DNA from: Rebecca billardiae RCC1528 | Taxonomy: Eukaryota; Protista; Haptophyta | DNA: 64,000 nt | Reading direction: 5' to 3' | Assembly (NCBI GenBank): GCA_965240325.2 | Contig: OZ251229.1 | Coordinates: 1,736,001-1,800,000, forward strand | Part shown: piece after piece, positions 1-64,000 of the stretch | Layout: every line of letters begins with the position of its first letter | How positions within the stretch are numbered: position 1 is the stretch's first letter | Notes under the pieces: generated by a model | The model's database searches: none | Told to the model about the DNA's origin: nothing | What the model saw: the letters and a program-made list of their open reading frames with translations, nothing else | Program-made: the position numbers and the translations under genes

Positions 1-3000
1 AGAGCTCTGTGGTGGGCTGGGTGGCGGAGGCGGCGGAGAGCTCGGTGGTGGGCTGGGTGGCGGAGGCGGCGGCGAGCTCGGTGGTGGGCTGGGTGGCGGA
101 GGCGGCGGCGAGCTCGGTGGTGGGCTGGGTGGCGGAGGTGGCGGCGAGCTCGGTGGTGGGCTGGGTGGCGGAGGCGGCGGCGAGCTCGGTGGTGGGCAGG
201 GTGGCGGAGGCGGCGGCGAGCTCGGTGGTGGGCTGGGTGGCGGAGGCGGCGGAGAGCTCGGTGGTGGGCTGGGTGGCGGAGGCGGCGGCGAGCTCGGTGG
301 TGGGCTGGGTGGCGGAGGCGGCGGAGAGCTCGGTGGTGGGCTGGGTGGCGGAGGCGGCGGCGAGATCGGTGGTGGGCTGGGTGGCGGAGGCGGCGGCGAG
401 CTCGGTGGTGGGCTGGGTGGCGGAGGCGGCGGCGAGCTCGGTGGTGGGCTGGGTGGCGGAGGCGGCGGCGAGCTCGGTGGTGGGCTGGGTGGCAGAGGCG
501 GCGGCGAGCTCGGTGGTGGGCTGGGTGGCGGAGGCGGAGGCGAGCTCGGTGGTGGGCTGGGTGGCGGAGGCGGTGGCGAGCTCGGTGGTGGGCTGGGTGG
601 CGGAGGCGGCGGAGAGCTCGGTGGTGGGCTCGGCGGAGGGGGCGGTGGTGAGTGTGGTGGGGGCGAAGGCGGCGGAGGCGGCGGAGAGCTCGGTGGTGGG
701 CTGGGTGGCGGAGGCGGAGGCGAGCTCGGTGGTGGGCTGGGTGGCGGAGGTGGCGGCGAGCTCGGTGGTGGGCTGGGTGGCGGAGGCGGCGGCGAGCTCG
801 GTGGTGGGCTGGGTGGCGGAGGCGGCGGCGAGCTCGGTGGTGGGCTGGGTGGCGGAGGCGGCGGAGAGCTCGGTGGTGGGCTGGGTGGCGGAGGCGGCGG
901 AGAGCTCGGTGGTGGGCTCGGCGGAGGGGGCGGTGGTGAGCGCGGTGGGGGCGAAGGCGGCGGAGGCGGCGGCGAACTCGGCGGTCGGCTGGGCAAAGGC
1001 GGAGGCGACGGCGAAGCGTTGGGCGGCGGCGATGGTGAAGGTGGCGGCGGTGGTGGCGACGGTGGGGGTGCCGGCTCGGGTGGCGATGGCGACGGTGGAG
1101 GCGGCGGCGACGGGCTGGGCGGCGGTGGCGGAGGCGATGGCGGAGGCGACGGCGAAGCGTTGGGCGGCGGCGATGGTGAAGGTGGCGGCGGTGGTGGCGA
1201 CGGTGGCGGCGCAGGCTCGGGTGGCGACGGCGATGGCGGTGGAGGCGGCGACGGGCTCGGCGGCGGCGGCGGAGGCGATGGCGGAGGCGACGGCGAAGCG
1301 TTGGGCGGCGGCGATGGTGAAGGTGGCGGCGGTGGTGGCGACGGTGGCGGCGCCGGCTCGGGTGGCGACGGCGATGGCGGTGGAGGCGGCGATGGGCTCG
1401 GCGGCGGTGGCGGAGGCGACGGTGGCGGCGCAGGCTCGGGTGGCGACGGCGATGGCGGTGGAGGCGGCGACGGGCTGGGCGGCGGCGGCGGAGGCGATGG
1501 CGGAGGCGACGGCGAAGCGTTGGGCGGCGGCGATGGTGAAGGCGGCGGCGGTGGTGGCGACGGTGGCGGCGAAGGCTCGGGTGGCGACGGCGATGGCGGT
1601 GGAGGCGGCGACGGGCTCGGCGGCGGCGGCGGAGGCGATGGCGGAGGCGACGGCGAAGCGTTGGGCGGCGGCGATGGTGAAGGCGGCGGCGGTGGTGGCG
1701 ACGGTGGGGGCGCCGGCTCGGATGGCGATGGCGACGGTGGAGGCGGCGGCGATGGGCTGGGCGGCGGTGGCGGTGGCGAAGGCGGAGGCGACGGCGAAGC
1801 GTTGGGCGGCGGCGATGGTGAAGGCGGCGGCGGTGGTGGCGACGGTGGCGGCGCCGGCTCGGGTGGCGACGGCGATGGCGGTGGAGGCGGCGATGGGCTC
1901 GGCGGCGGTGGCGGAGGCGACGGTGGCGGCGCAGGCTCGGGTGGTGACGGCGATGGCGGTGGAGGCGGCGACGGGCTCGGCGGCGGCGGCGGAGGCGATG
2001 GCGGAGGCGACGGCGAAGCGTTGGGCGGCGGCGATGGTGAAGGTGGCGGCGGTGGTGGCGACGGTGGCGGCGCAGGCTCGGGTGGCGACGGCGATGGCGG
2101 TGGAGGCGGCGACGGGCTCGGCGGCGGCGGCGGAGGCGATGGCGGAGGCGACGGCGAAGCGTTGGGCGGCGGCGATGGTGAAGGCGGCGGCGGTGGCGGC
2201 GACGGTGGCGGCGCAGGCTCGGGTGGCGACGGCGATGGCGGTGGAGGCGGCGATGGGCTCGGCGGCGGTGGCGGAGGCGACGGTGGCGGCGCAGGCTCGG
2301 GTGGCGACGGCGATGGCGGTGGAGGCGGCGACGGGCTCGGCGGCGGCGGCGGAGGCGATGGCGGAGGCGACGGCGAAGCGTTGGGCGGCGGCGATGGTGA
2401 AGGTGGCGGCGGTGGTGGCGACGGTGGCGGCGCAGGCTCGGGTGGCGACGGCGATGGCGGTGGAGGCGGCGACGGGCTGGGCGGCGGCGGCGGAGGCGAT
2501 GGCGGAGGCGACGGCGAAGCGTTGGGCGGCGGCGATGGTGAAGGCGGCGGCGGTGGTGGCGACGGTGGCGGCGCAGGCTCGGGTGGCGACGGCGATGGCG
2601 GTGGAGGCGGCGACGGGCTCGGCGGCGGTGGCGGAGGCGAAGGCGGCGGCGACGGCGAAGCGTTGGGCGGCGGCGATGGTGAAGGCGGCGGCGGTGGTGG
2701 CGACGGTGGCGGCGCAGGCTCGGGTGGCGACGGCGATGGCGGTGGAGGCGGCGATGGGCTCGGCGGCGGTGGCGGAGGCGAGGGTGGCGGCGCAGGCTCG
2801 GGTGGCGACGGCGATGGCGGTGGAGGCGGCGACGGGCTCGGCGGCGGTGGCGGAGGCGAAGGCGGAGGCAACGGCGAAGCGTTGGGCGGCGGCGATGGTG
2901 AAGGCGGCGGCGGTGGCGGCGACGGTGGCGGCGCAGGCTCGGGTGGCGACGGCGATGGCGGTGGAGGCGGCGACGGGCTCGGTGGCGGTGGCGGAGGCGA

Positions 3001-6000
3001 AGGCGGCGGCGACGGCGAAGCGTTGGGCGGCGGCGATGGTGAAGGCGGCGGCGGTGGTGGCGACGGTGGCGGCGAAGGCTCGGGTGGCGACGGCGATGGC
3101 GGTGGAGGCGGCGACGGGCTCGGCGGCGGCGGCGGAGGCGATGGCGGAGGCGACGGCGAAGCGTTGGGCGGCGGCGATGGTGAAGGCGGCGGCGGTGGTG
3201 GCGACGGTGGGGGCGCCGGCTCGGGTGGCGATGGCGACGGTGGAGGCGGCGGCGATGGGCTGGGCGGCGGTGGCGGTGGCGAAGGCGGAGGCGACGGCGA
3301 AGCGTTGGGTGGCGGCGATGGTGAAGGCGGCGGCGGTGGTGGCGACGGTGGCGGCGCCGGCTCGGGTGGCGACGGCGATGGCGGTGGAGGCGGCGATGGG
3401 CTCGGCGGCGGTGGCGGAGGCGACGGTGGCGGCGCAGGCTCGGGTGGCGACGGCGATGGCGGTGGAGGCGGCGACGGGCTCGGCGGCGGCGGCGGAGGCG
3501 ATGGCGGAGGCGACGGCGAAGCGTTGGGCGGCGGCGATGGTGAAGGCGGCGGCGGTGGCGGCGACGGTGGCGGCGCAGGCTCGGGTGGCGACGGCGATGG
3601 CGGTGGAGGCGGCGATGGGCTCGGCGGCGGTGGCGGAGGCGACGGTGGCGGCGCAGGCTCGGGTGGCGACGGCGATGGCGGTGGAGGCGGCGACGGGCTC
3701 GGCGGCGGTGGCGGAGGCGAAGGCGGCGGCGACGGCGAAGCGTTGGGCGGCGGCGATGGTGAAGGTGGCGGCGGTGGTGGCGACGGTGGCGGCGCAGGCT
3801 CGGGTGGCGACGGCGATGGCGGTGGAGGCGGCGACGGGCTCGGCGGCGGCGGCGGAGGCGATGGCGGAGGCGACGGCGAAGCGTTGGGCGGCGGCGATGG
3901 TGAAGGTGGCGGCGGTGGTGGCGACGGTGGCGGCGCAGGCTCGGGTGGCGACGGCGATGGCGGTGGAGGCGGCGATGGGCTCGGCGGCGGTGGCGGAGGC
4001 GACGGTGGCGGCGCAGGCTCGGGTGGCGACGGCGATGGCGGTGGAGGCGGCGACGGGCTGGGCGGCGGCGGCGGAGGCGATGGCGGAGGCGACGGCGAAG
4101 CGTTGGGCGGCGGCGAGGGTGAAGGCGGCGGCGGTGGCGGCGACGGTGGCGGCGCCGGCTCGGGTGGCGACGGCGATGGCGGTGGAGGCGGCGATGGGCT
4201 CGGCGGCGGTGGCGGAGGCGACGGTGGCGGCGCAGGCTCGGGTGGCGACGGCGATGGCGGTGGAGGCGGCGACGGGCTGGGCGGCGGCGGCGGAGGCGAT
4301 GGCGGAGGCGACGGCGAAGCGTTGGGCGGCGGCGATGGTGAAGGCGGCGGCGGTGGCGGCGACGGTGGCGGCGCAGGCTCGGGTGGCGACGGCGATGGCG
4401 GTGGAGGCGGCGACGGGCTCGGCGGCGGCGGCGGAGGCGATGGCGGAGGCGACGGCGAAGCGTTGGGCGGCGGCGATGGTGAAGGTGGCGGCGGTGGTGG
4501 CGACGGTGGCGGCGCAGGCTCGGGTGGCGACGGCGATGGCGGTGGAGGCGGCGATGGGCTCGGCGGCGGTGGCGGAGGCGACGGTGGCGGCGCAGGCTCG
4601 GGTGGCGACGGCGATGGCGGTGGAGGCGGCGACGGGCTGGGCGGCGGCGGCGGAGGCGATGGCGGAGGCGACGGCGAAGCGTTGGGCGGCGGCGATGGTG
4701 AAGGCGGCGGCGGTGGCGGCGACGGTGGCGGCGCAGGCTCGGGTGGCGACGGCGATGGCGGTGGAGGCGGCGATGGGCTCGGCGGCGGTGGCGGAGGCGA
4801 CGGTGGCGGCGCAGGCTCGGGTGGCGACGGCGATGGCGGTGGAGGCGGCGACGGGCTGGGCGGCGGCGGCGGAGGCGATGGCGGAGGCGACGGCGAAGCG
4901 TTGGGCGGCGGCGATGGTGAAGGCGGCGGCGGTGGCGGCGACGGTGGCGGCGCAGGCTCGGGTGGCGACGGCGATGGCGGTGGAGGCGGCGATGGGCTCG
5001 GCGGCGGTGGCGGAGGCGACGGTGGCGGCGCAGGCTCGGGTGGCGACGGCGATGGCGGTGGAGGCGGCGACGGGCTAGGCGGCGGCGGCGGAGGCGATGG
5101 CGGAGGCGACGGCGAAACGTTGGGCGGCGGCGATGGTGAAGGCGGCGGCGGTGGCGGCGACGGTGGCGGCGCAGGCTCGGGTGGCGACGGCGATGGCGGT
5201 GGAGGCGGCGATGGGCTCGGCGGCGGTGGCGGAGGCGACGGTGGCGGCGCAGGCTCGGGTGGCGACGGCGATGGCGGTGGAGGCGGCGACGGGCTGGGCG
5301 GCGGCGGCGGAGGCGATGGCGGAGGCGACGGCGAAGCGTTGGGCGGCGGCGATGGTGAAGGCGGCGGCGGTGGCGGCGACGGTGGCGGCGCCGGCTCGGG
5401 TGGCGACGGCGATGGCGGTGGAGGCGGCGATGGGCTCGGCGGCGGTGGCGGAGGCGAGGGTGGCGGCGCAGGCTCGGGTGGCGACGGCGATGGCGATGGA
5501 GGCGGCGACGGGCTGGGCGGCGGCGGCGGAGGCGATGGCGGAGGCGACGGCGAAGCGTTGGGCGGCGGCGATGGTGAAGGCGGCGGCGGTGGCGGCGACG
5601 GTGGCGGCGCAGGCTCGGGTGGCGACGGCGATGGCGGTGGAGGCGGCGATGGGCTCGGCGGCGGTGGCGGAGGCGAGGGTGGCGGCGCAGGCTCGGGTGG
5701 CGACGGCGATGGCGGTGGAGGCGGCGACGGGCTCGGCGGCGGCGGCGGAGGCGATGGCGGAGGCGACGGCGAAGCGTTGGGCGGCGGCGATGGTGAAGGC
5801 GGCGGCGGTGGCGGCGACGGTGGCGGCGCAGGCTCGGGTGGCGACGGCGATGGCGGTGGAGGCGGCGACGGGCTCGGTGGCGGTGGCGGAGGCGAAGGCG
5901 GCGGCGACCGCGAAGCGTTGGGCGGCGGCGATGGTGAAGGTGGCGGCGGTGGTGGCGACGGTGGCGGCGCAGGCTCGGGTGGCGACGGCGATGGCGGTGG

Positions 6001-9000
6001 AGGCGGCGACGGGCTCGGCGGCGGCGGCGGAGGCGATGGCGGAGGCGACGGCGAAGCGTTGGGCGGCGGCGATGGTGAAGGTGGCGGCGGTGGTGGCGAC
6101 GGTGGCGGCGCAGGCTCGGGTGGCGACGGCGATGGCGGTGGAGGCGGCGATGGGCTCGGCGGCGGTGGCGGAGGCGACGGTGGCGGCGCAGGCTCGGGTG
6201 GCGACGGCGATGGCGGTGGAGGCGGCGACGGGCTGGGCGGCGGCGGCGGTGGCGAAGGCGGAGGCGACGGCGAAGCGTTGGGCGGCGGCGATGGTGAAGG
6301 TGGCGGCGGTGGTGGCGAGGGTGGCGGCGCAGGCTCAGGTGGCGACGGCGACGGCGGAGGCGGCGGCGACGGGCTAGGTGGCGGTGGCGGAGGCGACGGC
6401 GGCGGCGACGGCGAAGTGCTCGGTGGTGGCGATGGCGAAGGCGGCGGTGGCGGTGGCGACGGTGGCGGCGACGGGCCGGGCGGCGGTGGGCTGCTGGGCG
6501 GCGGCGGCTGCGCTGGCAGTGGCGACGGTGACGGCGGAGGCGGCGGCGACGGGCTAGGTGGCGGCGGCGGAGGCGACGGCGGCGGCGACGGCGAAGTGCT
6601 CGGCGGCGGCGATGGCGAAGGCGGCGGTGGCGGTGGCGACGGTGGCGGCGACGGGCCGGGCGGCGGTGGGCTGCTGGGCGGCGGCGGCTGCGCCGGCAGT
6701 GGCGACGGCGACGGCGGAGGCGGCGGCGACGGGCTCGGCGGCGGAGGCGGAGGCGAGGGCGGCGGAGACGGCGAAGTGCTCGGTGGTGGCGATGGCGAAG
6801 GCGGCGGTGGCGGTGGCGACGGTGGCGGCGACGGGCCGGGCGGCGGTGGGCTGCTGGGCGGCGGCGGCTGCGCCGGCAGTGGCGACGGCGACGGCGGAGG
6901 CGGCGGCGACGGGCTCGGCGGCGGAGGCGGAGGCGACGGCGGCGGCGACGGCGAAGTGCTCGGTGGCGGCGATGGCGAAGGCGGCGGTGGCGGTGGCGAC
7001 GGTGGCGGCGACGGGCCGGGCGGCGGTGGGCTGCTGGGCGGCGGCGGCTGCGCCGGCAGTGGCGACGGCGACGGCGGAGGCGGCGGCGACGGGCTAGGTG
7101 GCGGTGGCGGAGGCGACGGCGGCGGCGACGGCGAAGTGCTCGGTGGCGGCGATGGCGAAGGCGGCGGTGGCGGTGGCGACGGTGGCGGCGACGGGCCGGG
7201 CGGCGGTGGGCTGCTCGGCGGTGGCGGCGCCGCCGGCAGTGGCGACGGCGACGGCGGAGGCGGCGGCGACGGGCTCGGCGGAGGAGGCGGAGGCGACGGC
7301 GGCGGAGACGGCGAAGTGCTCGGTGGTGGCGATGGCGAAGGTGGCGGTGGCGGTGGCGACGGTGGCGGCGCCGGGCCGGGCGGCGGTGGGCTGCTGGGCG
7401 GCGGCGGCTGCGCCGGCAGTGGCGACGGCGACGGCGGAGGCGGCGGCGACGGGCTAGGTGGCGGTGGCGGAGGCGACGGCGGCGGCGACGGCGAAGTGCT
7501 CGGTGGTGGCGATGGCGAAGGCGGCGGTGGCGGTGGCGACGGTGGCGGCGCCGGGCCGGGCGGCGGTGGGCTGCTGGGCGGCGGCGGCTGCGCCGGCAGT
7601 GGCGACGGCGACGGCGGAGGCGGCGGCGACGGGCTAGGTGGCGGTGGCGGAGGCGACGGCGGCGGCGACGGCGAAGTGCTCGGTGGTGGCGATGGCGAAG
7701 GCGGCGGTGGCGGTGGCGACGATGGCGGCGACGGGCCGGGCGGCGGTGGGCTGCTCGGCGGTGGCGGCGCCGCCGGCAGTGGCGACGGCGACGGCGGAGG
7801 CGGCGGCGACGGGCTCGGCGGCGGAGGCGGAGGCGACGGCGGCGGAGACGGCGAAGTGCTCGGTGGTGGCGATGGCGAAGGTGGCGGTGGCGGTGGCGAC
7901 GGTGGCGGCGCCGGGCCGGGCGGCGGTGGGCTGCTGGGCGGCGGCGGCTGCGCCGGCAGTGGCGACGGCGACGGCGGAGGCGGCGGCAACGGGCTAGGTG
8001 GCGGTGGCGGAGGCGACGGCGGCGGCGACGGCGAAGTGCTCGGTGGTGGCGATGGCGAAGGCGGCGGTGGCGGTGGCGACGGTGGCGGCGACGGGCCGGG
8101 CGGCGGTGGGCTGCTCGGCGGCGGCGATGGCGGCGGCGGTGGCGGCGAGCTCGGTGGCGGGCTTGGAGGCGGCGGCGGCGGTGGACTTGGTGGCGGTGAC
8201 GGTGGTGGTGGCGGCGGTGTACTCGGTGGCGGGGAGGGCGACGGTGGAGGCGGCGGCGACGGTCTCGGCGGCGGAGGCGGAGGCGACGGCGGCGGCGACG
8301 GCGAAGTGCTCGGCGGCGGCGACGGGCTGGGCGGCGGTGGCGGTGGCGACGGTGGCGGCGACGGGCCGGGCGGCGGTGGGCTGCTGGGCGGCGGCGGCTG
8401 CGCTGGCAGTGGCGACGGTGACGGCGGAGGCGGCGGCGACGGGCTAGGTGGCGGTGGCGGAGGCGACGGCGGCGGCGACGGGCCGGGCGGCGGTGGGCTG
8501 CTCGGCGGCGGCGATGGCGGCGGCGGTGGCGGCGAGCTCGGTGGCGGGCTTGGAGGCGGCGGCGGCGGTGGACTTGGTGGCGGTGACGGTGGTGGTGGCG
8601 GCGGTGTACTCGGTGGCGGGGAGGGCGACGGTGGAGGCGGCGGCGACGGTCTCGGCGGCGGAGGCGGAGGCGACGGCGGCGGCGACGGCGAAGTGCTCGG
8701 CGGCGGCGACGGGCTGGGCGGCGGTGGCGGTGGCGACGGTGGCGGCGACGGGCCGGGCGGCGGTGGGCTGCTGGGCGGCGGCGGCTGCGCTGGCAGTGGC
8801 GACGGTGACGGCGGAGGCGGCGGCGACGGGCTAGGTGGCGGTGGCGGAGGCGACGGCGGCGGCGACGGGCCGGGCGGCGGTGGGCTGCTCGGCGGCGGCG
8901 ATGGCGGCGGCGGTGGCGGCGAGCTCGGTGGCGGGCTTGGAGGCGGCGGCGGCGGTGGACTTGGTGGCGGTGACGGTGGTGGTGGCGGCGGTGTACTCGG

Positions 9001-10000
9001 TGGCGGGGAGGGCGACGGTGGAGGCGGCGGCGACGGTCTCGGCGGCGGAGGCGGAGGCGACGGCGGCGGCGACGGCGAAGTGCTCGGCGGCGGCGACGGG
9101 CTGGGCGGCGGTGGCGGTGGCGACGGTGGCGGCGCCGGGCCGGGCGGCGGTGGGCTGCTGGGCGGCGGCGGCTGCGCCGGCAGTGGCGACGGCGACGGCG
9201 GAGGCGGCGGCGACGGGCTAGGTGGCGGTGGCGGAGGCGACGGCGGCGGCGACGGCGAAGTGCTCGGTGGTGGCGATGGCGAAGGCGGCGGTGGCGGTGG
9301 CGACGGTGGCGGCGACGGGCCGGGCGGCGGTGGGCTGCTCGGCGGCGGCGATGGCGGCGGCGGTGGCGGCGAGCTCGGTGGCGGGCTTGGAGGCGGCGGC
9401 GGCGGTGGACTTGGTGGCGGTGACGGTGGTGGTGGCGGCGGTGTACTCGGTGGCGGGGAGGGCGACGGTGGAGGCGGCGGCGACGGTCTCGGCGGCGGAG
9501 GCGGAGGCGACGGCGGCGGCGACGGCGAAGTGCTCGGCGGCGGCGACGGGCTGGGCGGCGGTGGCGGTGGCGACGGTGGCGGCGACGGGCCGGGCGGCGG
9601 TGGGCTGCTGGGCGGCGGCGGCTGCGCTGGCAGTGGCGACGGTGACGGCGGAGGCGGCGGCGACGGGCTAGGTGGCGGTGGCGGAGGCGACGGCGGCGGC
9701 GACGGCGAAGTGCTCGGTGGTGGCGATGGCGAAGGCGGCGGTGGCGGTGGTGACGGTGGCGGCGACGGGCCGGGCGGCGGTGGGCTGCTGGGCGGCGGGA
9801 ATGGCGGTGGCGGTGGCGGCGAGCTCGGCGGCAGGCCTGGCGGAGACGGCGGCGGCGAGCTCGGTGGCGGGCTTGGCGGCGGCGGCGGCGGCGAACTTGG
9901 TGGTGGTGACGGCGGTGGCGGCGGCGAAGAGCTCGGCGGCGGCGATGGCGGTGGCGGTGGCGGCGAGCTCGGTGGCGGCGACGGGCTGGGCGGCGGCGGT
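1..10000. repeat. Hierarchical coding tandem-repeat array: 36-bp, 141/78-bp, 180-bp and 387/450-bp units in successive blocks
   Basis: 36-bp unit at 1-~960; 141-bp unit (gcgaagcgtt at 1011 and 1152) with an optional 78-bp subunit to ~6350; 180-bp period at 6361/6541/6721; 387- and 450-bp higher-order units at ~8000-9700. All unit lengths are multiples of 3. Confidence 0.95.
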
Positions 10001-11763
10001 GAGGGCTGCGGCGGCGCAGACGAGGGCTGCGGCAGAGACGGCGTCGGGCTTGGCGGCGATGATGGCGGCGACGATGGTGGCGAGCTTGGCGGTGGCGGCA
10101 GTGAGGGCGGCGCAGGCGGCGCGCTAGGCCCGGGCATCGCATTGCCGAGCGGGCACGGCCACTCGTTGTGCATGTTGTCGAGCAGCGTCTTCACGCGCTC
10201 CACCTCTGCCTGGAAGTCCTCGGGCGGCAGCTGCATCGCGTCCTGCACCATCGTGATCACCTCCGCCGCGCTGAGCGGGTACGTCACGTCAGGGTGGCCC
10301 GCGTTGAGCACGGCCGCGGCAGCGGTGCGCGAGAGCTGCCACCAGTTGTTGCCGTGGGCGTTGTGCGTTCGGGCGCCATCCTGCATCACCTCGAGCAGCT
10401 CCCACGCGCCCGCGGCGACTGCGCGGTCGAACCAGCCCGACTCTGCGGGCGTGAGCGCGAAGTGCGCGTTGAACGCGCTCGAGGGCGAGATGGCGGCGGG
10501 CGCCCACTGCGGGAGGTGGTTCTTCCAGTAGCCGGGCGTGCACGCCTCGTAGCCCTCGGCGAGCGGAGGTGAAGGGCTGGGCGAGTCACTACTCACGCTC
10601 GGCGGCGGGTGCGGCGGCTCAGATGGCGGCGGTGGCGATGGCGGAGGCGGCGGCGACGGGCTGGGCGGAGGTGGTGGAGGCGAGGGCGGCGGAGACGGAC
10701 TGGGCGGAGGCGGGCTCGCCGCCGGCGAGGGCGGCGGCGTCGAGGGCGGAGACGAGGGCGACGCGGGCCCGCAGCCATCGCAGGCCGATGACGCCTGTGC
10801 GTCGTCGCACATCACAACCGCATCTGTGCCGCCATGGCACTGCGCTGACGCGCTCCCTCCAACCGCGACAGCTGCACAGCTCGCAGATGCTGCGGCGTTC
10901 CTCTCGAAGGTGTTGCACCCCTCGAGCTCGAGCGAGGCCGAGCCTCGCAGCAGCACGGCGCCACCCTCGGCCCCGGCCACGTTGTGCTTGAGCGCGCTGT
11001 CGGCCAGCGTCACGGCGGCGCTGTCGCTGGCAAGGGCACCGCCCGAGCCGCCTGCGCTGTTGGCGGTGAGCGAGGTGTGCGTCAGCGTGAGAGACGCGTC
11101 GTTGCCCATGGCATACACCGCGCCGCCGTCCGCGCCCGCCTCGCAGTCGACAAACTCGGTGTTCTGTACCGCGATCGTGCTCGCGTCCGAAAAGAGCGCC
11201 GCCCCGGACGAGCCTGCGCTCAGCTGCGCAAAGCGGCAGCCCGAGACGGATGCGGCCGAATCTTGAGCGTACACGCCCGCGCCCTGGCCGCTCGAGGTGC
11301 TGTCGCGGAACTCGCAGTCGACCAGGGCGACGTCGTCGCTCTGCTCGATGAAGACGCCTGCCCCTTGCGAGGCGGCGCTGTCGTAGAAGGTGCAGTTGCT
11401 GATCGTCGCGGACGATTTGTACACGTGGAGGCCGCCGGCGGGCGCGTGGCTGAAGCGGAGGTTGTGCAGCAGCAGGCCGTCCGCGCGCTGCGCCTTGAGG
11501 AGGTGGTGCGTCGTGCTGCCTGAAGTGACGAGCACGGCTGCGCCCGCCGGGCATGTGACCGTCAAGTCACTTTTATCCAGCACGAGCTGGTCGCTGACGA
11601 GGTACGTGCCGGCCTCGAGCTCGAGCGTGTCGCACTTGGCCAGGTCGGCAACGGCGTCGAGCAGCTCGGCGCTCGTGGCGATCGAGATCGTGCGGCAGCG
11701 GCTCGCGACGGCCGGGGCGATGGCCGCGAGGGCGCAGAGCGCCGTCAGACGGCGCGCGTGCAT
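1..11763 (-). CDS. Giant secreted Ser/Pro-rich (extensin/HRGP-like) protein, >3900 aa and open at the window edge: signal peptide, beta-helix repeats, CTPGYWKNH domain, then >3300 aa of SPn repeats
   Basis: ATG at 11763 gives MHARRLTALCALAAIAPAVAS (signal-like). GAGVF/GGAVY/GGAL repeats of pectin-lyase-like beta-helix type follow at ~10830-11690, then EACTPGYWKNH at ~10545, then CCN-codon repeats in the same frame down to position 1. The stop-like triplets I checked are out of frame. Probably absent from the ORF track because it has no stop inside the window. Confidence 0.85.
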   Translation of the reverse strand, partial: MHARRLTALCALAAIAPAVASRCRTISIATSAELLDAVADLAKCDTLELEAGTYLVSDQLVLDKSDLTVTCPAGAAVLVTSGSTTHHLLKAQRADGLLLHNLRFSHAPAGGLHVYKSSATISNCTFYDSAASQGAGVFIEQSDDVALVDCEFRDSTSSGQGAGVYAQDSAASVSGCRFAQLSAGSSGAALFSDASTIAVQNTEFVDCEAGADGGAVYAMGNDASLTLTHTSLTANSAGGSGGALASDSAAVTLADSALKHNVAGAEGGAVLLRGSASLELEGCNTFERNAAASASCAAVAVGGSASAQCHGGTDAVVMCDDAQASSACDGCGPASPSSPPSTPPPSPAASPPPPSPSPPPSPPPPPPSPSPPPPPSPPPPSEPPHPPPSVSSDSPSPSPPLAEGYEACTPGYWKNHLPQWAPAAISPSSAFNAHFALTPAESGWFDRAVAAGAWELLEVMQDGARTHNAHGNNWWQLSRTAAAAVLNAGHPDVTYPLSAAEVITMVQDAMQLPPEDFQAEVERVKTLLDNMHNEWPCPLGNAMPGPSAPPAPPSLPPPPSSPPSSPPSSPPSPTPSLPQPSSAPPQPSPPPPSPSPPPSSPPPPPPSPPPSSSPPPPPSPPPSSPPPPPPSPPPSSPPPSPPGLPPSSPPPPPPFPPPSSPPPPGPSPPPSPPPPPPSPSPPPSTSPSPPPSPPPPPPSPSPPPPPSPSPLPAQPPPPSSPPPPGPSPPPSPPPPPPSPSPPPSTSPSPPPSPPPPPPRPSPPPPPSPSPPPSTPPPPPPSPPPSPPPPPPPSPPPSSPPPPPPSPPPSSPPPPGPSPPPSPPPPPPSPSPPPSTSPSPPPSPPPPPPSPSPPPPPSPSPLPAQPPPPSSPPPPGPAPPPSPPPPPPSPSPPPSTSPSPPPSPPPPPPRPSPPPPPSPSPPPSTPPPPPPSPPPSPPPPPPPSPPPSSPPPPPPSPPPSSPPPPGPSPPPSPPPPPPSPSPPPPPSPSPLPAQPPPPSSPPPPGPSPPPSPPPPPPSPSPPPSTSPSPPPSPPPPPPRPSPPPPPSPSPPPSTPPPPPPSPPPSPPPPPPPSPPPSSPPPPPPSPPPSSPPPPGPSPPPSPPPPPPSPSPPPPPSPSPLPAQPPPPSSPPPPGPSPPPSPPPPPPSPSPPPSTSPSPPPSPPPPPPRPSPPPPPSPSPPPSTPPPPPPSPPPSPPPPPPPSPPPSSPPPPPPSPPPSSPPPPGPSPPPSPPPPPPSPSPPPSTSPSPPPSPPPPPPSPLPPPPPSPSPLPAQPPPPSSPPPPGPAPPPSPPPPPPSPSPPPSTSPSPPPSPPPPPPSPSPPPPPSPSPLPAAPPPPSSPPPPGPSPPSSPPPPPPSPSPPPSTSPSPPPSPPPPPPSPSPPPPPSPSPLPAQPPPPSSPPPPGPAPPPSPPPPPPSPSPPPSTSPSPPPSPPPPPPSPSPPPPPSPSPLPAQPPPPSSPPPPGPAPPPSPPPPPPSPSPPPSTSPSPPPSPPPPPPSPSPPPPPSPSPLPAAPPPPSSPPPPGPSPPPSPPPPPPSPSPPPSTSPSPPPSPPPPPPSPSPPPPPSPSPLPAQPPPPSSPPPPGPSPPPSPPPPPPSPSPPPSTSPSPPPSPPPPPPSPSPPPPPSPSPLPAQPPPPSSPPPPGPSPPPSPPPPPPSPSPPPSTSPSPPPSPPPPPPSPSPPPPPSPSPLPAQPPPPSSPPPPGPSPPPSPPPPPPSPSPPPSTSPSPPPSPPPPPPSPSPPPPPSPSPLPAQPPPPSSPPPPGPSPPPSPPPPPPSPSPPPSTSPSPPPSPPPPPPSPSPPPPPSPSPPEPAPPPSPPPPPPSPSPPPNASPSPPPSPPPPPPSPSPPPPPSPSPPEPAPPPSPPPPPPSPSPPPPPSPSPPEPAPPPSPPPPPPSPSPPPNASPSPPPSPPPPPPSPSPPPPPSPSPPEPAPPPSPPPPPPSPSPPPNASRSPPPSPPPPPPSPSPPPPPSPSPPEPAPPPSPPPPPPSPSPPPNASPSPPPSPPPPPPSPSPPPPPSPSPPEPAPPPSPPPPPPSPSPPPPPSPSPPEPAPPPSPPPPPPSPSPPPNASPSPPPSPPPPPPSPSPPPSPSPSPPEPAPPPSPPPPPPSPSPPPPPSPSPPEPAPPPSPPPPPPSPSPPPNASPSPPPSPPPPPPSPSPPPPPSPSPPEPAPPPSPPPPPPSPSPPPPPSPSPPEPAPPPSPPPPPPSPSPPPNVSPSPPPSPPPPPPSPSPPPPPSPSPPEPAPPPSPPPPPPSPSPPPPPSPSPPEPAPPPSPPPPPPSPSPPPNASPSPPPSPPPPPPSPSPPPPPSPSPPEPAPPPSPPPPPPSPSPPPPPSPSPPEPAPPPSPPPPPPSPSPPPNASPSPPPSPPPPPPSPSPPPPPSPSPPEPAPPPSPPPPPPSPSPPPPPSPSPPEPAPPPSPPPPPPSPSPPPNASPSPPPSPPPPPPSPSPPPPPSPSPPEPAPPPSPPPPPPSPSPPPNASPSPPPSPPPPPPSPSPPPPPSPSPPEPAPPPSPPPPPPSPSPPPPPSPSPPEPAPPPSPPPPPPSPSPPPNASPSPPPSPPPPPPSPSPPPPPSPSPPEPAPPPSPPPPPPSPSPPPPPSPSPPEPAPPPSPPPPPPSPSPPPNASPSPPPSPPPPPPSPSPPPPPSPSPPEPAPPPSPPPPPPSPSPPPNASPSPPPSPPPPPPSPSPPPPPSPSPPEPAPPPSPPPPPPSPSPPPPPSPSPPEPAPPPSPPPPPPSPSPPPNASPSPPPSPPPPPPSPSPPPPPSPSPPEPAPPPSPPPPPPSPSPPPPPSPSPPEPAPPPSPPPPPPSPSPPPNASPSPPPSPPPPPPSPSPPPPPSPSPPEPAPPPSPPPPPPSPSPPPNASPSPPPSPPPPPPSPSPPPPPSPSPPEPSPPPSPPPPPPSPSPPPNASPSPPPSPPPPPPSPSPPPPPSPSPPEPAPPPSPPPPPPSPSPPPNASPLPPPSPPPPPPSPSPPPPPSPSPPEPAPPPSPPPPPPSPSPPPPPSPSPPEPAPPPSPPPPPPSPSPPPNASPSPPPSPPPPPPSPSPPPPPSPSPPEPAPPPSPPPPPPSPSPPPNASPSPPPSPPPPPPSPSPPPPPSPSPPEPAPPPSPPPPPPSPSPPPNASPSPPPSPPPPPPSPSPPPPPSPSPPEPAPPPSPPPPPPSPSPPPPPSPSPPEPAPPPSPPPPPPSPSPPPNASPSPPPSPPPPPPSPSPPPPPSPSPPEPAPPPSPPPPPPSPSPPPNASPSPPPSPPPPPPSPSPPPPPSPSPPEPAPPPSPPPPPPSPSPPPPPSPSPPEPAPPPSPPPPPPSPSPPPNASPSPPPSPPPPPPSPSPPPPPSPSPSEPAPPPSPPPPPPSPSPPPNASPSPPPSPPPPPPSPSPPPPPSPSPPEPSPPPSPPPPPPSPSPPPNASPSPPPSPPPPPPSPSPPPPPSPSPPEPAPPPSPPPPPPSPSPPPPPSPSPPEPAPPPSPPPPPPSPSPPPNASPSPPPSPPPPPPSPSPPPPPSPSPPEPAPPPSPPPPPPSPSPPPNASPSPPPSPPPPPPSPSPPPPPSPSPPEPAPPPSPPPPPPSPSPPPNASPSPPPLPSRPPSSPPPPPPSPPPRSPPPPPPSPPPSSPPPPPPSPPPSSPPPPPPSPPPSSPPPPPPSPPPSSPPPPPPSPPPSSPPPPPPSPPPSSPPPPPPSPPPSSPPPPPPSPPPHSPPPPPPSPPPSSPPPPPPSPPPSSPPPPPPSPPPSSPPPPPPSPPPSSPPPLPPSPPPSSPPPPPPSPPPSSPPPPPPSPPPSSPPPPPPSPPPISPPPPPPSPPPSSPPPPPPSPPPSSPPPPPPSPPPSSPPPPPPSPPPSSPPPPPPCPPPSSPPPPPPSPPPSSPPPPPPSPPPSSPPPPPPSPPPSSPPPPPPSPPPSSPPPPPPSPPQSS

Positions 11764-12798
11764 GGCCGGGAGACCTCGCGCAAGCGCGCGGAGAGCGAGG
11801 TGACCGCTCTGGAGGCGGACTCTGGCGAACTCGTGCCCGCGAAGGCACCGGCGGACGAAGCGTGACGCGTGCGCGCACTGGGCGGGTCATCAAGAATCTT
11901 TCGGGCTCGCCTGTGATTGCAATCCCGAGTTAATTTGCCATCTTATGTTTCGTCCCTGAACCTTCTTTCAGGGCTCACAAGGAGATCATCATGTAGTTCC
12001 ATATTCGACACCCAATACGTGTGCAAACACGCGATCCCATCCGCGCCCGAATTAGCACTCAAAGCCGGGAAAGCGTGACATAAATAGGTCTATTCATTGG
12101 CTTGTCGATTTCGCTCATCACATAGCGTCAAATGGATCTGGACGTTTCTATGTGGTGGTTGGTTTCAGTACTCTTTAGTAGTAGCGTGGACGTCGATTCT
12201 TCTATCTATGCGGCGGTTGGGCTCGTCCCCTTCTGATGATGTTGTCCGCAGTGCGCGACTGAGCGAGAGCGCACGCGACGCCGCGGGACCGCGTGCTTCA
12301 TGACGGAGTTGACTCACAATGACTCATTGACATTTGACTCTGACGGCGCGCGTCAGGCCTTTGACAATCGGGCTCCGTCGCCTGATCACGCGACACGCAG
12401 CTCGCAGCTCACAATGGCACAACTTTGCCGCTCACGACCGGCCGGGTGCCTCGGGCGAACGGCGGACAGACCGGCGCCGCGAGTCGGGCTCGTCGGACTC
12501 GCAGCCCGGCACGAGACCGACGCAGCGACGGTTCGCGGTTCGTTGGGTAAACTGGAATTGGGGCCTGCTTTGGACAGCCACTCGACAACAGCAGCAGCGC
12601 GCCCTCACGAGCAGCCCACGCAGCGACGAGCGCGCGCTGCTCGCCGACGATGCGACATTGGACAAGTGGACAACCGCCTGGTACGTCCAGCAGCCTACGG
12701 CGTGCTCCGAGTCGCGGGAAGAGCACCATCTCCCGCTCACGGGCACCGATCCGTCGAGGCTGGCGACTGCGCCGTGCTGCGCTGGCGCCTGTGCGGCC

Positions 12799-14307
12799 TC
12801 ACTCCTCAGAGGCGGCGAGCCGGCGCCGGCGCTCGTCACAGTCGGCAGACTTGACATCGACAAGGCCCAGGAAGTGGCACCACGCGTCGGACGCATGATC
12901 GATCGTCCGGTCCAGGAAGACCTCCCGGCAGCGTTCCTTCGTGACCCAGCGCCACAACGGCCCGCTGCTGCACTTCCGCTTCTTGTTGCTGGGCGGCGGC
13001 GAGGGCGACGGCGACGACGGCGGCGCGACGTGCCTGGGCCAGTCGTCGCTCATGCCGGTCGCGTACACGCCTCCGTAGTAGTGCAGCCCGCCGCGGGCGC
13101 CCTGGAGCGTGTTCTCGATGTGATCGAACGCTGCCTCCATCCCGGCCTGTGTGCGCACGCCCGTCGCGCATGTGTAGTCGGCAGGCAGGCTCGACACCTC
13201 CGTGTGCGGTGCGAACGAGAGCCGACAGTCGGAGGTTGGGTTGAGGTACGCGAGCACGTAGAACTGCTTCGCGGCAGCGTGGTTGTTGAGCCAGTACGAG
13301 TACCCAGCCGTCTCCGCCCTCGACACCATGGTCGAGGGCTCGTTCCATGCGACCTGCACGCGACGCGCGCCGAGCACGAGAATGCCACGCGCGCCGCGCC
13401 GCGCATGCGTTGTGAGGTGCGCTGGGCCGACCGCGTGTGGGATGCGTGGCGACGCCGCGGCTCACAGCCGGCCGGCCGAACACCCAGGCCCGCCGCACAG
13501 CGCTCGCGCGGAGCGGCGCACACGGCCGCGGACGCGACCGCGCACACGCCAGCCGCTCGCACCGCGCGCGCACACCTGTACGTCCACTGAGGTTGCGATG
13601 TCAATCATGTGGTGCGTGGGCAACTTGGAGGCGTTGGGCGTCCCCGGCGGGCCCCACTCGACGGGCTTGTCCACCGAGTCGCAGACCGACCAGTGCCAGC
13701 CGATCGAGAAGTGCAGCGGCAGCGGCGCCGCCTTGTCCCGCGCGTACCACAGGTCATCGAGCACGGCACGGACCTCGTCGTCGCCCGAGCACTTGATGTT
13801 CGTGAAGTGCTCGTTGTTGATGGCGACGCCGGCAAAGGCGGGGGCGGCGCCGCTGGCGACGCCGGGGCAGCTCTTCGACCCGCAGAGGCCGTTGTGCTCG
13901 TGCGCGAGGTACACCATGTCCTTCTCCGAGAAGTCGGCGTCGCTGACGGCGAAGAGCGCGAACACGTCGATGCCGTGCGAGCGCGCTTCGCACAGCGTGT
14001 CGTAGAGGACGCCGTCGCAGTACCCGCCCGCCTTGGCATCTTCGAGCATGGTCTTCACGTGCGAGAGGAAGATACGCGTGATCTTGCGCCCGGGCCGGGT
14101 GCACGCCTGCCACAGGTTCGCACGCCGCTCGGCATTCTGCCAGGCCGGGAAGAAGCACTCGGGGTGGGTCGACTTGGAGCGGTACACGCCGGCGCAGCTG
14201 ATGGAAGGGTCGGCGTTGAACATGTCGTTCCACACGTACATCGAGTAGTCCTGCGCGTAGGCCGCCCGCAGCGCCGCGCACGCGAGGACGAGCGCCTTGG
14301 CCCACAT
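12799..14307 (-). CDS. Secreted protein, possibly a TIM-barrel glycoside hydrolase-like enzyme; 2 exons (intron 13354-13575)
   Basis: Signal peptide MWAKALVLACAALRAAYA. A GT..AG intron joins VDVQ|VAWNEP in frame. FAGVAINNEH motif and a short SP linker before a small Cys-containing tail. Confidence 0.7.
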
Positions 14308-14662
14308 GGCTCGGCACGGCTGGTGGCGGCGGCGGCGGTAAGCGGTGGGAAAGCGGCTCGGCAATCGTCAATCGTCACATATTTCCCGTTTGGTGAGCCG
14401 GGCGCGCCAGCGCGGCGCGCCCGCCCGGCCCCGCGCGGCTTCGCACTTTGTGGAATTGTGGATCGGCATATGGGGATACTATGATACTGATAACCATATG
14501 GCTGGCTATCCACTCCTTGCGGTGCCGTATTCATCTGCTCGATGAAGCCCCTTTTCACGTAACCAACTTTTAGTTGGCAAGAGTCTTCAAACATAGTGAC
14601 GAAAATAGGCATCGAGGTGATGCGCAGCCGTGGCTAAAGCGCCTCTCGCGACTCCCGAGGCG

Positions 14663-16303
14663 ATGCGCCTCCTCCTCAGCGCGCTCGTCGCGTGCGCCGC
14701 GGCGTCGGCGGCGGCGGCCGAGGCGTGCACGGCGTCCGGCCAGGACCCGTGGCTCGGCGGCACCCACGCGCACTGCTGCGAGGGCCTCACCGAGTGCAAG
14801 TCTGACTGGGACTCGGACGGCGTGTCGAGCTTCCTCTGCCTCGCGTCGTGCGGCGGTCCGCCGGAGCCGAGCATGTGCACGGGCTCGGCGTCCAACCCGT
14901 GGGCGTCGGGCGCGGAGAAGCTGTGCTGCGATGGCCTGCGCCCGTGCTTCGGCGACTGGAACGCCGACGGCCTCGCCGGCTTCCTCTGCCTCGCAAGCTG
15001 CGACGCGCTGCCCCAAGGCTCGCAGCTCTGCACAGAATCGGGCGCCGACCCGTACTCGAGCGGCGCGATCCGGCCGTGCTGCGCCGGGCTCGAGCGCTGC
15101 GTGTACGCGTTCGACGGCCCGACGAAGCCCGCCTCGTGGCAGTGCCTCCCCGACTGCGCCGCGCTGTGGGCGCCGTCCGCGCCGCCCGCGCCTTCGGCGC
15201 CGCCCGCGCCGTCCGCGCCGCCCGCGCCGTCGGCGCCGCCGGCCGTGGAGGCCGGCATCGCCACGTGCGAGTCGGTGGGCGACCCGCACTTCCGCACGTT
15301 CGACGGCGCGCGGTACGACTACCAGGGCCTCGGCACGCACGAGCTGGCGCACGTCCCCGCCAGCGGCCTGCGCGTGCACGCGTACCACTGCCGCTGGGGC
15401 GCCGCGGCCGCCGCGAACGCGGCCGTCGCGTGGACGCTCGGGGCTCACACCTTCGAGCTCTACGGCGACGTGCTGCTCGTGGACGGCGAGGTGCCGCCCT
15501 TCTTCCTGGCGGGGCTCGAGCCGGGCGACGCGCCGAGCGAGGACGGCACGGTGCGCGGCTCGCGATGCGACTACAACCTCGCCGACGGCACGCGGCTCGA
15601 GATGGGCGGCGGCGGAGGCGCGCTGCTCGACGTTGTGCGCACCACGCTCGGCCGCACGAGCGTGCGCGCGTTCCGCCGCTCGGGCGGCCGCTTCGCCACG
15701 GGGCACTGGTACGACGTGTACGTGCGCACGCCCGAGTCGCACGTGGCGGACGACTCGGGCGTCAACGGCCTGTGCGCGGACCCGCTCGCGCCCGAGCGCC
15801 ACCTGCTGCTCGGCGACGGCCTCTTCAGCGCGGCCGCGGATGCGCACAAGGCGACCGTGGCAGCGTGCGACGCCGCCGCCGCGAACGCGGGCGGCAGCGC
15901 GTGCGAGCGGCCCGGCACGGATTGCTGCCTGATGGACTGGGGCCGGGCGTCCCGGCTGTGCGCACACGTCGCGTGCGACTCCGTCGCGTACCACAGCTGC
16001 CTGTACGACTGCTGCGCCGCCGGCATCGACGAGTGCCGGGGAGCGTACCCCGAGCCCGCGCCGTGCGCTCCTTGCACGCCCCCGTTCGGCGACCCCTGGC
16101 TGAGCTACCCCGAGAAGCTGGGCTGTTGCGAGGGGCTGCAGGAGTGCCTCGGCGACTTTGACGGGGTGCCGCAGACGCCCTGGACGTTCCAGTGCCTCGA
16201 CGACTGCCCGCCGGTGTCCACGGCGCCGTCCGCGCCGCCCGCGCCGTCCGCGCCGCCGGCGCCACCGCCCGCGACGCGGCCGCCGGGGACTGGCCGGAGA
16301 TGA
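14663..16303 (+). CDS. Cys-rich secreted VWD-domain protein, copy 1 (C-terminally deleted and frameshifted; possible pseudogene)
   Basis: Signal peptide MRLLLSALVACAAASA; repeated C..GxDPW..CCxGL modules; GDPHFRTFDGARYDYQG (von Willebrand D start motif). Lacks the CPRC modules of copy 2 and its tail is out of frame. Confidence 0.75.
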   Translation: MRLLLSALVACAAASAAAAEACTASGQDPWLGGTHAHCCEGLTECKSDWDSDGVSSFLCLASCGGPPEPSMCTGSASNPWASGAEKLCCDGLRPCFGDWNADGLAGFLCLASCDALPQGSQLCTESGADPYSSGAIRPCCAGLERCVYAFDGPTKPASWQCLPDCAALWAPSAPPAPSAPPAPSAPPAPSAPPAVEAGIATCESVGDPHFRTFDGARYDYQGLGTHELAHVPASGLRVHAYHCRWGAAAAANAAVAWTLGAHTFELYGDVLLVDGEVPPFFLAGLEPGDAPSEDGTVRGSRCDYNLADGTRLEMGGGGGALLDVVRTTLGRTSVRAFRRSGGRFATGHWYDVYVRTPESHVADDSGVNGLCADPLAPERHLLLGDGLFSAAADAHKATVAACDAAAANAGGSACERPGTDCCLMDWGRASRLCAHVACDSVAYHSCLYDCCAAGIDECRGAYPEPAPCAPCTPPFGDPWLSYPEKLGCCEGLQECLGDFDGVPQTPWTFQCLDDCPPVSTAPSAPPAPSAPPAPPPATRPPGTGRR

Positions 16304-16562
16304 TGTGCCGGCCGCAGGCCGAGGGTAGCGCCACCGACTACCGACTGATGAACAGTGTCTGGTGCTATGAATGATGACCACGACGACCGAGTTGGAGCCC
16401 GACACTGCTTGAGCTTGCCTGGTGGCAACCGCGCGGATGACTCCAATGATTCCATCAGGGAATCCGGGATTCCCTCATATTAATGATCTATCTGGTTGCG
16501 GGCCCGCCCGCGCAGGTGGAGGCCGGCCGTGGAGGCGCGAGGAGCTCTCAACTCCCGAGGCG

Positions 16563-18641
16563 ATGCGCCTCCTCCTCAGCGCGCTCGTCGCGTGCGCCGC
16601 GGCGTCGGCGGCGGCGGCCGAGGCGTGCACGGCGTCCGGCCAGGACCCATGGCTCGGCGGCACCCACGCGCACTGCTGCGAGGGCCTCACCGAGTGCAAG
16701 TCTGACTGGGACTCGGACGGCGTGTCGAGCTTCCTCTGCCTCGCGTCGTGCGGCGGTCCGCCGGAGCCGAGCATGTGCACGGGCTCGGCGTCCAACCCGT
16801 GGGCGTCGGGCGCGGAGAAGCTGTGCTGCGATGGCCTGCGCCCGTGCTTCGGCGACTGGAACGCCGACGGCCTCGCCGGCTTCCTCTGCCTCGCAAGCTG
16901 CGACGCGCTGCCCCAAGGCTCGCAGCTCTGCACAGAATCGGGCGCCGACCCGTACTCGAGCGGCGCGATCCGACCGTGCTGCGCCGGGCTCGAGCGCTGC
17001 GTGTACGCGTTCGACGGCCCGACGAAGCCCGCCTCGTGGCAGTGCCTCCCCGACTGCGCCGCGCTGTGGGCGCCGTCCGCGCCGCCCGCGCCTTCGGCGC
17101 CGCCCGCGCCGTCCGCGCCGCCCGCGCCGTCGGCGCCGCCCGCCGTGGAGGCCGGCATCGCCACGTGCGAGTCGGTGGGCGACCCGCACTTCCGCACGTT
17201 CGACGGCGCGCGGTACGACTACCAGGGCCTCGGCACGCACGAGCTGGCGCACGTCCCCGCCAGCGGCCTGCGCGTGCACGCGTACCACTGCCGCTGGGGC
17301 GCCGCGGCCGCCGCGAACGCGGCCGTCGCGTGGACGCTCGGGGCTCACACCTTCGAGCTCTACGGCGACGTGTTGCTCGTGGACGGCGAGGTGCCGCCCT
17401 TCTTCCTGGCGGGGCTCGAGCCGGGCGACGCGCCGAGCGAGGACGGCACGGTGCGCGGCTCGCGATGCGACTACAACCTCGCCGACGGCACGCGGCTCGA
17501 GCTGGGCGGCGGCGGAGGCGCGCTGCTCGACGTTGTGCGCACCACGCTCGGCCGCACGAGCGTGCGCGCGTTCCGCCGCTCGGGCGGCCGCTTCGCCACG
17601 GGGCACTGGTACGACGTGTACGTGCGCACGCCCGAGTCGCACGTGGCCGACGACTCGGGCGTCAACGGCCTGTGCGCGGACCCGCTCGCGCCCGAGCGCC
17701 ACCTGCTGCTCGGCGACGGCCTCTTCAGCGCGGCCGCGGATGCGCACAAGGCGACCGTGGCAGCGTGCGACGCCGCCGCCGCGAACGCGGGCGGCAGCGC
17801 GTGCGAGCGGCCCGGCACGGATTGCTGCCTGATGGACTGGGGCCGGGCGTCCCGGCTGTGCGCACACGTCGCGTGCGACTCCGTCGCGTACCACAGCTGC
17901 CTGTACGACTGCTGCGCCGCCGGCATCGACGAGTGCCGGGGAGCGTACCCCGAGCCCGCGCCGTGCGCTCCTTGCACGCCCCCGTTCGGCGACCCCTGGC
18001 TGAGCTACCCCGAGAAGCTGGGCTGTTGCGAGGGGCTGCAGGAGTGCCTCGGCGACTTTGACGGGGTGCCGCAGACGCCCTGGACGTTCCAGTGCCTCGA
18101 CGACTGCCCGCCGGTGTCCACGGCGCCGTCCGCGCCGCCCGCGCCGTCCGCGCCGCCGGCACCACCGCCCGCGCCGCGCTCGCCGCCGCCGTTGGCAGAT
18201 GTGTACTGCCCCCGCTGCCACGAGGGCGGCGCGTGCAGCGGCGCGTGCTGCTGGACGGACGCGGTGGACATGGGCACGAGCGGCTGCCATCCTGAGTGGA
18301 GTGAGTGGATCTGCCAGAACCGCCCCTCTGGTAACCACGTGTGGTGCGCTGAAGCCGACAGCGGCAGCGGCGTCGGCGACGGCAGCGACGAAGGCGGCGA
18401 TGGCGGCGACGGCGGCGGCTCGGTCGGCGGTTCCGGCGCGGACGACGTCGAGGATCTCGTCTCCGAGTATTGCCCGCGGTGCAACTACGGCGGCGCGTGC
18501 CACAACGCGTGCTGCAGCATCGAGGCAGCGGACGAGGCGATGACTGGCTGCTTCCCCGACTGGCCGGAGATGATGTGCCGGCTGCAGGCCGAGAGCAGCG
18601 CCACCGAGTACCGACTGAAGTACGTCTGGTGCGAGCCGTGA
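16563..18641 (+). CDS. Cys-rich secreted VWD-domain protein, copy 2 (full length)
   Basis: Near-identical to copy 1 at a 1900-bp offset, plus two YCPRC..GGAC..ACC modules at the C-terminus. Confidence 0.85.
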   Translation: MRLLLSALVACAAASAAAAEACTASGQDPWLGGTHAHCCEGLTECKSDWDSDGVSSFLCLASCGGPPEPSMCTGSASNPWASGAEKLCCDGLRPCFGDWNADGLAGFLCLASCDALPQGSQLCTESGADPYSSGAIRPCCAGLERCVYAFDGPTKPASWQCLPDCAALWAPSAPPAPSAPPAPSAPPAPSAPPAVEAGIATCESVGDPHFRTFDGARYDYQGLGTHELAHVPASGLRVHAYHCRWGAAAAANAAVAWTLGAHTFELYGDVLLVDGEVPPFFLAGLEPGDAPSEDGTVRGSRCDYNLADGTRLELGGGGGALLDVVRTTLGRTSVRAFRRSGGRFATGHWYDVYVRTPESHVADDSGVNGLCADPLAPERHLLLGDGLFSAAADAHKATVAACDAAAANAGGSACERPGTDCCLMDWGRASRLCAHVACDSVAYHSCLYDCCAAGIDECRGAYPEPAPCAPCTPPFGDPWLSYPEKLGCCEGLQECLGDFDGVPQTPWTFQCLDDCPPVSTAPSAPPAPSAPPAPPPAPRSPPPLADVYCPRCHEGGACSGACCWTDAVDMGTSGCHPEWSEWICQNRPSGNHVWCAEADSGSGVGDGSDEGGDGGDGGGSVGGSGADDVEDLVSEYCPRCNYGGACHNACCSIEAADEAMTGCFPDWPEMMCRLQAESSATEYRLKYVWCEP

Positions 18642-18700
18642 GTTTTCACGCCGGCCGAACGAACGGTGGGACGACCGATAATCGTCATGCAGCATCGTCG

Positions 18701-20393
18701 TCAATGATATCCATCTCGAGTAGTATAGCTACCGAACGACTCATTGGCGTGAAAACCCCATTTTCTGGCCTGTCCGGGCGGAAAATCCGGCTGCTCAGCT
18801 CCGCCCCGGACTGGACCCGGACAGCATACGTAGTATCTAGCCAGCTTGCTGCCCGCCCGCGCGTGCACCCCACACCGCTCGCGGTGTGTCCGCCAGTCGC
18901 GCCGCTGGCACTCCTCGCTGTGCATCCGCAGGAGCGCACGCGAGACGCGCGCGTACATTGGACAGGCCGGGCGCGCAAGGGACGTGTCAGCATCATCGTG
19001 CAAGGCCATACATCGGCACAGCGCGCGCACGGCGCTCGCGCGCCGCAGCGCCGCACCTGCAGTCTACCACCGCCTTGCAACGCCCGCACCGACGGCCGCC
19101 GCAGCCACCGCACGCGGCTCACGGGCGCGTGGGCGCGCGCAGCGGCACTTGCCCGCGTTCGACCGCGCATGGCAGTACGTGCTCCACCCACAGCCGCTGC
19201 ACAGCGCCCGAGTGCACGCCGCCAAACCGCGCGTCCGCGGCCAGCTCGTACCCCAGCGACAGCAGCTCCACAGCGCGAGCGCGCGCGGGTGCTGGGAAGA
19301 GGTGGTGGGTCTTGGGGCTCCACGGGCCGGCTGCGGCGACCACGGCCGCCGCGGCGCCGTGGTGCGGATCCATGGCGAGAGTGGAGTAGGCCAGCGCGAG
19401 GGGCGACGACTTGCCATCGGCGCTGAGGGCGTCGGTGTCGGTGAGCGCGCGCAGCTGCGCCACCGCCTCCGCCTCGCTCAGCAGCTCGACGTGGTGCAGG
19501 GCAGTGGGCCAGTGACACGCGCGCTCGAGCCAGGCAGAGAGCTCGGCATCAAACTCGCCACCCTCCATTCGAGTAGTGTCGCGTAACTTCTGCCGTTCAC
19601 CGAGATCGACCATGCCTTCCCCGCGCAGCGCCTGGGCCTTGCACAGCAGCTGCACCACCTGCAGCCGCTCAGCGGGCGTGTGGTCAGTGCGCTGCGCAGG
19701 TTGCATCCTGATCGCGAATGACAGCAGAGGCAACTGCGTGCGTGGGACAAGGGCGCTTGGGAGCTCGTAAAGCTGCGCAACGATATGCATGTCTGCACGC
19801 GCGCTGAGCAGCAGCTGCACGCACGGCGCGTGCAGCTCGCGCACCGCCTCGAAAAGCGGCGGCGGCATGCCTTCATCTCCGTCGATGCGGTTGACGTTTG
19901 CGCGCGCTGTGATCAGCAGCTGCACGCACTCGGCGTGGCCGAAGGTGCAGCACCCAGAGATGGCCCGAAATCCTTTCGAATCATGCCGGTCGACGCTCGC
20001 GCCTGCGTCGAGCAGGGCGCGCACGCACTCCGCATCGCCTTGCATGGACGCGACGTGGAGCGCTGTCCACGTGTTGCCGGTGATGGCATCCGGGTCAGCG
20101 TTCGCCCGGAGGAGGAGCTGCGCGCATACTGCATGATCGCCGGCGAGACATGCGCAATGCAACGCGTAGCCCTGAAGCTCCTGCTTGCCCTTGATGTGGA
20201 TTCTAGCGCCCGCCTCGAGGAGCAGCCGGGCGCACTCGGCCTGTCCGTTCCCGCATGCGCACATGAGAGCGGTGCCACCGCTTGCGTCGTGGCGGTCGAG
20301 ATCGCCGCCCAGTGCCAGGAGCGACTCGAGCTTGTGCACATCGCCAATTGCGCAAGCGCCCATCATGTCCCACGTCAGCTCCTCGGGAGTCAT
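18701..20393 (-). CDS. Ankyrin-repeat protein with C-terminal MYND zinc finger, interrupted by in-frame TGA at 19119-19121; intron 18918-19056
   Basis: Ankyrin repeats (GGTALMCACGNG, WTALHVASMQG). Beyond the TGA the frame continues AACGGCGGRRCGRCKAVVDC and, after splicing, SEECQRRDWRTHRERC, which matches MYND Cys/His spacing. Confidence 0.75.
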
Positions 20394-21469
20394 TGCCTCG
20401 GGGCAGAGCCGCCGCTGTGCACGGCGCGCGTCGCGGTCCTCGCGTAGCTTTTGGCGGGAGAATGATGGGCGGCCAAGGACTTTGGCGCCTTCGCGGCGCC
20501 CTCGCCTTGGTCACCAAATGACTGACGCGAGCAGAGCTGCCGGACAGGCATTTCCGGATGCCACACCGTGGAGCGGTACGGTGATACGTACTCATTCCAA
20601 GGGTAGTCGGAGGGTGAGCAACTCCGCTGGCGACAGCCGCGGAGGTCGGTCGGGCTCTGTTTGCCTCGGCGCCCGGTGCAGTAAGGTCTGGCGTTTGCCA
20701 CTGGCGACTGCACACGGCAACAGGGGCGTTTGCGCCCTGTTGTCGTGTGCACACTGGGGCGCAAAAGGGGTCACCCTCAGGGGGTTTCGCACTGCTGTTG
20801 CCGTGTGCACCGGCCCGCTGCACCGGCCCGCTGTGGCCGTGCACACGGCAACAGGGCGCAAACGGCCCTGTTGCCGTGTGCAGGCGTGCATGGCTTGCGA
20901 TGGCAGCCAGCCGTCAGCAGGGCGCCACGCCCACTGTTCGTTGGTAGGCTGGCCCGATGGCGTCGCGGAGCTCACGCGTACGGGGGAGGAGGGCATCGAC
21001 GAGGAGACGACCAAGGGCGAGAAGCAGCAGGGGGCACGCAGCACGGGGCTCGGAGCATGCCGCGAGCACGCGTGCCTCCACACCGTCGCACATCAACCTT
21101 GCTCGTAGCTGTGCGCTGTGCTGCCACTCATCTCACCATCGCCCATGCTACGGGCGCGGCCGGGTGGTGGGCATCTACCTGTCGGCGCAGCACTGGCACC
21201 GGTGGTCGCCAGACACTCCTCGACTTGCTCTGCGCGTCACAGCAAGGAGACGGCAGCGGCACAGCTGTGTGAGCTCGCAGATGAAGTGCTCCTCTGCTTT
21301 GCGAGGCTGAGAGGCTGAGCACGCGTGGCGAGCGCTGGCATTCCCCCGCATTCATGAGACCAACAGGTACATAGCCGTGCCCAGGAGCGCAGGACCAACC
21401 GCCGGGTGCTGCTTCAAACACCTGCGCCCCACTCTGCCGGCAGGCTGAGGGGCGCTCTACTCTATGCTG

Positions 21470-22900
21470 CACGCGGCAGCAGCAGCTGGGCCGTTGGGAT
21501 GGTCCTGCACGGATGACGGCGGTCGCCGCGGCTGACAGCTTGGTGTCACTGGTTCGAAGGGCCTGGACGACGGACGCGCCGAGCGTGGTGACGCTGCTCG
21601 ATGCGCCCACGGCACTGCCAAGCGCGCTGGAGCCGCTGCCTCGAGCACTACTGTGCCCGCGCCCAGCTTGGGCAGCAGCAGCTGCGCTCAACTCCGCGCC
21701 GCGTGCCGTGGCAGCAGCAGGGATGGTGCCACGGCGGCCGGCGGCGGTCGACGGAGCTGTCGGCTCGGCGGTGCACGCCCGAGGGGCCTGGGCGGTGGGC
21801 GCACCGAACGCGGTGCCGCTGCTCGCCTCGCCCATGGCGCTGGAGCCGCTGCCATCCGACGCTGCTGCGCCCGCGCCAAGCTTGCGCAGCAGCGGCTGCG
21901 CTCGACTCCGCGCCGCGTGGGGCGGCAGCACCAGGGATGGTGCTACGGCGGGCGACGACGGTCGCTAGAGCTGAAAGCTCGGCGGTGCACGCCCGAGGGG
22001 CCTGGGCGGTGGGCGCACCGAACGCGGTGCCGCTGCTCGCCTCGCCCATGGCGCTCGAGCCGCTGCCATCCGACGCTGCTGCGCCCGCGCCAAGCTTGGG
22101 CAGCAGCGGCTGCGCTCGACTCCGCGCAGAGTGCGGCGGCAGCAGCAGGGATGGTGCTACGGTGGGCGACGACGGTCGCTAGAGCTGAAAGCTCGGCGGT
22201 GTGCGCCTGAGGGGCCTGGGCGGTGGGCGCACCGAACGCGGTGCCGCTGCTCGCCTCGCCCATGGCGCTGGAGCCGCTGCCATCCGACGCTGCTGCACCC
22301 GCGCCAAGCTTGGGCAGCAGCGGCTGCGCTCGACTCCGCGCAGAGTGCGGCGGCAGCAGCAGGGATGGTGCCACGGCGGGCGGCGGCGGTCGACGGAGCT
22401 GTCGGCTCGGCGGTGCACGCCCGAGGGGCCTGGGCGCTGGACGCACCGAACGCGGTGCCGCTGCTCGCCTCGCCCATGGCGCTGGAGCCGCTGCCATCCG
22501 ACGCGGCTGCACCCGCGCCAAGCTTGCGCAGCAGCGGCTGCGCTCGACTCCGCGCCGCGTGGGGCGGCAGCAGCAGGGATGGTGCTACGGTGGGCGACGA
22601 CGCTAGAGCTGAAAGCTCGGCGGTGTGCGCCTGAGGGGCCTGGGCGGTGGGTGCATTGAGCGCGCTGACGCCTCTCGCCTCGCCCGGCGCGCTCGAGCCG
22701 CTGCCATCCGATGCTGCCGCGCCCGCGCCCTGTCGCGCCGAGTGCGGCTGCAGCATCAGGGATGGCGCCACGGCGGGCGGGCGGCGGTGCATGCAGCTAG
22801 CAGCTCGGTGCTGCACGCGCGAGGGGCCTGGGCGGCAGACGCGCGCAATGCAGTGACGCTGATGCACGCGTCAGGCGCGCTGGCCAGCCCCCGGAGCTGT
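21470..22900 (+). repeat. 214-bp tandem array, left arm of element C (~6-7 units)
   Basis: gggatgg recurs at 21720, 21934, 22148, 22362 and 22576. Confidence 0.9.
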
Positions 22901-23649
22901 TGCTACGACACTTCTTCTGTCCTGCTGCGAGCCGAGCCGCCAGCAGGTTCCGGGGCGGGCAATGCCGGTCAGCTCATATTCATAAGGCCGGCGGCGCATA
23001 CCAGTCGTAGCCCGGCAGGTAGGCGATGCAGAAGTTATCAGCAGCATCATGCATCGTCATCACTACATCAGCATCTGCCTAGACGAGTACGTAAGAACTC
23101 TTTAAATTATCCACGCGTACTACGGCACCGAGCATATATCTCGAATCATCGTCAATCTGCTCCGACTAGCCGTTCAGAGCGGTACTCCGACTACGACGAT
23201 GCATCAGCCAGCTCCGGGGCGGCGGCTGTCCGACACTCTGCCGTCATGTGCGTATATATATATAAGTGACTCTTACTCCACCTAGCGGTCTATCCGGATC
23301 GGTACCCTGGCGGCGGTGTTGTCGTCTGTCCGCCGTCACAGCCTGACTGCTCGCGTAGCTAGTCACTTATCAGTGATGTGATGGTCTCGTCGTCCGCGTC
23401 CGGCCGGACTGTCGCGACGACAAGTCGTGCTGGGCCTGGCGGCTCACAGTGTAAGTTAGTAGAAGCTAACTCATCAATGTAAGAGCATCAGTAGTGAGCA
23501 GCAGCAGTAGCAGCTCGACTGCTGGCGTCATCACCGTGCTACACTCCGGCGCGACACGGTCACGGTCAGCTGGTCAGCAGTCTATACTTATACGCCGGGA
23601 CCGTAGTACTGTAGTAGAGTACGTATGATACGTAGTTTTAACGACGACC

Positions 23650-26060
23650 GGTCGGCGCGCGTGCCAAGCAGCACTCAGCACCGCCCGACCACCGCCGCCG
23701 GCTTGGCCGTGGCACCTCCCTGCTGCTACCACCGCATGCGGCGCGAAGCCTCCGGAGCGCAGCTGCTGCCAGGCCTGCCAGCTGCAGCCGTGCAGCGGCG
23801 CCGGGGCACGGGCGCAGCGGCATCGGATGGCAGAGGCTCGAGCGCGCTACGGAACGAGGCGAGCGGCTACACCGCGCTCGGTGCGTCCAGCGCCCACGCC
23901 TCTCGGGTGGGCACTGCCAAGCTTTCAGCTGCTGCGGCCGCCCGCCGTGGCACCATCCCTGCTGCTGCTGCCGCACGCGGCGCGGAGTGGAGCGCTGCTG
24001 CTGCTGCCCTGGCCGGGCGCGGGCGCAGCAGCACTGGATGGCAGCGGCTCCAGCGCTATGGGCGAGGCGAGCAGCGGCACCGCGCTCGGTGCGTCCAGCG
24101 CCCAGGCCCCTCGGGCGTGCACCGCCGAGCTGCCGGCTGCAGCAACCACCGCCGCCCGCCGTGCCACCATCCCTGCTGCTGCTGCCGCACGCGGTGCGGA
24201 GTCGAGCGCAGCCGCTGCTGCCCAAGCTGGGCGCGGGCGCAGCAGCGTCGGATGGCAGCGGCTCGAGGCGCCATGGGCGAGGCGAGCAGCGGCACCGCGT
24301 TCGGTGCGCCCACCGCCCAGGCCCCTCGGGCGTGCGCTGCCGAGCCGACAGCTGCGTCGACCGCCGCCGCCCGCCGTGGCACCATCCCTGCTGCTGCCGC
24401 CGCACGCGGCGCGGAGTCAGGCGCGGCTGCTGCTGCCCAAGCTGGGCGCTGGTGCAGCAGCATCGGATGGCAGCGGCTCCAGCGCGCTGCGGGAGGCGAG
24501 CAGCGGCACCGCGCTCGGTGCGCCCACCGCCCAGGCCCCTCGGGCGTGCACCGCCGAGCTTTCAGCTGCGTCGACCGCCGCCACCCGCCGTGGCACCATC
24601 CCTGCTGCTGCCGCCGCACGCGGCGCGGAGTCAGGCGCGGCTACTGCTGCCCAAGCTGGGCGCTGGTGCAGCAGCATCGGATGGCAGCGGCTCGAGCGCG
24701 CTGCGGGAGGCCAGCGGGGACACCGCGCTCGGTGCGTCCAACGCCTAGGCCCCTCGGGCGCACACCGCCGAGCTTTCAGCTCCGTCGACCGCCGCCGCCC
24801 GCCGTGGCACCATCCCTGCTGCTGCCGCCGCACGCGGCGCGGAGTCGAGCGCAGCTGCTGCTGCCCAAGCTGGGCGCAAGCGCAGCAGCGTCGGATGGCA
24901 GGGCTCCAGCGCGCTGCGGGAGGCGAGCGGCGATGGCGCGCTCAGCGCGTCTGCAGCCCAGGCCCCTCGGGCGTGCGCCACCGAGCTGCCGGCTGCAGCA
25001 ACCGCCGCCGCCCACAGTGGCACCATTCCTGCTGCTGCTGCCGCACGCGGCGCGGAGTCGAGCGCCGCTGCTGCTGCTGCCCCAGCTGGGCGTGGGCGCA
25101 CCAGCACCGGATGGCAGCGGCTCGAGCGCCATGGGCGAGGCGAGCAGCGGCACCGCGCTCGGTGCGTCCAGCACCCACGCCCCTCGGGCGCACACCGCCG
25201 AGCTTTCAGCTCCAGCGACCCACGCCGCCCGCCCTGGCACCATCCCTGCTGCTGCCGCCGCACTCGGCGCGGAGTCGAGCGCAGCCGCTGCTGCCCAAGC
25301 TTGGCGCGTGCGCAGCAGCGTCGGATGGCAGCGGCTCGAGCGCCATGGGCGAGGCGAGCAGCGGCACCGCGCTCGGTGCGCCCACCGCCCAGGCCCCTCG
25401 GGCGCACACAGCCGAGTTTTCAGCTCCAGCAACCGCCGCCGCCCACCGTGGCACCATCCCTGCTGCTGCTGCCGCACGCGGCGCGGAGTCTAGCGCAGCC
25501 GCTGCTGCCCAAGCTGGGCGCGGGCGCAGCAGCGTCGGATGGCAGCGGCTCCAGCGCGCTGCGGGAGGCGAGCAGTGACACCGCGCTCGGTGCATCCAAT
25601 GCCCGGGCCCCTCGGGCGCGCACCGCCGAGCTGACAGCTGCGCCGACCCACGCCGCCCGCCGTGGCACCATCCCTGCTGCTGCAGCCAATGCGGCGCGGA
25701 GTCAAGTGCAGCTGCAGCTGGGCCCCAGCTGGGCGCGGGCACAGCAGCACCAGATGGCAGCGGCTCCAGCGCGCTGGGCAGTGCCGTGGTCGTGTGGAGC
25801 AACGTCACGGCGCTCGGCGCGTCCATCGACGAGGCCCCTCGAGCGAGCGACACCGAGCTGTCATCTGCGGCGAAAGCCGTCATCCGCCGCGGGACCATTC
25901 CAGCAGCTGCTGCCGCATGCAGTGCAGACTCGAGCGTGGCTGCCGCTGGTGTTGGCGGCCCGGATGGGCGCGGGTGCAGCATCATCAGGTGCCAGCGACC
26001 CCATCGCGGCGGGCGCGATGGGCCAGGTCGCTGCGTTTGGCGCGCCATTGCCCAGGCCGT
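23650..26060 (-). repeat. Inverted 214-bp tandem array, right arm of element C (~11 units)
   Basis: caccatccc recurs at about 214-bp spacing from 23951 to ~25666; it is the reverse complement of the left array unit. Confidence 0.9.
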
Positions 26061-27942
26061 TCAAGCGAGCACCACCGAGCTGTTAGTTGGAGCAACTGCT
26101 GCCGCCCGTCATTATACTGTACGTACTGCTGCTGCAGCATCAACAGCGCTTATACTGTACGTACTGCTGCTGCAGCATCAACAGCGCCGCTGTTACCAGC
26201 AGCGCTGCGCTCGTGTATCCGAAGCAGCGCCGCATTGATGGTCCTGCGGTCTGAGTAGGGGAGTATGCCAGTAGCTCGCATGCACCTGGAGTGCAGTCCA
26301 TGCCTGTACTGCCTCGCCGAGTACTACTAGAGTAGTAGGACCTCATGTGCTCACGCAGCTGTGCCGCTGCCGTCTCCTTGCTGTGACGCGCAGAGCAAGT
26401 CGAGGAGTGTCTGGCGACCACCGGTGCCAGTGCTGCGCCGACAGGTAGATGCCCACCACCGGGCCGCGCCCGTAGCATGGGCGATGGTGAGATGAGTGGC
26501 AGCACAGCGCACAGCTACGAGCAAGGTTGATGTGCGACGGTATGGAGGCACGCGTGCTCGCTGCATGCTCCGAGCCCCGTGCTGCGTGCCCCCTGCTGCT
26601 TCTCGCCCTTGGTCGTCTCCTCGTCGATGCCCTCCTCCCCCGTACGCGTGAGCTCCGCGACGCCATCGGGCCAGCCTACCAACGAACAGTGGGCGTGGCG
26701 CCCTTGCTGACGGCTGGCTGCCATCGCAAGCCATGCACGCCTGCACACGGCAACAGGGCCGTTTGCGCCCTGTTGCCGTGTGCACGGCCACAGCGGGCCG
26801 GTGCACACGGCAACAGCAGTGCGAAACCCCCTGAGGGTGACCCCTTTTGCGCCCCAGTGTGCACACGACAACAGGGCGCAAACGCCCCTGTTGCCGTGTG
26901 CAGTCGCCAGTGGCAAACGCCAAACCTGGCTGCCCGGTGCGAGCGGAGCGGAGCGAGTACTATCAGCGGCGGAGGGCGCTGAGGCCGCGCACGGCGTGAG
27001 GCGCGGCGTCGGCCGAGTCGGTCTGCAGAGGATGCGCGGCGCTCGGCCCGCTGCGCAGCAGCAGTGTGCCTCACTTTGCCCCGAGCGCCGTCCTCCGCGT
27101 CGCCTCCTTCCCGCCTTGGAGCAGCACGCATGTGCGCGCCGCCACCTCGAAGGCGGCACGGGCTTGCTCAGACGACCGCGCGCGCGTGGCGCGCGACTCG
27201 GTCGACTGCGCGCGCGCGCTGCCGCGGTGCAAGGTAGCGCCACCCCATACGCGCGCCGTGCCCGCGCGTGCCTTTGCTTACGGCCATCTCATGAGCGTAG
27301 TGCTCGTTTGTCTGCTTGCTCTCACGAATGGTTCGCTGTGCCTCACGCCAGCGCTCGTCGGTCGATCAGCGAGGTGTTGAGTGACATTGGATACCCATGA
27401 CGAAGGCCTAGCCGTGTGTATCCCTTCTCAGCACGAATGCAAGCGGACGCTATGGCTCCGCATCGATGGTACCAACACTCACGCCGCTGTCTTTTCCAGC
27501 TTCACGTCACTCAACACTAGTCGGATGCGCAAGCAGCATTAGACATGTGTGTGAGCTCGCACTCACGTCCGCGCACACGCTCTCGCAAGGCCACGGCGCG
27601 CGTATGAGGTGGCGCTACCTTGCACCGCGGCAGCGCGCGCGCGCAGTCGACCGAGTCGCGCGCCACGCGCGCGCGGTCGTCTGAGCAAGCCCGTGCCGCC
27701 TTCGAGGTGGCGGCGCGCACATGCGTGCTGCTCCAAGGCGGGAAGGAGGCGACGCGGAGGACGGCGCTCGGGGCAAAGTGAGGCACACTGCTGCTGCGCA
27801 GCGGGCCGAGCGCCGCGCATCCTCTGCAGACCGACTCGGCCGACGCCGCGCCTCACGCCGTGCGCGGCCTCAGCGCCCTCCGCCGCTGATAGTACTCGCT
27901 CCGCTCCGCTCGCACCGGGCGCCGAGGCAAACAGAGCCCGAC

Positions 27943-30167
27943 CAAGGGAGTCAAGGGTGCCCGCGCCAAGGGAGTCAAGGGTGCCCGCGCCCCAGTGGCG
28001 CGCTCGGCGGATGTTGGGATACACCTTTTTGCCCGCGGCCCTGCGGCGGCGGCGGCGATGGCGTGCTCCGCTGGCGGGGCGAGCGCACGGGGCACGGCGC
28101 TGCGGGCGCGGATGTGCCCGCGAAGCCGGCGCGTGCGGACGGGCTGTTGCGGGAGAGCATCTGGCGCCCTCCTGCGCCGCGCGACTTGCGCCACGCCTCT
28201 TTCGCCTCGGCTCAGAGCAGCGCGCACGCACGCGCCGCCTCAAGGCCAGCCTTGCCGCGCCGCAGCCGACCGCGCGCGCGCCGTGCGCGGCGTGGTCGGG
28301 AAGGAACGGGCGCTGCTGCCGGGCGAGATGGCGACGTCATAGGCGCACGCCATGCCGCCCCGCCACGCCTTGACGAGAGTGTCGTCGGTCCGTTTGCACG
28401 CCTTTTCGACTTGTCACAAATGGTGTGCACTGCCTCGCGGTCGTGACCGTTGTCGGGACGATCATTGAGACACAGAACAGTGCCAGACGGGCACGCGGGC
28501 TACTCTTACATGAATGTTCATCACCGCGTGGTCATGTAGAAGTGCTGGGTGCGACGCTTTCCTCGCGCTGATGCTCTTTCATCATCTTCTTCGAGCTCAG
28601 GTCTGGCTTCAGGCACGGCAAGAAATCAGCACTCGTCAACAGCTGTGCGGATCCGTTCTCGTGCTCTTTCGCGGCGCCGCGGGGCGGCATGGCGTGCGCC
28701 CATGACGTCGCCATCTCGCCCGGCAGCAGCGCCCGTTCCTTCCCGACCACGCCGCGCACGGCGCGCGCGCGGTCGGCTGCGGCGCGGCAAGGCTGGCCTT
28801 GAGGCGGCGCGTGCGTGCGCGCTGCTCTGAGCCGAGGCGAAAGAGGCGTGGCGCAAGTCGCGCGGCGCAGGAGGGCGCCCGATACTCTCCCGCAACAGCC
28901 CGTCCGCACGCGCCGGCTTCGCGGGCACATCCGCGCCCGCAGCGCCGTGCCCCGTGCGCTCGCCCCGCCAGCGGAGCACGCCATCGCCGCCGCCGCCGCA
29001 GGGCGCCGGGCAAAAATCTGTATCCCAACATCCGCCGAGCGCGCCACTGGGGCGCGGGCACCCTTGACTCCCTTGCCCGCGCCCCAGTGGCGCGCTCGGC
29101 GGATGTTGGGATACACCTTTTTGCCCGCGGCCCTGCGGCGGCGGCGGCGATGGCGTGCTCCGCTGGCGGGGCGAGCGCACGGGGCACGGCGCTGCGGGCG
29201 CGGATGTGCCCGCGAAGCCGGCGCGTGCGGACGGGCTGTTGCGGGAGAGCATCTGGCGCCCTCCTGCGCCGCGCGACTTGCGCCACGCCTCTTTCGCCTC
29301 GGCTCAGAGCAGCGCGCACGCACGCGCCGCCTCAAGGCCAGCCTTGCCGCGCCGCAGCCGACCGCGCGCGCGCCGTGCGCGGCGTGGTCGGGAAGGAACG
29401 GGCGCTGCTGCCGGGCGAGATGGCGACGTCATAGGCGCACGCCGTGCCGCCCCGCCACGCCTTGACGAGAGTGTCGTCGGTCCGTTTGCACGCCTTTTCG
29501 ACTTGTCACAAATGGTGTGCACTGCCTCGCGGTCGTGACCGTTGTCGGGACGATCATTGAGACACAGAACAGTGCCAGACGGGCACGCGGGCTACTCTTA
29601 CATGAATGTTCATCACCGCGTGGTCATGTAGAAGTGCTGGGTGCGACGCTTTCCTCGCGCTGATGCTCTTTCATCATCTTCTTCGAGCTCAGGTCTGGCT
29701 TCAGGCACGGCAAGAAATCAGCACTCGTCAACAGCTGTGCGGATCCGTTCTCGTGCTCTTTCGCGGCGCCGCGGGGCGGCATGGCGTGCGCCCATGACGT
29801 CGCCATCTCGCCCGGCAGCAGCGCCCGTTCCTTCCCGACCACGCCGCGCACGGCGCGCGCGCGGTCGGCTGCGGCGCGGCAAGGCTGGCCTTGAGGCGGC
29901 GCGTGCGTGCGCGCTGCTCTGAGCCGAGGCGAAAGAGGCGTGGCGCAAGTCGCGCGGCGCAGGAGGGCGCCAGATGCTCTCCCGCAACAGCCCGTCCGCA
30001 CGCGCCGGCTTCGCGGGCACATCCGCGCCCGCAGCGCCGTGCCCCGTGCGCTCGCCCCGCCAGCGGAGCACGCCATCGCCGCCGCCGCCGCAGGGCCGCG
30101 GGCAAAAAGGTGTATCCCAACATCCGCCGAGCGCGCCACTGGGGCGCGGGCACCCTTGACTCCCTTG
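27943..30167. mobile_element. Foldback element B (1109 bp net; ~400-bp TIRs; 7-bp TSD GCCCGAC), inserted in the right TIR of A
   Basis: Ends CAAGGGAGTCAAGGGTG...CACCCTTGACTCCCTTG; GCCCGAC at 27936-27942 and 30168-30174. Confidence 0.9.
27967..29075. mobile_element. Foldback element B' (1109 bp, near-identical to B; 7-bp TSD CCCGCGC), inserted 24 bp into B's own left TIR
   Basis: Same termini as B; CCCGCGC at 27960-27966 and 29076-29082; arms 27967-~28366 and ~28678-29075 are inverted. Confidence 0.9.
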
Positions 30168-30824
30168 GCCCGACCGACCTCCGCGGCTGTCGCCAGCGGA
30201 GTTGCTCACCCTTACTACCCTTGCTCATTCTATGATTTAACGACACAGGTAGGACGACGCGGGTCTCCTGATTCGTCGGCGGCAGTGCCCGATCGTCGAC
30301 ACGAAGTCGGCGTTGGTGGTGAGCAGAGCATAGCCTGCACCGCGATCGTAAAGCTTGAGCGCGGCCTTGAGCTGCTGAAGCGCGATCCACCTGCGCTGCG
30401 CGGCTCGCATGGCCCTGCTGTGCCCCGAGCGAGGGCGATGGTGCAGGTCCGGATGTCAGCTGGCAGTCTCACCTCCGGACTACTATCGCGTCATCCGAAA
30501 TATGTCGCCGCAGTCTCATTGTCAGCAGCGGATGATCGATCATGATGATGACGACGAATATGGATGACGACAGATATGCTGCGCGCATGATGATGATCGA
30601 ATATTTCTGACTACTGACGACGAAATCGCACGACCGGAGACGGCGACGACGAGTCCGGTCACTCCGGAGTCGACGACGTCGACGGACGACCACTACAGTA
30701 CGACGACCGTCCCGTCCCCGCCCCCGGCTTGCCAGCGTCATATCCGCCGGCGTCGTCTACGCCATCAGGCCCGCGCCGTCGTCAATCACCGAGCGGCGTA
30801 TCAAAACCACGGCGCCGGCTCGGA

Positions 30825-32345
30825 TCAATGCAGCACAGAGAGCCAGGGCGCATGCGCGAGCTCCGGCGCGAGGTCGCGCAGCGATGCGCACAGCTTGGGC
30901 GCGAGCGCGCGCACGCGCTCCTCGGTCGATTCGGCGAGGGCGGCGCTCGGCTGCGCGAGCCACGCGCACATCAGCCGCGCAGCGACGGGCAGCAGCTCGT
31001 GCGGCGGGGAGAGGTCGGCTGCGTCCTCGGCGAACTGCGCGCACGCCTCCACCGCGCCAAGCACGGCGCGGTGCATGCCGAGCAGCGAGGCGTCGTCGAG
31101 GGCGGTGGCCCACGAGTCCTCCGAGCCCGCGCGCGCGCCCGCGTTTCCGGCCGCGCCGCTCTGGCCGACGGCCTCGTCGTCGTCGGAAGCGTCAGCATTC
31201 ATCTCCGAGAGAGCGCACTCGAGGGCCGTGCAGCACGCGAGCAGCGTGCGCAGCTGCTCCGGCGCGAGCGGCTCGAGCCGCGCCGGCTGCGCGTGCAGCA
31301 GCATCGCCAGCTCGACGCCCGCCAGCTGCACGAACAGGTGCGCAAACGAGGCGCGCTCGGCGGCGCGCGCTCCGGGCGCGTCTGCGGTCGGGCGCCGCGC
31401 GGTCCCCGTGCCGGATGCGTGGTGGTGCGCGGCGTCGGTCGGCTCGGCGGCGGGCGCGGGGGCGTCGGCGCGTCGCAGCCACGCGCTCGCGTCCGCGCCG
31501 AGCGCCCACCCGCCGCCAAAGTGCTCGAGCATCAGCGCGCCCAGCTGAAGCGCCTCCATGCGCCGAGCCCGAGGTAGCCGGCTGCCCAGCACTTGGGCGA
31601 GCGCACGCCGCACGCTCGCGTGCCACTCGCGGGCGGCGGCGGGCGCGAGGTGCTCGGCGAATGCGTCGAGCCAGACGGTCAGCGTCGCGAGCGTCGAGAA
31701 GCGCGCCTCGTCCCCCGGTGACGCCGAGTCCGCCGCTGCGGCGAGAGCGCACGTGACACGCTGCGCGCCTGCGGTTGCGCCGCCCGTGAGTGAGACCGGG
31801 CGCTGCGCGGCGCACGCCAGGGCGGCGAGCAGCGCGAGTGCGCGGCGTGCACCTCCGCCGTTCGTGCCCGCCGTGACGAGCCCCGCGACGTGCTCGACCG
31901 CCGTCGTGTCGCGCAGGACCGCCTCCGCCACGTGGGGCGCGTGCGCGAGCGCGCACGCGACAGCGCGCGCGTTCTCAGCCTCCTCCTCGTCCTCTGTGCC
32001 GAGAGAGGTGGCGGCGAGGGCGGCGATCTCGGCGGCGCGTGGCACAGCAAAGCCCGGCTCGGACAGCGCGAGCGCGAGCAGCCGGAGGGACAACGGTCGG
32101 AGCGCGTGCGACGGCCCGGGCGTGTCGGCCGGCGCGGTGCGCAGCATGCGCTCCAGATACGCGAGGCCGACTTGGTCGATGATGCGCCTGACGAAATCGA
32201 CGGGCTGCTCGGCGTGCGGCGCCGCGCGTGCCGCGAGCACGAGGCCGACGAAGCGCTCCTCATCGCCGCCGGAGGAGCACAGCCGAAAGGCCTGCTCCAG
32301 GGAGGCGTGCGGGACCATGCTGCTGTCGTCCGCGGGTGCCGCCAT
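30825..32345 (-). CDS. Neurochondrin-like ARM-repeat protein
   Basis: DEERFVGLVLAAR and RIIDQVGLAYLERMLRT resemble the neurochondrin N-terminus; helical Ala/Leu-rich ORF. Confidence 0.65.
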   Translation of the reverse strand: MAAPADDSSMVPHASLEQAFRLCSSGGDEERFVGLVLAARAAPHAEQPVDFVRRIIDQVGLAYLERMLRTAPADTPGPSHALRPLSLRLLALALSEPGFAVPRAAEIAALAATSLGTEDEEEAENARAVACALAHAPHVAEAVLRDTTAVEHVAGLVTAGTNGGGARRALALLAALACAAQRPVSLTGGATAGAQRVTCALAAAADSASPGDEARFSTLATLTVWLDAFAEHLAPAAAREWHASVRRALAQVLGSRLPRARRMEALQLGALMLEHFGGGWALGADASAWLRRADAPAPAAEPTDAAHHHASGTGTARRPTADAPGARAAERASFAHLFVQLAGVELAMLLHAQPARLEPLAPEQLRTLLACCTALECALSEMNADASDDDEAVGQSGAAGNAGARAGSEDSWATALDDASLLGMHRAVLGAVEACAQFAEDAADLSPPHELLPVAARLMCAWLAQPSAALAESTEERVRALAPKLCASLRDLAPELAHAPWLSVLH

Positions 32346-32453
32346 GCTGCCACTGCGCACCCGTGGTCGGAGCAAAAGAACGTTCGGCAGCGTTCAAACT
32401 GTCTTGGCGCCCAGCTTCATCAGCTCCGGCCGGGCGCGCCGCCTGCCGTGCGC

Positions 32454-34727
32454 ATGGGGCCGGCGCGCGACGATGACGCGCTGATGCCCGCGACGATTCG
32501 CGGTCCGGACGGCACGTCGTACACACGCGATGTCTACTTGGGCAGGGTGCGTCCGCGACCCGCATCCCCTCCTGCCCGTCGAGCCGTCCCTGCCGCTGTC
32601 CCTTGCGCGTGGCACGCCACACGTAGGCGCGCTCACTCTGCGGCGCGCTCGCGACCATCGCCGCCCGCAGGGAGGGTTCGCGCACGTGTACGCAGTCAAG
32701 TCAGACCGTGGAGATGCATTCGCGTGCAAGGTGGTGCGCAAGGACGCGCTGACAAAGCCAAAGCTGCGGCTGAAGGTGCCCTTGCGCCGCATGCTCGCGC
32801 GCGCGCGCGTGCGCAGCAGCGCACTCTCACTCGCTGTGTGCGCCGTGCTCACCCCTCCTCCCCGACGACGACGCGCGCGGCGCCCGCCTCGCAGCTGGCG
32901 AGCGAGATCGAGATCCACCGCTCGCTCGACCACCCGAACATCGTGCGCTTCGTCGACAGCGCCGAGGACGACGCGCGCGTGTACCTGCTGCTCGAGCTGT
33001 GTGCGGGCCGCAGCCTCCATGAGCTCGTGGTGCTCAAGAAGCGGCTGAGCGAGGCGGAGGCGGGGAGCGTGCTGCTGCAGGTGGTGCGCGCGACGAGCTA
33101 CCTGCACGCTCGCAACGTGCTCCACCGCGACATCAAGCTGTCCAACCTCTTCGTGCACCACGGCGCCGTCAAGCTCGGCGACTTTGGGCTGTCCGCGCGG
33201 CTACTGAGCGCCTCGGAGCGGCGGGAGACGGTGTGCGGCACGCCCAACTACGTCGCGCCGGAGGTGATCGCGAGGAGTCGCGGCCTGGCGGCGGAGGAGG
33301 AGGGCGCGGCGCGTCCGGGGCCCGACGCGCGCCCGCCCACGCCCCGCGGCCACTCCTTCCCCGCCGACGTCTGGTCGATCGGCGTCGTCCTATACGCCCT
33401 CGTCACCGGCCGGGCGCCGTTTGACGGCCGTGGTGACGTGAAGCGCACGTACGCTCGGATCAGGGAGGGCGGCGTGGTGTTCCCGCGCGGGCTCGAGCTC
33501 TCGGCGGAGGTGCGCGGGCTGATCGTCGCGATGCTCGACCCCGCGCCCGAGCGCCGACCCTCGCTCGACGCGGTCGCCACCCACCCCTTTGTGGAGCGAG
33601 CGCTCGGGCCGGCGCCGCCAACGCGCACGCCCGGGCCGCGCGCGTCACCGACCGCGCCTCCCGGGGCTGCGGGCGTTGAGCAACCTCGGGCGTGCGTGGC
33701 GCCGACCGCGCCTCCCGGGGCTGCGGCCGCTGAGCAGCCTCGGGCGTGCGTGGCGCCGGCGGAGGGGTGCGTGGGCGGTGCGGGTGAGTGGACAAGCGCG
33801 CGACGAGCGCTCCGCCCGCTGGCCGAGCCCGTGGCACAGCAGCACCCCGGCGCGCGCGAGCGCACTCCGCCGGTGCGCCTGAGCGTGGCGCCGGCCTTCT
33901 GCGCCCACGCCGACGCGGGCGCGTGCGTGGCGCGCTGGGTGGACATGCGCTCGCGCTTCGGCGTGGGGTACGAGCTGCTCGGCGGCTCGGTCGGGGCGTG
34001 GTTCAACGACGGCACGCGCATGGTGCGCTCGGCGGACGGCGCTCTGATCCAATACCGCGAGCGCGCCAGGCCTGACGGCTGCGCGCCTGCCCACGGCGCC
34101 GACACTTCCGGCGAGCAGCCCGGCGGGTCCGCTGCGCTGTCGCAGCAGCAGCTGCTGCAGCAGCAGCAGCAGCAGCACGCGCAGGGCTGCGAGCGCGCGC
34201 TCGAGTTCGACGCGTACGCGCCGCCGCCCGCGCGGCTCGCGAAGAAGTGGGCTCTGCTGCATCACTTTGCAGCACTCCTGCAGCGGCGGCCGCACGACAC
34301 GGTGCCGGCTTCCTTCGGCGCGGGCTGCGACGGCGGCCGCACGCCGCGCGCAGAGTTTGCACACGTGCGCCGGAGCCTCTGCACTGCCGCGGGCGGCGGC
34401 TGCACCGTCTTCAGGCTGAGCCGGCGCTGGCTGCAGCTGCTCTTTGAGGACGGGATGGAGGTGCTGCTCCCGCCACCGCCGCTGCAGGCGCAGGGCGAGC
34501 CCGCCGTGTACGTGCCACCCTCAGCCGAGGCATGCTGCGCGCCTTCGGCCCCGAGGGCGGAGTCGGTGGCCGCCCTCAGCGCGCGGCCAGCGGCGCGTGT
34601 CACAGCGGTGCTCGACGCGCTCGGCGTGCACGCCAGCCAGCGCCCGCCCGCCGCGTTCCTGGCGCAGGCAGCGGATGGAGTGTCATTGTCGTCGTCATCA
34701 TCAGCACTGTTAGTGTTACTGCGATGA
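32454..34727 (+). CDS. PLK: Polo-like kinase; introns 32547-32670 and 32776-32894
   Basis: Spliced LGR|GGFAHVY, ACKVV, HRDIKLSN, DFG, CGTPNYVAPE; polo-box VARWVDMRSRFGVGYEL..SVGAWFNDGT. Confidence 0.9.
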   Translation: MGPARDDDALMPATIRGPDGTSYTRDVYLGRVRPRPASPPARRAVPAAVPCAWHATRRRAHSAARSRPSPPAGRVRARVRSQVRPWRCIRVQGGAQGRADKAKAAAEGALAPHARARARAQQRTLTRCVRRAHPSSPTTTRAAPASQLASEIEIHRSLDHPNIVRFVDSAEDDARVYLLLELCAGRSLHELVVLKKRLSEAEAGSVLLQVVRATSYLHARNVLHRDIKLSNLFVHHGAVKLGDFGLSARLLSASERRETVCGTPNYVAPEVIARSRGLAAEEEGAARPGPDARPPTPRGHSFPADVWSIGVVLYALVTGRAPFDGRGDVKRTYARIREGGVVFPRGLELSAEVRGLIVAMLDPAPERRPSLDAVATHPFVERALGPAPPTRTPGPRASPTAPPGAAGVEQPRACVAPTAPPGAAAAEQPRACVAPAEGCVGGAGEWTSARRALRPLAEPVAQQHPGARERTPPVRLSVAPAFCAHADAGACVARWVDMRSRFGVGYELLGGSVGAWFNDGTRMVRSADGALIQYRERARPDGCAPAHGADTSGEQPGGSAALSQQQLLQQQQQQHAQGCERALEFDAYAPPPARLAKKWALLHHFAALLQRRPHDTVPASFGAGCDGGRTPRAEFAHVRRSLCTAAGGGCTVFRLSRRWLQLLFEDGMEVLLPPPPLQAQGEPAVYVPPSAEACCAPSAPRAESVAALSARPAARVTAVLDALGVHASQRPPAAFLAQAADGVSLSSSSSALLVLLR

Positions 34728-34936
34728 TTGCTGACGCTGCCGCGCCTAGCCCGTTGGCTATAATTATGGTCACTTACGACCGTAGGCTTAGCGTCTGTAA
34801 CGACAGGCAGACCCGAAAACTTAAGTCTTAAGCTGTTAGTAGTAGTAGTATGGCCGCCAGCTAATACTACTATATATAAGGCGGTTCATTCAGTCGATCT
34901 TAATTCTTATCGGACACGGTCACGCATCACTATTCA

Positions 34937-35481
34937 CTATGCTAACAACGTGCGCGAGTCCTCACTCTCGTCAGTCTCACGCACCGCCGGAACCTCTCCG
35001 TGGCCCAGCGCCGCTCCTGCCTGGTACTCTCCCGTGCCGTCACCATACTCGTCCTGCACCTCCTCCTCGCCGCACGTGTGCAGCCCGCCATCCGGCCCAT
35101 CCGCGTCCACAAACGCGCCCAGCACGGAAGACAGCCGATAGCAATGGCGCAGCCGCACGCGACGGCATGGCGGTGCGTGCGCGCGAGCTGGAGTAGGCGC
35201 TCACGTGCGAACAGCTCGGACGTCCAGCTGCACACGTGCGGTGGCAGTGTCGCCGGCAAGGCGGGCTCGTGTCCGCGCGCGCGTGCGCGCTCGCGCAGCG
35301 CGTGCTCATAGCTCAACCGGCGAGCGGCCGCCCGGCGCACCGCGGAAGAGGCGCGAGGTGGCGTTGGCGGCCAGTAGAGTGGGTAGCTTGAACGCACTCG
35401 CGATAATGCGCTCGATGACCTCGGGCGGCATGTCCGCCAGGCACAGCACCGCAGGTGCGCGCGGTGCGTGCTCCTTCGGAG
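34937..35481 (-). pseudogene. Frameshifted F-box plus RCC1-repeat-like gene remnant abutting element D
   Basis: LADMPPEVIERII (F-box-like) and GGLHTCG...AALGHGE (RCC1-like) lie in different frames; the 5' end is cut by element D. Confidence 0.5.
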
Positions 35482-36590
35482 CAAGGGTGTCCAGGGTCCG
35501 CAACAGCCAGTGCGCAGCGCGGCAGAGGCTGTGACATCGCGAGGTCGCCGCTCGCCAGTGGGACTCGCCCGCCCGCCGCCCTGCACGGCGGCGGGGCCGC
35601 TCGCGCCGTGCGCTCCTGCGGCCGTCGGGTCGGGCTGCGTAGGCGGCGCGCGGCTTGGGCCGTCGCTGAGCCACCCAGCGCCCCTCTCTGCGCCGCGCGC
35701 CTTCCTCGTCCTCGCCTCCTCCGCGCCTTGGAGCAGCACGCACACGCGCGCCGCCGCACAAAGGCAGCCCAGGCGCTCGTGTGCAAGCGTGCGCGCACGC
35801 AGCGCGACGGGCTTGACTCGGGGCTCGCGCCGCTGCGGGGGCATGCAGCACCATCACATGCGCGCGCGACGCCACCTCGAGCCTGCGCATCGCTGTGACC
35901 GTCACGTGCCAAATGCTCACACGTCCTCGTGTTGAAGTAGGCCCAATCTGACCAGAACCTGCCATGCGTCAGGACGACTTCTTAGGCAAGACACGATGAC
36001 AGCTACGTACGCGGCGCTTCTCAGCAAGCGCGGAGACCACAAGAGAAGCGCACGCAAGCATGACCGTCTCCGCATCGATCGCGTCGACGCACTCAAGGCC
36101 CGTTGTGGAAGCTTCCGTCGCACGTGTGATAATGCCAAGTCAGACCATTTTGTAACGTGCATCAGCGTGCACTGACGGTCAAACGCGCAGGCTCGAGGTG
36201 GCGTCGCGCGCGCATGTGATGGTGCTGCATGCCCCCGCAGCGGCGCGAGCCCCGAGTCAAGCCCGTCGCGCTGCGTGCGCGCACGCTTGCACACGAGCGC
36301 CTGGGCTGCCTTTGTGCGGCGGCGCGCGTGTGCGTGCTGCTCCAAGGCGCGGAGGAGGCGAGGACGAGGAAGGCGCGCGGCGCAGAGAGGGGCGCTGGGT
36401 GGCTCAGCGACGGCCCAAGCCGCGCGCCGCCTACGCAGCCCGACCCGACGGCCGCAGGAGCGCACGGCGCGAGCGGCCCCGCCGCCGTGCAGGGCGGCGG
36501 GCGGGCGAGTGCCACTGGCGAGCGGCGACCTGCCTCTTCCCCAGCCCTGCCGCGCTGCGCACTGGCTGTTGCGGACCCTGGACACCCTTG
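35482..36590. mobile_element. Foldback element D (1109 bp; ~410-bp TIRs; degenerate 7-bp TSD TTCGGAG/TTCAGAT)
   Basis: Ends CAAGGGTGTCCAGGGT...ACCCTGGACACCCTTG; 35482-~35890 is the inverse of ~36185-36590; shares CCTTGGAGCAGCACGCA with element A. Confidence 0.88.
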
Positions 36591-36625
36591 TTCAGATGGC
36601 GAGGCGGCGAATCAGGCACGCAGCA

Positions 36626-37417
36626 ATGGCGGCCGGAGCGGGCCTCGTGCTGATGATGCTGGCAGCTTGTCCCCTCGCGCTATCCTCTCGTCAGCTTGGG
36701 CGCGTGCTCAAGCCGGCGCGTGTGCTCGCTCCACCGCGCCGCGTGCTGGCTTCGGGACCAGGAGCGGCAGCGCTCGGGCAGGACCTCGGCGAGCTCTTCG
36801 AGCTGTACGCGCCGCCGGACGGACCGACGGACGTGAGGCTTCAGCCGGGTGTGGCCCCGCGGCCCCTCGGGCAGCGCAAGCCGCGCGGCGAGGTGCACCG
36901 GGACGGCGATTGGCACCGATCGGTGCACATCTGGCTCGTGAGCGCCGAGCCCGCAGCGCCGCCCGCCTTGCTCATGCAGCGTCGCTCCGCGCACAAGGAC
37001 ACGTTCCCGAACCGTTGGGACGTGAGCGCGGCCGGGCACGTGACTGCCGGTGACACCTCGCTCGAGACCGCGACCAAGGAGCTGCACGAGGAGCTCGGCC
37101 TCGACATGCCGGCGGACGCGCTCGAGCGCGCGCTGTGGGTCACGCTCCCGGCGTGCGCCCGCGGCGAGACGCAGGGCCACGGCGAGTTTGTGTGCAATGA
37201 ATTCCAGGACCTGTATGTGCTGCGCGCGCCCGAGGCGGTGGCGCGCGCACCGGACGCGCTCGCGCTCGGCGCCGACGAGGTGTCCGACGTGCGCCTCTTC
37301 CCGCTCGAGACGGTTCTGCGCGCGTGGGAGCAGGGCGACCCGGATTTCGTCCCGCGCGCCCAACACTACCGGTCCGAAATCGGCCGTGCCGTGGACGTTC
37401 TCCTGCGCGCTGCATGA
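36626..37417 (+). CDS. Nudix hydrolase (IDI-1/NUDX3/YfcD-like) with N-terminal targeting peptide
   Basis: VHRDGDWHRSVHIWL, QRRSAHKDTFPNRWDVSAAGHV, ETATKELHEELGL (Nudix box). A hydrophobic then basic leader suggests bipartite plastid targeting (inference). Confidence 0.85.
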   Translation: MAAGAGLVLMMLAACPLALSSRQLGRVLKPARVLAPPRRVLASGPGAAALGQDLGELFELYAPPDGPTDVRLQPGVAPRPLGQRKPRGEVHRDGDWHRSVHIWLVSAEPAAPPALLMQRRSAHKDTFPNRWDVSAAGHVTAGDTSLETATKELHEELGLDMPADALERALWVTLPACARGETQGHGEFVCNEFQDLYVLRAPEAVARAPDALALGADEVSDVRLFPLETVLRAWEQGDPDFVPRAQHYRSEIGRAVDVLLRAA

Positions 37418-37563
37418 TGAGACTGAACGTAGTCTCGTCATGAGTCTACTGCACGGTCATGCGCATGTGACCCGTGTGGCACGTATGCTGACGATGATGC
37501 CAGTCGTCGTAGTTCATCGTGCATATAGCGTAGTATCATCGTCGCACAGCTACGGCTTCGTCG

Positions 37564-38292
37564 TCACGCATCGCGCGCGACCATCGTGAGCCGCTCGCGG
37601 ACGCCGGAGAGCTGGCGCACCGCGACGCCAAACGCGCTCTCCGCATACTGCGTCTCCGATCTCTTGCTCGACTCCTCGCGCGCGCGGCGCGCGCGCTCGA
37701 CGGCGGCGCGGAGCGCGGGGTCGGGCGACTGCGCGGCGTTGCACGCGCACCACAGCTGCGGCACCGCGCGTCCGCCGCCGCCGGTGCCGGCGAGCATCTT
37801 GCCCTCATCGTACACGAAAACGTGGCAGGCGTGCAGCTCGGACGAGCGGCAGCGCAGCCACGCGACGTCGCTCAGCTGGTCGGCGGTGGTGAGCGCGCCG
37901 TCGAGCTTGGCGCGCGGCGTGATGGCGAACGCTGGGACCGTGTGCCTGCGCGCGCTGCTGCCCGCCGCCGCCTCACTCACCGCCGCGATGGCGCTGCCCT
38001 CGCCGAGCTCGCCGTCCGCGCGGCGCTGCTCAATCACCTCGGCCACCGAGCGCGGCGGCGGCACGAGAGACGGCCGCAACGGCGTGGGCACGTGCGCGGG
38101 CTCGCCGAGCGCCTGCTGGTTGAGCGAGCGCGCGATCGCGCGCGTCGCCGCGCGCACGTGCGCGCGCAGCCGCTCAAGGTGTGGCCGCACCGCGCTCGGG
38201 TCCGCGTGCGCGTCCGCGCCGCCGCGCGAGAGGACGGCCGCGGCGACCGCGCCGCGCGCGCCGCCCGCCGTCCGGGGCCGCGACGCCGGTCG

Positions 38293-38323
<31 letters not shown>

Positions 38324-39845
38324 CCGCCCGTCGCGGCTGGCGTGCGCGCGGCAGTCGCGTCGATGGCCCAGGAGAGCTCGCGCTCAAAGGAAACAGCGAG
38401 TGTCTGCAGCTGCTCCTCGAAGGCTCGGCGCCACTGCATGCCGGTGACGAGTGCCGCGACGCGCGCGCCCACCGCCGCGCGCTCCACCTCCGCGCGCAGC
38501 TCCATCTTGCTCGCGTGCGCGTGCAGCGGGCGCTCCGGCGGCTTCCCAAACTCCGAGTGCACGGCCGCGAGCGTCGCCTCGGCGACCGCGAGCCGGAGCG
38601 AAGCGTCGCGCAGCTTGTGCTCCAGCTCGTGCGCGCGCGCGCGCGACGCGGCGAGCGCGGCCACGGAGTCCTCGTCGCGCGCCTGCACGCCGACCGAGCT
38701 GCTCGCGCGCACGGCGCGCGCGAGCGAGGGCGGCGGGGCACGCACGCGGGTGGCGCGGTCGGGCGCCGAGGGGGCGGCGGCGGCGGCGCGGGTGAGGCAG
38801 GAGCGTGCAGCAGCGCGGGGAGCGGTCTGTGCTGTCGGTGCGAGTGGGCGGCGGTGGTGGCTGCGCGCTCGGCGCACGCTCGGCGCACGCAGCGCCGCAC
38901 CTGGTGCCCGCCTCGCGATCATCCACGGCGCTCTGCCACGCCCGCGCCACCAGCACGCGCTCCTTGGACTTGCGCGCGGGCGAGCGGCCCTGCACGGCCG
39001 CTGCTGCAGTGGACGCGCGTCGCGGCTGCGGCGTCGGCTGCTGCGAGCCCGAGAGTGCGCGCTCGCGCACCGCGGGCGGCGAGGCGCCGAGGGACGGCCG
39101 GCCGCTGCCCGGCCTGCTCACGCGCTCGTCCTCGTCGCTGCTGCTCGCGCCCGAGTCCGTCCCGCCCGCAGTCCGGCCCGGCGGAGGCGCAAGCGTCGCC
39201 AGCGTCTCATCCAGCATGGCCGCCCGCAGCTCGCGCGCGCGGACGCGCGCGGCGGACATAGCGATGAGGTCAGAGTCTAGGGTGAGTGGGATGCCTGTGT
39301 CGTCGCCCGCGGTGGCGGTGGCCGCCTCGGCGGCCTCGTCGAGCTGCACCATCGCCGAGAGGTGCCCGGCCAGCGCGTCGAGCAGCTCGTCGACCCGCGA
39401 CATCTGCGCGGCCTCGGCATCGGGCACCGGCCGCGCCGGCGCCGGCGCGCCGCCGTCGGCCGCGGCCTCGGCCGCGCCGACCTCGACGCCATACTGCGCG
39501 GCGGCGCCGGCGCGGGGCGGGCTGAGGGCCGGCGTTGCGCCGGGCTCCGCGCCCGAGCCCGCGCCCACGCCGCTGCTCGCCGCCACCTCCGCCGCCTCGG
39601 TGGGCGTCAGCCGCAGGTCCTGCGACGGCGACAGCCAGGCGTTCACCTCGGAGGTGCGCCGAGGCCGCATGCGGCGCGGCGGCTTGCGCGGCGGCGGCAG
39701 CGCGGCATAGGCTGCGCCGAGCGGCGGCGGCGCGAGGATACCTGCTGCTGCGGCGTACGCGAGCGCGTGCGCGTGCGCGGGCATCGGCGCGGCGAGCGGC
39801 GGCAGCACCACTTCCTCCGGCGCGCTCTCGCCAACGCCATCGCCA

Positions 39846-39879
<34 letters not shown>

Positions 39880-42232
39880 GCGCTCGGCGCGCTGGCGACG
39901 GCGCGGCCGCATCGGCGTCGGCGTCGTCGTGGCCGCGCGCGCGCGCGGCGAGCGCGCCGCGCAGCCTGCGCTCGCGCTCGTGCCGCACCGCCGCGTTCGC
40001 GCGCTGCGCCTGTAGCATGTCCTGCAGCGCGTCCACCGCCTCCGTCAGGTGTCCGAGCGACTGGCGCATCGCGGCGCGCCGCGTGCGCGCCTCGCGCTGC
40101 CGCGCGCGCTCGGCCACTGAGATCGCTTCGCGCGCGCGCGCGGAATGGTCGGCCTCGCGCCTCGCGCGCTCGGCCGCCGCGTTGGCCTGCGCGGCGCGCG
40201 CCTCCAGGTCGCGCAGCCGCTCGTCCAGCGCCATCCGCAGCTGCCCGTCCTCGCCGTCGTCCGGCACAACCACCGCCACCGGCGGCGCGCTCGGCGCGTC
40301 AAATGTGACCAGCTCCGTGCCGCCGTCCGCGGCGGCACTGGACGGCCGGCGCGTGGCGGCGGGCCAAATGGGGCCGCGCGGCGCGTTGGCCAGCGCGGCG
40401 GCGGCCTCCTGCCTCTCGAGCTCCTGCGACGCCTCGATCTCGCGCACCCGCTGCCGCTCCTGCGCCGCCTCCGCCTCCGCCTCCGTCGCCCTCGCCATCG
40501 CCTCCTCCAGCGATCGCTCGAGCTCGGCCGCGCGGCTGGTCGATGTGTCAAGCTGAATCTGTAGCGTGATCGTGTGGGTCTCGAGCGCCTTGGTGCGCGA
40601 CTGCGACATGGAGAGCTCGCCCTCGATGCCGGCGCGCGAGCGCCGCGCCGACGAGCGGAACGAGCCCGGCTCCTCGAGAGACCGCATCTCGCGCACCTCC
40701 GCCTGCAGAGCTTCGAGCTCGGCGCGCGCGTCGGCCAGGGCCGCGTCCGCGCCGTCGGCGCGTTCGCGCTGCGCGGCCGTCTCGGCGCGCGCGCTGTCGT
40801 ACCGCTCGTCCGCGGCGAGCTGCGCGCGCGCGAGCTGGCCGCGCATCGCGGAGAGCTCGCCGCGCGCGCCCGCCGCCTCCTTCTCCGCCGCGGCCACCAG
40901 GTGCCGCCCGCTCGCCACCGCGGCGCTCGCCTCGTCGCGCTCGGCGCGGATCTCGCGCGCGCGCGTGAGCAGGTCATCGTAGACTAACCCTTCGAACTCG
41001 TCGTCCGTCGCGAGGGTGCCGGTGAGGAAGCGCTCGAGGCGCGCGCGCGCCTGGCGCAGCGCCTCGTGCGTCTCGCGCGCGTCGTCGATCGCGGTGCGCA
41101 GCTGCGCCTCGCGCGTGCTCAGCGTCGCCTTGGCCGAGGTCAGCTGGTGGCGCGCCGACTCCGCCTCCGCCTCGGCCGCGGCCGCGCGTTGCTCCGCACC
41201 CTCGCGCGCGGCCTTGGCGAGTGCGCCCTCGGTGAGCGCGAGGTCGCGCGCGCGGAGCGCGTCGGCGGCGTTCACGTTCGAGCGCTGCATCTCGCCCATC
41301 GCCGCCTCCGCGCGCGCGTGCTCCTCCGCCGCGCTCACTGAGAGCTCCTTCATCTGGATCGAGAAGAGATCGGCGGCCGCCTCCGCCTCCGACCGCTTCT
41401 GCCGCATCGACTCGAGCGCCTCCTCGACGGCCTGGCGCTCGTCCATCTCCTCCGCGAGCGCGGCCTCGACCTCGAGCGTCGCGCCCTCCGCCTCCAGCCG
41501 CAGCCGCCCCTCCTCCGCCGCGTGCGCCTCCGCCGACGCGCGCGCGTCCGCCTCCGCCTTGAGCTCCGCGCGCAGCGGCACGAGCTCGGCCTGCGATGCC
41601 TTGAGCCGCACGCGCGCGTCGCTGAGCTGCTCCTCGAGGCGCTCGACCTTGACCTCGACCTCGCCCGCGACGCGCTCCGCCGTCGCGCGCCGCGCGCGCT
41701 CCTTCGCCAGCGCGCGCTCCAGCGCCTCCACCTTCTCCCGCTGCGGTCGCAACTCGTCGCGCAGCGACTCGCGCTGCGCACGCAGCCGCTCGATTCCGCG
41801 CTGCAGCTTCCGCAGCTGGTCGGCGCGCCTGGCGAGCTCGGGCTCGGCGGTGTGCGCGAGGCCGAGCCAGCGCGTGGTCACCTTCTCGAGCAGCGCCGCG
41901 CGCTCGCTCGACACGCGCCGCTCCTGCCGGATCAGCTCCGACACGATCAGCCGGTGCACGCCAATCTCGCGCTCGCGCCTTCGCTCCGAGATCGTCGCGT
42001 CGTGCGCCGCCTTGAACGCCTGCCGCAAGAACTCGGCCTCCTCCTCGTACTGCGCGTCGTGCGCGGGGTCGGGCTCGGGCTCGGGCGCGCCCGCCGGCGC
42101 GCCCGCCGGCGCGCCCGCCGGCGCGCCCGCCGCGCCGCCGTCGTCCCCGTCGGCGGCCGCGGGCGCGTCGTCGGCAGCGACGCGTTGCTCGGCCCGTCTG
42201 TAGGCGGCGTTGACGGTGGCGGCCTCGGCGGC

Positions 42233-42276
<44 letters not shown>

Positions 42277-43147
42277 GCTCGGCGCGCAGCTTCTCCCGCG
42301 CCTCCTCCTCCGCCTCGCGCCCCGCCGCCTCCGCCTCCGCCTCCGCCGCCGCCTCCGCCTCCGCAATGAGCACGTCGAGCGCCGCCGCTAACTTCTGCAC
42401 CTGCTCGCGGCCGCGCGCGCCGTGCGACGGGAAGTGCGCGCTCTCCCAGCCGGGGGCGAGCGGCGCGGGGCCGGCGAAGCGCATGCCGTGCCGCGCCGTC
42501 TCGAGCTCCGCCTCCCGCCCGTTGTAGATCGGCGACGCGCGCACCTCGTGCAGCCGCGCCGGCACGCGCGTCGGCACGGGCCTCGGGTCGAACTCGCCTT
42601 TCGCGATCAGACCGGCCGGCTCGCCCTCGACGGGCGCGGTGTCGACGGCCTCGAGGATGGCGGCGGTCGAGGGCGCGGGCGCGGCGGAGCGGGGTCGCGC
42701 GCGCATCGAGCGCGACGGCGTCACCTCCGTCGGCGCCAGCGCGCCGCCGAGGCACGCGGCGAGGAACGGCTCGCGCGAGGCCTCTTGCCGCGCTGCCGCG
42801 GCCGAAGCCGCGCGCGAGACGGGCGTCGAGCGCGTGGGCGAGCGTCGGCGGGGGCCGGCCGTCGCGGGGCGCGGGGCTCGCGCGCCCTCGTGCGCGGCGT
42901 GCGAGGCTGGCGTCGCCGCCGAGCTCGCGGCCGCGCTCGCGCCGCCGCCGCCGCCGCCGCCGCCGCTTGTCGACGGCCGCCGCGCGCCCGCGTGCGCCGT
43001 CTGCGGGCGCGGCGGCCCAGCGGGCCGGGCTGAGGCGCTGGGGTCAGCCACACTTGCTGGCTCGCCCGCACCGCCGACGGCCGATCCTGAGACGACCGCC
43101 AGCGGCGGCGTGGCCGCCTTGCGCGTGACGAACGCGGTGGATGCCAT
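37564..43147 (-). CDS. Large coiled-coil protein with axonemal dynein light chain-like domain (AXDND1-like); probable intron 38699-38900
   Basis: Start MASTAFVTRK; FPS..GREQVQKL and LIVSELIRQERRVSSERAALLEKV followed by long E/A/R heptads. The splice ACC AG|C TCG joins the 37564 frame. Confidence 0.7.
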
Positions 43148-43333
43148 GCCGAGAGGCAGTGACGACCGCCACTGCACTGGCGGCAGGCCACACACCGTAA
43201 GCTGGCACTCGGCCAAACCTGAAACGTCGCAGACTCGCAGTCGTTTTTTCGCACGTCGGGCAATCTCCAAATCCGCAATCCACCGGCCGGAGAAAAGCCG
43301 CCCACCCGGAGAAATGGGCCCGATTCCATCACG

Positions 43334-45352
43334 ATGGCGGCCGACGACTTCGACAGCGCTCTGGGGTGGTGGGCACAGCTCCTCGACGCGCTGCCGGCGC
43401 TCATCGTCGTGTCCGACGAGGATGGCGAGCGCATCGCGCACGCGACGGCCCCCGCTCTCGCTCTCTCCGCGCACACCGCCGAGCAGGTCCGCGATCTGTA
43501 CGACCCGCGCGCGCTCGTGCTCGGCGGACCTCGCGAGACGCCCGTGCGCGCGTGGGCCGGCGAGGCGCGCGTGCAGCGCGGCAGCGGGCAGCCGGCGCTC
43601 CCCGTGCTGCTCGTCGTGCAGCCACTCGCGCCACCCGCTGGCGCGAGCGCGCGCGACGACGCGCTCTCGCTCTGGGCCATCGTGCAGCGCGCGCCCACCG
43701 CCTCGCCGGCGCGCGCCGAGCGCATCGCAGACATGCTCGAGCACTGGCGGCCGCTGCTCGCCGAGCTGGCCCAAGGCGTCGGCGTGCTCGACGCAGACAA
43801 CGCGTCCGACCTGAGCCGAGCCGCCCTTGCCCCAGCCCTCGACGCCGCGCTCGGCGGGCACACGTCTGCGGCTGCGGCCGCGTGGAGCGCGCACGTGCGC
43901 GCGCGCGCGCGCAGCGGCGCGCGCGCTGCCAGCCTGCGCCTGCCAGGCGTCGGCGTCGGCGCGGAGCGCGAGCTGGCCGTCTCGCTGCTGCCCCTCTGGG
44001 ACGAGCGCGGGCGCACCGAGCGGTGGTGCGCCCTCACGGTCGACGTCACCGAGCGCAGCCCGGTGCTTGCGCGCGCCTGGCGCCTTGCCGGCGCCGCGGG
44101 CGCGGGCGCTCGCGGCACGCAGTCGGCTGTCCTGGGGAGCGGCGCGCAGGGCACGGTGTGTGCGGCGCGCAGCCTCGCCGACGGCACGCTCGCCGCGGTG
44201 AAGAGCGTCGACGTCCGCACCACGCCCGCCGCCGAGCTCGAGCGCGTGCGGCGCGAGGCCGTGGCAGTCGCGCGCGTGCACGCCAGCGAGGCCGCGAACG
44301 CGGCATCCGCGGACGCACCAGGCGGGTCGAGCCCGCTTCAAAACGGCGGCGGTGGCGGCGGCGCCGGCGGGCTCGACGGCGGCGGCGCGGCGCACGTGCC
44401 GCCGCTGCTGGGCGCGTACGAGGGCTCGCGCGCGCTCCGCCTCGTCTTCGCGCTCGCGCCCGGCGAGCCGCTGCAGCGCGTGCTCGACCGATCGGAGCGC
44501 GAGGGTGTGCCCCTGCCGGTAGATGTGGGCGCGTCCCTGGCCGCGCAGATCTTCATCTCGGTCTCGAATCTGCATGCCGCGGGCGTGTACCACCGGGACG
44601 TGAAGCCGGCGAATATCGTGCTCGATCTGGGCGCGCGGCGGCTCGCGCTCGTCGACTTCAACTGCGCGTACATCGCGCAGGCGCCGCCGCCCTCGGGCGC
44701 GCCGCCGCCGCGCGCCAGCTCACCGGTCGGCACACCCTTGTATCTCCCGCCCGAGGTACAGAGTCAGGCGGCTGAGGGCGCCGAGCCGCCAGCACAGGGC
44801 TCGGCCGCCGCGCCAGGCGGCGGCGGCGCGCCAGGCGGCGGCGGCGCGGCGGAGTACGAGCCGGGCGCGCTCGACGTGTGGGCGTGCGGCGCGACGGTCC
44901 TGCAGCTGCTCCTCGCCGGCCGCGCCGCCCAGGCAGGCGGCGGCGCGGGACTCATCCGCCCAGCGGACTGCGCAGACGCGCGCGGCGCGCCGGCGGCCAT
45001 GCTGAGCGGGCTGGAGCGCTTGCGCCGGGTGGCGGCCGCCGCGGCCGAGGCGCGCGACGACGCGGCCGAGACGCTCACGCTTGCCGCCGACCTGCTGCAC
45101 CGAGCGCTCGCCCTCGAGCCCTCCGCGCGCCCCACGGCCGCGCAGCTGTGCGCGCATGCGTTCGTTGCCGGCGCGCTGCCACCGGGCGGGCCGCGTCCGT
45201 GGGCCAACGCCGCGGCGCCGACGCCGCGCGGCGTGCGCGGCGGCAGCGCGCCGAGCTCGGGCGCCGTGGAAAGCGCGAGAGGTGCTGCCGATGGCGTGCA
45301 CTGGCGCTTTGGTGACCTTGCGTGGGCCACTGTGCCTCGCGCTCACTGTTAG
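43334..45352 (+). CDS. Ser/Thr protein kinase with N-terminal PAS/PAC-like region
   Basis: LGSGAQGTV, AVK, HRDVKPAN, VDFN, GTPLYLPPE, DVWACG; upstream PLWDERGRTERWCALTVDVTE is PAC-like. Confidence 0.8.
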   Translation: MAADDFDSALGWWAQLLDALPALIVVSDEDGERIAHATAPALALSAHTAEQVRDLYDPRALVLGGPRETPVRAWAGEARVQRGSGQPALPVLLVVQPLAPPAGASARDDALSLWAIVQRAPTASPARAERIADMLEHWRPLLAELAQGVGVLDADNASDLSRAALAPALDAALGGHTSAAAAAWSAHVRARARSGARAASLRLPGVGVGAERELAVSLLPLWDERGRTERWCALTVDVTERSPVLARAWRLAGAAGAGARGTQSAVLGSGAQGTVCAARSLADGTLAAVKSVDVRTTPAAELERVRREAVAVARVHASEAANAASADAPGGSSPLQNGGGGGGAGGLDGGGAAHVPPLLGAYEGSRALRLVFALAPGEPLQRVLDRSEREGVPLPVDVGASLAAQIFISVSNLHAAGVYHRDVKPANIVLDLGARRLALVDFNCAYIAQAPPPSGAPPPRASSPVGTPLYLPPEVQSQAAEGAEPPAQGSAAAPGGGGAPGGGGAAEYEPGALDVWACGATVLQLLLAGRAAQAGGGAGLIRPADCADARGAPAAMLSGLERLRRVAAAAAEARDDAAETLTLAADLLHRALALEPSARPTAAQLCAHAFVAGALPPGGPRPWANAAAPTPRGVRGGSAPSSGAVESARGAADGVHWRFGDLAWATVPRAHC

Positions 45353-45644
45353 GCACGGCGACGCCGCTCGGCGGGCGCTCTGAGTCTGACTACTCTGAGT
45401 GACTCTGACTCACCTGCTCGGATGATCGGAGTCCGTGTATGAAAAAGGCCATATCACATATGGCTCTGGCTCCGGTCACTGACCCCTGCCAGTCCGGTCA
45501 TAGAAACCGGGCGTACCGAAAATGATCTTCGGCATTCCTGATGCGGCCGAATGAACGCCCGACTCAGTGTCCCACAGGGCCCCAAGTAGGGTTGCTATGG
45601 ATGGCCAATAAGTGCCCAGGGTGTGAAACTCAGTTTGTGACTAC

Positions 45645-45799
45645 TTCAGACTCTATTTTTCATAGCTATTTACCCAGTCCGGTGACACCCGCCGGTGACA
45701 CGTTTCCAATAGCTACGGGCGGTGCATCCGGATCGCTCCCGGACCGTGTTCTGACCAGAGTCTGAAATGGGTAAATACATCGTAAAAATAGAGTCTGAA
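45645..45799. repeat. Small imperfect inverted repeat (~32-bp arms), possible MITE relic
   Basis: TTCAGACTCTATTTTT..TATTTACCCA at 45645-45676 versus TGGGTAAATA..AAAAATAGAGTCTGAA at 45768-45799. Confidence 0.55.
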
Positions 45800-46121
45800 C
45801 TATAGCTAGGAAACTTATTGACGCAGTGCTTGTTGCCGTTGGCCCAATATCGCTCTGATTAGTCTGAAGTCATCATCATCTAGGCATCCATTGAGGTCCT
45901 CCGCCTGAGTCCTGTGCAGAATTTCACGACTACGAACTCGTACGTGACTTCTGATTACTTCATGAAGGAGCTCACAGTGCCCGTCTGCTCTGGCAGGGGT
46001 CTAACCGAAGCCAGAGCCTAGACTCAAGACTGGCGGCCGGACAATACATCAGCACATACATACTGCTGGAGTCATATCCTCATCAGCTCTGCTCGGCAGA
46101 GTCTCGGCCGGCAAGCGCTTA

Positions 46122-47054
46122 TTAGTAGGAGTATGGCGCCCAACCTATGTGCGTGCCTCTGTCGTCCCACGGAAGCGCGCCTGGGAACAGCGCCTTCGAG
46201 CAGTAGTCGAAGAGGGCGGCGAGCTCGGGGCAGGCCTTCGGGTAGCCCGGGCTCGAGTGGAACGGGTTGCGCGCGGCGCGCTTGCGCACGAGCGACGCGT
46301 CGAGGCAGCCGTACGGGTCGGCGCCGAAGTGCGACGCCGAGTTGAGCCGCTCGCCGTCGCGCACCGCCTGCGGCACGCCCCCCGCCGGGTCGATGCCGAC
46401 GAAGTGGAAGCGGCGCGTGGGGAAGCGGAGCGCGGCGCGGTGCATGTGCACGAAGCGCTCGCGCTTGAAGCCGAAGCTCACCACCGTCACGTGCTCCGGG
46501 TACCGCCCGGTCACCTCGCGGAAGCGGCAGAGCGAGAACAACACATTCTCAAAGGAATCTCGCGCGTGCTCCTCTGTGAGCGCGCGCTCGCGCACGCGTG
46601 GCACGCCGTCCCAGCGCATCGCGTCGGCGACCTCCCAGTAGCTCTGCGCCTCGCTGCGCGGGCCGGCCCCTTGCCGCGTCTCGCCGCCCGAGAAGAGCAG
46701 CAGCGCCTTCGAGTCGCGTGCCGTCAGGCGCACGCCGCGCCGGATGTGCTCGACAAACGTCGTCACCTGCCCGCGCTGGAAGGGCTCGAGCTCCCAAGAC
46801 TCGTCGCGCACGACGGACTCGGGAGTGAGGGCGGCGTGCGTCGTGAGCACGGCGTGCCCGGCGACGAGCACGAGGTGGTCGAGCTGCGACCATGGGTTGG
46901 GCTCGTCGACGCCGTCAAGCGCGACCGCATCGCGCTTGAAAGTTGATGAAGCGTGGAAGTGGGTGTGCAGCTGCAGGCCGAGGAAGACGATCGCGGCGAC
47001 GAAGAGCTGCAGTCGGCACGTGCGGAGCGACTGCCGCGAGTGGTGGTGATTCAT
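46122..47054 (-). CDS. DUF218-like (YOR238W-type) membrane-anchored protein
   Basis: N-terminal TM segment; HLVLVAGHAV, LLFSGGETR..AGPRSEAQSY, EEHARDSFENVLFSLCRF, FKRERF..HRAAL. Confidence 0.8.
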   Translation of the reverse strand: MNHHHSRQSLRTCRLQLFVAAIVFLGLQLHTHFHASSTFKRDAVALDGVDEPNPWSQLDHLVLVAGHAVLTTHAALTPESVVRDESWELEPFQRGQVTTFVEHIRRGVRLTARDSKALLLFSGGETRQGAGPRSEAQSYWEVADAMRWDGVPRVRERALTEEHARDSFENVLFSLCRFREVTGRYPEHVTVVSFGFKRERFVHMHRAALRFPTRRFHFVGIDPAGGVPQAVRDGERLNSASHFGADPYGCLDASLVRKRAARNPFHSSPGYPKACPELAALFDYCSKALFPGALPWDDRGTHIGWAPYSY

Positions 47055-47464
47055 CCTCGGCGAGGCGACACGCCCTTAGCGCACGACGCCGGTGCCCGCC
47101 ATGCTGCTCCGCCTCGTCACTTTTTCCATCAAAGAAAGATAGCGCAGCAGAGTGTGTTTTCTTGGCGGCCGGTGCGGGCAAGGGCAGTAGTGCGCGGGGG
47201 CCGCGCCGCCCGCCGCGCGCCCCCGTCAGCCGCCCAACCGCCGGCCGGCGCGGCGTCCGCAGCGGCTGCAGCTACTCACCCTGCCGCCCTGGTCGTTGAT
47301 TGGCCGCCGCAAGCAAGTCACGGCCGATATCGAATGGGCCGCGTCGCAGCCGCGAGTATTACAAACGACGAAGCACTGCGCCATCGTCCCCGACCAGCGG
47401 CTGGGATTGCTGGCTGCCTGTGCCAGCGGCGCGCGGCGCGCGCGGTCCGCGCTGTGCGCTCGCC

Positions 47465-49773
47465 ATGGGGAATGAAGGCTCGTCGCTGTCGAGCTCGGCC
47501 GAGGCGGACACGCGCGTGCAGCCGCCCACCCAGGTGGCGGTCACGATCAAGTGGCCGCACGGGGCGCGCAGCGCGAGCGTGTGCGGCACGTTTAATGACT
47601 GGAAGCAGACGGCGATGACGCCGTCGACGGCTGAGCCGGGCACGTGGGTCAAGGTGCTCGAGCTCAAGGCGGGGGTGCACCAGTACAAGTTCATCATCGA
47701 TGGGCAGTGGAAGCACGACCCGGCCGCGCCCACCGTCCTCGACGCGCTCGGCAACATCAACAACTTTGTGACTGTCAAAGCGCAGGCGGCGCACCCAAAG
47801 GCGGCGGTGCAGCAGGAGGCGAAGGTGGCGGTGCCCGCGGCGAAGCACGCGCGGAAGGGCGCGGCGGACGCGCACGCCGCCGCCTCGCACTCGCACTCCT
47901 CCTCCACCGAGGCCCTCCGCCGCTCGCGCCAGTGCTCCGACCCGTACATGCACTTTGACGACAAGGTGCAGAAGTACTCGCAGATCTGCCCGCCGAAGGA
48001 GGACCTGCTCGTGCAGCACGCGGCGTCGATGATGCTCCCGCCGCACCTGCTGCTCAACCTGCCCCACCTCGCGGGCGACGGCTCGAAGCCGCCCGTCCAC
48101 GTGCAGCTCAACCACATGTTTGTGCACGCCGAGCAACCGTCGGTCGACGTGGCGAGGCAGCCGAGCGCAGACGAAGACGTGGGCGCGATCGTCTTCTCGA
48201 CGTGCGTGCGCTTCAAGGACGCGGTTCGCGCGCGCGCGCGCGCGCGCGCACGCGCCGTGCATGCGTGCGCCGCCGCCGCCGCCGCGCCGCCCTCCCAGCT
48301 CACCTCGCGCCGCTGCCGCCGCGCGCGCGCCTTTTCGCGCGCGCGCCTTTTCGCGCGCGCGCCGCTCACTGCCTGCCCGTGCCTCCCGCCCGGCTCGGCC
48401 GCGCGCGGCGCGACTGCGGCTCGCGCGCTCGCTCGCGCGCTCGCTCGGCCTGTGCTTGGCGCAGTTCGTGACGAGCGTGCTGTACAAGCCGCGCTTCTCC
48501 CCCGTCGTGCGCGCGCGCAACGCGCTCGGCGGCCTGACCACCGGCTCAGGCGCGTTCCTGCCAGAGTCGAAGCGCGACGGCTCGTTTCCGAGAGAGATCC
48601 GGTTCCTCTCGGTGCGGATCGCCGAGACGCAGACGAAGCACGACGAGAAGCTGGGGCGGGACTACGTGGCGTACGAGGTGGAGACGACGCTCTGCGTGCG
48701 CGGCGCGCAGATGACCCTGCGCTCCACCCGGCGGTACACCCACTTCCGTCTGTTGGACCAGATGCTGAGACGAGAGTTTGGCGCCAAGGGCACGTACACC
48801 GCCTCGCGGCTGCTCCCGCCGAAGCGCACGTTCGGCAACTTCGACGCGGCGTTCGTGCAGGAGAGACGCGCGGCGCTGCAGGAGTACCTCGAGGCGTGCA
48901 TCGAGTCGCAGCCCATCGCCAACTCGCCTGCGTTCTGCCACTTCATCGACTCGTCCGCGCCCACCGAGGAGCCTTCGATCACGCGCTCAGACTCGAACGT
49001 GCTTCTCGAGAGAATCTCCGCCAAGCAGGTGCGTGTGTGCGCTGTGCGCGCGTGTGCGCGCGTGTGCGCGCGTGTGCGCGCGCGCCGCGCGGAGCGGCGG
49101 GGCGCGGCGCGGCGCGAGCGCGGCTCGGGCGCGGCGGGGGCGCCGGCGCGGCGCGAGTGTGCGCCGTCTCTCTGTCCGCCCACTTGCTGTGGCGGCGCGC
49201 GTTGCCGAGCCGAGCTGAGCCGAGCGCCCCTCCGCACGCACGCGCCGCCTACCCCCCGCCCCGCGCACGCACACGCCCCCCGCGCGCGCACTCCGCAGGG
49301 CTACCTCCTCAAGCAGTCCTCGCGCAAGGTGAGTTGGAAGTCGCGCTTCTTCTGCCTGTACGACACCGAGCTGCTGTACTACTACTCAGAGGCGGTGTCC
49401 AACCCGTTCCAGCCGCTCAACATCGTGCACGTGTCCGGGGCGAGCGTGTGCCGCGTGGCGCTGGTGAGGCCGCGCGCCGCCCGCCCGCCCGCCCGCCCGC
49501 GGCGGCGTGCCGCGCGCTCACCGCCCCGCGCCCCACGCGCGCCGCCGCGCCGTCCGCGCCGCGCCGCAGCCGTCGATGGCGCGTCACTTTCTCTTCACCG
49601 TGCGGACGAAGCAGCACGAGTGGTGGATCGCGGCCGACTCGGAACGGACGCGCGAGGAGTGGCTGCTCGCGCTGTGCAACGCGGGCGCGACGCTCACGAC
49701 GCAGACGCCCGAGCTGAGCGACGGCGGCAGCGTGGTCGGGGGCTCCTATGCCGACTTCGACTTGGCGAATCTG

Positions 49774-49814
<41 letters not shown>

Positions 49815-50640
49815 GGCTGCTGCGGGGGGCACGATGCCCGGTGAGCCCTCCTCGTCCTCGCTGTCCGCTGGCAACGGGAGCGTGCGCGGCTCGAGCGAGA
49901 GCTCGGCGATGCTCCACGCCAGCTCCTCGAGCGGCGTGGACGGCGGCAGCTTCAGCGGCGCGGGCGGCCTGCGCGGCCTCCTGTGGAAGCGCCCGTCCAA
50001 GGTGCACATTCTGCACGACCTCGAGAACGAGCCGTCTTGGGTGGCGAGGCACTTCCAGCTGATCCCCACGGAGCGGCTTCTCGTGTACGTGCAGGACGCG
50101 GCAGACCCGATCGACGACCCGCAGGTGCGTAGGAGCGCAGGCGGCGCGTCCGCCCGTCCTACAGGAGGCGGCCGGCAGCAGCCGCGACGCGCGCGCGCGC
50201 GCGTGCACCGGCTGGGCTGCGCGCGGGTTGTGTGCGCGCGAGGTTGCGTGCGCGCGCGCGTCACGCTGACGCGCCGAGCGCCCGCCCGCACCGCGCGCAC
50301 CCGTTTGCGCCGCGCGCCGCTGCCGCCGCCGCTGCCGCCGCAGGGCATCCTGCCGCTGTCCAACTTCGGCTCTGTGGAGGAGATGCACCTGCCGCACACC
50401 AACCGCTACGCGTTCAAGCTGTGCCCACCCGGCGCAGCGAGGGAGAAGGAGCCCCCGCCCACAGCGCCCGACGACAGCCCGCGCGTTTCGCGCGCGACGT
50501 CGCACGACGGCGCGGGGGATCCGCAGGTGGCGTGCGAGGCGTTCATCATGCTCGCAGACACGCCTGAGAAGCGGAGAGACTGGATGCGACAGATCAGCAT
50601 GCTGCTGCCGCGACCCTCGGGATCAAACTCGGCGAGCTGA
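47465..50640 (+). CDS. AMPK/SNF1 beta-subunit-like protein fused to PX and two PH domains; introns 48224-48464, 49029-49298, 49464-49569, 50125-50343
   Basis: MGNEGS myristoylation-type start; CBM48 (CGTFNDW, HQYKFIIDGQW, GNINN); ASC region (LPPHL, HVQLNHM, RFKDA|FVTSVLYKP); PX (RRYTHF, LPPKR, ERRAALQEYL); PH1 (GYLLK..WKSRFF..REEWL); PH2 (GLLWKR..W.ARHF..RDWM). Confidence 0.85.
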
Positions 50641-51723
50641 GGCGGCCCGAGGGTGGCCGGCCGGCCGCCTCCGTGACCGTGTCGCCATGCACGACGCTCA
50701 ATGTGCTGTACTATGCTGATCACGGTGATCTTATTCTATGCTGCGCCGTATGCGTCGTCAGCAGAATATCATGCGCAGATGTCATCATTGACGATCGACG
50801 CCGCCTTGAACTGGCGACGCGCGATGATAAGTTCATCATCACGAGTCGTGCATCACTATGACTATATAATGCAGGCGGCCGCGGAGCCCGGCGCGGCGGT
50901 GCCGGTGGTGACTGGTGATCGGTCAGCATCGCGCGGATGACGACTCATTATTATTAATAATATTATTCATATTCATTTATTGACTACCGCCCATCATTAT
51001 TGGCGGTCATTATTATTGGATGTAACGACCGCGATAGTGCGCGACACCGCGGCAGGATGACCGAGAAGTACTCGCACAAGGACGGCTCATGATCGTCGCG
51101 CCCGCGCGGCGCGCAACACCCTCGAACGCCTTGCCGCTTCGTGCGGATGACCAGCACGCGACGGTTGTCGCGCGCGAGACGGATTGACTACTCGGGCTGC
51201 GCACGCGCCTCACGTCCGACGTCCACAGCATGCGTCGCTTTGGCAAGAAGAGCGCAAGGCCGCGCCGCACAAACGATTCATTCGCCGTTCGCAACACTGC
51301 GCGGGCATCTGCCGCATCTTGGAAGTGGCCACCACAACAAACCATGCTGCTGGGAAGTGTAGGTCACTGCCGTGGCGACGCAGGATGCTCAGCTATGCCG
51401 CGCCGACACAACATTGTCTGCTACTTGTACATTAGACGCATCTGTCGGGCTGCCAGTCTTGTCAGCTGGCTGCCGGACGAGTGACGACGAAGGCTCCCCG
51501 ACCGTGCCCGCTCTCCGGGAAGGACGCCGACGACAGGTCAGGCCCGCTAGAAAAACAGGTTTCCAGCCAAAGTTGCGCAGCGGAGCTCCAACCCCTATTA
51601 TTTCAAGGCTGTAATCGGGTTTGAGCGTGTGCCTTGCAGATGCTGGAGAGCTGGTACTCTCCGCCATCGCACTCGCTTCGGGCTGTGCGCCCGCCGAGTA
51701 CCGCTACGGCCCTTGGAGTAACG

Positions 51724-53493
51724 ATGGCGGCGCAGTCCGGAGGATTGCAGACCTTTCCCAAGACCCCACCGCGCGCCCGTGCGTTCGCTCGGCCAAGCGC
51801 TCGGCAGTTCAGGATGTGCGCCCTGCTTCGGGAGCCGCGGCGTCCATACACCACGGGGTGTACAAGCACCGTGCTGTGTGTGCTCACGGCGGCGTGCGCG
51901 ATCTGGTCGGCGCCGACGATGGCCCTCGGGCAGTCGTCACGCCCGCCAGATCAAGATGGAATCGGCATCGTGCGTCTCGCACGGGGGACCGTGCTGCTCC
52001 CGTGGGTGGACCCGGCGCCTCGCCCTGGCAAGCTGAACTGTGGTGCGCCCGAGCAGGCACACGCGCCCCACCGCCCCTGCATCCTGCAGCTTCTCAACGC
52101 CAGCAGCCGAGAAAAGTTAGATCCTAACAGCGGCAACCTGATCTGGGCCTACGGAGCTGGCAGCCTCCTTCCGCCGAGGCTGGACGACAGTGGGGCCACG
52201 GGCTGGGTGGATGCACGCTTGCCGAACGCCACGGATGCCACATTCATCGCGACTGCGAACATCGTGTGCCCGGCGGAAGCCACCTGTGAGCGCCATGGAG
52301 CAGATCACCTCAGCGGGATCGTCGATCAGGTCAAGCGCGGTCATCATGCCACCACGCCTGCGCCAGTTGTGGTCGTCGGCATGGGGATCCAGCTCAGCTT
52401 TGACAGCTACACCCGGGGATCTTGCTCGCCAGGATGCTGCGACCTGGGCAGCCTGGCGCGCATTGGCACCACGGACGGCAGCCGAGTGGTGCTCAGCGAG
52501 AGGATGCGCGCCAAGCTTCGTGCTCTCAACGACCATGCCGTGCAGCATGGCGGTGGCATCGGCCTGCGGGGCGGATTCACGCTCGCAGCCGTGCGCGCCA
52601 ACTGCCAGGGGTGCACCGCCTTCCGCGCCCTCGGATGCCCCTCGCTCTTCCTCAACACGGGGCCTCAGCTGGGCATGCGCCTGCAGGCGCGGTACCGAGA
52701 GCTGGTGAGCAAGCTCGCGGCGGGTGAGGGACAGACGCGCCCGCAGCTGCGATTGGCCGTGAACTTTCCGGCCAACTGCGACAAAACGGATGCGTGCCCG
52801 CAGCTGTGGGCCGGGCTGCTCGGCCTGCTGCGGCGCCACCCAGACTCCTTCGCGGTGCTGCAAACGCCACAGGATGTCAGTGCAGCCCATAGGCTCCGCA
52901 TTCCGCACAACCGCCTGCGCTACTTCACGGATGTTCGGGCGTGGATCCGAGCACTCAAGGACGTCGACCTGGTGCTGGGCGCGCGCATCCACGGCTGCAT
53001 GGCGGGCATCGCGGCGGGTACGCCAGTGCTGCTGCTCGCGACCGACTGGCGGCAGCTGGAGCTCGCAAACACCATGCACATCAGCTCCGCCGTGGTGGAG
53101 CTGGGCAGTGCGGGCATGCGCCACGCTCCTTCGGCTCCAGCTGCTGCGGGCTCAGCGACGGCCGGCCCGCCACCCGCAGCGCGGGCAGGGCAGCGCGGTC
53201 TTGAGCCGATACTCTCCGAGCATGCCGACCCAGTGCGGCGCTCAATGAGCAGCGCCCTCGCCGGCCGACCCCCCGAGGTCGCCTGGGGGTCGAAAAGCAT
53301 GAAGAGCGGCGCCGCCTCTGCTCGGCTGCTCAAAATGGCGGCGCACGCTGCTGCACACTTCGATGGGGCGGCCTTCGACGCAAACCGGCGCATGCTGGCT
53401 GTCGAGTACGTCGCGATGCTGCGCGCGGCCGGCATGCCCACTGCGTGGGACGCATATTCCGGCAGCGAGCTGGCCGCATGGCGATTGATGTAG
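51724..53493 (+). CDS. Polysaccharide pyruvyltransferase family protein (start uncertain)
   Basis: NSGNLIW, VVVGMG, IGLRG..T, LGCPSLF and GARIHGCMAGIAAGTP motifs; hydrophobic N-terminal segment. Confidence 0.8.
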   Translation: MAAQSGGLQTFPKTPPRARAFARPSARQFRMCALLREPRRPYTTGCTSTVLCVLTAACAIWSAPTMALGQSSRPPDQDGIGIVRLARGTVLLPWVDPAPRPGKLNCGAPEQAHAPHRPCILQLLNASSREKLDPNSGNLIWAYGAGSLLPPRLDDSGATGWVDARLPNATDATFIATANIVCPAEATCERHGADHLSGIVDQVKRGHHATTPAPVVVVGMGIQLSFDSYTRGSCSPGCCDLGSLARIGTTDGSRVVLSERMRAKLRALNDHAVQHGGGIGLRGGFTLAAVRANCQGCTAFRALGCPSLFLNTGPQLGMRLQARYRELVSKLAAGEGQTRPQLRLAVNFPANCDKTDACPQLWAGLLGLLRRHPDSFAVLQTPQDVSAAHRLRIPHNRLRYFTDVRAWIRALKDVDLVLGARIHGCMAGIAAGTPVLLLATDWRQLELANTMHISSAVVELGSAGMRHAPSAPAAAGSATAGPPPAARAGQRGLEPILSEHADPVRRSMSSALAGRPPEVAWGSKSMKSGAASARLLKMAAHAAAHFDGAAFDANRRMLAVEYVAMLRAAGMPTAWDAYSGSELAAWRLM

Positions 53494-53870
53494 ATTGTAG
53501 TCGTCAATGATGGCAGCCGCGCCTGAGCCGCCGGCGAATAAGCCGCGAATACATTCTCAGTGTCGTCTGATGGACCCTTGTGATGGACTCTCTGCTCTCG
53601 GCTGCTGATAGAATGACCGCGTTCCGCGGTCCTTTTCTGCATAGAATCAACGCAGTTGGGGGCCCGCGGTGGCCGTGCAATCGCGGCTCTCCGCCGTAGT
53701 GGCAGTTCGCCAGTTGAAGTCGGTTCTGAGATGACTGAAGCTACAGTATATTAGTCCGACCGTCGCCCTGCCTGCGCGACCGCGAGACTCATTCACACTT
53801 CACACAATCACAGCAGCGGACCTGAGACCGCACCCGGCACCGGTCGTCAAATCGGACGTCCGTCTGACAA

Positions 53871-54017
53871 CTAGCTGCCAAATGTCCAACTGGCTGATCA
53901 GCTCGGATCCGACCCGTCCGCGATCGTGCCATCGGCATCGGAATTACTACTAGTAGCTGCCAAACTGTGTCCAACTCTGGCTGATCAGCTCGGATCCGAC
54001 CCGTCCGCGATCGTGCC
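53871..54017. repeat. Two-copy ~60-bp direct repeat
   Basis: tagctgccaa..gtccaact..ggctgatcagctcggatccgacccgtccgcgatcgtgcc occurs twice. Confidence 0.85.
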
Positions 54018-55095
54018 GAGTGAGTCGTGCCGCGGAGCTCGGAGTACTGAAGGAGTCGGGTGTGACAGCAGGGTGCTTTAGCGCTGCGGCCCGTGCCAGC
54101 CAACGACCAGACGTACTCTGGCCACTTGACCCGTTGCACGGGTGAGTGACCGTACGCCCTGCCTAGTGCCTACCGCGCGCGCCGCGCGACCGGCGACTCG
54201 GGGTGATGGAGAGCGGATGGCGACCTGTGCAGCAGCAGTCCTCATGAAGACGATGAAACTGGCGGCACGGGTGCACGAGGTGGCAGGCGAAAGCGCGCCG
54301 ACGAGACCGCATTTGACACACCTGAGCCGCACGCGCGTGCCGTCGCCGAGCCGGCGAGCGCTGCAAACGCGCAACCGTACCGCGCGCGCCACGACGGCGC
54401 GGCACTAGCTGATGCAGGCCGTACTGCCGGCACTGCTTCTGCGATCATGCGCCACGGTCGCAGCTGACTGCGTGAGCAGCAAGCGGGAGGCGGGTCCGGA
54501 GGCACGTGCAGGCGCCGTCCCGCATATCCGCCATCGCCCATCGTGCCGGGGCACGTCACCTCCGACGATCCGGATGTGGCCCAGTCCGGACGTCACGCGA
54601 TCCGGGAAGACGAGTACGATTCGCTCGTAACGAACCGTTACACTAATGTCACGTCCAGCTGACGTCCAGATCGCACTTTACTTAGTCTTAAGGGAATCAG
54701 CTGGGCGCGCTTTTTTTTGGCCTGATAGACCTCTCAATGCGATCTCAAAAACTCGAAACTCGGTCTCCGCCAGCCCTAAAAATCGCCCCCCGTCCCTTTT
54801 TTCCCGCCGCCCCCCGTCCCTTTTTTCTTGATCAAAGATCTTTTTGAAACGTGGTTCGGGCCCGCTGGTGCGGGCTCCACGCTGCGCGCTCCGCCCTGCA
54901 CCGCGGGCCATCACTATCTCTCTCTAGCTTACAGTCGTAGCTCGTCGTCTCGATAGCGCTCTCGTCTCGATCTCAGTACTACGACTCTCGATCTCTCACT
55001 TGACTCACTATAGTCACTACCGTGTAGCTCTGACTCTGAGAGTGAGTGACTCGTCTCGATCCTCTCTCAGACTCTATCTCTCTAGCTCACTCTGA

Positions 55096-55316
<221 letters not shown>

Positions 55317-56267
55317 ACCACTGCCCCCATGCCCTGCGGCGCTGCTCGAAGACGAAGAGTCGAAACGTCGAGCACGACCGAGAGCTGGCGGATGGTCGTG
55401 GCGTGAATTGCGTCTTGGGACAGTCCACGATGATGGTCGTGATCGGCGGACACGAATACACGATCATGTTACGCATAGGTTTGGATTTTACCAACTGACG
55501 GACGACGATACTGCATGGGCGCGAGCAGTGCGGAGGCGCAGCAGCTGCCTGTAGTCGAGAGGGTGAGGTCAGTCAGTCACGGAGGTCGACGGCCGATACG
55601 GCTGACCAGACAGCACGGGTTGCACAGCACAGTTACCCCAGACAGAGGGTGGGAGGGTGGGCAAACAATGAACCGCCGCCTCAGAGCTGACGCGGCAGCA
55701 CGTGAGCTGCTGGACGAGAATGTGATGCCGGACGAGAGACGATGCGGCTGCCGTGTGGCGCTGCAGGGCGGAGGCGCTGACAGTAGCAACCTCTGCACCG
55801 AGCAGAGGGGACTGCCAAAGGCGTACACCTCCTGTGTGCAGAGCTCACAATCAGTGGTAGGAGGAGAGTGTAGCGTGCGGTGTCAGGGCCCCCCTGCCCG
55901 GCTCGGCGCCTTGTGTCGTGACGCGCCCTCGTACCTCGGGCCGAGCCGCGCCGAATGCCAAAAGAGTCGCGCCTCTGATGACGCAGGAATCGCCGAGCAA
56001 GTCCTGCAGGCGGTGCCGACCAGATTAGCTTGAGCTGCCGAAAAGGTGTCCGACACTCACTCCGACTACCAGGACTGCACGCGCGCTGGTCGCTGGACGG
56101 CGGGCGCCCCGGCCGGACAGCTGGTTGATGATGCCAATAAATGAGCCGGCGGATCTACTGGCGGTGGTGTCGCTGGCCTATTACTCGATCTATATCGTCA
56201 CTCACAGTTATTATTGTGCCAATAACTCGCCGCCATCACGACAGCACGTATCCGATATCGTCGGCAT

Positions 56268-56268
56268 A

Positions 56269-56299
<31 letters not shown>

Positions 56300-56303
56300 A
56301 GCA

Positions 56304-56350
<47 letters not shown>
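56268..56350. repeat. (TA)n microsatellite
   Basis: Directly visible, just downstream of the homeobox stop codon. Confidence 0.95.
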
Positions 56351-56352
<2 letters not shown>

Positions 56353-56408
56353 CTACACATACACATATACACATGTATACATATCTTATCAGCTTACAGC
56401 CCTCGTCG

Positions 56409-57377
56409 TCACTGGAGTCGTCGCCACGGGAACTGCGGGCTCTCCTCCGGTCCACTGAGTCGCGTTACCGCATGCAAGAGCGACACCGCGCGGTCGATCT
56501 GTTCCAATGCGTGCATTTGGTCGGCGGCGGTGGCCTCTGGCGCCGGCGCCAGCGATGTGCGCCGCTGCCTCATCACCAGCTCAGCCGCGCCGGCCGCGCC
56601 GAGCCGCTGCGTGAGCACATCGGCGATGGGCTGAGCTTGTGGAGCGCGCGACGTCCATGGACTTATCTGCGCCCCCACCGCAGCCTGCGCAAGTGCCGGC
56701 ACGCCAGACAATGGCCAGTGATGCGCGATACTTGGCAACGCTAACGGGTTGTTGGCGGGATAGGCTGCTAGTAGTGGTGGTTGGTGTGGCTGCTGTGCGC
56801 CGCGGAGAAGCCCCAGATGGGCAGCCGCTCCATACGGGACCCCATGTGCGGGCAAATCAAGTCGCGCCACGGGCAACCCCGCCGTCACGTGCGCAGGTAG
56901 CGGCGATGACAGCATGCCGTGCGCGAAACTCGGCAGCGGCTGGAAGGCGCATGGCTGTTGTGGTTGTGCGAGGGGGCCCGAACTCTCGAGGGCAGTCGCT
57001 GCATGCAACGCCGTCTGGGCGGACAGGTCACCGGCCGCACTCCCACACGATGCGGGCGGAGTCCATGCACCCGAGAGGTCGGCATGGGATTGGACGATGC
57101 GTCGATGCAGCTCCACGGCGCTCTCCCCGTGAAGCGTCGTCTTTGTAAATGCCGTCGCCCCTTTCGCCTTGCGCACGCGCCGCCGCCGGTTCTGGAACCA
57201 CACGTACACTTTGTTCGCTGGCACCTCAAACGTGTCAGCGAGCACGCCGATCGTGGCGCGCGAGGGCGTGTTGCACTCCGTGAAGACCGCCTCGAGCGTG
57301 ATCATCTGCTCAAGCGAAGGCTGCCATCGCATGCGCAGAGTGGACGCCCCGTCGTCCTCGTCGTCGGGCTCGTCCAT
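56409..57377 (-). CDS. Homeodomain transcription factor
   Basis: RMRWQPSLEQMITLEAVF..TPS..I..LA..F....KVYVWFQNRRRRVRK; likely ATG at 57377. Confidence 0.85.
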   Translation of the reverse strand: MDEPDDEDDGASTLRMRWQPSLEQMITLEAVFTECNTPSRATIGVLADTFEVPANKVYVWFQNRRRRVRKAKGATAFTKTTLHGESAVELHRRIVQSHADLSGAWTPPASCGSAAGDLSAQTALHAATALESSGPLAQPQQPCAFQPLPSFAHGMLSSPLPAHVTAGLPVARLDLPAHGVPYGAAAHLGLLRGAQQPHQPPLLAAYPANNPLALPSIAHHWPLSGVPALAQAAVGAQISPWTSRAPQAQPIADVLTQRLGAAGAAELVMRQRRTSLAPAPEATAADQMHALEQIDRAVSLLHAVTRLSGPEESPQFPWRRLQ

Positions 57378-58569
57378 CGCGACTCCCTCAAGCCGGTGAT
57401 CACGTGTCGTGAGTGGGAGGGTTCCCGGGCGGTGTTGACAATGGTGCCGGTTCCTGCAAACGGCCTGCGAGTTGAAACTCGCCCCAACACGGATTGCCAC
57501 CGTGTGTATCAAAGGTCTCAAGCCCAATCGAAATCATTCTTTGCAAACCGTCGCTATTATCCCAACTACCAAGATTTTTCACCTGAGATGCTCTGGATGC
57601 CTTGTGCTCATCACAAAGGCGTACAGTGCAGGTACGAGTGTTTAATCAGAGGTATGAGTCGTCGCGGAGATGATGATCTCCGCCGAATCCACTATTGAAA
57701 AGAAGTTTCTGATTAATAAATCTGATGAGCTCCCCACCTACTACTAGATTCCTCACGAACAAATTGACCGTGCCCACCGGGCACGGGGACGACTCGTTGA
57801 GGCATGACGAGACCGCCTGACAACCTTCACAACCGCCACTGTTTGCGTACGTGGAACCTCCTGCACCCCGCAAATGCCATCTCAGCAGATGCCTCGCGGT
57901 CTGCACCACATTGACGACCGCACCACTGCCCTATGCAATGGCTCGCCTCGCAAAACCATCCTGCACCGCAGCCCCTCGTCCATGGCATCATATCCGCTGC
58001 CGCGGCGCGGACACCCGCTCTGCTCAGTGCGCGGAATGTGCAAGTTCCCAGCGCGCGTGCGTGAACGTACTGAGAACAGTAGACGAAGGTTGCCAGGGCT
58101 TCTCATGTCGCCCGCTTGGGCCTGAAGGTCCGGCATGCGGAGTCGTCCACCGCGTGCTGCTCAGCCTCATGCCACCGCATCGGTCGGATCGGCCGACTCA
58201 CCTGCCGCATATATTAGATATACGTCACAGACCAACGGCGATTGAGCTTGACTCCAGTGACGATGTGCGATAAGAAGCCCCAAACCTGCGCGGATAATCC
58301 GGATATGGCCGTGTGGTGTCTGATGTCGCCGGTGCGGCATCGTCGGTATACCGTAGCCAGTTATTGCTAATACTGGCTCCGAAGACCGCTCCGGAAGACT
58401 ACCGCTGTACGGTCACAGTCTCCCGGCTCAGTCTGCACAGAGTCCGAGTGGCTGTGCGCGTACGGTCTATTTATAATCGCCATTGTCAGGATCCGCGCCT
58501 GCCAGAGTCATCTGATCACGAAATCAGCATCACTGCGCCGTATCAACGACGACATAATATGGCGCGGCG

Positions 58570-59602
58570 TCATGGCAGCAGCAGCTGCCGCGGCGCCGAC
58601 TGCTCTGGCAGCACCTGCGCCGCCGCCGCCGCCGCGGGCCGAATGCGTCCACTTGGCCGCTCCCCGACGACGACGGTGCGCGTCTCAGTCGGCGCGGCCG
58701 CCGGCCGCCGCTCATCATCGGCGCCACGCTCGGCGCCCGCGGCGGCGCTACTGATGCGCCTCGACCCGTCCGGCGCGGCCACCGCCACCGCCGCGAGCCG
58801 CCGCCGCTTGCGCCAGCTCCACAGCAGCGCCGCGCACGCGCACGCGCATAGCAGCGCCGCCACGCCGGCGGCGACGCCGATGCCGACGACAGTCTGGGCG
58901 CCAACGCGGGCAGCGCCGCCCGCCTCGGCGCCCGCGCCGGTCACCGTCGCGCCGCCCGCCGCCGCGCCACCGCCGCTGCCGCCGCCGCCCTCGCCGTCGG
59001 ACGAGGCGCCCTCGCCCTCGGCATACACCACCTTGACCACCTTGGTCACGGCCATCGCGAGCACGCTCGCGCCCGTCGCCTCCTGCACGGCCTGCTCGAT
59101 CGCCTCGGCGCTGCTGAGCACCAGCTCGGCGAGCGCTTCGACGGTGGGCGCGGGCGAGCGCTCTGTGTGCAGGACGTCGAAGACGACGGTGGTGCTGCCG
59201 CCCAGCACGGCGAGGATCTCGACGTCGCTCGCGCTCACGTTGAGGCCGTCTGCCACGCCCCGCTGGAACGTGTCGCGCTGCGCCTGGCCCGCGTCCGACG
59301 TGGCATCCCAGTCGCTCGGGTCGCCGTCCATCGTCAGTTGCGCGCGCACGCGCTCCACGCCCGGGTCGCCCGTCACGGGCGGGAGCGGCGGCGGCGCGGG
59401 CGGCGGGCTGGGCGGCGGGCGCGGGCTGGGCGGAGGCGGTGGTGGCGACGAGGGCGGCGGCGACGCGGGCGGCGGCGGCGAGGGTGGCGGCGGCGGCGGC
59501 GGCGCCGAGGGCGGCGTGGGCGGCGGCCTCGGCTGCGTGCGCGGCGGAGGTGGCGGCGACGCGGGCGGCGGCACGGGAGGAGGCGGCGGCGGCGGCGCGG
59601 GC

Positions 59603-59633
<31 letters not shown>

Positions 59634-59932
59634 CGAGCGGCGGCGGCGGTGGTGGCGAGGGCGGCGGCGAGGGCGGAGGCAGAGGCTGCGGCGGCGGCGG
59701 CGCGGACGGCGGCGGCCGCGCGGGCGGCGCGGGCGGCGGCGAGGGCGGCGGAACGGGCGGCGGCGGTGAAGGTGGCGGCGGCGGCGGCGGCGCCGAAGGC
59801 GGCGTGGGCGGCGGCCGCGGCTGCGTGCGCGGCGGCGGCAGCGGGGGCGCGGGCGGGGGCGCGGGCGGAGGAGGCGGCGGCGGCGGCGGCGGCGCGGGCA
59901 ACGGCGTGGGCGGCGGCGGCGGCGGCGGCGCG

Positions 59933-59965
<33 letters not shown>

Positions 59966-60034
59966 GAGGGCGGCGACAGTGGCGGTGGCGACGGCGGCGC
60001 CGACGGTGGCGGCGGCGAGGGCGGCGGCGGCGGC

Positions 60035-60072
<38 letters not shown>

Positions 60073-60118
60073 GGGCGGCGGCGGCGGTGGCGCGGGCGGC
60101 GGCGGCGCGGGCGGCGGC

Positions 60119-60149
<31 letters not shown>

Positions 60150-63100
60150 CGCGCGGCGGCGGCGGCGGCGGCGCGCGCGGCGGGCTCGACGGCGGCGAGA
60201 GCGGTGGCGGCGAAAGCGGTGGCGGCGGGCGCGCGGGCGGCGGGCGCGGCGGAGGCTGTTGCGGGCTCGACGGCGGCGGCGGCGCGCCTGGCGGCGGCGC
60301 GCGAGGCGGCGCGGGCGGCTGCGGCGGCGGCGACGGGCTCGGCGGCGGCGGCGAGTGCCTCTCCACCAGTTCGAGCGCGCCCTCGAGGTTGTCAAAGTGC
60401 GCGCCGTCCGCGTCGGTGCCGCACTCGGACGCGACGGCCGCGTTGGCGTGCGCGCGGTCCTGCAGCGCAATCCGGAGCACCGCCGCGCCCGCGCAGCGCC
60501 CGTCGGGCGGCGCGACGCGCAGCTCGACCGAGTCGGCGTTCACCTCGGACATGCGCAGCGCGCCGGGCGCGTACACCACCGCGTGCGCTTCCTGATACAG
60601 CCCGCCATCCCACGCGAGCAGCAGCTTCACGCTCAGCCCGTGCCGGGACGTGTACCCGCCAGCAGCGGGCATGAACTGCCACGAGACGCGCACCGCGCCA
60701 GGAGCGCCGGGCGCGGTGGCGAGCGTCAGAGAGACGAGCCGGTCGGCCCAGCCCGAGCGGAGGCACGCCGAGCCGGGCAGCAGCTCGATGAACGTTCGTG
60801 GCGACGTCGCGAGGGATACGGCCGCGCATGCGGGCGGCGCGGGCGGCGGGCGAGGTGGCGCGTGCGGCGTGGGCGGCGCGGGCGGCGGCGGGCCCAGCGG
60901 CGCGGGCGGCGGCCGCGGCGGCGGCGCGAGCGGGCCGGGTGGCGGCGCGCGTGGCGGCGCGCGCGGCGCCGGCGGCGCGGGCGGGCTCGGCGGTGGCGCG
61001 GGCGGGCTCGGCGGCGGCGCGGGCGTGAGCGGGACGATTGCAAATGTGCCCTCCAGGTTGTCGTAGTGCGAGCCCGCGTCGGCCGTGCCGCACTCGCCCT
61101 CGAGCTCGTCCGAGGGCCCCGCGCGGTCCTCGAGCGACACGCGCACGACCGCCTCGCCGCCGCACGCGCCGGGTGAAATCGTGAGCGTGTGCGCGCCCGC
61201 GTTGCTGCCGTCGAGCGAAAGCTCAGCCGGCGCGTACACAGCAGCGTGCACCGTGCTGTACGGCCCGTCGCCGTACGCGACGAGCAGCTTGAGGCTGATG
61301 CCGTGCTCCTCCGTGTAAGAGCCGCTGCTCGAGGCGACAAACGACCACTCGACGAGCAGCTCGCCCGGCGTGCCCGTGCTGCCAAGCCGCAGCCACTCGA
61401 AGCGGTCGTCCGACGGCTCGCGCGTGCACGCCGAGCCGGGCAGCAGGTCGTAGAACGTGCGCGGATCGTCGGGAGCCAGCGAGACGTCGCCGCACAGCGG
61501 CGGCGCGGGCGGCGCGGGCGGCGCGGGCGGCGGCGCGGGCCACGTCGGGCAGCCGGTTGCGGTGAGCACATACACACCCTCGTCTGATGCGTAGCCCTCG
61601 ACGAGCGCGTAGTACGTCGCGCCGGCGGGCACGGCGACGCTCAGCGACGAGGCCAGACCGCAGCCACCATCATCGTCCGCCGCCACCTCCGTCGCGCCCT
61701 CGCCGTCAGGGCAGCCGTCGTACACGCGCAGGTACGTGTCGAATGACGAGCCGCACGTGTCGAGCGTCGCCTCCCAGCCAGCCGACCCGCCCTCGAGGGC
61801 GTACACGTGCTCGCCTGACGGGTTGCCCACGAGGCTCGTCGCGCCGACGGTGCTGCCGCTCGCGGGCGCGGCGCACGACAGCGGGCCGCGCGACATGGCG
61901 CACGCGGGCGGTGGCGCGGGTGGCTGCGGCGGCGCGTGCGGCGGCGGCGCCGGCGGCATCGGCGGGCGCGGCGGTGCGCTTGGCGGCGTCGGCGGCGCGG
62001 GCGGCGCAGGCGGTGGTGCACTCGGCGGCGGGCGCGACGGCGGCGACGGCGGCGGTGACGGCCCGGCACGCACGATCGCGAACTCGCCCTCCAGGTTGTC
62101 GTAGTGCGAGCCGTCGCGCGCCGACGCGCACGCGCCGTCGACGCGGTCGGTCGAGCTCGCGCGGTCCTCGAGCGACACGCGCACCGCCGCGCGCTCGGCG
62201 CACGCGCTCGGCGGCATCGCGTACACCCACGCGTCTGTGTTCAGCGCGTCGAGCTCGAGCTCGGCCGGCGCGTACTCGCGGCGCAGCACGGGCGCGAAGT
62301 CGGCGCCGCCGAGCGCCACGGCGAGCTGCACGCTCACGCCGTGCGCCTCGGTGAACGTGCCGCTGCGCACGGGCACGAAGCGCCACTCGATGCGCAGCTC
62401 GCCCGCGACGTCGGTCGCAGCGAGCGAGAAGGACTCAAGCCGGTCGTCGGCGCGCGCTCCGCGGCGGCACGCCGAGCCTGGCAGCAGGCCGTCGAACGCG
62501 CCGCCGACGACGGCCACGCCGGAGCAGAGCGGCGGCGCGGGCGGCGCGGGCGGCTGCGCGGGCGGCACGGGCGGGCCGGGCGGCGGCTGCGCGGGCGGCG
62601 GCGGCGTGGGCCCGCTCGGACAGCCTGTGACTGTGAGCGCGTACGATCCCTCGAGCGTCGAGAAGCCCTCGACGAGCGCGTAGTACGTCACGCCGGCGGG
62701 CACGGCGACGCTCAGCAACGAGGCCAGGCCGCAGCCACCATCATCGTCCGCCGCCACCTCCGTCGCGCCCTCGCCGTCAGGGCAGCCGTCGTACACACGC
62801 AGGTACGTGTCGAATGACGAGCCGCACGTGTCGAGCGTCGCCTCCCAGCCAGCCGACCCGCCCTCGAGGGCGTACACGTGCTCGCCTGACGGGTTGCCCA
62901 CGAGGCTCGGCGCGCCGATCGTGCTGCCGCCCGCAGGCGCGGCGCACGACAGCAGCCCGCGCGACATGGCGCACGCAACTGGCAGCGGCGTGGGCGGTGC
63001 CGGCGGCGCCGGCGGCGCGGGCGGCGGCGCGGGCGGCGTCGGCGGGCTCGGCGGCGGCGCGGGCGTGAGCGGGACGATTGCAAATGTGCCCTCCAAGTTG

Positions 63101-64000
63101 TCGTAGTGCGAATCATCCGCGTCGGTGCCGCACTCGCCCTCGAGCTCGTCCGACGGCCCCGCGCGGTCCTCGAGCGACACGCGCACGACCGCCTCGCCGC
63201 CGCACGCGCCGGGCGGGATCGTGAGCGTGTACGCGCCCGCGTTGCTGCCGTCGAGCGAAAGCTCAGCCGGCGCGTACACAGCAGCGTGCACCGTGCTATA
63301 CGGCCCGTCGCCGTACGCGACGAGCAGCTTGAGGCTGATGCCGTGCTCCTCCGTGTAAGAGCCGCTGCTCGAGGCGACAAACGACCACTCGACGAGCAGC
63401 TCGCCCGGCGTGCCCGTGCTGCCGAGCCGCAGCCACTCGAAGCGGTCGGCCGACGGCTCGCGCGTACACGCCGAGCCGGGCAGCAGGTCGTAGTACGTGC
63501 GCGGATCGTCGGGCGCCAGCGAGACGTCGCCACACCGCGGCGGCGCGGGCGGCGAGGGCGGCGCAGGCGGTGGCGACGGCGATGCGGGCGGCGGCACGGG
63601 CGGTGCGATGTGGGATGCGGCGCCGAGGCCGACGATTGCAAATGTGCCCTCCAGGTTGTCGTAGTGCGAGCCCGCGTCGGCCGTGCCGCACTCGCCCTCG
63701 AGCTCGTCCGACGGCCCCGCGCGGTCCTCGAGCGACACGCGCACGACCGCCTCGCCGCCGCACGCGCCGGGTGAAATCGTGAACGTGTGCGCGCCCGCGT
63801 TGCTGCCGTCGAGCGAAAGCTCAGCCGGCGCGTACACAGCAGCGTGCACCGTGCTGTACGGCCCGTCGCCGTACGCGACGAGCAGCTTGAGGCTGATGCC
63901 GTGCTCCTCCGTGTAAGATCCGCTGCTCGAGGCGACAAACGACCACTCGACGAGCAGCTCGCCCGGCGTGCCCGTGCTGCCAAGCCGCAGCCACTCAAAG
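58570..64000 (-). CDS. Large Pro-rich type I membrane protein (5' end outside the window) with five 'YDNLEG' repeat domains, two PPC-like domains, a poly-Pro stalk, a juxtamembrane domain and a TM helix
   Basis: 1759-aa ORF open upstream; DTCGSSFDTYLRVY..AADDDGGCG..TYY.LVEG occurs twice; TM VVGIGVAAGVAALLCACACAALLWSW is followed by RKRRR. Confidence 0.85.

Follow-up and report, generated by a model that had tools for sequence, protein, structure and literature searches.

Four long-TIR DNA transposons nested in one another between two genes of a GC-rich alga

Positions 20591-30230 of the window (the whole 64-kb stretch of DNA analysed here) resolve exactly into four non-coding DNA transposons with long terminal inverted repeats (TIRs), named A, C, B, and B'. 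Each has CA...TG termini and its own perfect 7-bp target site duplication (TSD). C (6254 bp) sits in the left TIR of A, 81 bp from the left end of that element, and B sits in the right TIR of A, where its target lies 49-56 bp from the right end. B' (1109 bp) is in turn hosted by B, 24 bp inside the left end. After in-silico excision of the inserts, A measures 1133 bp and B 1109 bp. An earlier note on this DNA had described four nested elements with such ends and duplications; all of them are present and the nest is real, with coordinates that are slightly corrected below. The region very probably represents four non-autonomous cut-and-paste DNA transposons stacked by successive insertions in a spacer of ∼800 bp between two genes.

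Structure and setting of the nest

The nest is composed of the following parts.

20598-30223: A, whole, including inserts; TSD CTCATTC, left copy at 20591-20597 and right copy at 30224-30230
20598-20678, plus strand: outer 81 bp of the left TIR of A, starting CAAGGGTAGT; insertion of C duplicated positions 20672-20678 (CCCGGTG)
20679-26932: C, whole; TSD CCCGGTG at 20672-20678, right copy at 26933-26939
26940-27942: body of A: left arm continued as far as ∼27268, loop of 315 bp, right arm at 27584-27942; its final 7 bp (27936-27942, GCCCGAC) were duplicated when B inserted
27943-30167: B, whole, including B'; TSD GCCCGAC at 27936-27942, right copy at 30168-30174
27943-27966, plus strand: first 24 bp of B; insertion of B' duplicated positions 27960-27966 (CCCGCGC)
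27967-29075, plus strand: B', whole; TSD CCCGCGC at 27960-27966, right copy at 29076-29082
29083-30167, plus strand: rest of B (element positions 25-1109)
30175-30223, minus strand: outer 49 bp of the right TIR of A

When a guest and one TSD copy are removed, the host TIRs are continuous and gap-free at every excision junction, as had been claimed. The TIR arms then match at 398/402 positions in A and 395/397 in B; in intact B', with TIRs of 397 bp, the match is 390/397. Arms of ∼400 bp and an AT-richer loop of ∼310 bp are common to A, B, and B', and B', folded as DNA, forms a single stem of ∼400 bp (-718 kcal/mol). B and B' have the same orientation and are identical at 1102 of 1109 positions (99.4%), leaving seven differences. 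The 24-nt terminus of B occurs exactly four times in the 64 kb, against 0 expected. Perfect TSDs, arms that are 98-99.5% identical, and the similarity of B to B' agree with the recent activity proposed earlier, and by these measures the nest looks young.

The original spacer extended 198 bp to the ATG of an ankyrin-repeat protein and 595 bp to the stop of the other neighbour gene, which encodes a neurochondrin-like protein. The host is a very GC-rich alga. Ten ORFs in C, nine of them longer than 200 aa, gave no match to Pfam, and ten neighbouring ORFs carry ordinary cellular domains or none, so that the window is without a visible transposase, as the earlier note had it. A scan of positions 19000-37500 against Rfam returned no family. 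A search for an exact record of the neighbouring ankyrin protein, in which allelic or other-strain copies of the locus were sought, found none, and the best homologue was 41% identical.

Containment fixes the target sequence of each insertion, without fixing where each event happened. A would have inserted first, at CTCATTC, followed by C into its left arm and B into its right arm, and B' would have entered B either in place or before B moved. A, B, B', and C code for no protein and so must depend on a transposase supplied in trans. Such an enzyme would make 7-bp staggered cuts and recognise ends beginning with CA, and the incoming complex may be attracted to TIR ends that are transposase-bound or structurally unusual.

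It is highly improbable that the nest is an assembly artefact of palindromic chimeric reads, or that duplication or recombination produced it instead of transposition. Assemblies are prone to error at long perfect inverted repeats, and the only public run that holds part of the stretch (X1, as Logan contigs) consists of patchy short contigs with one third of the words; among the X1 contig pieces listed, none bridges any junction of the nest locus, and an empty site was seen for none of the four insertions. Against an artefact, four different perfect 7-bp direct repeats lie exactly at the CA/TG ends, and each excision gives back the exact host TIR. The differences between the arms, and those between the two B copies, are scattered, which collapsed or chimeric repeats would not show. 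An origin of B and B' by tandem duplication was rejected, since it leaves the extra 24-bp tip of B at 27943-27966 unexplained. B' could also have reached B by a local hop from a sister or neighbouring copy. That local hopping or sister-chromatid reinsertion, and not homing across the family, put B' into B, with just the insertions hosted by A left to explain, is somewhat unlikely. The near-identity, shared orientation, and closeness of the left ends (24 bp apart) of the two copies speak for it, as does the known self-insertion of P-derived constructs into their own copy (PMC4744444), while the seven differences and the greater divergence of the B' arms compared with the B arms speak against it. 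These differences and the arm divergence are compatible with an independent donor of B'.

Relatives of A and B, and the kinship of C

An un-nested relative, D, lies 5 kb from the nest.

35482-36590: D, 1109 bp, with CAAGGGTGTCCAGGG ends and arms of ∼400 bp

The 7-bp flanks of D are degraded (TTCGGAG / TTCAGAT). A, B, and D have a common geometry and are 53-57% identical, with conserved blocks. At their ends, two AGGG boxes stand about one turn of the helix apart, as CAAGGG...AAGGGT in A and B and as CAAGGG...CAGGGT in D. With TIRs, a TSD, no coding capacity, and several copies (B twice, and the relatives A and D within 64 kb), the nest elements fit the MITE-like non-autonomous class, although classic MITEs are smaller than these elements of 1.1-6.3 kb.

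Protein and metagenome searches found no further or autonomous copies. The 180-aa inward frame of the B' arm had no match in the protein search. A metagenome scan with the shared terminal pattern CAAGGG-N4-5-AAGGGTG-N8-9-CNNTGGCG gave 35 loci, which is about the chance expectation. None of the 35 has an inverted partner in its contig, and they were rejected as chance matches for this reason; the best show 11-24 mismatches in 40, and the locus with 11 mismatches is a simple repeat. Two of the metagenome contigs are named 'human gut metagenome' and were taken for bacterial chance matches. One X1 contig holds, at another locus, a B-like end that directly abuts an A-like end. In the searchable literature we found no description of this transposon group for haptophyte-type algae.

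C, with the termini CAGTAAGG... and ...CCTGGCTG, is built of the following parts.

20679-21274, plus strand: left TIR of C, ∼600 bp, with five copies of the motif CACACGGCAACAGGG, whose orientation alternates, and a duplication of 13 bp at 20806-20833
21624-22729, plus strand: left array of C, 5.2 copies of a 214-bp unit
23804-25779, minus strand: right array, 9.2 copies of the 214-bp unit of C, inverted relative to the left array and 87-90% complementary to it
26349-26932, minus strand: right TIR of C, with inverted-repeat matches of 99% and 96%

A subterminal 28-mer of C occurs exactly twice, the two copies being inverted to each other. The earlier note had treated C as a relative of A and B. 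The ends of C start with CAG (CAGTA and CAGCC), unlike the CAAGGG of A, B, B', and D, and beyond TSD length and CA/TG ends C has in common with A a single 14-nt box, which 56 of 2000 shuffles scored equally well. On sequence grounds the kinship of C with A and B appears weak.

In its mirror-oriented tandem-repeat arms and hairpin architecture, C resembles the Foldback (FB) element of Drosophila. The TSD of FB is 9 bp, whereas all TSDs of the nest are 7 bp, and the arms of A, B, and B' are non-repetitive, unlike those of FB. Mirrored tandem-repeat arms and a hairpin are likewise reported, in the account of PMC3169594, for the Tm1 Mutator/foldback elements of root-knot nematodes.

Superfamily affinity

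Both P and hAT elements make 8-bp TSDs, and hAT ends follow the rule YARNG. The TSDs of the nest (CTCATTC, CCCGGTG, GCCCGAC, and CCCGCGC) are all 7 bp, and extending them to 8 bp breaks the repeat or the end symmetry. Seven base pairs is the TSD length of Galileo-type elements, and the TIRs are long as in that type, at 397-402 bp in A, B, and B' and ∼600 bp, with mirrored 214-bp arrays, in C. Long TIRs and 7-bp TSDs characterise Galileo, a member of the P superfamily (PMC2775673). We infer that the enzyme moving the nest elements is most likely P-like, as the P superfamily is where 7-bp TSDs and Galileo-style long TIRs occur. What excludes other superfamilies is TSD length alone. Membership in the P/Galileo group, as put forward earlier, thus agrees with TSD length and TIR length, but the Galileo target consensus GTAGTAC, which describes Drosophila Galileo and not the whole superfamily, is absent from all four TSDs, and no transposase, which in the P superfamily combines a THAP DNA-binding domain with a P-type RNase H catalytic domain, is linked to the ends.

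A transposase from outside the P superfamily (hAT-like, Mutator-like, or of a kind so far undescribed) that happens to make 7-bp TSDs is a serious contender. The end CAAGG of A, B, B', and D fits YARNG, TIR-MULEs typically have long TIRs of 100-500 bp (PMC3903597), and no THAP or P-type protein is linked to the ends. The ends CAGTA and CAGCC of C break the hAT rule, and the uniform 7 bp of the four TSDs is neither the length of hAT nor the 8-11 bp of MULEs (PMC3903597).

Likeness to Galileo, which together with Kepler and Newton forms a foldback-like group of the P superfamily in Drosophila, extends beyond the 7-bp TSD and TIRs of hundreds of bp: Galileo copies are also mostly short and non-coding, at ∼1-1.5 kb (PMC2775673, PMC3573991), and the TIRs of some subfamilies contain tandem repeats of ∼210 bp (PMC3573991), comparable to the 214-bp arrays of C. 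Apart from the missing consensus and transposase, the nest differs from Galileo in its GC-rich algal host, and A, B, and D, unlike Galileo, hold a fixed geometry of ∼1.1 kb though they are merely ∼55% identical in their arms.

Positions of the insertions

The three inner insertions lie 24, 56, and 81 bp from an end of hosts of ∼1.1 kb (Fisher p = 0.022 under uniform insertion, n = 3, for a nest chosen post hoc as striking). In TIR coordinates the insertion points are 18-24, 50-56, and 75-81; these positions are non-homologous, which argues against a single hot spot. The earlier note had proposed that the system targets the ends of its own relatives. All three insertions are within 81 bp of an end, and as the nest was picked for being striking, end targeting is a hint rather than a result.

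Most plausibly, we think, clustering near the ends reflects tolerance in the inert DNA of a compact genome combined with some attraction to TIR ends. There is a real possibility, if short of a probability, that targeting played no part, and that insertions accumulated neutrally, selection in a gene-dense genome removing most of them and leaving survivors in the few harmless stretches, resident elements included, and closeness to the ends arising by chance. The small size of the original spacer is consistent with neutral accumulation, as are the modest end statistic and the non-homologous sites, and it is well established that transposable elements nest where insertions are tolerated (PMC2775673, PMC5172404): at inversion breakpoints, Galileo copies contain other transposable elements (PMC2775673), and rice, in the account of PMC5172404, often has MITEs as multimers or inserted in themselves. 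A position bias inside an inert element of 1.1 kb is nevertheless left unexplained by selection on the host genome, and the X1 contig with abutting B-like and A-like ends at another locus is a further point against purely neutral accumulation. The reading in which the transposase is attracted to the outermost ∼100 bp of the TIRs of resident relatives, through protein already bound there or the junction of an extruded cruciform, is unlikely; if true, the family would seek out its own relatives as a safe haven within a compact genome. End-directed nesting, if it holds genome-wide, would be a plain example from nature of a cut-and-paste family that limits harm to a compact genome by landing in relatives, and would give a handle on the target choice of a transposase.

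Stacked compatible ends of the kind seen in B and B' cause breakage and inversions in the maize Ac/Ds and the Drosophila P and Galileo systems. Nests such as this one set several compatible ends side by side and would offer substrates for alternative transposition and rearrangement. The locus also documents four recent insertions cleanly and in a form that can be dated.

Nesting among relatives has precedents, and self-nesting is on record for MITEs, P-derived constructs, and Galileo. With Drosophila P-element constructs, unlike with the nest, the setting is experimental, the transposase is known, and the TSD is 8 bp. Like B' in B, these constructs are documented to insert into a resident copy of themselves: of the insertions mapped, three were self-insertions, 35 fell at unique sites, and one struck a transposon copy, and a preference for TIR tips is not documented there (PMC4744444). 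Non-autonomous TIR elements of rice and maize are often found within each other, and some MITE families self-insert at a high rate (Jiang and Wessler 2001, as related in PMC5172404). As described in that source, these are short Tourist and Stowaway elements with TA or TAA targets, whereas the nest consists of hairpins of 1.1-6.3 kb with 7-bp TSDs and insertions near the ends.

Anatomy of the nest

Inverted repeats were found densely packed across 20591-30230 by a repeat finder, and direct reading of the sequence combined with a scripted boundary check gave an exact parse of this tract into four hairpin DNA transposons, one inside another. Element A is the outermost host, with C in its left terminal inverted repeat (TIR) and B in its right TIR, and B' lies in the left TIR of B. 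All four start with CA and end with TG, and each has its own 7-bp target-site duplication (TSD):

A, 20598-30223, outermost host; TSD CTCATTC on both flanks
C, 20679-26932, in the left TIR of A; TSD CCCGGTG on both flanks
B, 27943-30167, in the right TIR of A; TSD GCCCGAC on both flanks
B', 27967-29075, in the left TIR of B; TSD CCCGCGC on both flanks

When C, B and B' were excised in silico, each with one TSD copy, the emptied A measured 1133 bp with arms matching at 398/402 positions, and the emptied B 1109 bp with arms matching at 395/397. B', also 1109 bp (arms 390/397), agrees with B at 1102 of 1109 positions. The host-arm alignments cross all excision junctions without interruption; within the sequence itself, this is the best evidence for insertion as the origin of every break. 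The window contains the 24-nt terminus of B four times, where zero copies are expected. The exact parse confirms the four-element nest, with the palindromes, CA/TG ends and four 7-bp TSDs that an earlier note had described at coordinates correct within one or two bases; its claim that removing the inserts restores the host TIRs holds for both A and B.

An assembly artefact would yield neither four different TSDs at CA/TG ends nor the scattered differences between copies. B and B' share the same orientation, with identical loop starts, and tandem duplication was considered as the origin of the pair; that model is rejected, since it provides no source for the 24 additional bases of B tip at 27943-27966. 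Read-level data came from only one public sequencing run (X1), covering part of the window as short Logan contigs and leaving several bins without depth. Among the contig pieces listed, none bridged the junctions of the nest, and no empty site was seen in these patchily covering contigs.

Read from the sequence, the arrangement implies at least four insertions, each through a 7-bp staggered cut. Containment identifies A-type sequence as the target of C and B, and B-type sequence as that of B'; the hosts need not have resided at the present locus, since a composite may have been mobilised as one piece. Within the B/B' stack (27943-30167), the two left ends are identical and offset by 24 bp, the two right ends are offset by 1092 bp, and the stack could be a substrate for alternative transposition if a transposase pairs non-cognate ends.

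Element composition and an un-nested relative

The hairpins A, B and B' have arms of ∼400 bp (74-77% G+C) and a loop of 309-333 bp (56-58% G+C), and the predicted fold of B' is a single long stem (-718 kcal/mol, as DNA). A fifth relative lies un-nested in the same window:

D, 35482-36590, exactly as long as B and B' (1109 bp)

D is probably older, because its 7-bp flanks are degraded and differ at two positions (TTCGGAG and TTCAGAT). Despite equal length, D and B are only 53% identical, and overall pairwise identity among A, B and D is only 53-57%; common to the three are length, an end motif and a few conserved arm blocks. The end motif of A and B consists of CAAGGG and, ∼10 bases on, AAGGGT, where D has CAGGGT as its second box. 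The conserved blocks, GGAGCAGCACGCA...GCGCGCCGCC and GACCGCGCGCGCG (examples at 27080-27140 and 35720-35760), stand at equal distances from the ends in otherwise diverged arms. They have no obvious coding character, and may serve as binding sites or as a promoter.

C is built differently, and its ends are CAGTAAGG and CAGCCAGG. Its arms are ∼600 bp long and carry a 15-nt motif five times in alternating orientation; inward of these, a 214-bp unit forms two arrays in mirror orientation (5.2 and 9.2 copies), and the centre is ∼1 kb of unique sequence. Beyond TSD length and CA/TG ends, the likeness of C to A is limited to one 14-nt box at similar end distance, equalled in 56 of 2000 shuffles. The unique right part of C holds a perfect 38-bp tandem duplication (26112-26187), and its left TIR a 13-bp duplication (20806-20833) that is single-copy in the right TIR; both small asymmetries postdate the formation of the arms.

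Transposase affinity and genomic setting

By TSD length, hAT elements, with 8-bp TSDs, do not fit the 7-bp TSDs found here. Mutator-like elements, with TSDs of 8-11 bp (PMC3903597), do not fit by this measure either. A 7-bp TSD combined with very long TIRs is the pattern of Galileo, foldback-like elements of Drosophila, within the P superfamily (PMC2775673), and the ∼210-bp tandem repeats within the TIRs of Galileo subfamilies (PMC3573991) recall the 214-bp arrays of C. We regard this likeness as resemblance, not membership: of the P/Galileo-type system proposed in the earlier note, the 7-bp TSDs and long TIRs fit, but the defining transposase is absent from the window. A protein search with an arm ORF returned no similarity match, and Pfam none for ten ORFs tested within C (198-622 aa); such ORFs are uninformative by themselves because GC-rich DNA leaves all frames open, and G+C is 65-80% over the whole window. 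No Rfam family scored above threshold across 19000-37500. When metagenomes were scanned for the terminal pattern that the elements share, 35 loci came up, about the chance number, with an inverted partner in 0/35. Our literature search turned up no publication on haptophyte foldback elements.

The ORFs flanking the nest are ordinary genes:

Ankyrin-repeat protein, ATG at 198 bp from the left edge of the nest
Neurochondrin-like protein, terminating 595 bp beyond the right edge
Polo-like kinase and NUDIX protein, beyond the neurochondrin-like gene

From the two flanks, the nest enlarged a spacer of ∼800 bp to 10.4 kb. The protein collection contained no identical or nearly identical entry for the ankyrin protein. 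D sits just upstream of the NUDIX gene. Elsewhere in the window, 1-10500 has ∼80% G+C, a GC skew that is strong and steady (+0.4 to +0.5), and very long open frames (e.g. 1019-10531, 3170 aa).

Position of the insertions

Nested insertion in itself has been described before: MITE multimers with frequent self-insertions in rice (PMC5172404), mapped P{lacW} self-insertions (PMC4744444), and other transposable elements nested within Galileo copies at inversion breakpoints (PMC2775673). The locus holds a known kind of element, with a specific hint, open to testing, of end-directed nesting. Measured from the nearer end of their ∼1.1-kb hosts, the three inner insertions fall at 24, 56 and 81 bp, with a combined probability of 0.022 under uniform insertion along the host. 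This figure is suggestive of targeting of relatives' TIR ends, as the earlier note had it, but comes from three events at a locus picked for being striking. The sites are non-homologous TIR positions, and the TSDs have no clear common motif except CCCG, against a 70% G+C background. A true preference for TIR ends that are bound by transposase or prone to cruciform formation could contribute to this pattern; so could survival of insertions within inert DNA of a compact genome, and local hopping, above all that of B' into its near-twin B. The interpretation as a Galileo-like, end-targeting system is partly supported.

A 393-nt X1 contig from another locus, which aligns to 26939-27184 and has its joints at 30174 and 30167/30223, holds an A-like copy without C (5 differences in 246 nt). 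In it a B-like right end directly adjoins an A-like left end with zero spacer, and ∼30 nt of TIR are absent; a junction of this form would be expected if an element had inserted into the terminal 7 bp of a TIR.

What the first reader, a model, noticed from the sequence alone, without database searches (positions are those of the whole stretch)
47465..50640. AMPK/SNF1 beta subunit fused to PX and tandem PH domains
Seen: the spliced model gives a complete beta-subunit layout (MG myristoylation-type start, CBM48, ASC ending FVTSVLYKP). Canonical beta subunits terminate at this motif, but here the same exon continues without a stop into a PX domain, followed by two PH domains. Established knowledge: PX and PH domains commonly bind phosphoinositides, and AMPK is activated at endolysosomal membranes through separate adaptors in animals. 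Inference: a hard-wired membrane-targeted energy-sensing scaffold, an architecture I do not recognise from described AMPK/SnRK1 subunits.
Basis: partly seen in the sequence, partly recalled or inferred. Interest (0 to 1): 0.75.

Follow-up and report, generated by a model that had tools for sequence, protein, structure and literature searches.

The report
AMPK beta subunit fused to PX-PH-PH
A haptophyte alga encodes, in one gene, a complete scaffold (beta) subunit of the AMPK/SNF1 energy-sensing kinase that runs on into three lipid-binding domains; the fusion is real, is kept across haptophytes and transcribed as one message in a coccolithophore, and I found no paper describing it.

Summary
A five-exon gene (47465-50640, +) has four GT..AG introns, all in phase 0. 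It encodes an MG start, CBM48, an ASC domain ending FVTSVLYKP, then PX, PH and a second PH (779 aa by exon lengths).

- **One gene:** the last ASC strand and the PX domain lie in one exon with no stop. In a related metagenome contig, ASC, PX and half of PH1 form one uninterrupted exon.
- **Conserved:** a scan of 1.84 billion proteins found about 15 clusters spanning the ASC-PX junction. All six near-full-length ones tested (668-775 aa) have AMPK1_CBM, AMPKBI (over cut-off) and PX; five show two PH stretches, one a single one.
- **Transcribed elsewhere:** two are full-length transcripts of Calcidiscus leptoporus. The named relatives are all haptophytes.
- **Annotation artefact:** Pavlovales sp. 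CCMP2436 lists two genes, but a 910-N assembly gap separates them.
- **Context:** the genome, a pavlovophyte by its 90%-identical SNF1 kinase, also has a canonical alpha and other beta genes.

The PI3P-type PX residues are invariant across the family. Most likely this is a beta scaffold that tethers the kinase to phosphoinositide membranes. Binding to alpha/gamma and to lipid is inferred. No RNA run was listed. No paper and no earlier scan note describes it. I class it as a new variant of a known kind.

The parts
46122..47054 (-). Neighbouring single-exon DUF218 gene, head to head with the fusion gene. About 410 bp lie between the two start codons. This arrangement is conserved in the two orthologous contigs.
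   Evidence: ORF. Pfam DUF218 3.5e-7. The same neighbour is present in L014 and L016.
47465..48223 (+). Exon 1 (253 aa). MGNEGS start of the N-myristoylation type. CBM48 at aa 25-107 (47537-47785). Low-complexity linker. Then most of the ASC domain (about 47960-48223), with an 18-aa loop insertion.
   Evidence: AMPK1_CBM 86.4 bits. 74 bits to human AMPK beta-2, with a colinear weak second stretch on the ASC. The start is conserved as MGN/MGQ in the orthologues.
48224..48464 (+). Intron 1 (241 nt, GT..CAG, GC 0.83). It splits the ASC domain just before its last strand.
   Evidence: The junction ..RFKDA|FVTSVLYKP abuts exactly on Calcidiscus P0007 at residues 250|251. This intron is absent in L014, where the ASC is contiguous.
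48465..49028 (+). Exon 2 (188 aa). Last ASC strand FVTSVLYKP (48465-48491). Divergent linker of about 34 aa. PX domain (about 48594-48959) with RRYTHF, PPK and ERR. This exon is the fusion point.
   Evidence: Translation. PX 57.7 bits. The best solved relatives are the SGK3/CISK, SNX17, SNX16, SNX27 and KIF16B PX domains.
49029..49298 (+). Intron 2 (270 nt, in frame and without a stop, GC 0.83 with no codon periodicity). Neither pavlovalean orthologue has an intron at this position.
   Evidence: PX and PH1 are directly joined in L014 and L016. E2|E3 abut on P0004, P0005, P0009 and P0010.
49299..49463 (+). Exon 3 (55 aa). N half of PH1, with the basic K..KSRFF motif in strands 1-2.
   Evidence: PH 32.9 bits, over the cut-off.
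49464..49569 (+). Intron 3 (106 nt, GC 0.92), inside PH1.
   Evidence: The Pavlovales sp. CCMP2436 gene model P0008 has the same junction (..SL|PS..).
49570..50124 (+). Exon 4 (185 aa). C half of PH1 (49570-49695). Gly/Ser-rich linker. N half of PH2 (about 49969-50124).
   Evidence: PH 21.9 bits on profile positions 64-103. Colinear with the homologues.
50125..50343 (+). Intron 4 (219 nt, GC 0.82), inside PH2. L014 has an intron at the same place.
   Evidence: E4|E5 abut on P0005 (646|647) and on P0181 (704|705).
50344..50640 (+). Exon 5 (98 aa plus TGA). C half of PH2, including its C-terminal helix. GC falls to about 0.58 after the stop.
   Evidence: PH 15.7 bits, under the cut-off. The homologous region folds as a seven-strand plus helix PH domain in the Calcidiscus model, pLDDT 65-91. 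Composition.

Best explanation
This is a single gene for a specialised beta (scaffold) subunit of the SNF1/AMPK/SnRK1 kinase of a pavlovophyte haptophyte.

The N-terminal 262 residues are a complete beta core: a Gly2 myristoylation-type start, a CBM48, and an ASC domain that in canonical complexes binds the alpha C-terminal domain and gamma. Canonical betas stop one to three residues after the ..LYKP strand. Here the chain continues through a flexible linker of about 35 residues into a PI3P-type PX domain and two PH domains.

The most likely mechanism is that the ASC domain assembles with alpha and gamma as usual. The PX and PH domains, helped by the myristoyl group, then hold that pool of the kinase on phosphoinositide-marked endomembranes such as endosomes, the vacuole or autophagic membranes. 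Other beta paralogues in the same genome would serve other locations.

Shown:
- one gene;
- the domain identities;
- conservation in Pavlovophyceae and Prymnesiophyceae;
- a single-ORF transcript in Calcidiscus;
- constraint on the domains but not on the linkers;
- a canonical alpha in the genome.

Inferred: assembly with alpha and gamma, lipid binding and its specificity, and localisation.
For: **One gene**
- FVTSVLYKP and the PX domain sit in one exon with no stop.
- In orthologue L014, ASC, PX and the PH1 N half form one uninterrupted exon.
- Nothing inside the gene has intergenic-like GC.
- The gene is single copy in the genome.

**Family**
- phmmer of P0002:1-357 against 1.84 billion representatives gave about 15 clusters spanning the ASC-PX junction.
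- P0004, P0005, P0007, P0009, P0010 and P0011 (668-775 aa) each have AMPK1_CBM, AMPKBI at 25.5-29.7 bits (cut-off 24.3) and PX. Five have two PH stretches and P0009 has one.
- P0007 and P0163 are MMETSP transcripts of Calcidiscus leptoporus. Other named members are Chrysotila and Pavlovales sp. CCMP2436.

**Gene model**
- Three exon junctions abut exactly on these homologues. The fourth matches the CCMP2436 gene model.

**ASC domain**
- The family ASC profile hits the ASC domain of solved AMPK beta-1/beta-2 core complexes (4eak_B, 2v8q_B) at 2e-8. The match ends at the chain's penultimate residue.

**PX domain**
- R345, Y346, H348 and F349 are invariant. P369, K371 and R385 are nearly invariant.
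- The window copy aligns RRYTHF..PPKR..ERR with SGK3 RRYAEF..PAKR..QRR.

**Structure**
- The AlphaFold model of P0163 gives confident PX, PH1 and PH2 domains and disordered linkers.
- Foldseek finds the CISK/SGK3 PX (TM 0.80-0.87), tandem-PH proteins, the Bem3 PX-PH pair, the DAPP1 PH and AMPK beta chains.

**Selection**
- Domains are 51-84% identical to the pavlovalean orthologues, mostly with dN/dS 0.2-0.6. PH1 against L016 and the PH2 halves run higher (0.57-1.09).
- The two long linkers are 36-42% identical, with dN/dS 1.0-1.7 in three of four comparisons.

**Partner**
- A canonical SNF1/AMPK alpha with kinase, UBA-like and C-terminal domains lies at G000:C11.
- It is 90% identical to 'SNF1-related protein kinase [Pavlovales sp. 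CCMP2436]'.
Against: - No transcript data exist for this genome, so the introns are inferred here.
- AMPKBI is not detected in the window's own exon pieces.
- AMPKBI scores in the homologues are only just over the cut-off. The genome's own canonical beta scores no better, 23.9-24.5 bits.
- The ASC region folds with low confidence on its own.
- Pavlovalean copies carry an 18-aa to roughly 40-aa loop insertion inside the ASC domain.
- No direct evidence shows that a C-terminal extension is compatible with gamma binding.
- No lipid-binding or localisation data exist.
Confidence: 0.6

Rival explanations
1. The fusion is real, but the beta-like half no longer joins the kinase. The protein would then be a sorting-nexin-like endomembrane protein that uses an inherited CBM48 and a relic ASC domain for something else, for instance linking a glucan or another partner to PI3P membranes.
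For: - The ASC match to Pfam is marginal.
- The ASC folds poorly alone.
- Pavlovalean copies carry loop insertions in the ASC.
- The genome already has other beta genes that could serve the kinase.
Against: - The ASC domain is among the best-conserved parts between pavlovalean orthologues, at 82-84% identity with dN/dS about 0.4.
- 25 ASC columns are invariant across the family, including LPP..L and LYKP.
- The family profile matches solved AMPK beta ASC domains end to end at 2e-8.
- A relic would be expected to decay like the linkers.
- The genome's canonical beta scores no better on AMPKBI.
Confidence: 0.25
2. The protein does bind alpha and gamma, but the PX-PH-PH tail does not act as a simple membrane anchor. 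It might be a regulatory or autoinhibitory element, or a protein-binding one. It might also sequester the kinase away from its substrates as a negative regulator.
For: - PH2 lacks the basic K..(K/R)xR signature that PH1 has (read).
- PH domains often bind proteins (established knowledge).
- Nothing tested here measures lipid binding.
Against: - The four canonical PI3P-contacting PX residues are invariant or nearly so.
- The nearest solved PX domains are those of endosome-associated proteins (SGK3, SNX17, SNX27, KIF16B); their PI3P binding is from general knowledge.
- PH1 keeps the phosphoinositide-type basic motif and resembles the DAPP1 PH domain.
Confidence: 0.1
3. It is a gene-model artefact. 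On this view there are two adjacent genes, a normal beta and a separate PX-PH protein, as annotated in Pavlovales sp. CCMP2436.
For: - GenBank lists KAJ1639168 ('immunoglobulin E-set', the CBM part) and KAJ1639169 (PX-PH) as separate neighbouring genes.
- Prokaryote-style gene calls on the metagenome contigs also split the gene.
Against: - A 910-N assembly gap (L018:4044-4953) lies exactly between the two CCMP2436 models. Neither model contains the ASC tail or the start of PX.
- The ASC strand and PX share one exon here.
- ASC, PX and the PH1 N half share one exon in L014.
- Complete Calcidiscus transcripts carry the whole ORF.
- The short Calcidiscus isoforms start in mid-PX, so they are not a separate PX-PH gene.
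Confidence: 0.03

Closest known systems
Canonical AMPK/SNF1/SnRK1 beta subunits (human beta-1/beta-2, yeast Sip1/Sip2/Gal83, plant AKINbeta1/2)
   Same: - Gly2 start, CBM48 and an ASC domain ending ..LYKP, in the same order and with similar spacing.
- The beta subunit as the part that decides where the kinase sits. Yeast Sip1 goes to the vacuole, and myristoylated mammalian beta goes to lysosomal and mitochondrial membranes (established knowledge).
   Different: - Canonical betas end within a few residues of LYKP.
- This one adds about 515 residues with PX, PH and PH.
- Targeting would be by folded lipid-binding domains in the same chain, not by a lipid anchor or adaptor proteins.
Plant AKINbetagamma (CBM48 fused to the CBS domains of gamma)
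   Same: It is a precedent for lineage-specific domain fusion inside this kinase complex. It also turned up as the nearest Atlas structure cluster (CBS + AMPK1_CBM).
   Different: AKINbetagamma joins two parts of the complex itself. The haptophyte protein has no CBS domain and joins the scaffold to membrane-reading domains from outside the complex.
SGK3/CISK (PX domain fused to a protein kinase)
   Same: It has the nearest solved PX domain by sequence (8.7e-7) and by fold (TM 0.80-0.87). It shares the logic of a kinase sent to PI3P endosomes by a built-in PX domain.
   Different: In SGK3 the PX domain sits on the catalytic chain of an AGC kinase. Here it sits on the non-catalytic scaffold of a heterotrimer.
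PX-PH tandems (phospholipase D1/2, yeast Bem3)
   Same: The PX domain is followed directly by a PH domain. The Bem3 PX-PH structure 6fsf is among the fold matches. An earlier scan note reports a PX-PH pseudo-phospholipase D fused to a NEK kinase in this same genome; I did not check that note.
   Different: There is no HKD or GAP catalytic part. There is a second PH domain. The sequence is no closer to phospholipase D than to other PX proteins.

Membership tests
AMPK/SNF1/SnRK1 beta subunit | CBM48 of the AMPK1_CBM type (PF16561) | tested here: met
   86.4 bits against a cut-off of 26.8 in exon 1. 74 bits to human beta-2. The residues aligned with the carbohydrate-binding W, K, W, L and N of beta-1 are kept (which residues these are is from memory).
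AMPK/SNF1/SnRK1 beta subunit | C-terminal ASC / AMPKBI domain (PF04739) | tested here: met
   - Not detected in the window's own pieces, because intron 1 splits it.
- 26.8 bits (cut-off 24.3) in orthologue P0002:1-130.
- 25.5-30.8 bits in eight homologues.
- The family profile against solved beta ASC domains gives 2e-8 over the whole domain.
- The window copy is colinear with all of these.
AMPK/SNF1/SnRK1 beta subunit | N-terminal Gly2 myristoylation-type start | tested here: met
   MGNEGS in the window. The orthologues have MGQEAS, MGNEAS, MGNEMS, MGNDIS and MGNEVS. Whether the protein is actually myristoylated cannot be tested here.
AMPK/SNF1/SnRK1 beta subunit | The chain ends just after the ..LYKP strand | tested here: not met
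   The open frame continues for 179 more codons in the same exon and about 515 residues in all. This is the variant feature. Other beta-like open frames in this genome also run past YKP.
AMPK/SNF1/SnRK1 beta subunit | Assembles with the alpha C-terminal domain and with gamma | tested here: inconclusive
   The one complex prediction (Chrysotila alpha C-terminal domain with Calcidiscus ASC) gave no verdict. A canonical alpha with its C-terminal domain exists in the genome. I did not look for gamma.
PX domain, PI3P-binding class | PX fold (PF00787) with the R-R-Y/F, P-x-x-P-x-K and R motif residues | tested here: met
   57.7 bits. RRYTHF, PPK and ERR align with SGK3. These residues are invariant or nearly so in 26 sequences. 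TM 0.80-0.87 to the CISK PX domain for the Calcidiscus homologue.
PX domain, PI3P-binding class | Binds PtdIns3P | not testable with these tools
   This needs liposome or lipid-overlay assays.
PH domain (two copies) | PH fold (PF00169) | tested here: met
   - PH1: 32.9 bits in exon 3 and 21.9 bits in exon 4, on complementary halves of the profile.
- PH2: only 15.7 bits in exon 5. Five homologues show two PH stretches at 67-96 bits in total.
- Residues 608-727 of P0163 fold as seven strands plus a helix.
- Tandem-PH structures are the top fold matches.
Plant-type AKINbetagamma | CBM48 followed by CBS pairs | tested here: not met
   No exon gives a CBS hit, and neither do the homologues.

The most novel reading that the evidence does not exclude
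Haptophytes would have a dedicated AMPK/SnRK1 holoenzyme whose scaffold subunit reads phosphoinositides directly. This beta-PX-PH-PH would date from before the split of Pavlovophyceae and Prymnesiophyceae. The link between energy sensing and endolysosomal or autophagic membranes would be written into one polypeptide, having arisen independently of the animal AXIN-Ragulator route and the yeast Sip1 route. It would be a natural experiment showing that placing AMPK on PI3P membranes is a recurrent solution.
Probability: 0.45. Interest if true: 0.7.

Novelty: new variant of a known kind. Interest (0 to 1): 0.55.

Why it matters
Where AMPK/SNF1 sits in the cell decides what it phosphorylates. In animals and yeast, placement relies on lipid anchors and separate adaptors, and these are still being worked out.

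A lineage that fuses the scaffold subunit to PX and PH domains gives a simple, testable case of membrane-resident energy sensing. Haptophytes are a major group of marine primary producers, and their nutrient and energy signalling is almost unstudied.

The finding also corrects a public annotation: the Pavlovales sp. CCMP2436 gene is split in two across an assembly gap. It also gives a name to unreviewed 'PX domain-containing' entries.

Tried and rejected
- **RNA evidence:** The look-up of sequencing runs listed no RNA run, so read laying was never called. Splicing in this alga is therefore unconfirmed.
- **Complex prediction:** the alpha C-terminal domain (P0226:378-491) with ASC (P0163:176-264) scored 0.30 against a mark of 0.34. 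That is no verdict, and it counts neither for nor against binding.
- **Metagenome scan:** the locus scan with P0002:100-357 gave only one weak fragment, L017.
- **ESM Atlas:** there were no usable feature hits. No cluster among the nearest combines CBM48 with PX and PH. This does not show absence.
- **Word search at long lengths:** exon 1 found only a bacterial multi-CBM48 protein, P0001, which is irrelevant.
- **PF16579 in the genome:** it gave only sub-threshold hits. Reading the locus showed a normal alpha gene split by introns.
- **Antisense ORFs:** the long ORFs at 47321-48541 and 49420-50505 on the minus strand have no family match. I take them for GC-driven artefacts.
- **dN/dS:** synonymous change is compressed by the extreme GC3, so the ratios are only relative.
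- **Method note:** to bring full-length relatives into the length range of the word search, I queried natural stop-free open frames that extend beyond an exon, and scored only the exon part with 'region'. The queries were window:47465-49717, window:48465-49841 and L023:2906-3946.
- **Joined model:** the 779-aa spliced model was never built, searched or folded. Natural full-length homologues were used instead.
Full report
**The sequence**

The region 47465-50640 on the + strand reads as a five-exon gene. The exons are 47465-48223, 48465-49028, 49299-49463, 49570-50124 and 50344-50640. Every intron starts GT and ends CAG, and every exon is a whole number of codons.

Exons have the codon periodicity of this genome, with GC3 0.86-0.96 against GC2 0.40-0.57. 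The four introns are flat at 0.79-0.97 at all three positions. GC falls to 0.51-0.58 only outside the gene, so nothing inside it looks intergenic. The long antisense ORFs match no family.

**Domains, exon by exon**

| Exon | Pfam result |
|---|---|
| 1 | AMPK1_CBM, 1.6e-24 |
| 2 | PX, 1.7e-15 |
| 3 | PH profile positions 5-57, 9.9e-8 |
| 4 | PH profile positions 64-103, 2.6e-4 |
| 5 | weak PH C-terminal helix, 0.023 |

Exon 1 begins MGNEGS. Exon 2 begins FVTSVLYKP and runs with no stop into the PX domain.

AMPKBI was not detected in the window's own pieces. Intron 1 cuts that short domain just before its last strand.

**Relatives**

A word search with exon 2 found two orthologues, 54% and 46% identical. 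Their contigs carry the same gene next to the same head-to-head DUF218 neighbour.

In the JGI metagenome contig L014 the introns sit elsewhere. There, most of the ASC domain, its LYKP strand, the linker, the PX domain and the first half of PH1 form one uninterrupted exon. The fusion therefore does not depend on any splice prediction. In that contiguous copy AMPKBI scores 26.8 bits, over Pfam's cut-off.

I then ran the exhaustive HMMER scan with P0002:1-357, because the novelty claim rests on which relatives exist. It gave 182 hits.
- About 15 clusters span the ASC-PX junction.
- Six near-full-length proteins (668-775 aa) each carry AMPK1_CBM, AMPKBI over the cut-off and PX. Five show two PH stretches and one (P0009) a single stretch.

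Cluster look-ups named the sources.
- P0007 and P0163 are MMETSP transcripts of the coccolithophore Calcidiscus leptoporus. UniRef holds them as A0A7S0JEI5 and A0A7S0JEK3, labelled only 'PX domain-containing protein'.
- Other named members come from Chrysotila and from Pavlovales sp. CCMP2436.
- Several unnamed members sit on contigs barely longer than their ORFs. That suggests they are transcripts too (inference).

The window's junctions 1, 2 and 4 abut residue to residue on these proteins. Junction 3 is the same as in the CCMP2436 gene model.

**The 'two genes' alternative**

GenBank annotates the CCMP2436 orthologue as two neighbouring genes, KAJ1639168 and KAJ1639169. A run of 910 N lies exactly between them. 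Neither model contains the ASC tail or the start of the PX domain. The split is an assembly artefact.

The short Calcidiscus isoforms begin in the middle of the PX domain, so they do not show a separate PX-PH gene.

**The organism and its kinase**

The genome is 72 Mb in 41 contigs. It has a canonical SNF1/AMPK alpha gene with kinase, UBA-like and C-terminal domains. That gene is 90% identical to 'SNF1-related protein kinase [Pavlovales sp. CCMP2436]' and 70-76% identical to other hits, one of them named Chrysotila carterae. I conclude that the window comes from a pavlovophyte haptophyte.

If so, the family spans both haptophyte classes. That would put the fusion before their split (inference).

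The fused gene is single copy. The genome has at least three further beta-type loci: one canonical at C20, a pair at C12 and C1, and one at C7.

**Is the beta half still a beta?**

- A profile of the family's ASC region has 25 invariant columns.
- It matches the ASC domain of solved AMPK beta-1/beta-2 core complexes at 2e-8, ending at the penultimate residue of those chains. It matches yeast beta at 6e-4.
- Between pavlovalean orthologues the ASC (82-84% identical) and CBM48 (about 80%) are the best-kept parts.
- The long linkers are 36-42% identical, with dN/dS 1.0-1.7 in three of four comparisons.
- The genome's own canonical beta scores no higher on AMPKBI, so the marginal Pfam scores do not indicate decay.

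A predicted alpha-ASC complex gave no verdict, so assembly remains inferred.

**The tail**

- The PX domain keeps the canonical phosphoinositide-contacting residues. The RRY..F block is invariant, and the PxK and ERR positions are nearly so.
- Its nearest solved relatives are PX domains of endosome-associated proteins: SGK3, SNX17, SNX16, SNX27 and KIF16B.
- PH1 carries a basic K..K-x-R motif in strands 1-2. PH2 does not.
- An AlphaFold model of the Calcidiscus protein gives confident PX (300-413), PH1 (440-556) and PH2 (608-727) domains joined by disordered linkers. Its ASC has low confidence, as expected for a domain that folds around its partners.
- Foldseek returns the CISK PX domain, tandem-PH proteins, the Bem3 PX-PH pair, the DAPP1 PH domain and AMPK beta chains.

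**Known or new?**

Four full-text searches found no paper describing this architecture. No paper in the library holds both 'CBM48' and 'PX domain'. Earlier notes of this scan hold nothing on AMPK.

The sequences are public but unnamed. I could not run an InterPro architecture query, so the range outside haptophytes is open.

**Verdict**

This is a new variant of a known kind.

Noticed in passing
L018:1123-7213 (Pavlovales sp. CCMP2436, GCA_026770615.1, MU631325.1): The public annotation splits the orthologue into KAJ1639168 ('immunoglobulin E-set') and KAJ1639169 ('hypothetical protein'). A 910-N assembly gap at L018:4044-4953 removes the ASC tail and the start of the PX domain.
   Followed up: yes
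G000:C20:1434297, C12:1547826, C1:1319354, C7:3761486 (L006, L003, L002, L008): The genome has at least three further beta-type loci with CBM48 and an ..LYKP strand. The C12 and C1 copies gave matching hit positions and near-equal scores. In the C20, C12 and C7 copies the open frame runs on well past YKP into low-complexity sequence. C-terminal extension of beta subunits may therefore be common in this alga, unless an unrecognised intron follows.
   Followed up: partly
window 49029-49298: Intron 2 is 270 nt, in frame, and has no stop, so retaining it would only insert 90 residues between PX and PH1. Neither pavlovalean orthologue has an intron there (L014, L016). That suggests a recent intron gain in this species.
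   Followed up: partly
window 48224-50343 (introns) against the flanks: Introns are far more GC-rich (0.82-0.92, with GCGCGC-type runs) than exons (0.63-0.72) or intergenic DNA (0.51-0.58). This three-level composition makes gene structure readable from GC alone.
   Followed up: partly
G000:C11:594500-602500 (L023), minus strand: This is the canonical SNF1/AMPK alpha gene, split by several GC-rich introns. Immediately upstream on the same strand lies an open frame of repeated ARM-like units of about 40 residues (..GALGAVVGAM.AH..HAGVQEQAC.AL.NIC..).
   Followed up: partly
P0007, P0163, P0161, P0162 (Calcidiscus leptoporus transcripts): The two full-length isoforms differ by a 4-residue indel (DLSG) in a PH1 loop. 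Two shorter transcripts have a different 28-residue start and join the ORF in mid-PX. These are probably partly spliced or partial assemblies.
   Followed up: partly
window 47537-47785: The CBM48 keeps the residues that bind alpha-glucan in animal beta-1. Haptophytes, however, are known for beta-1,3-glucan stores, not starch or glycogen (general knowledge). What this module binds here is unclear.
   Followed up: no
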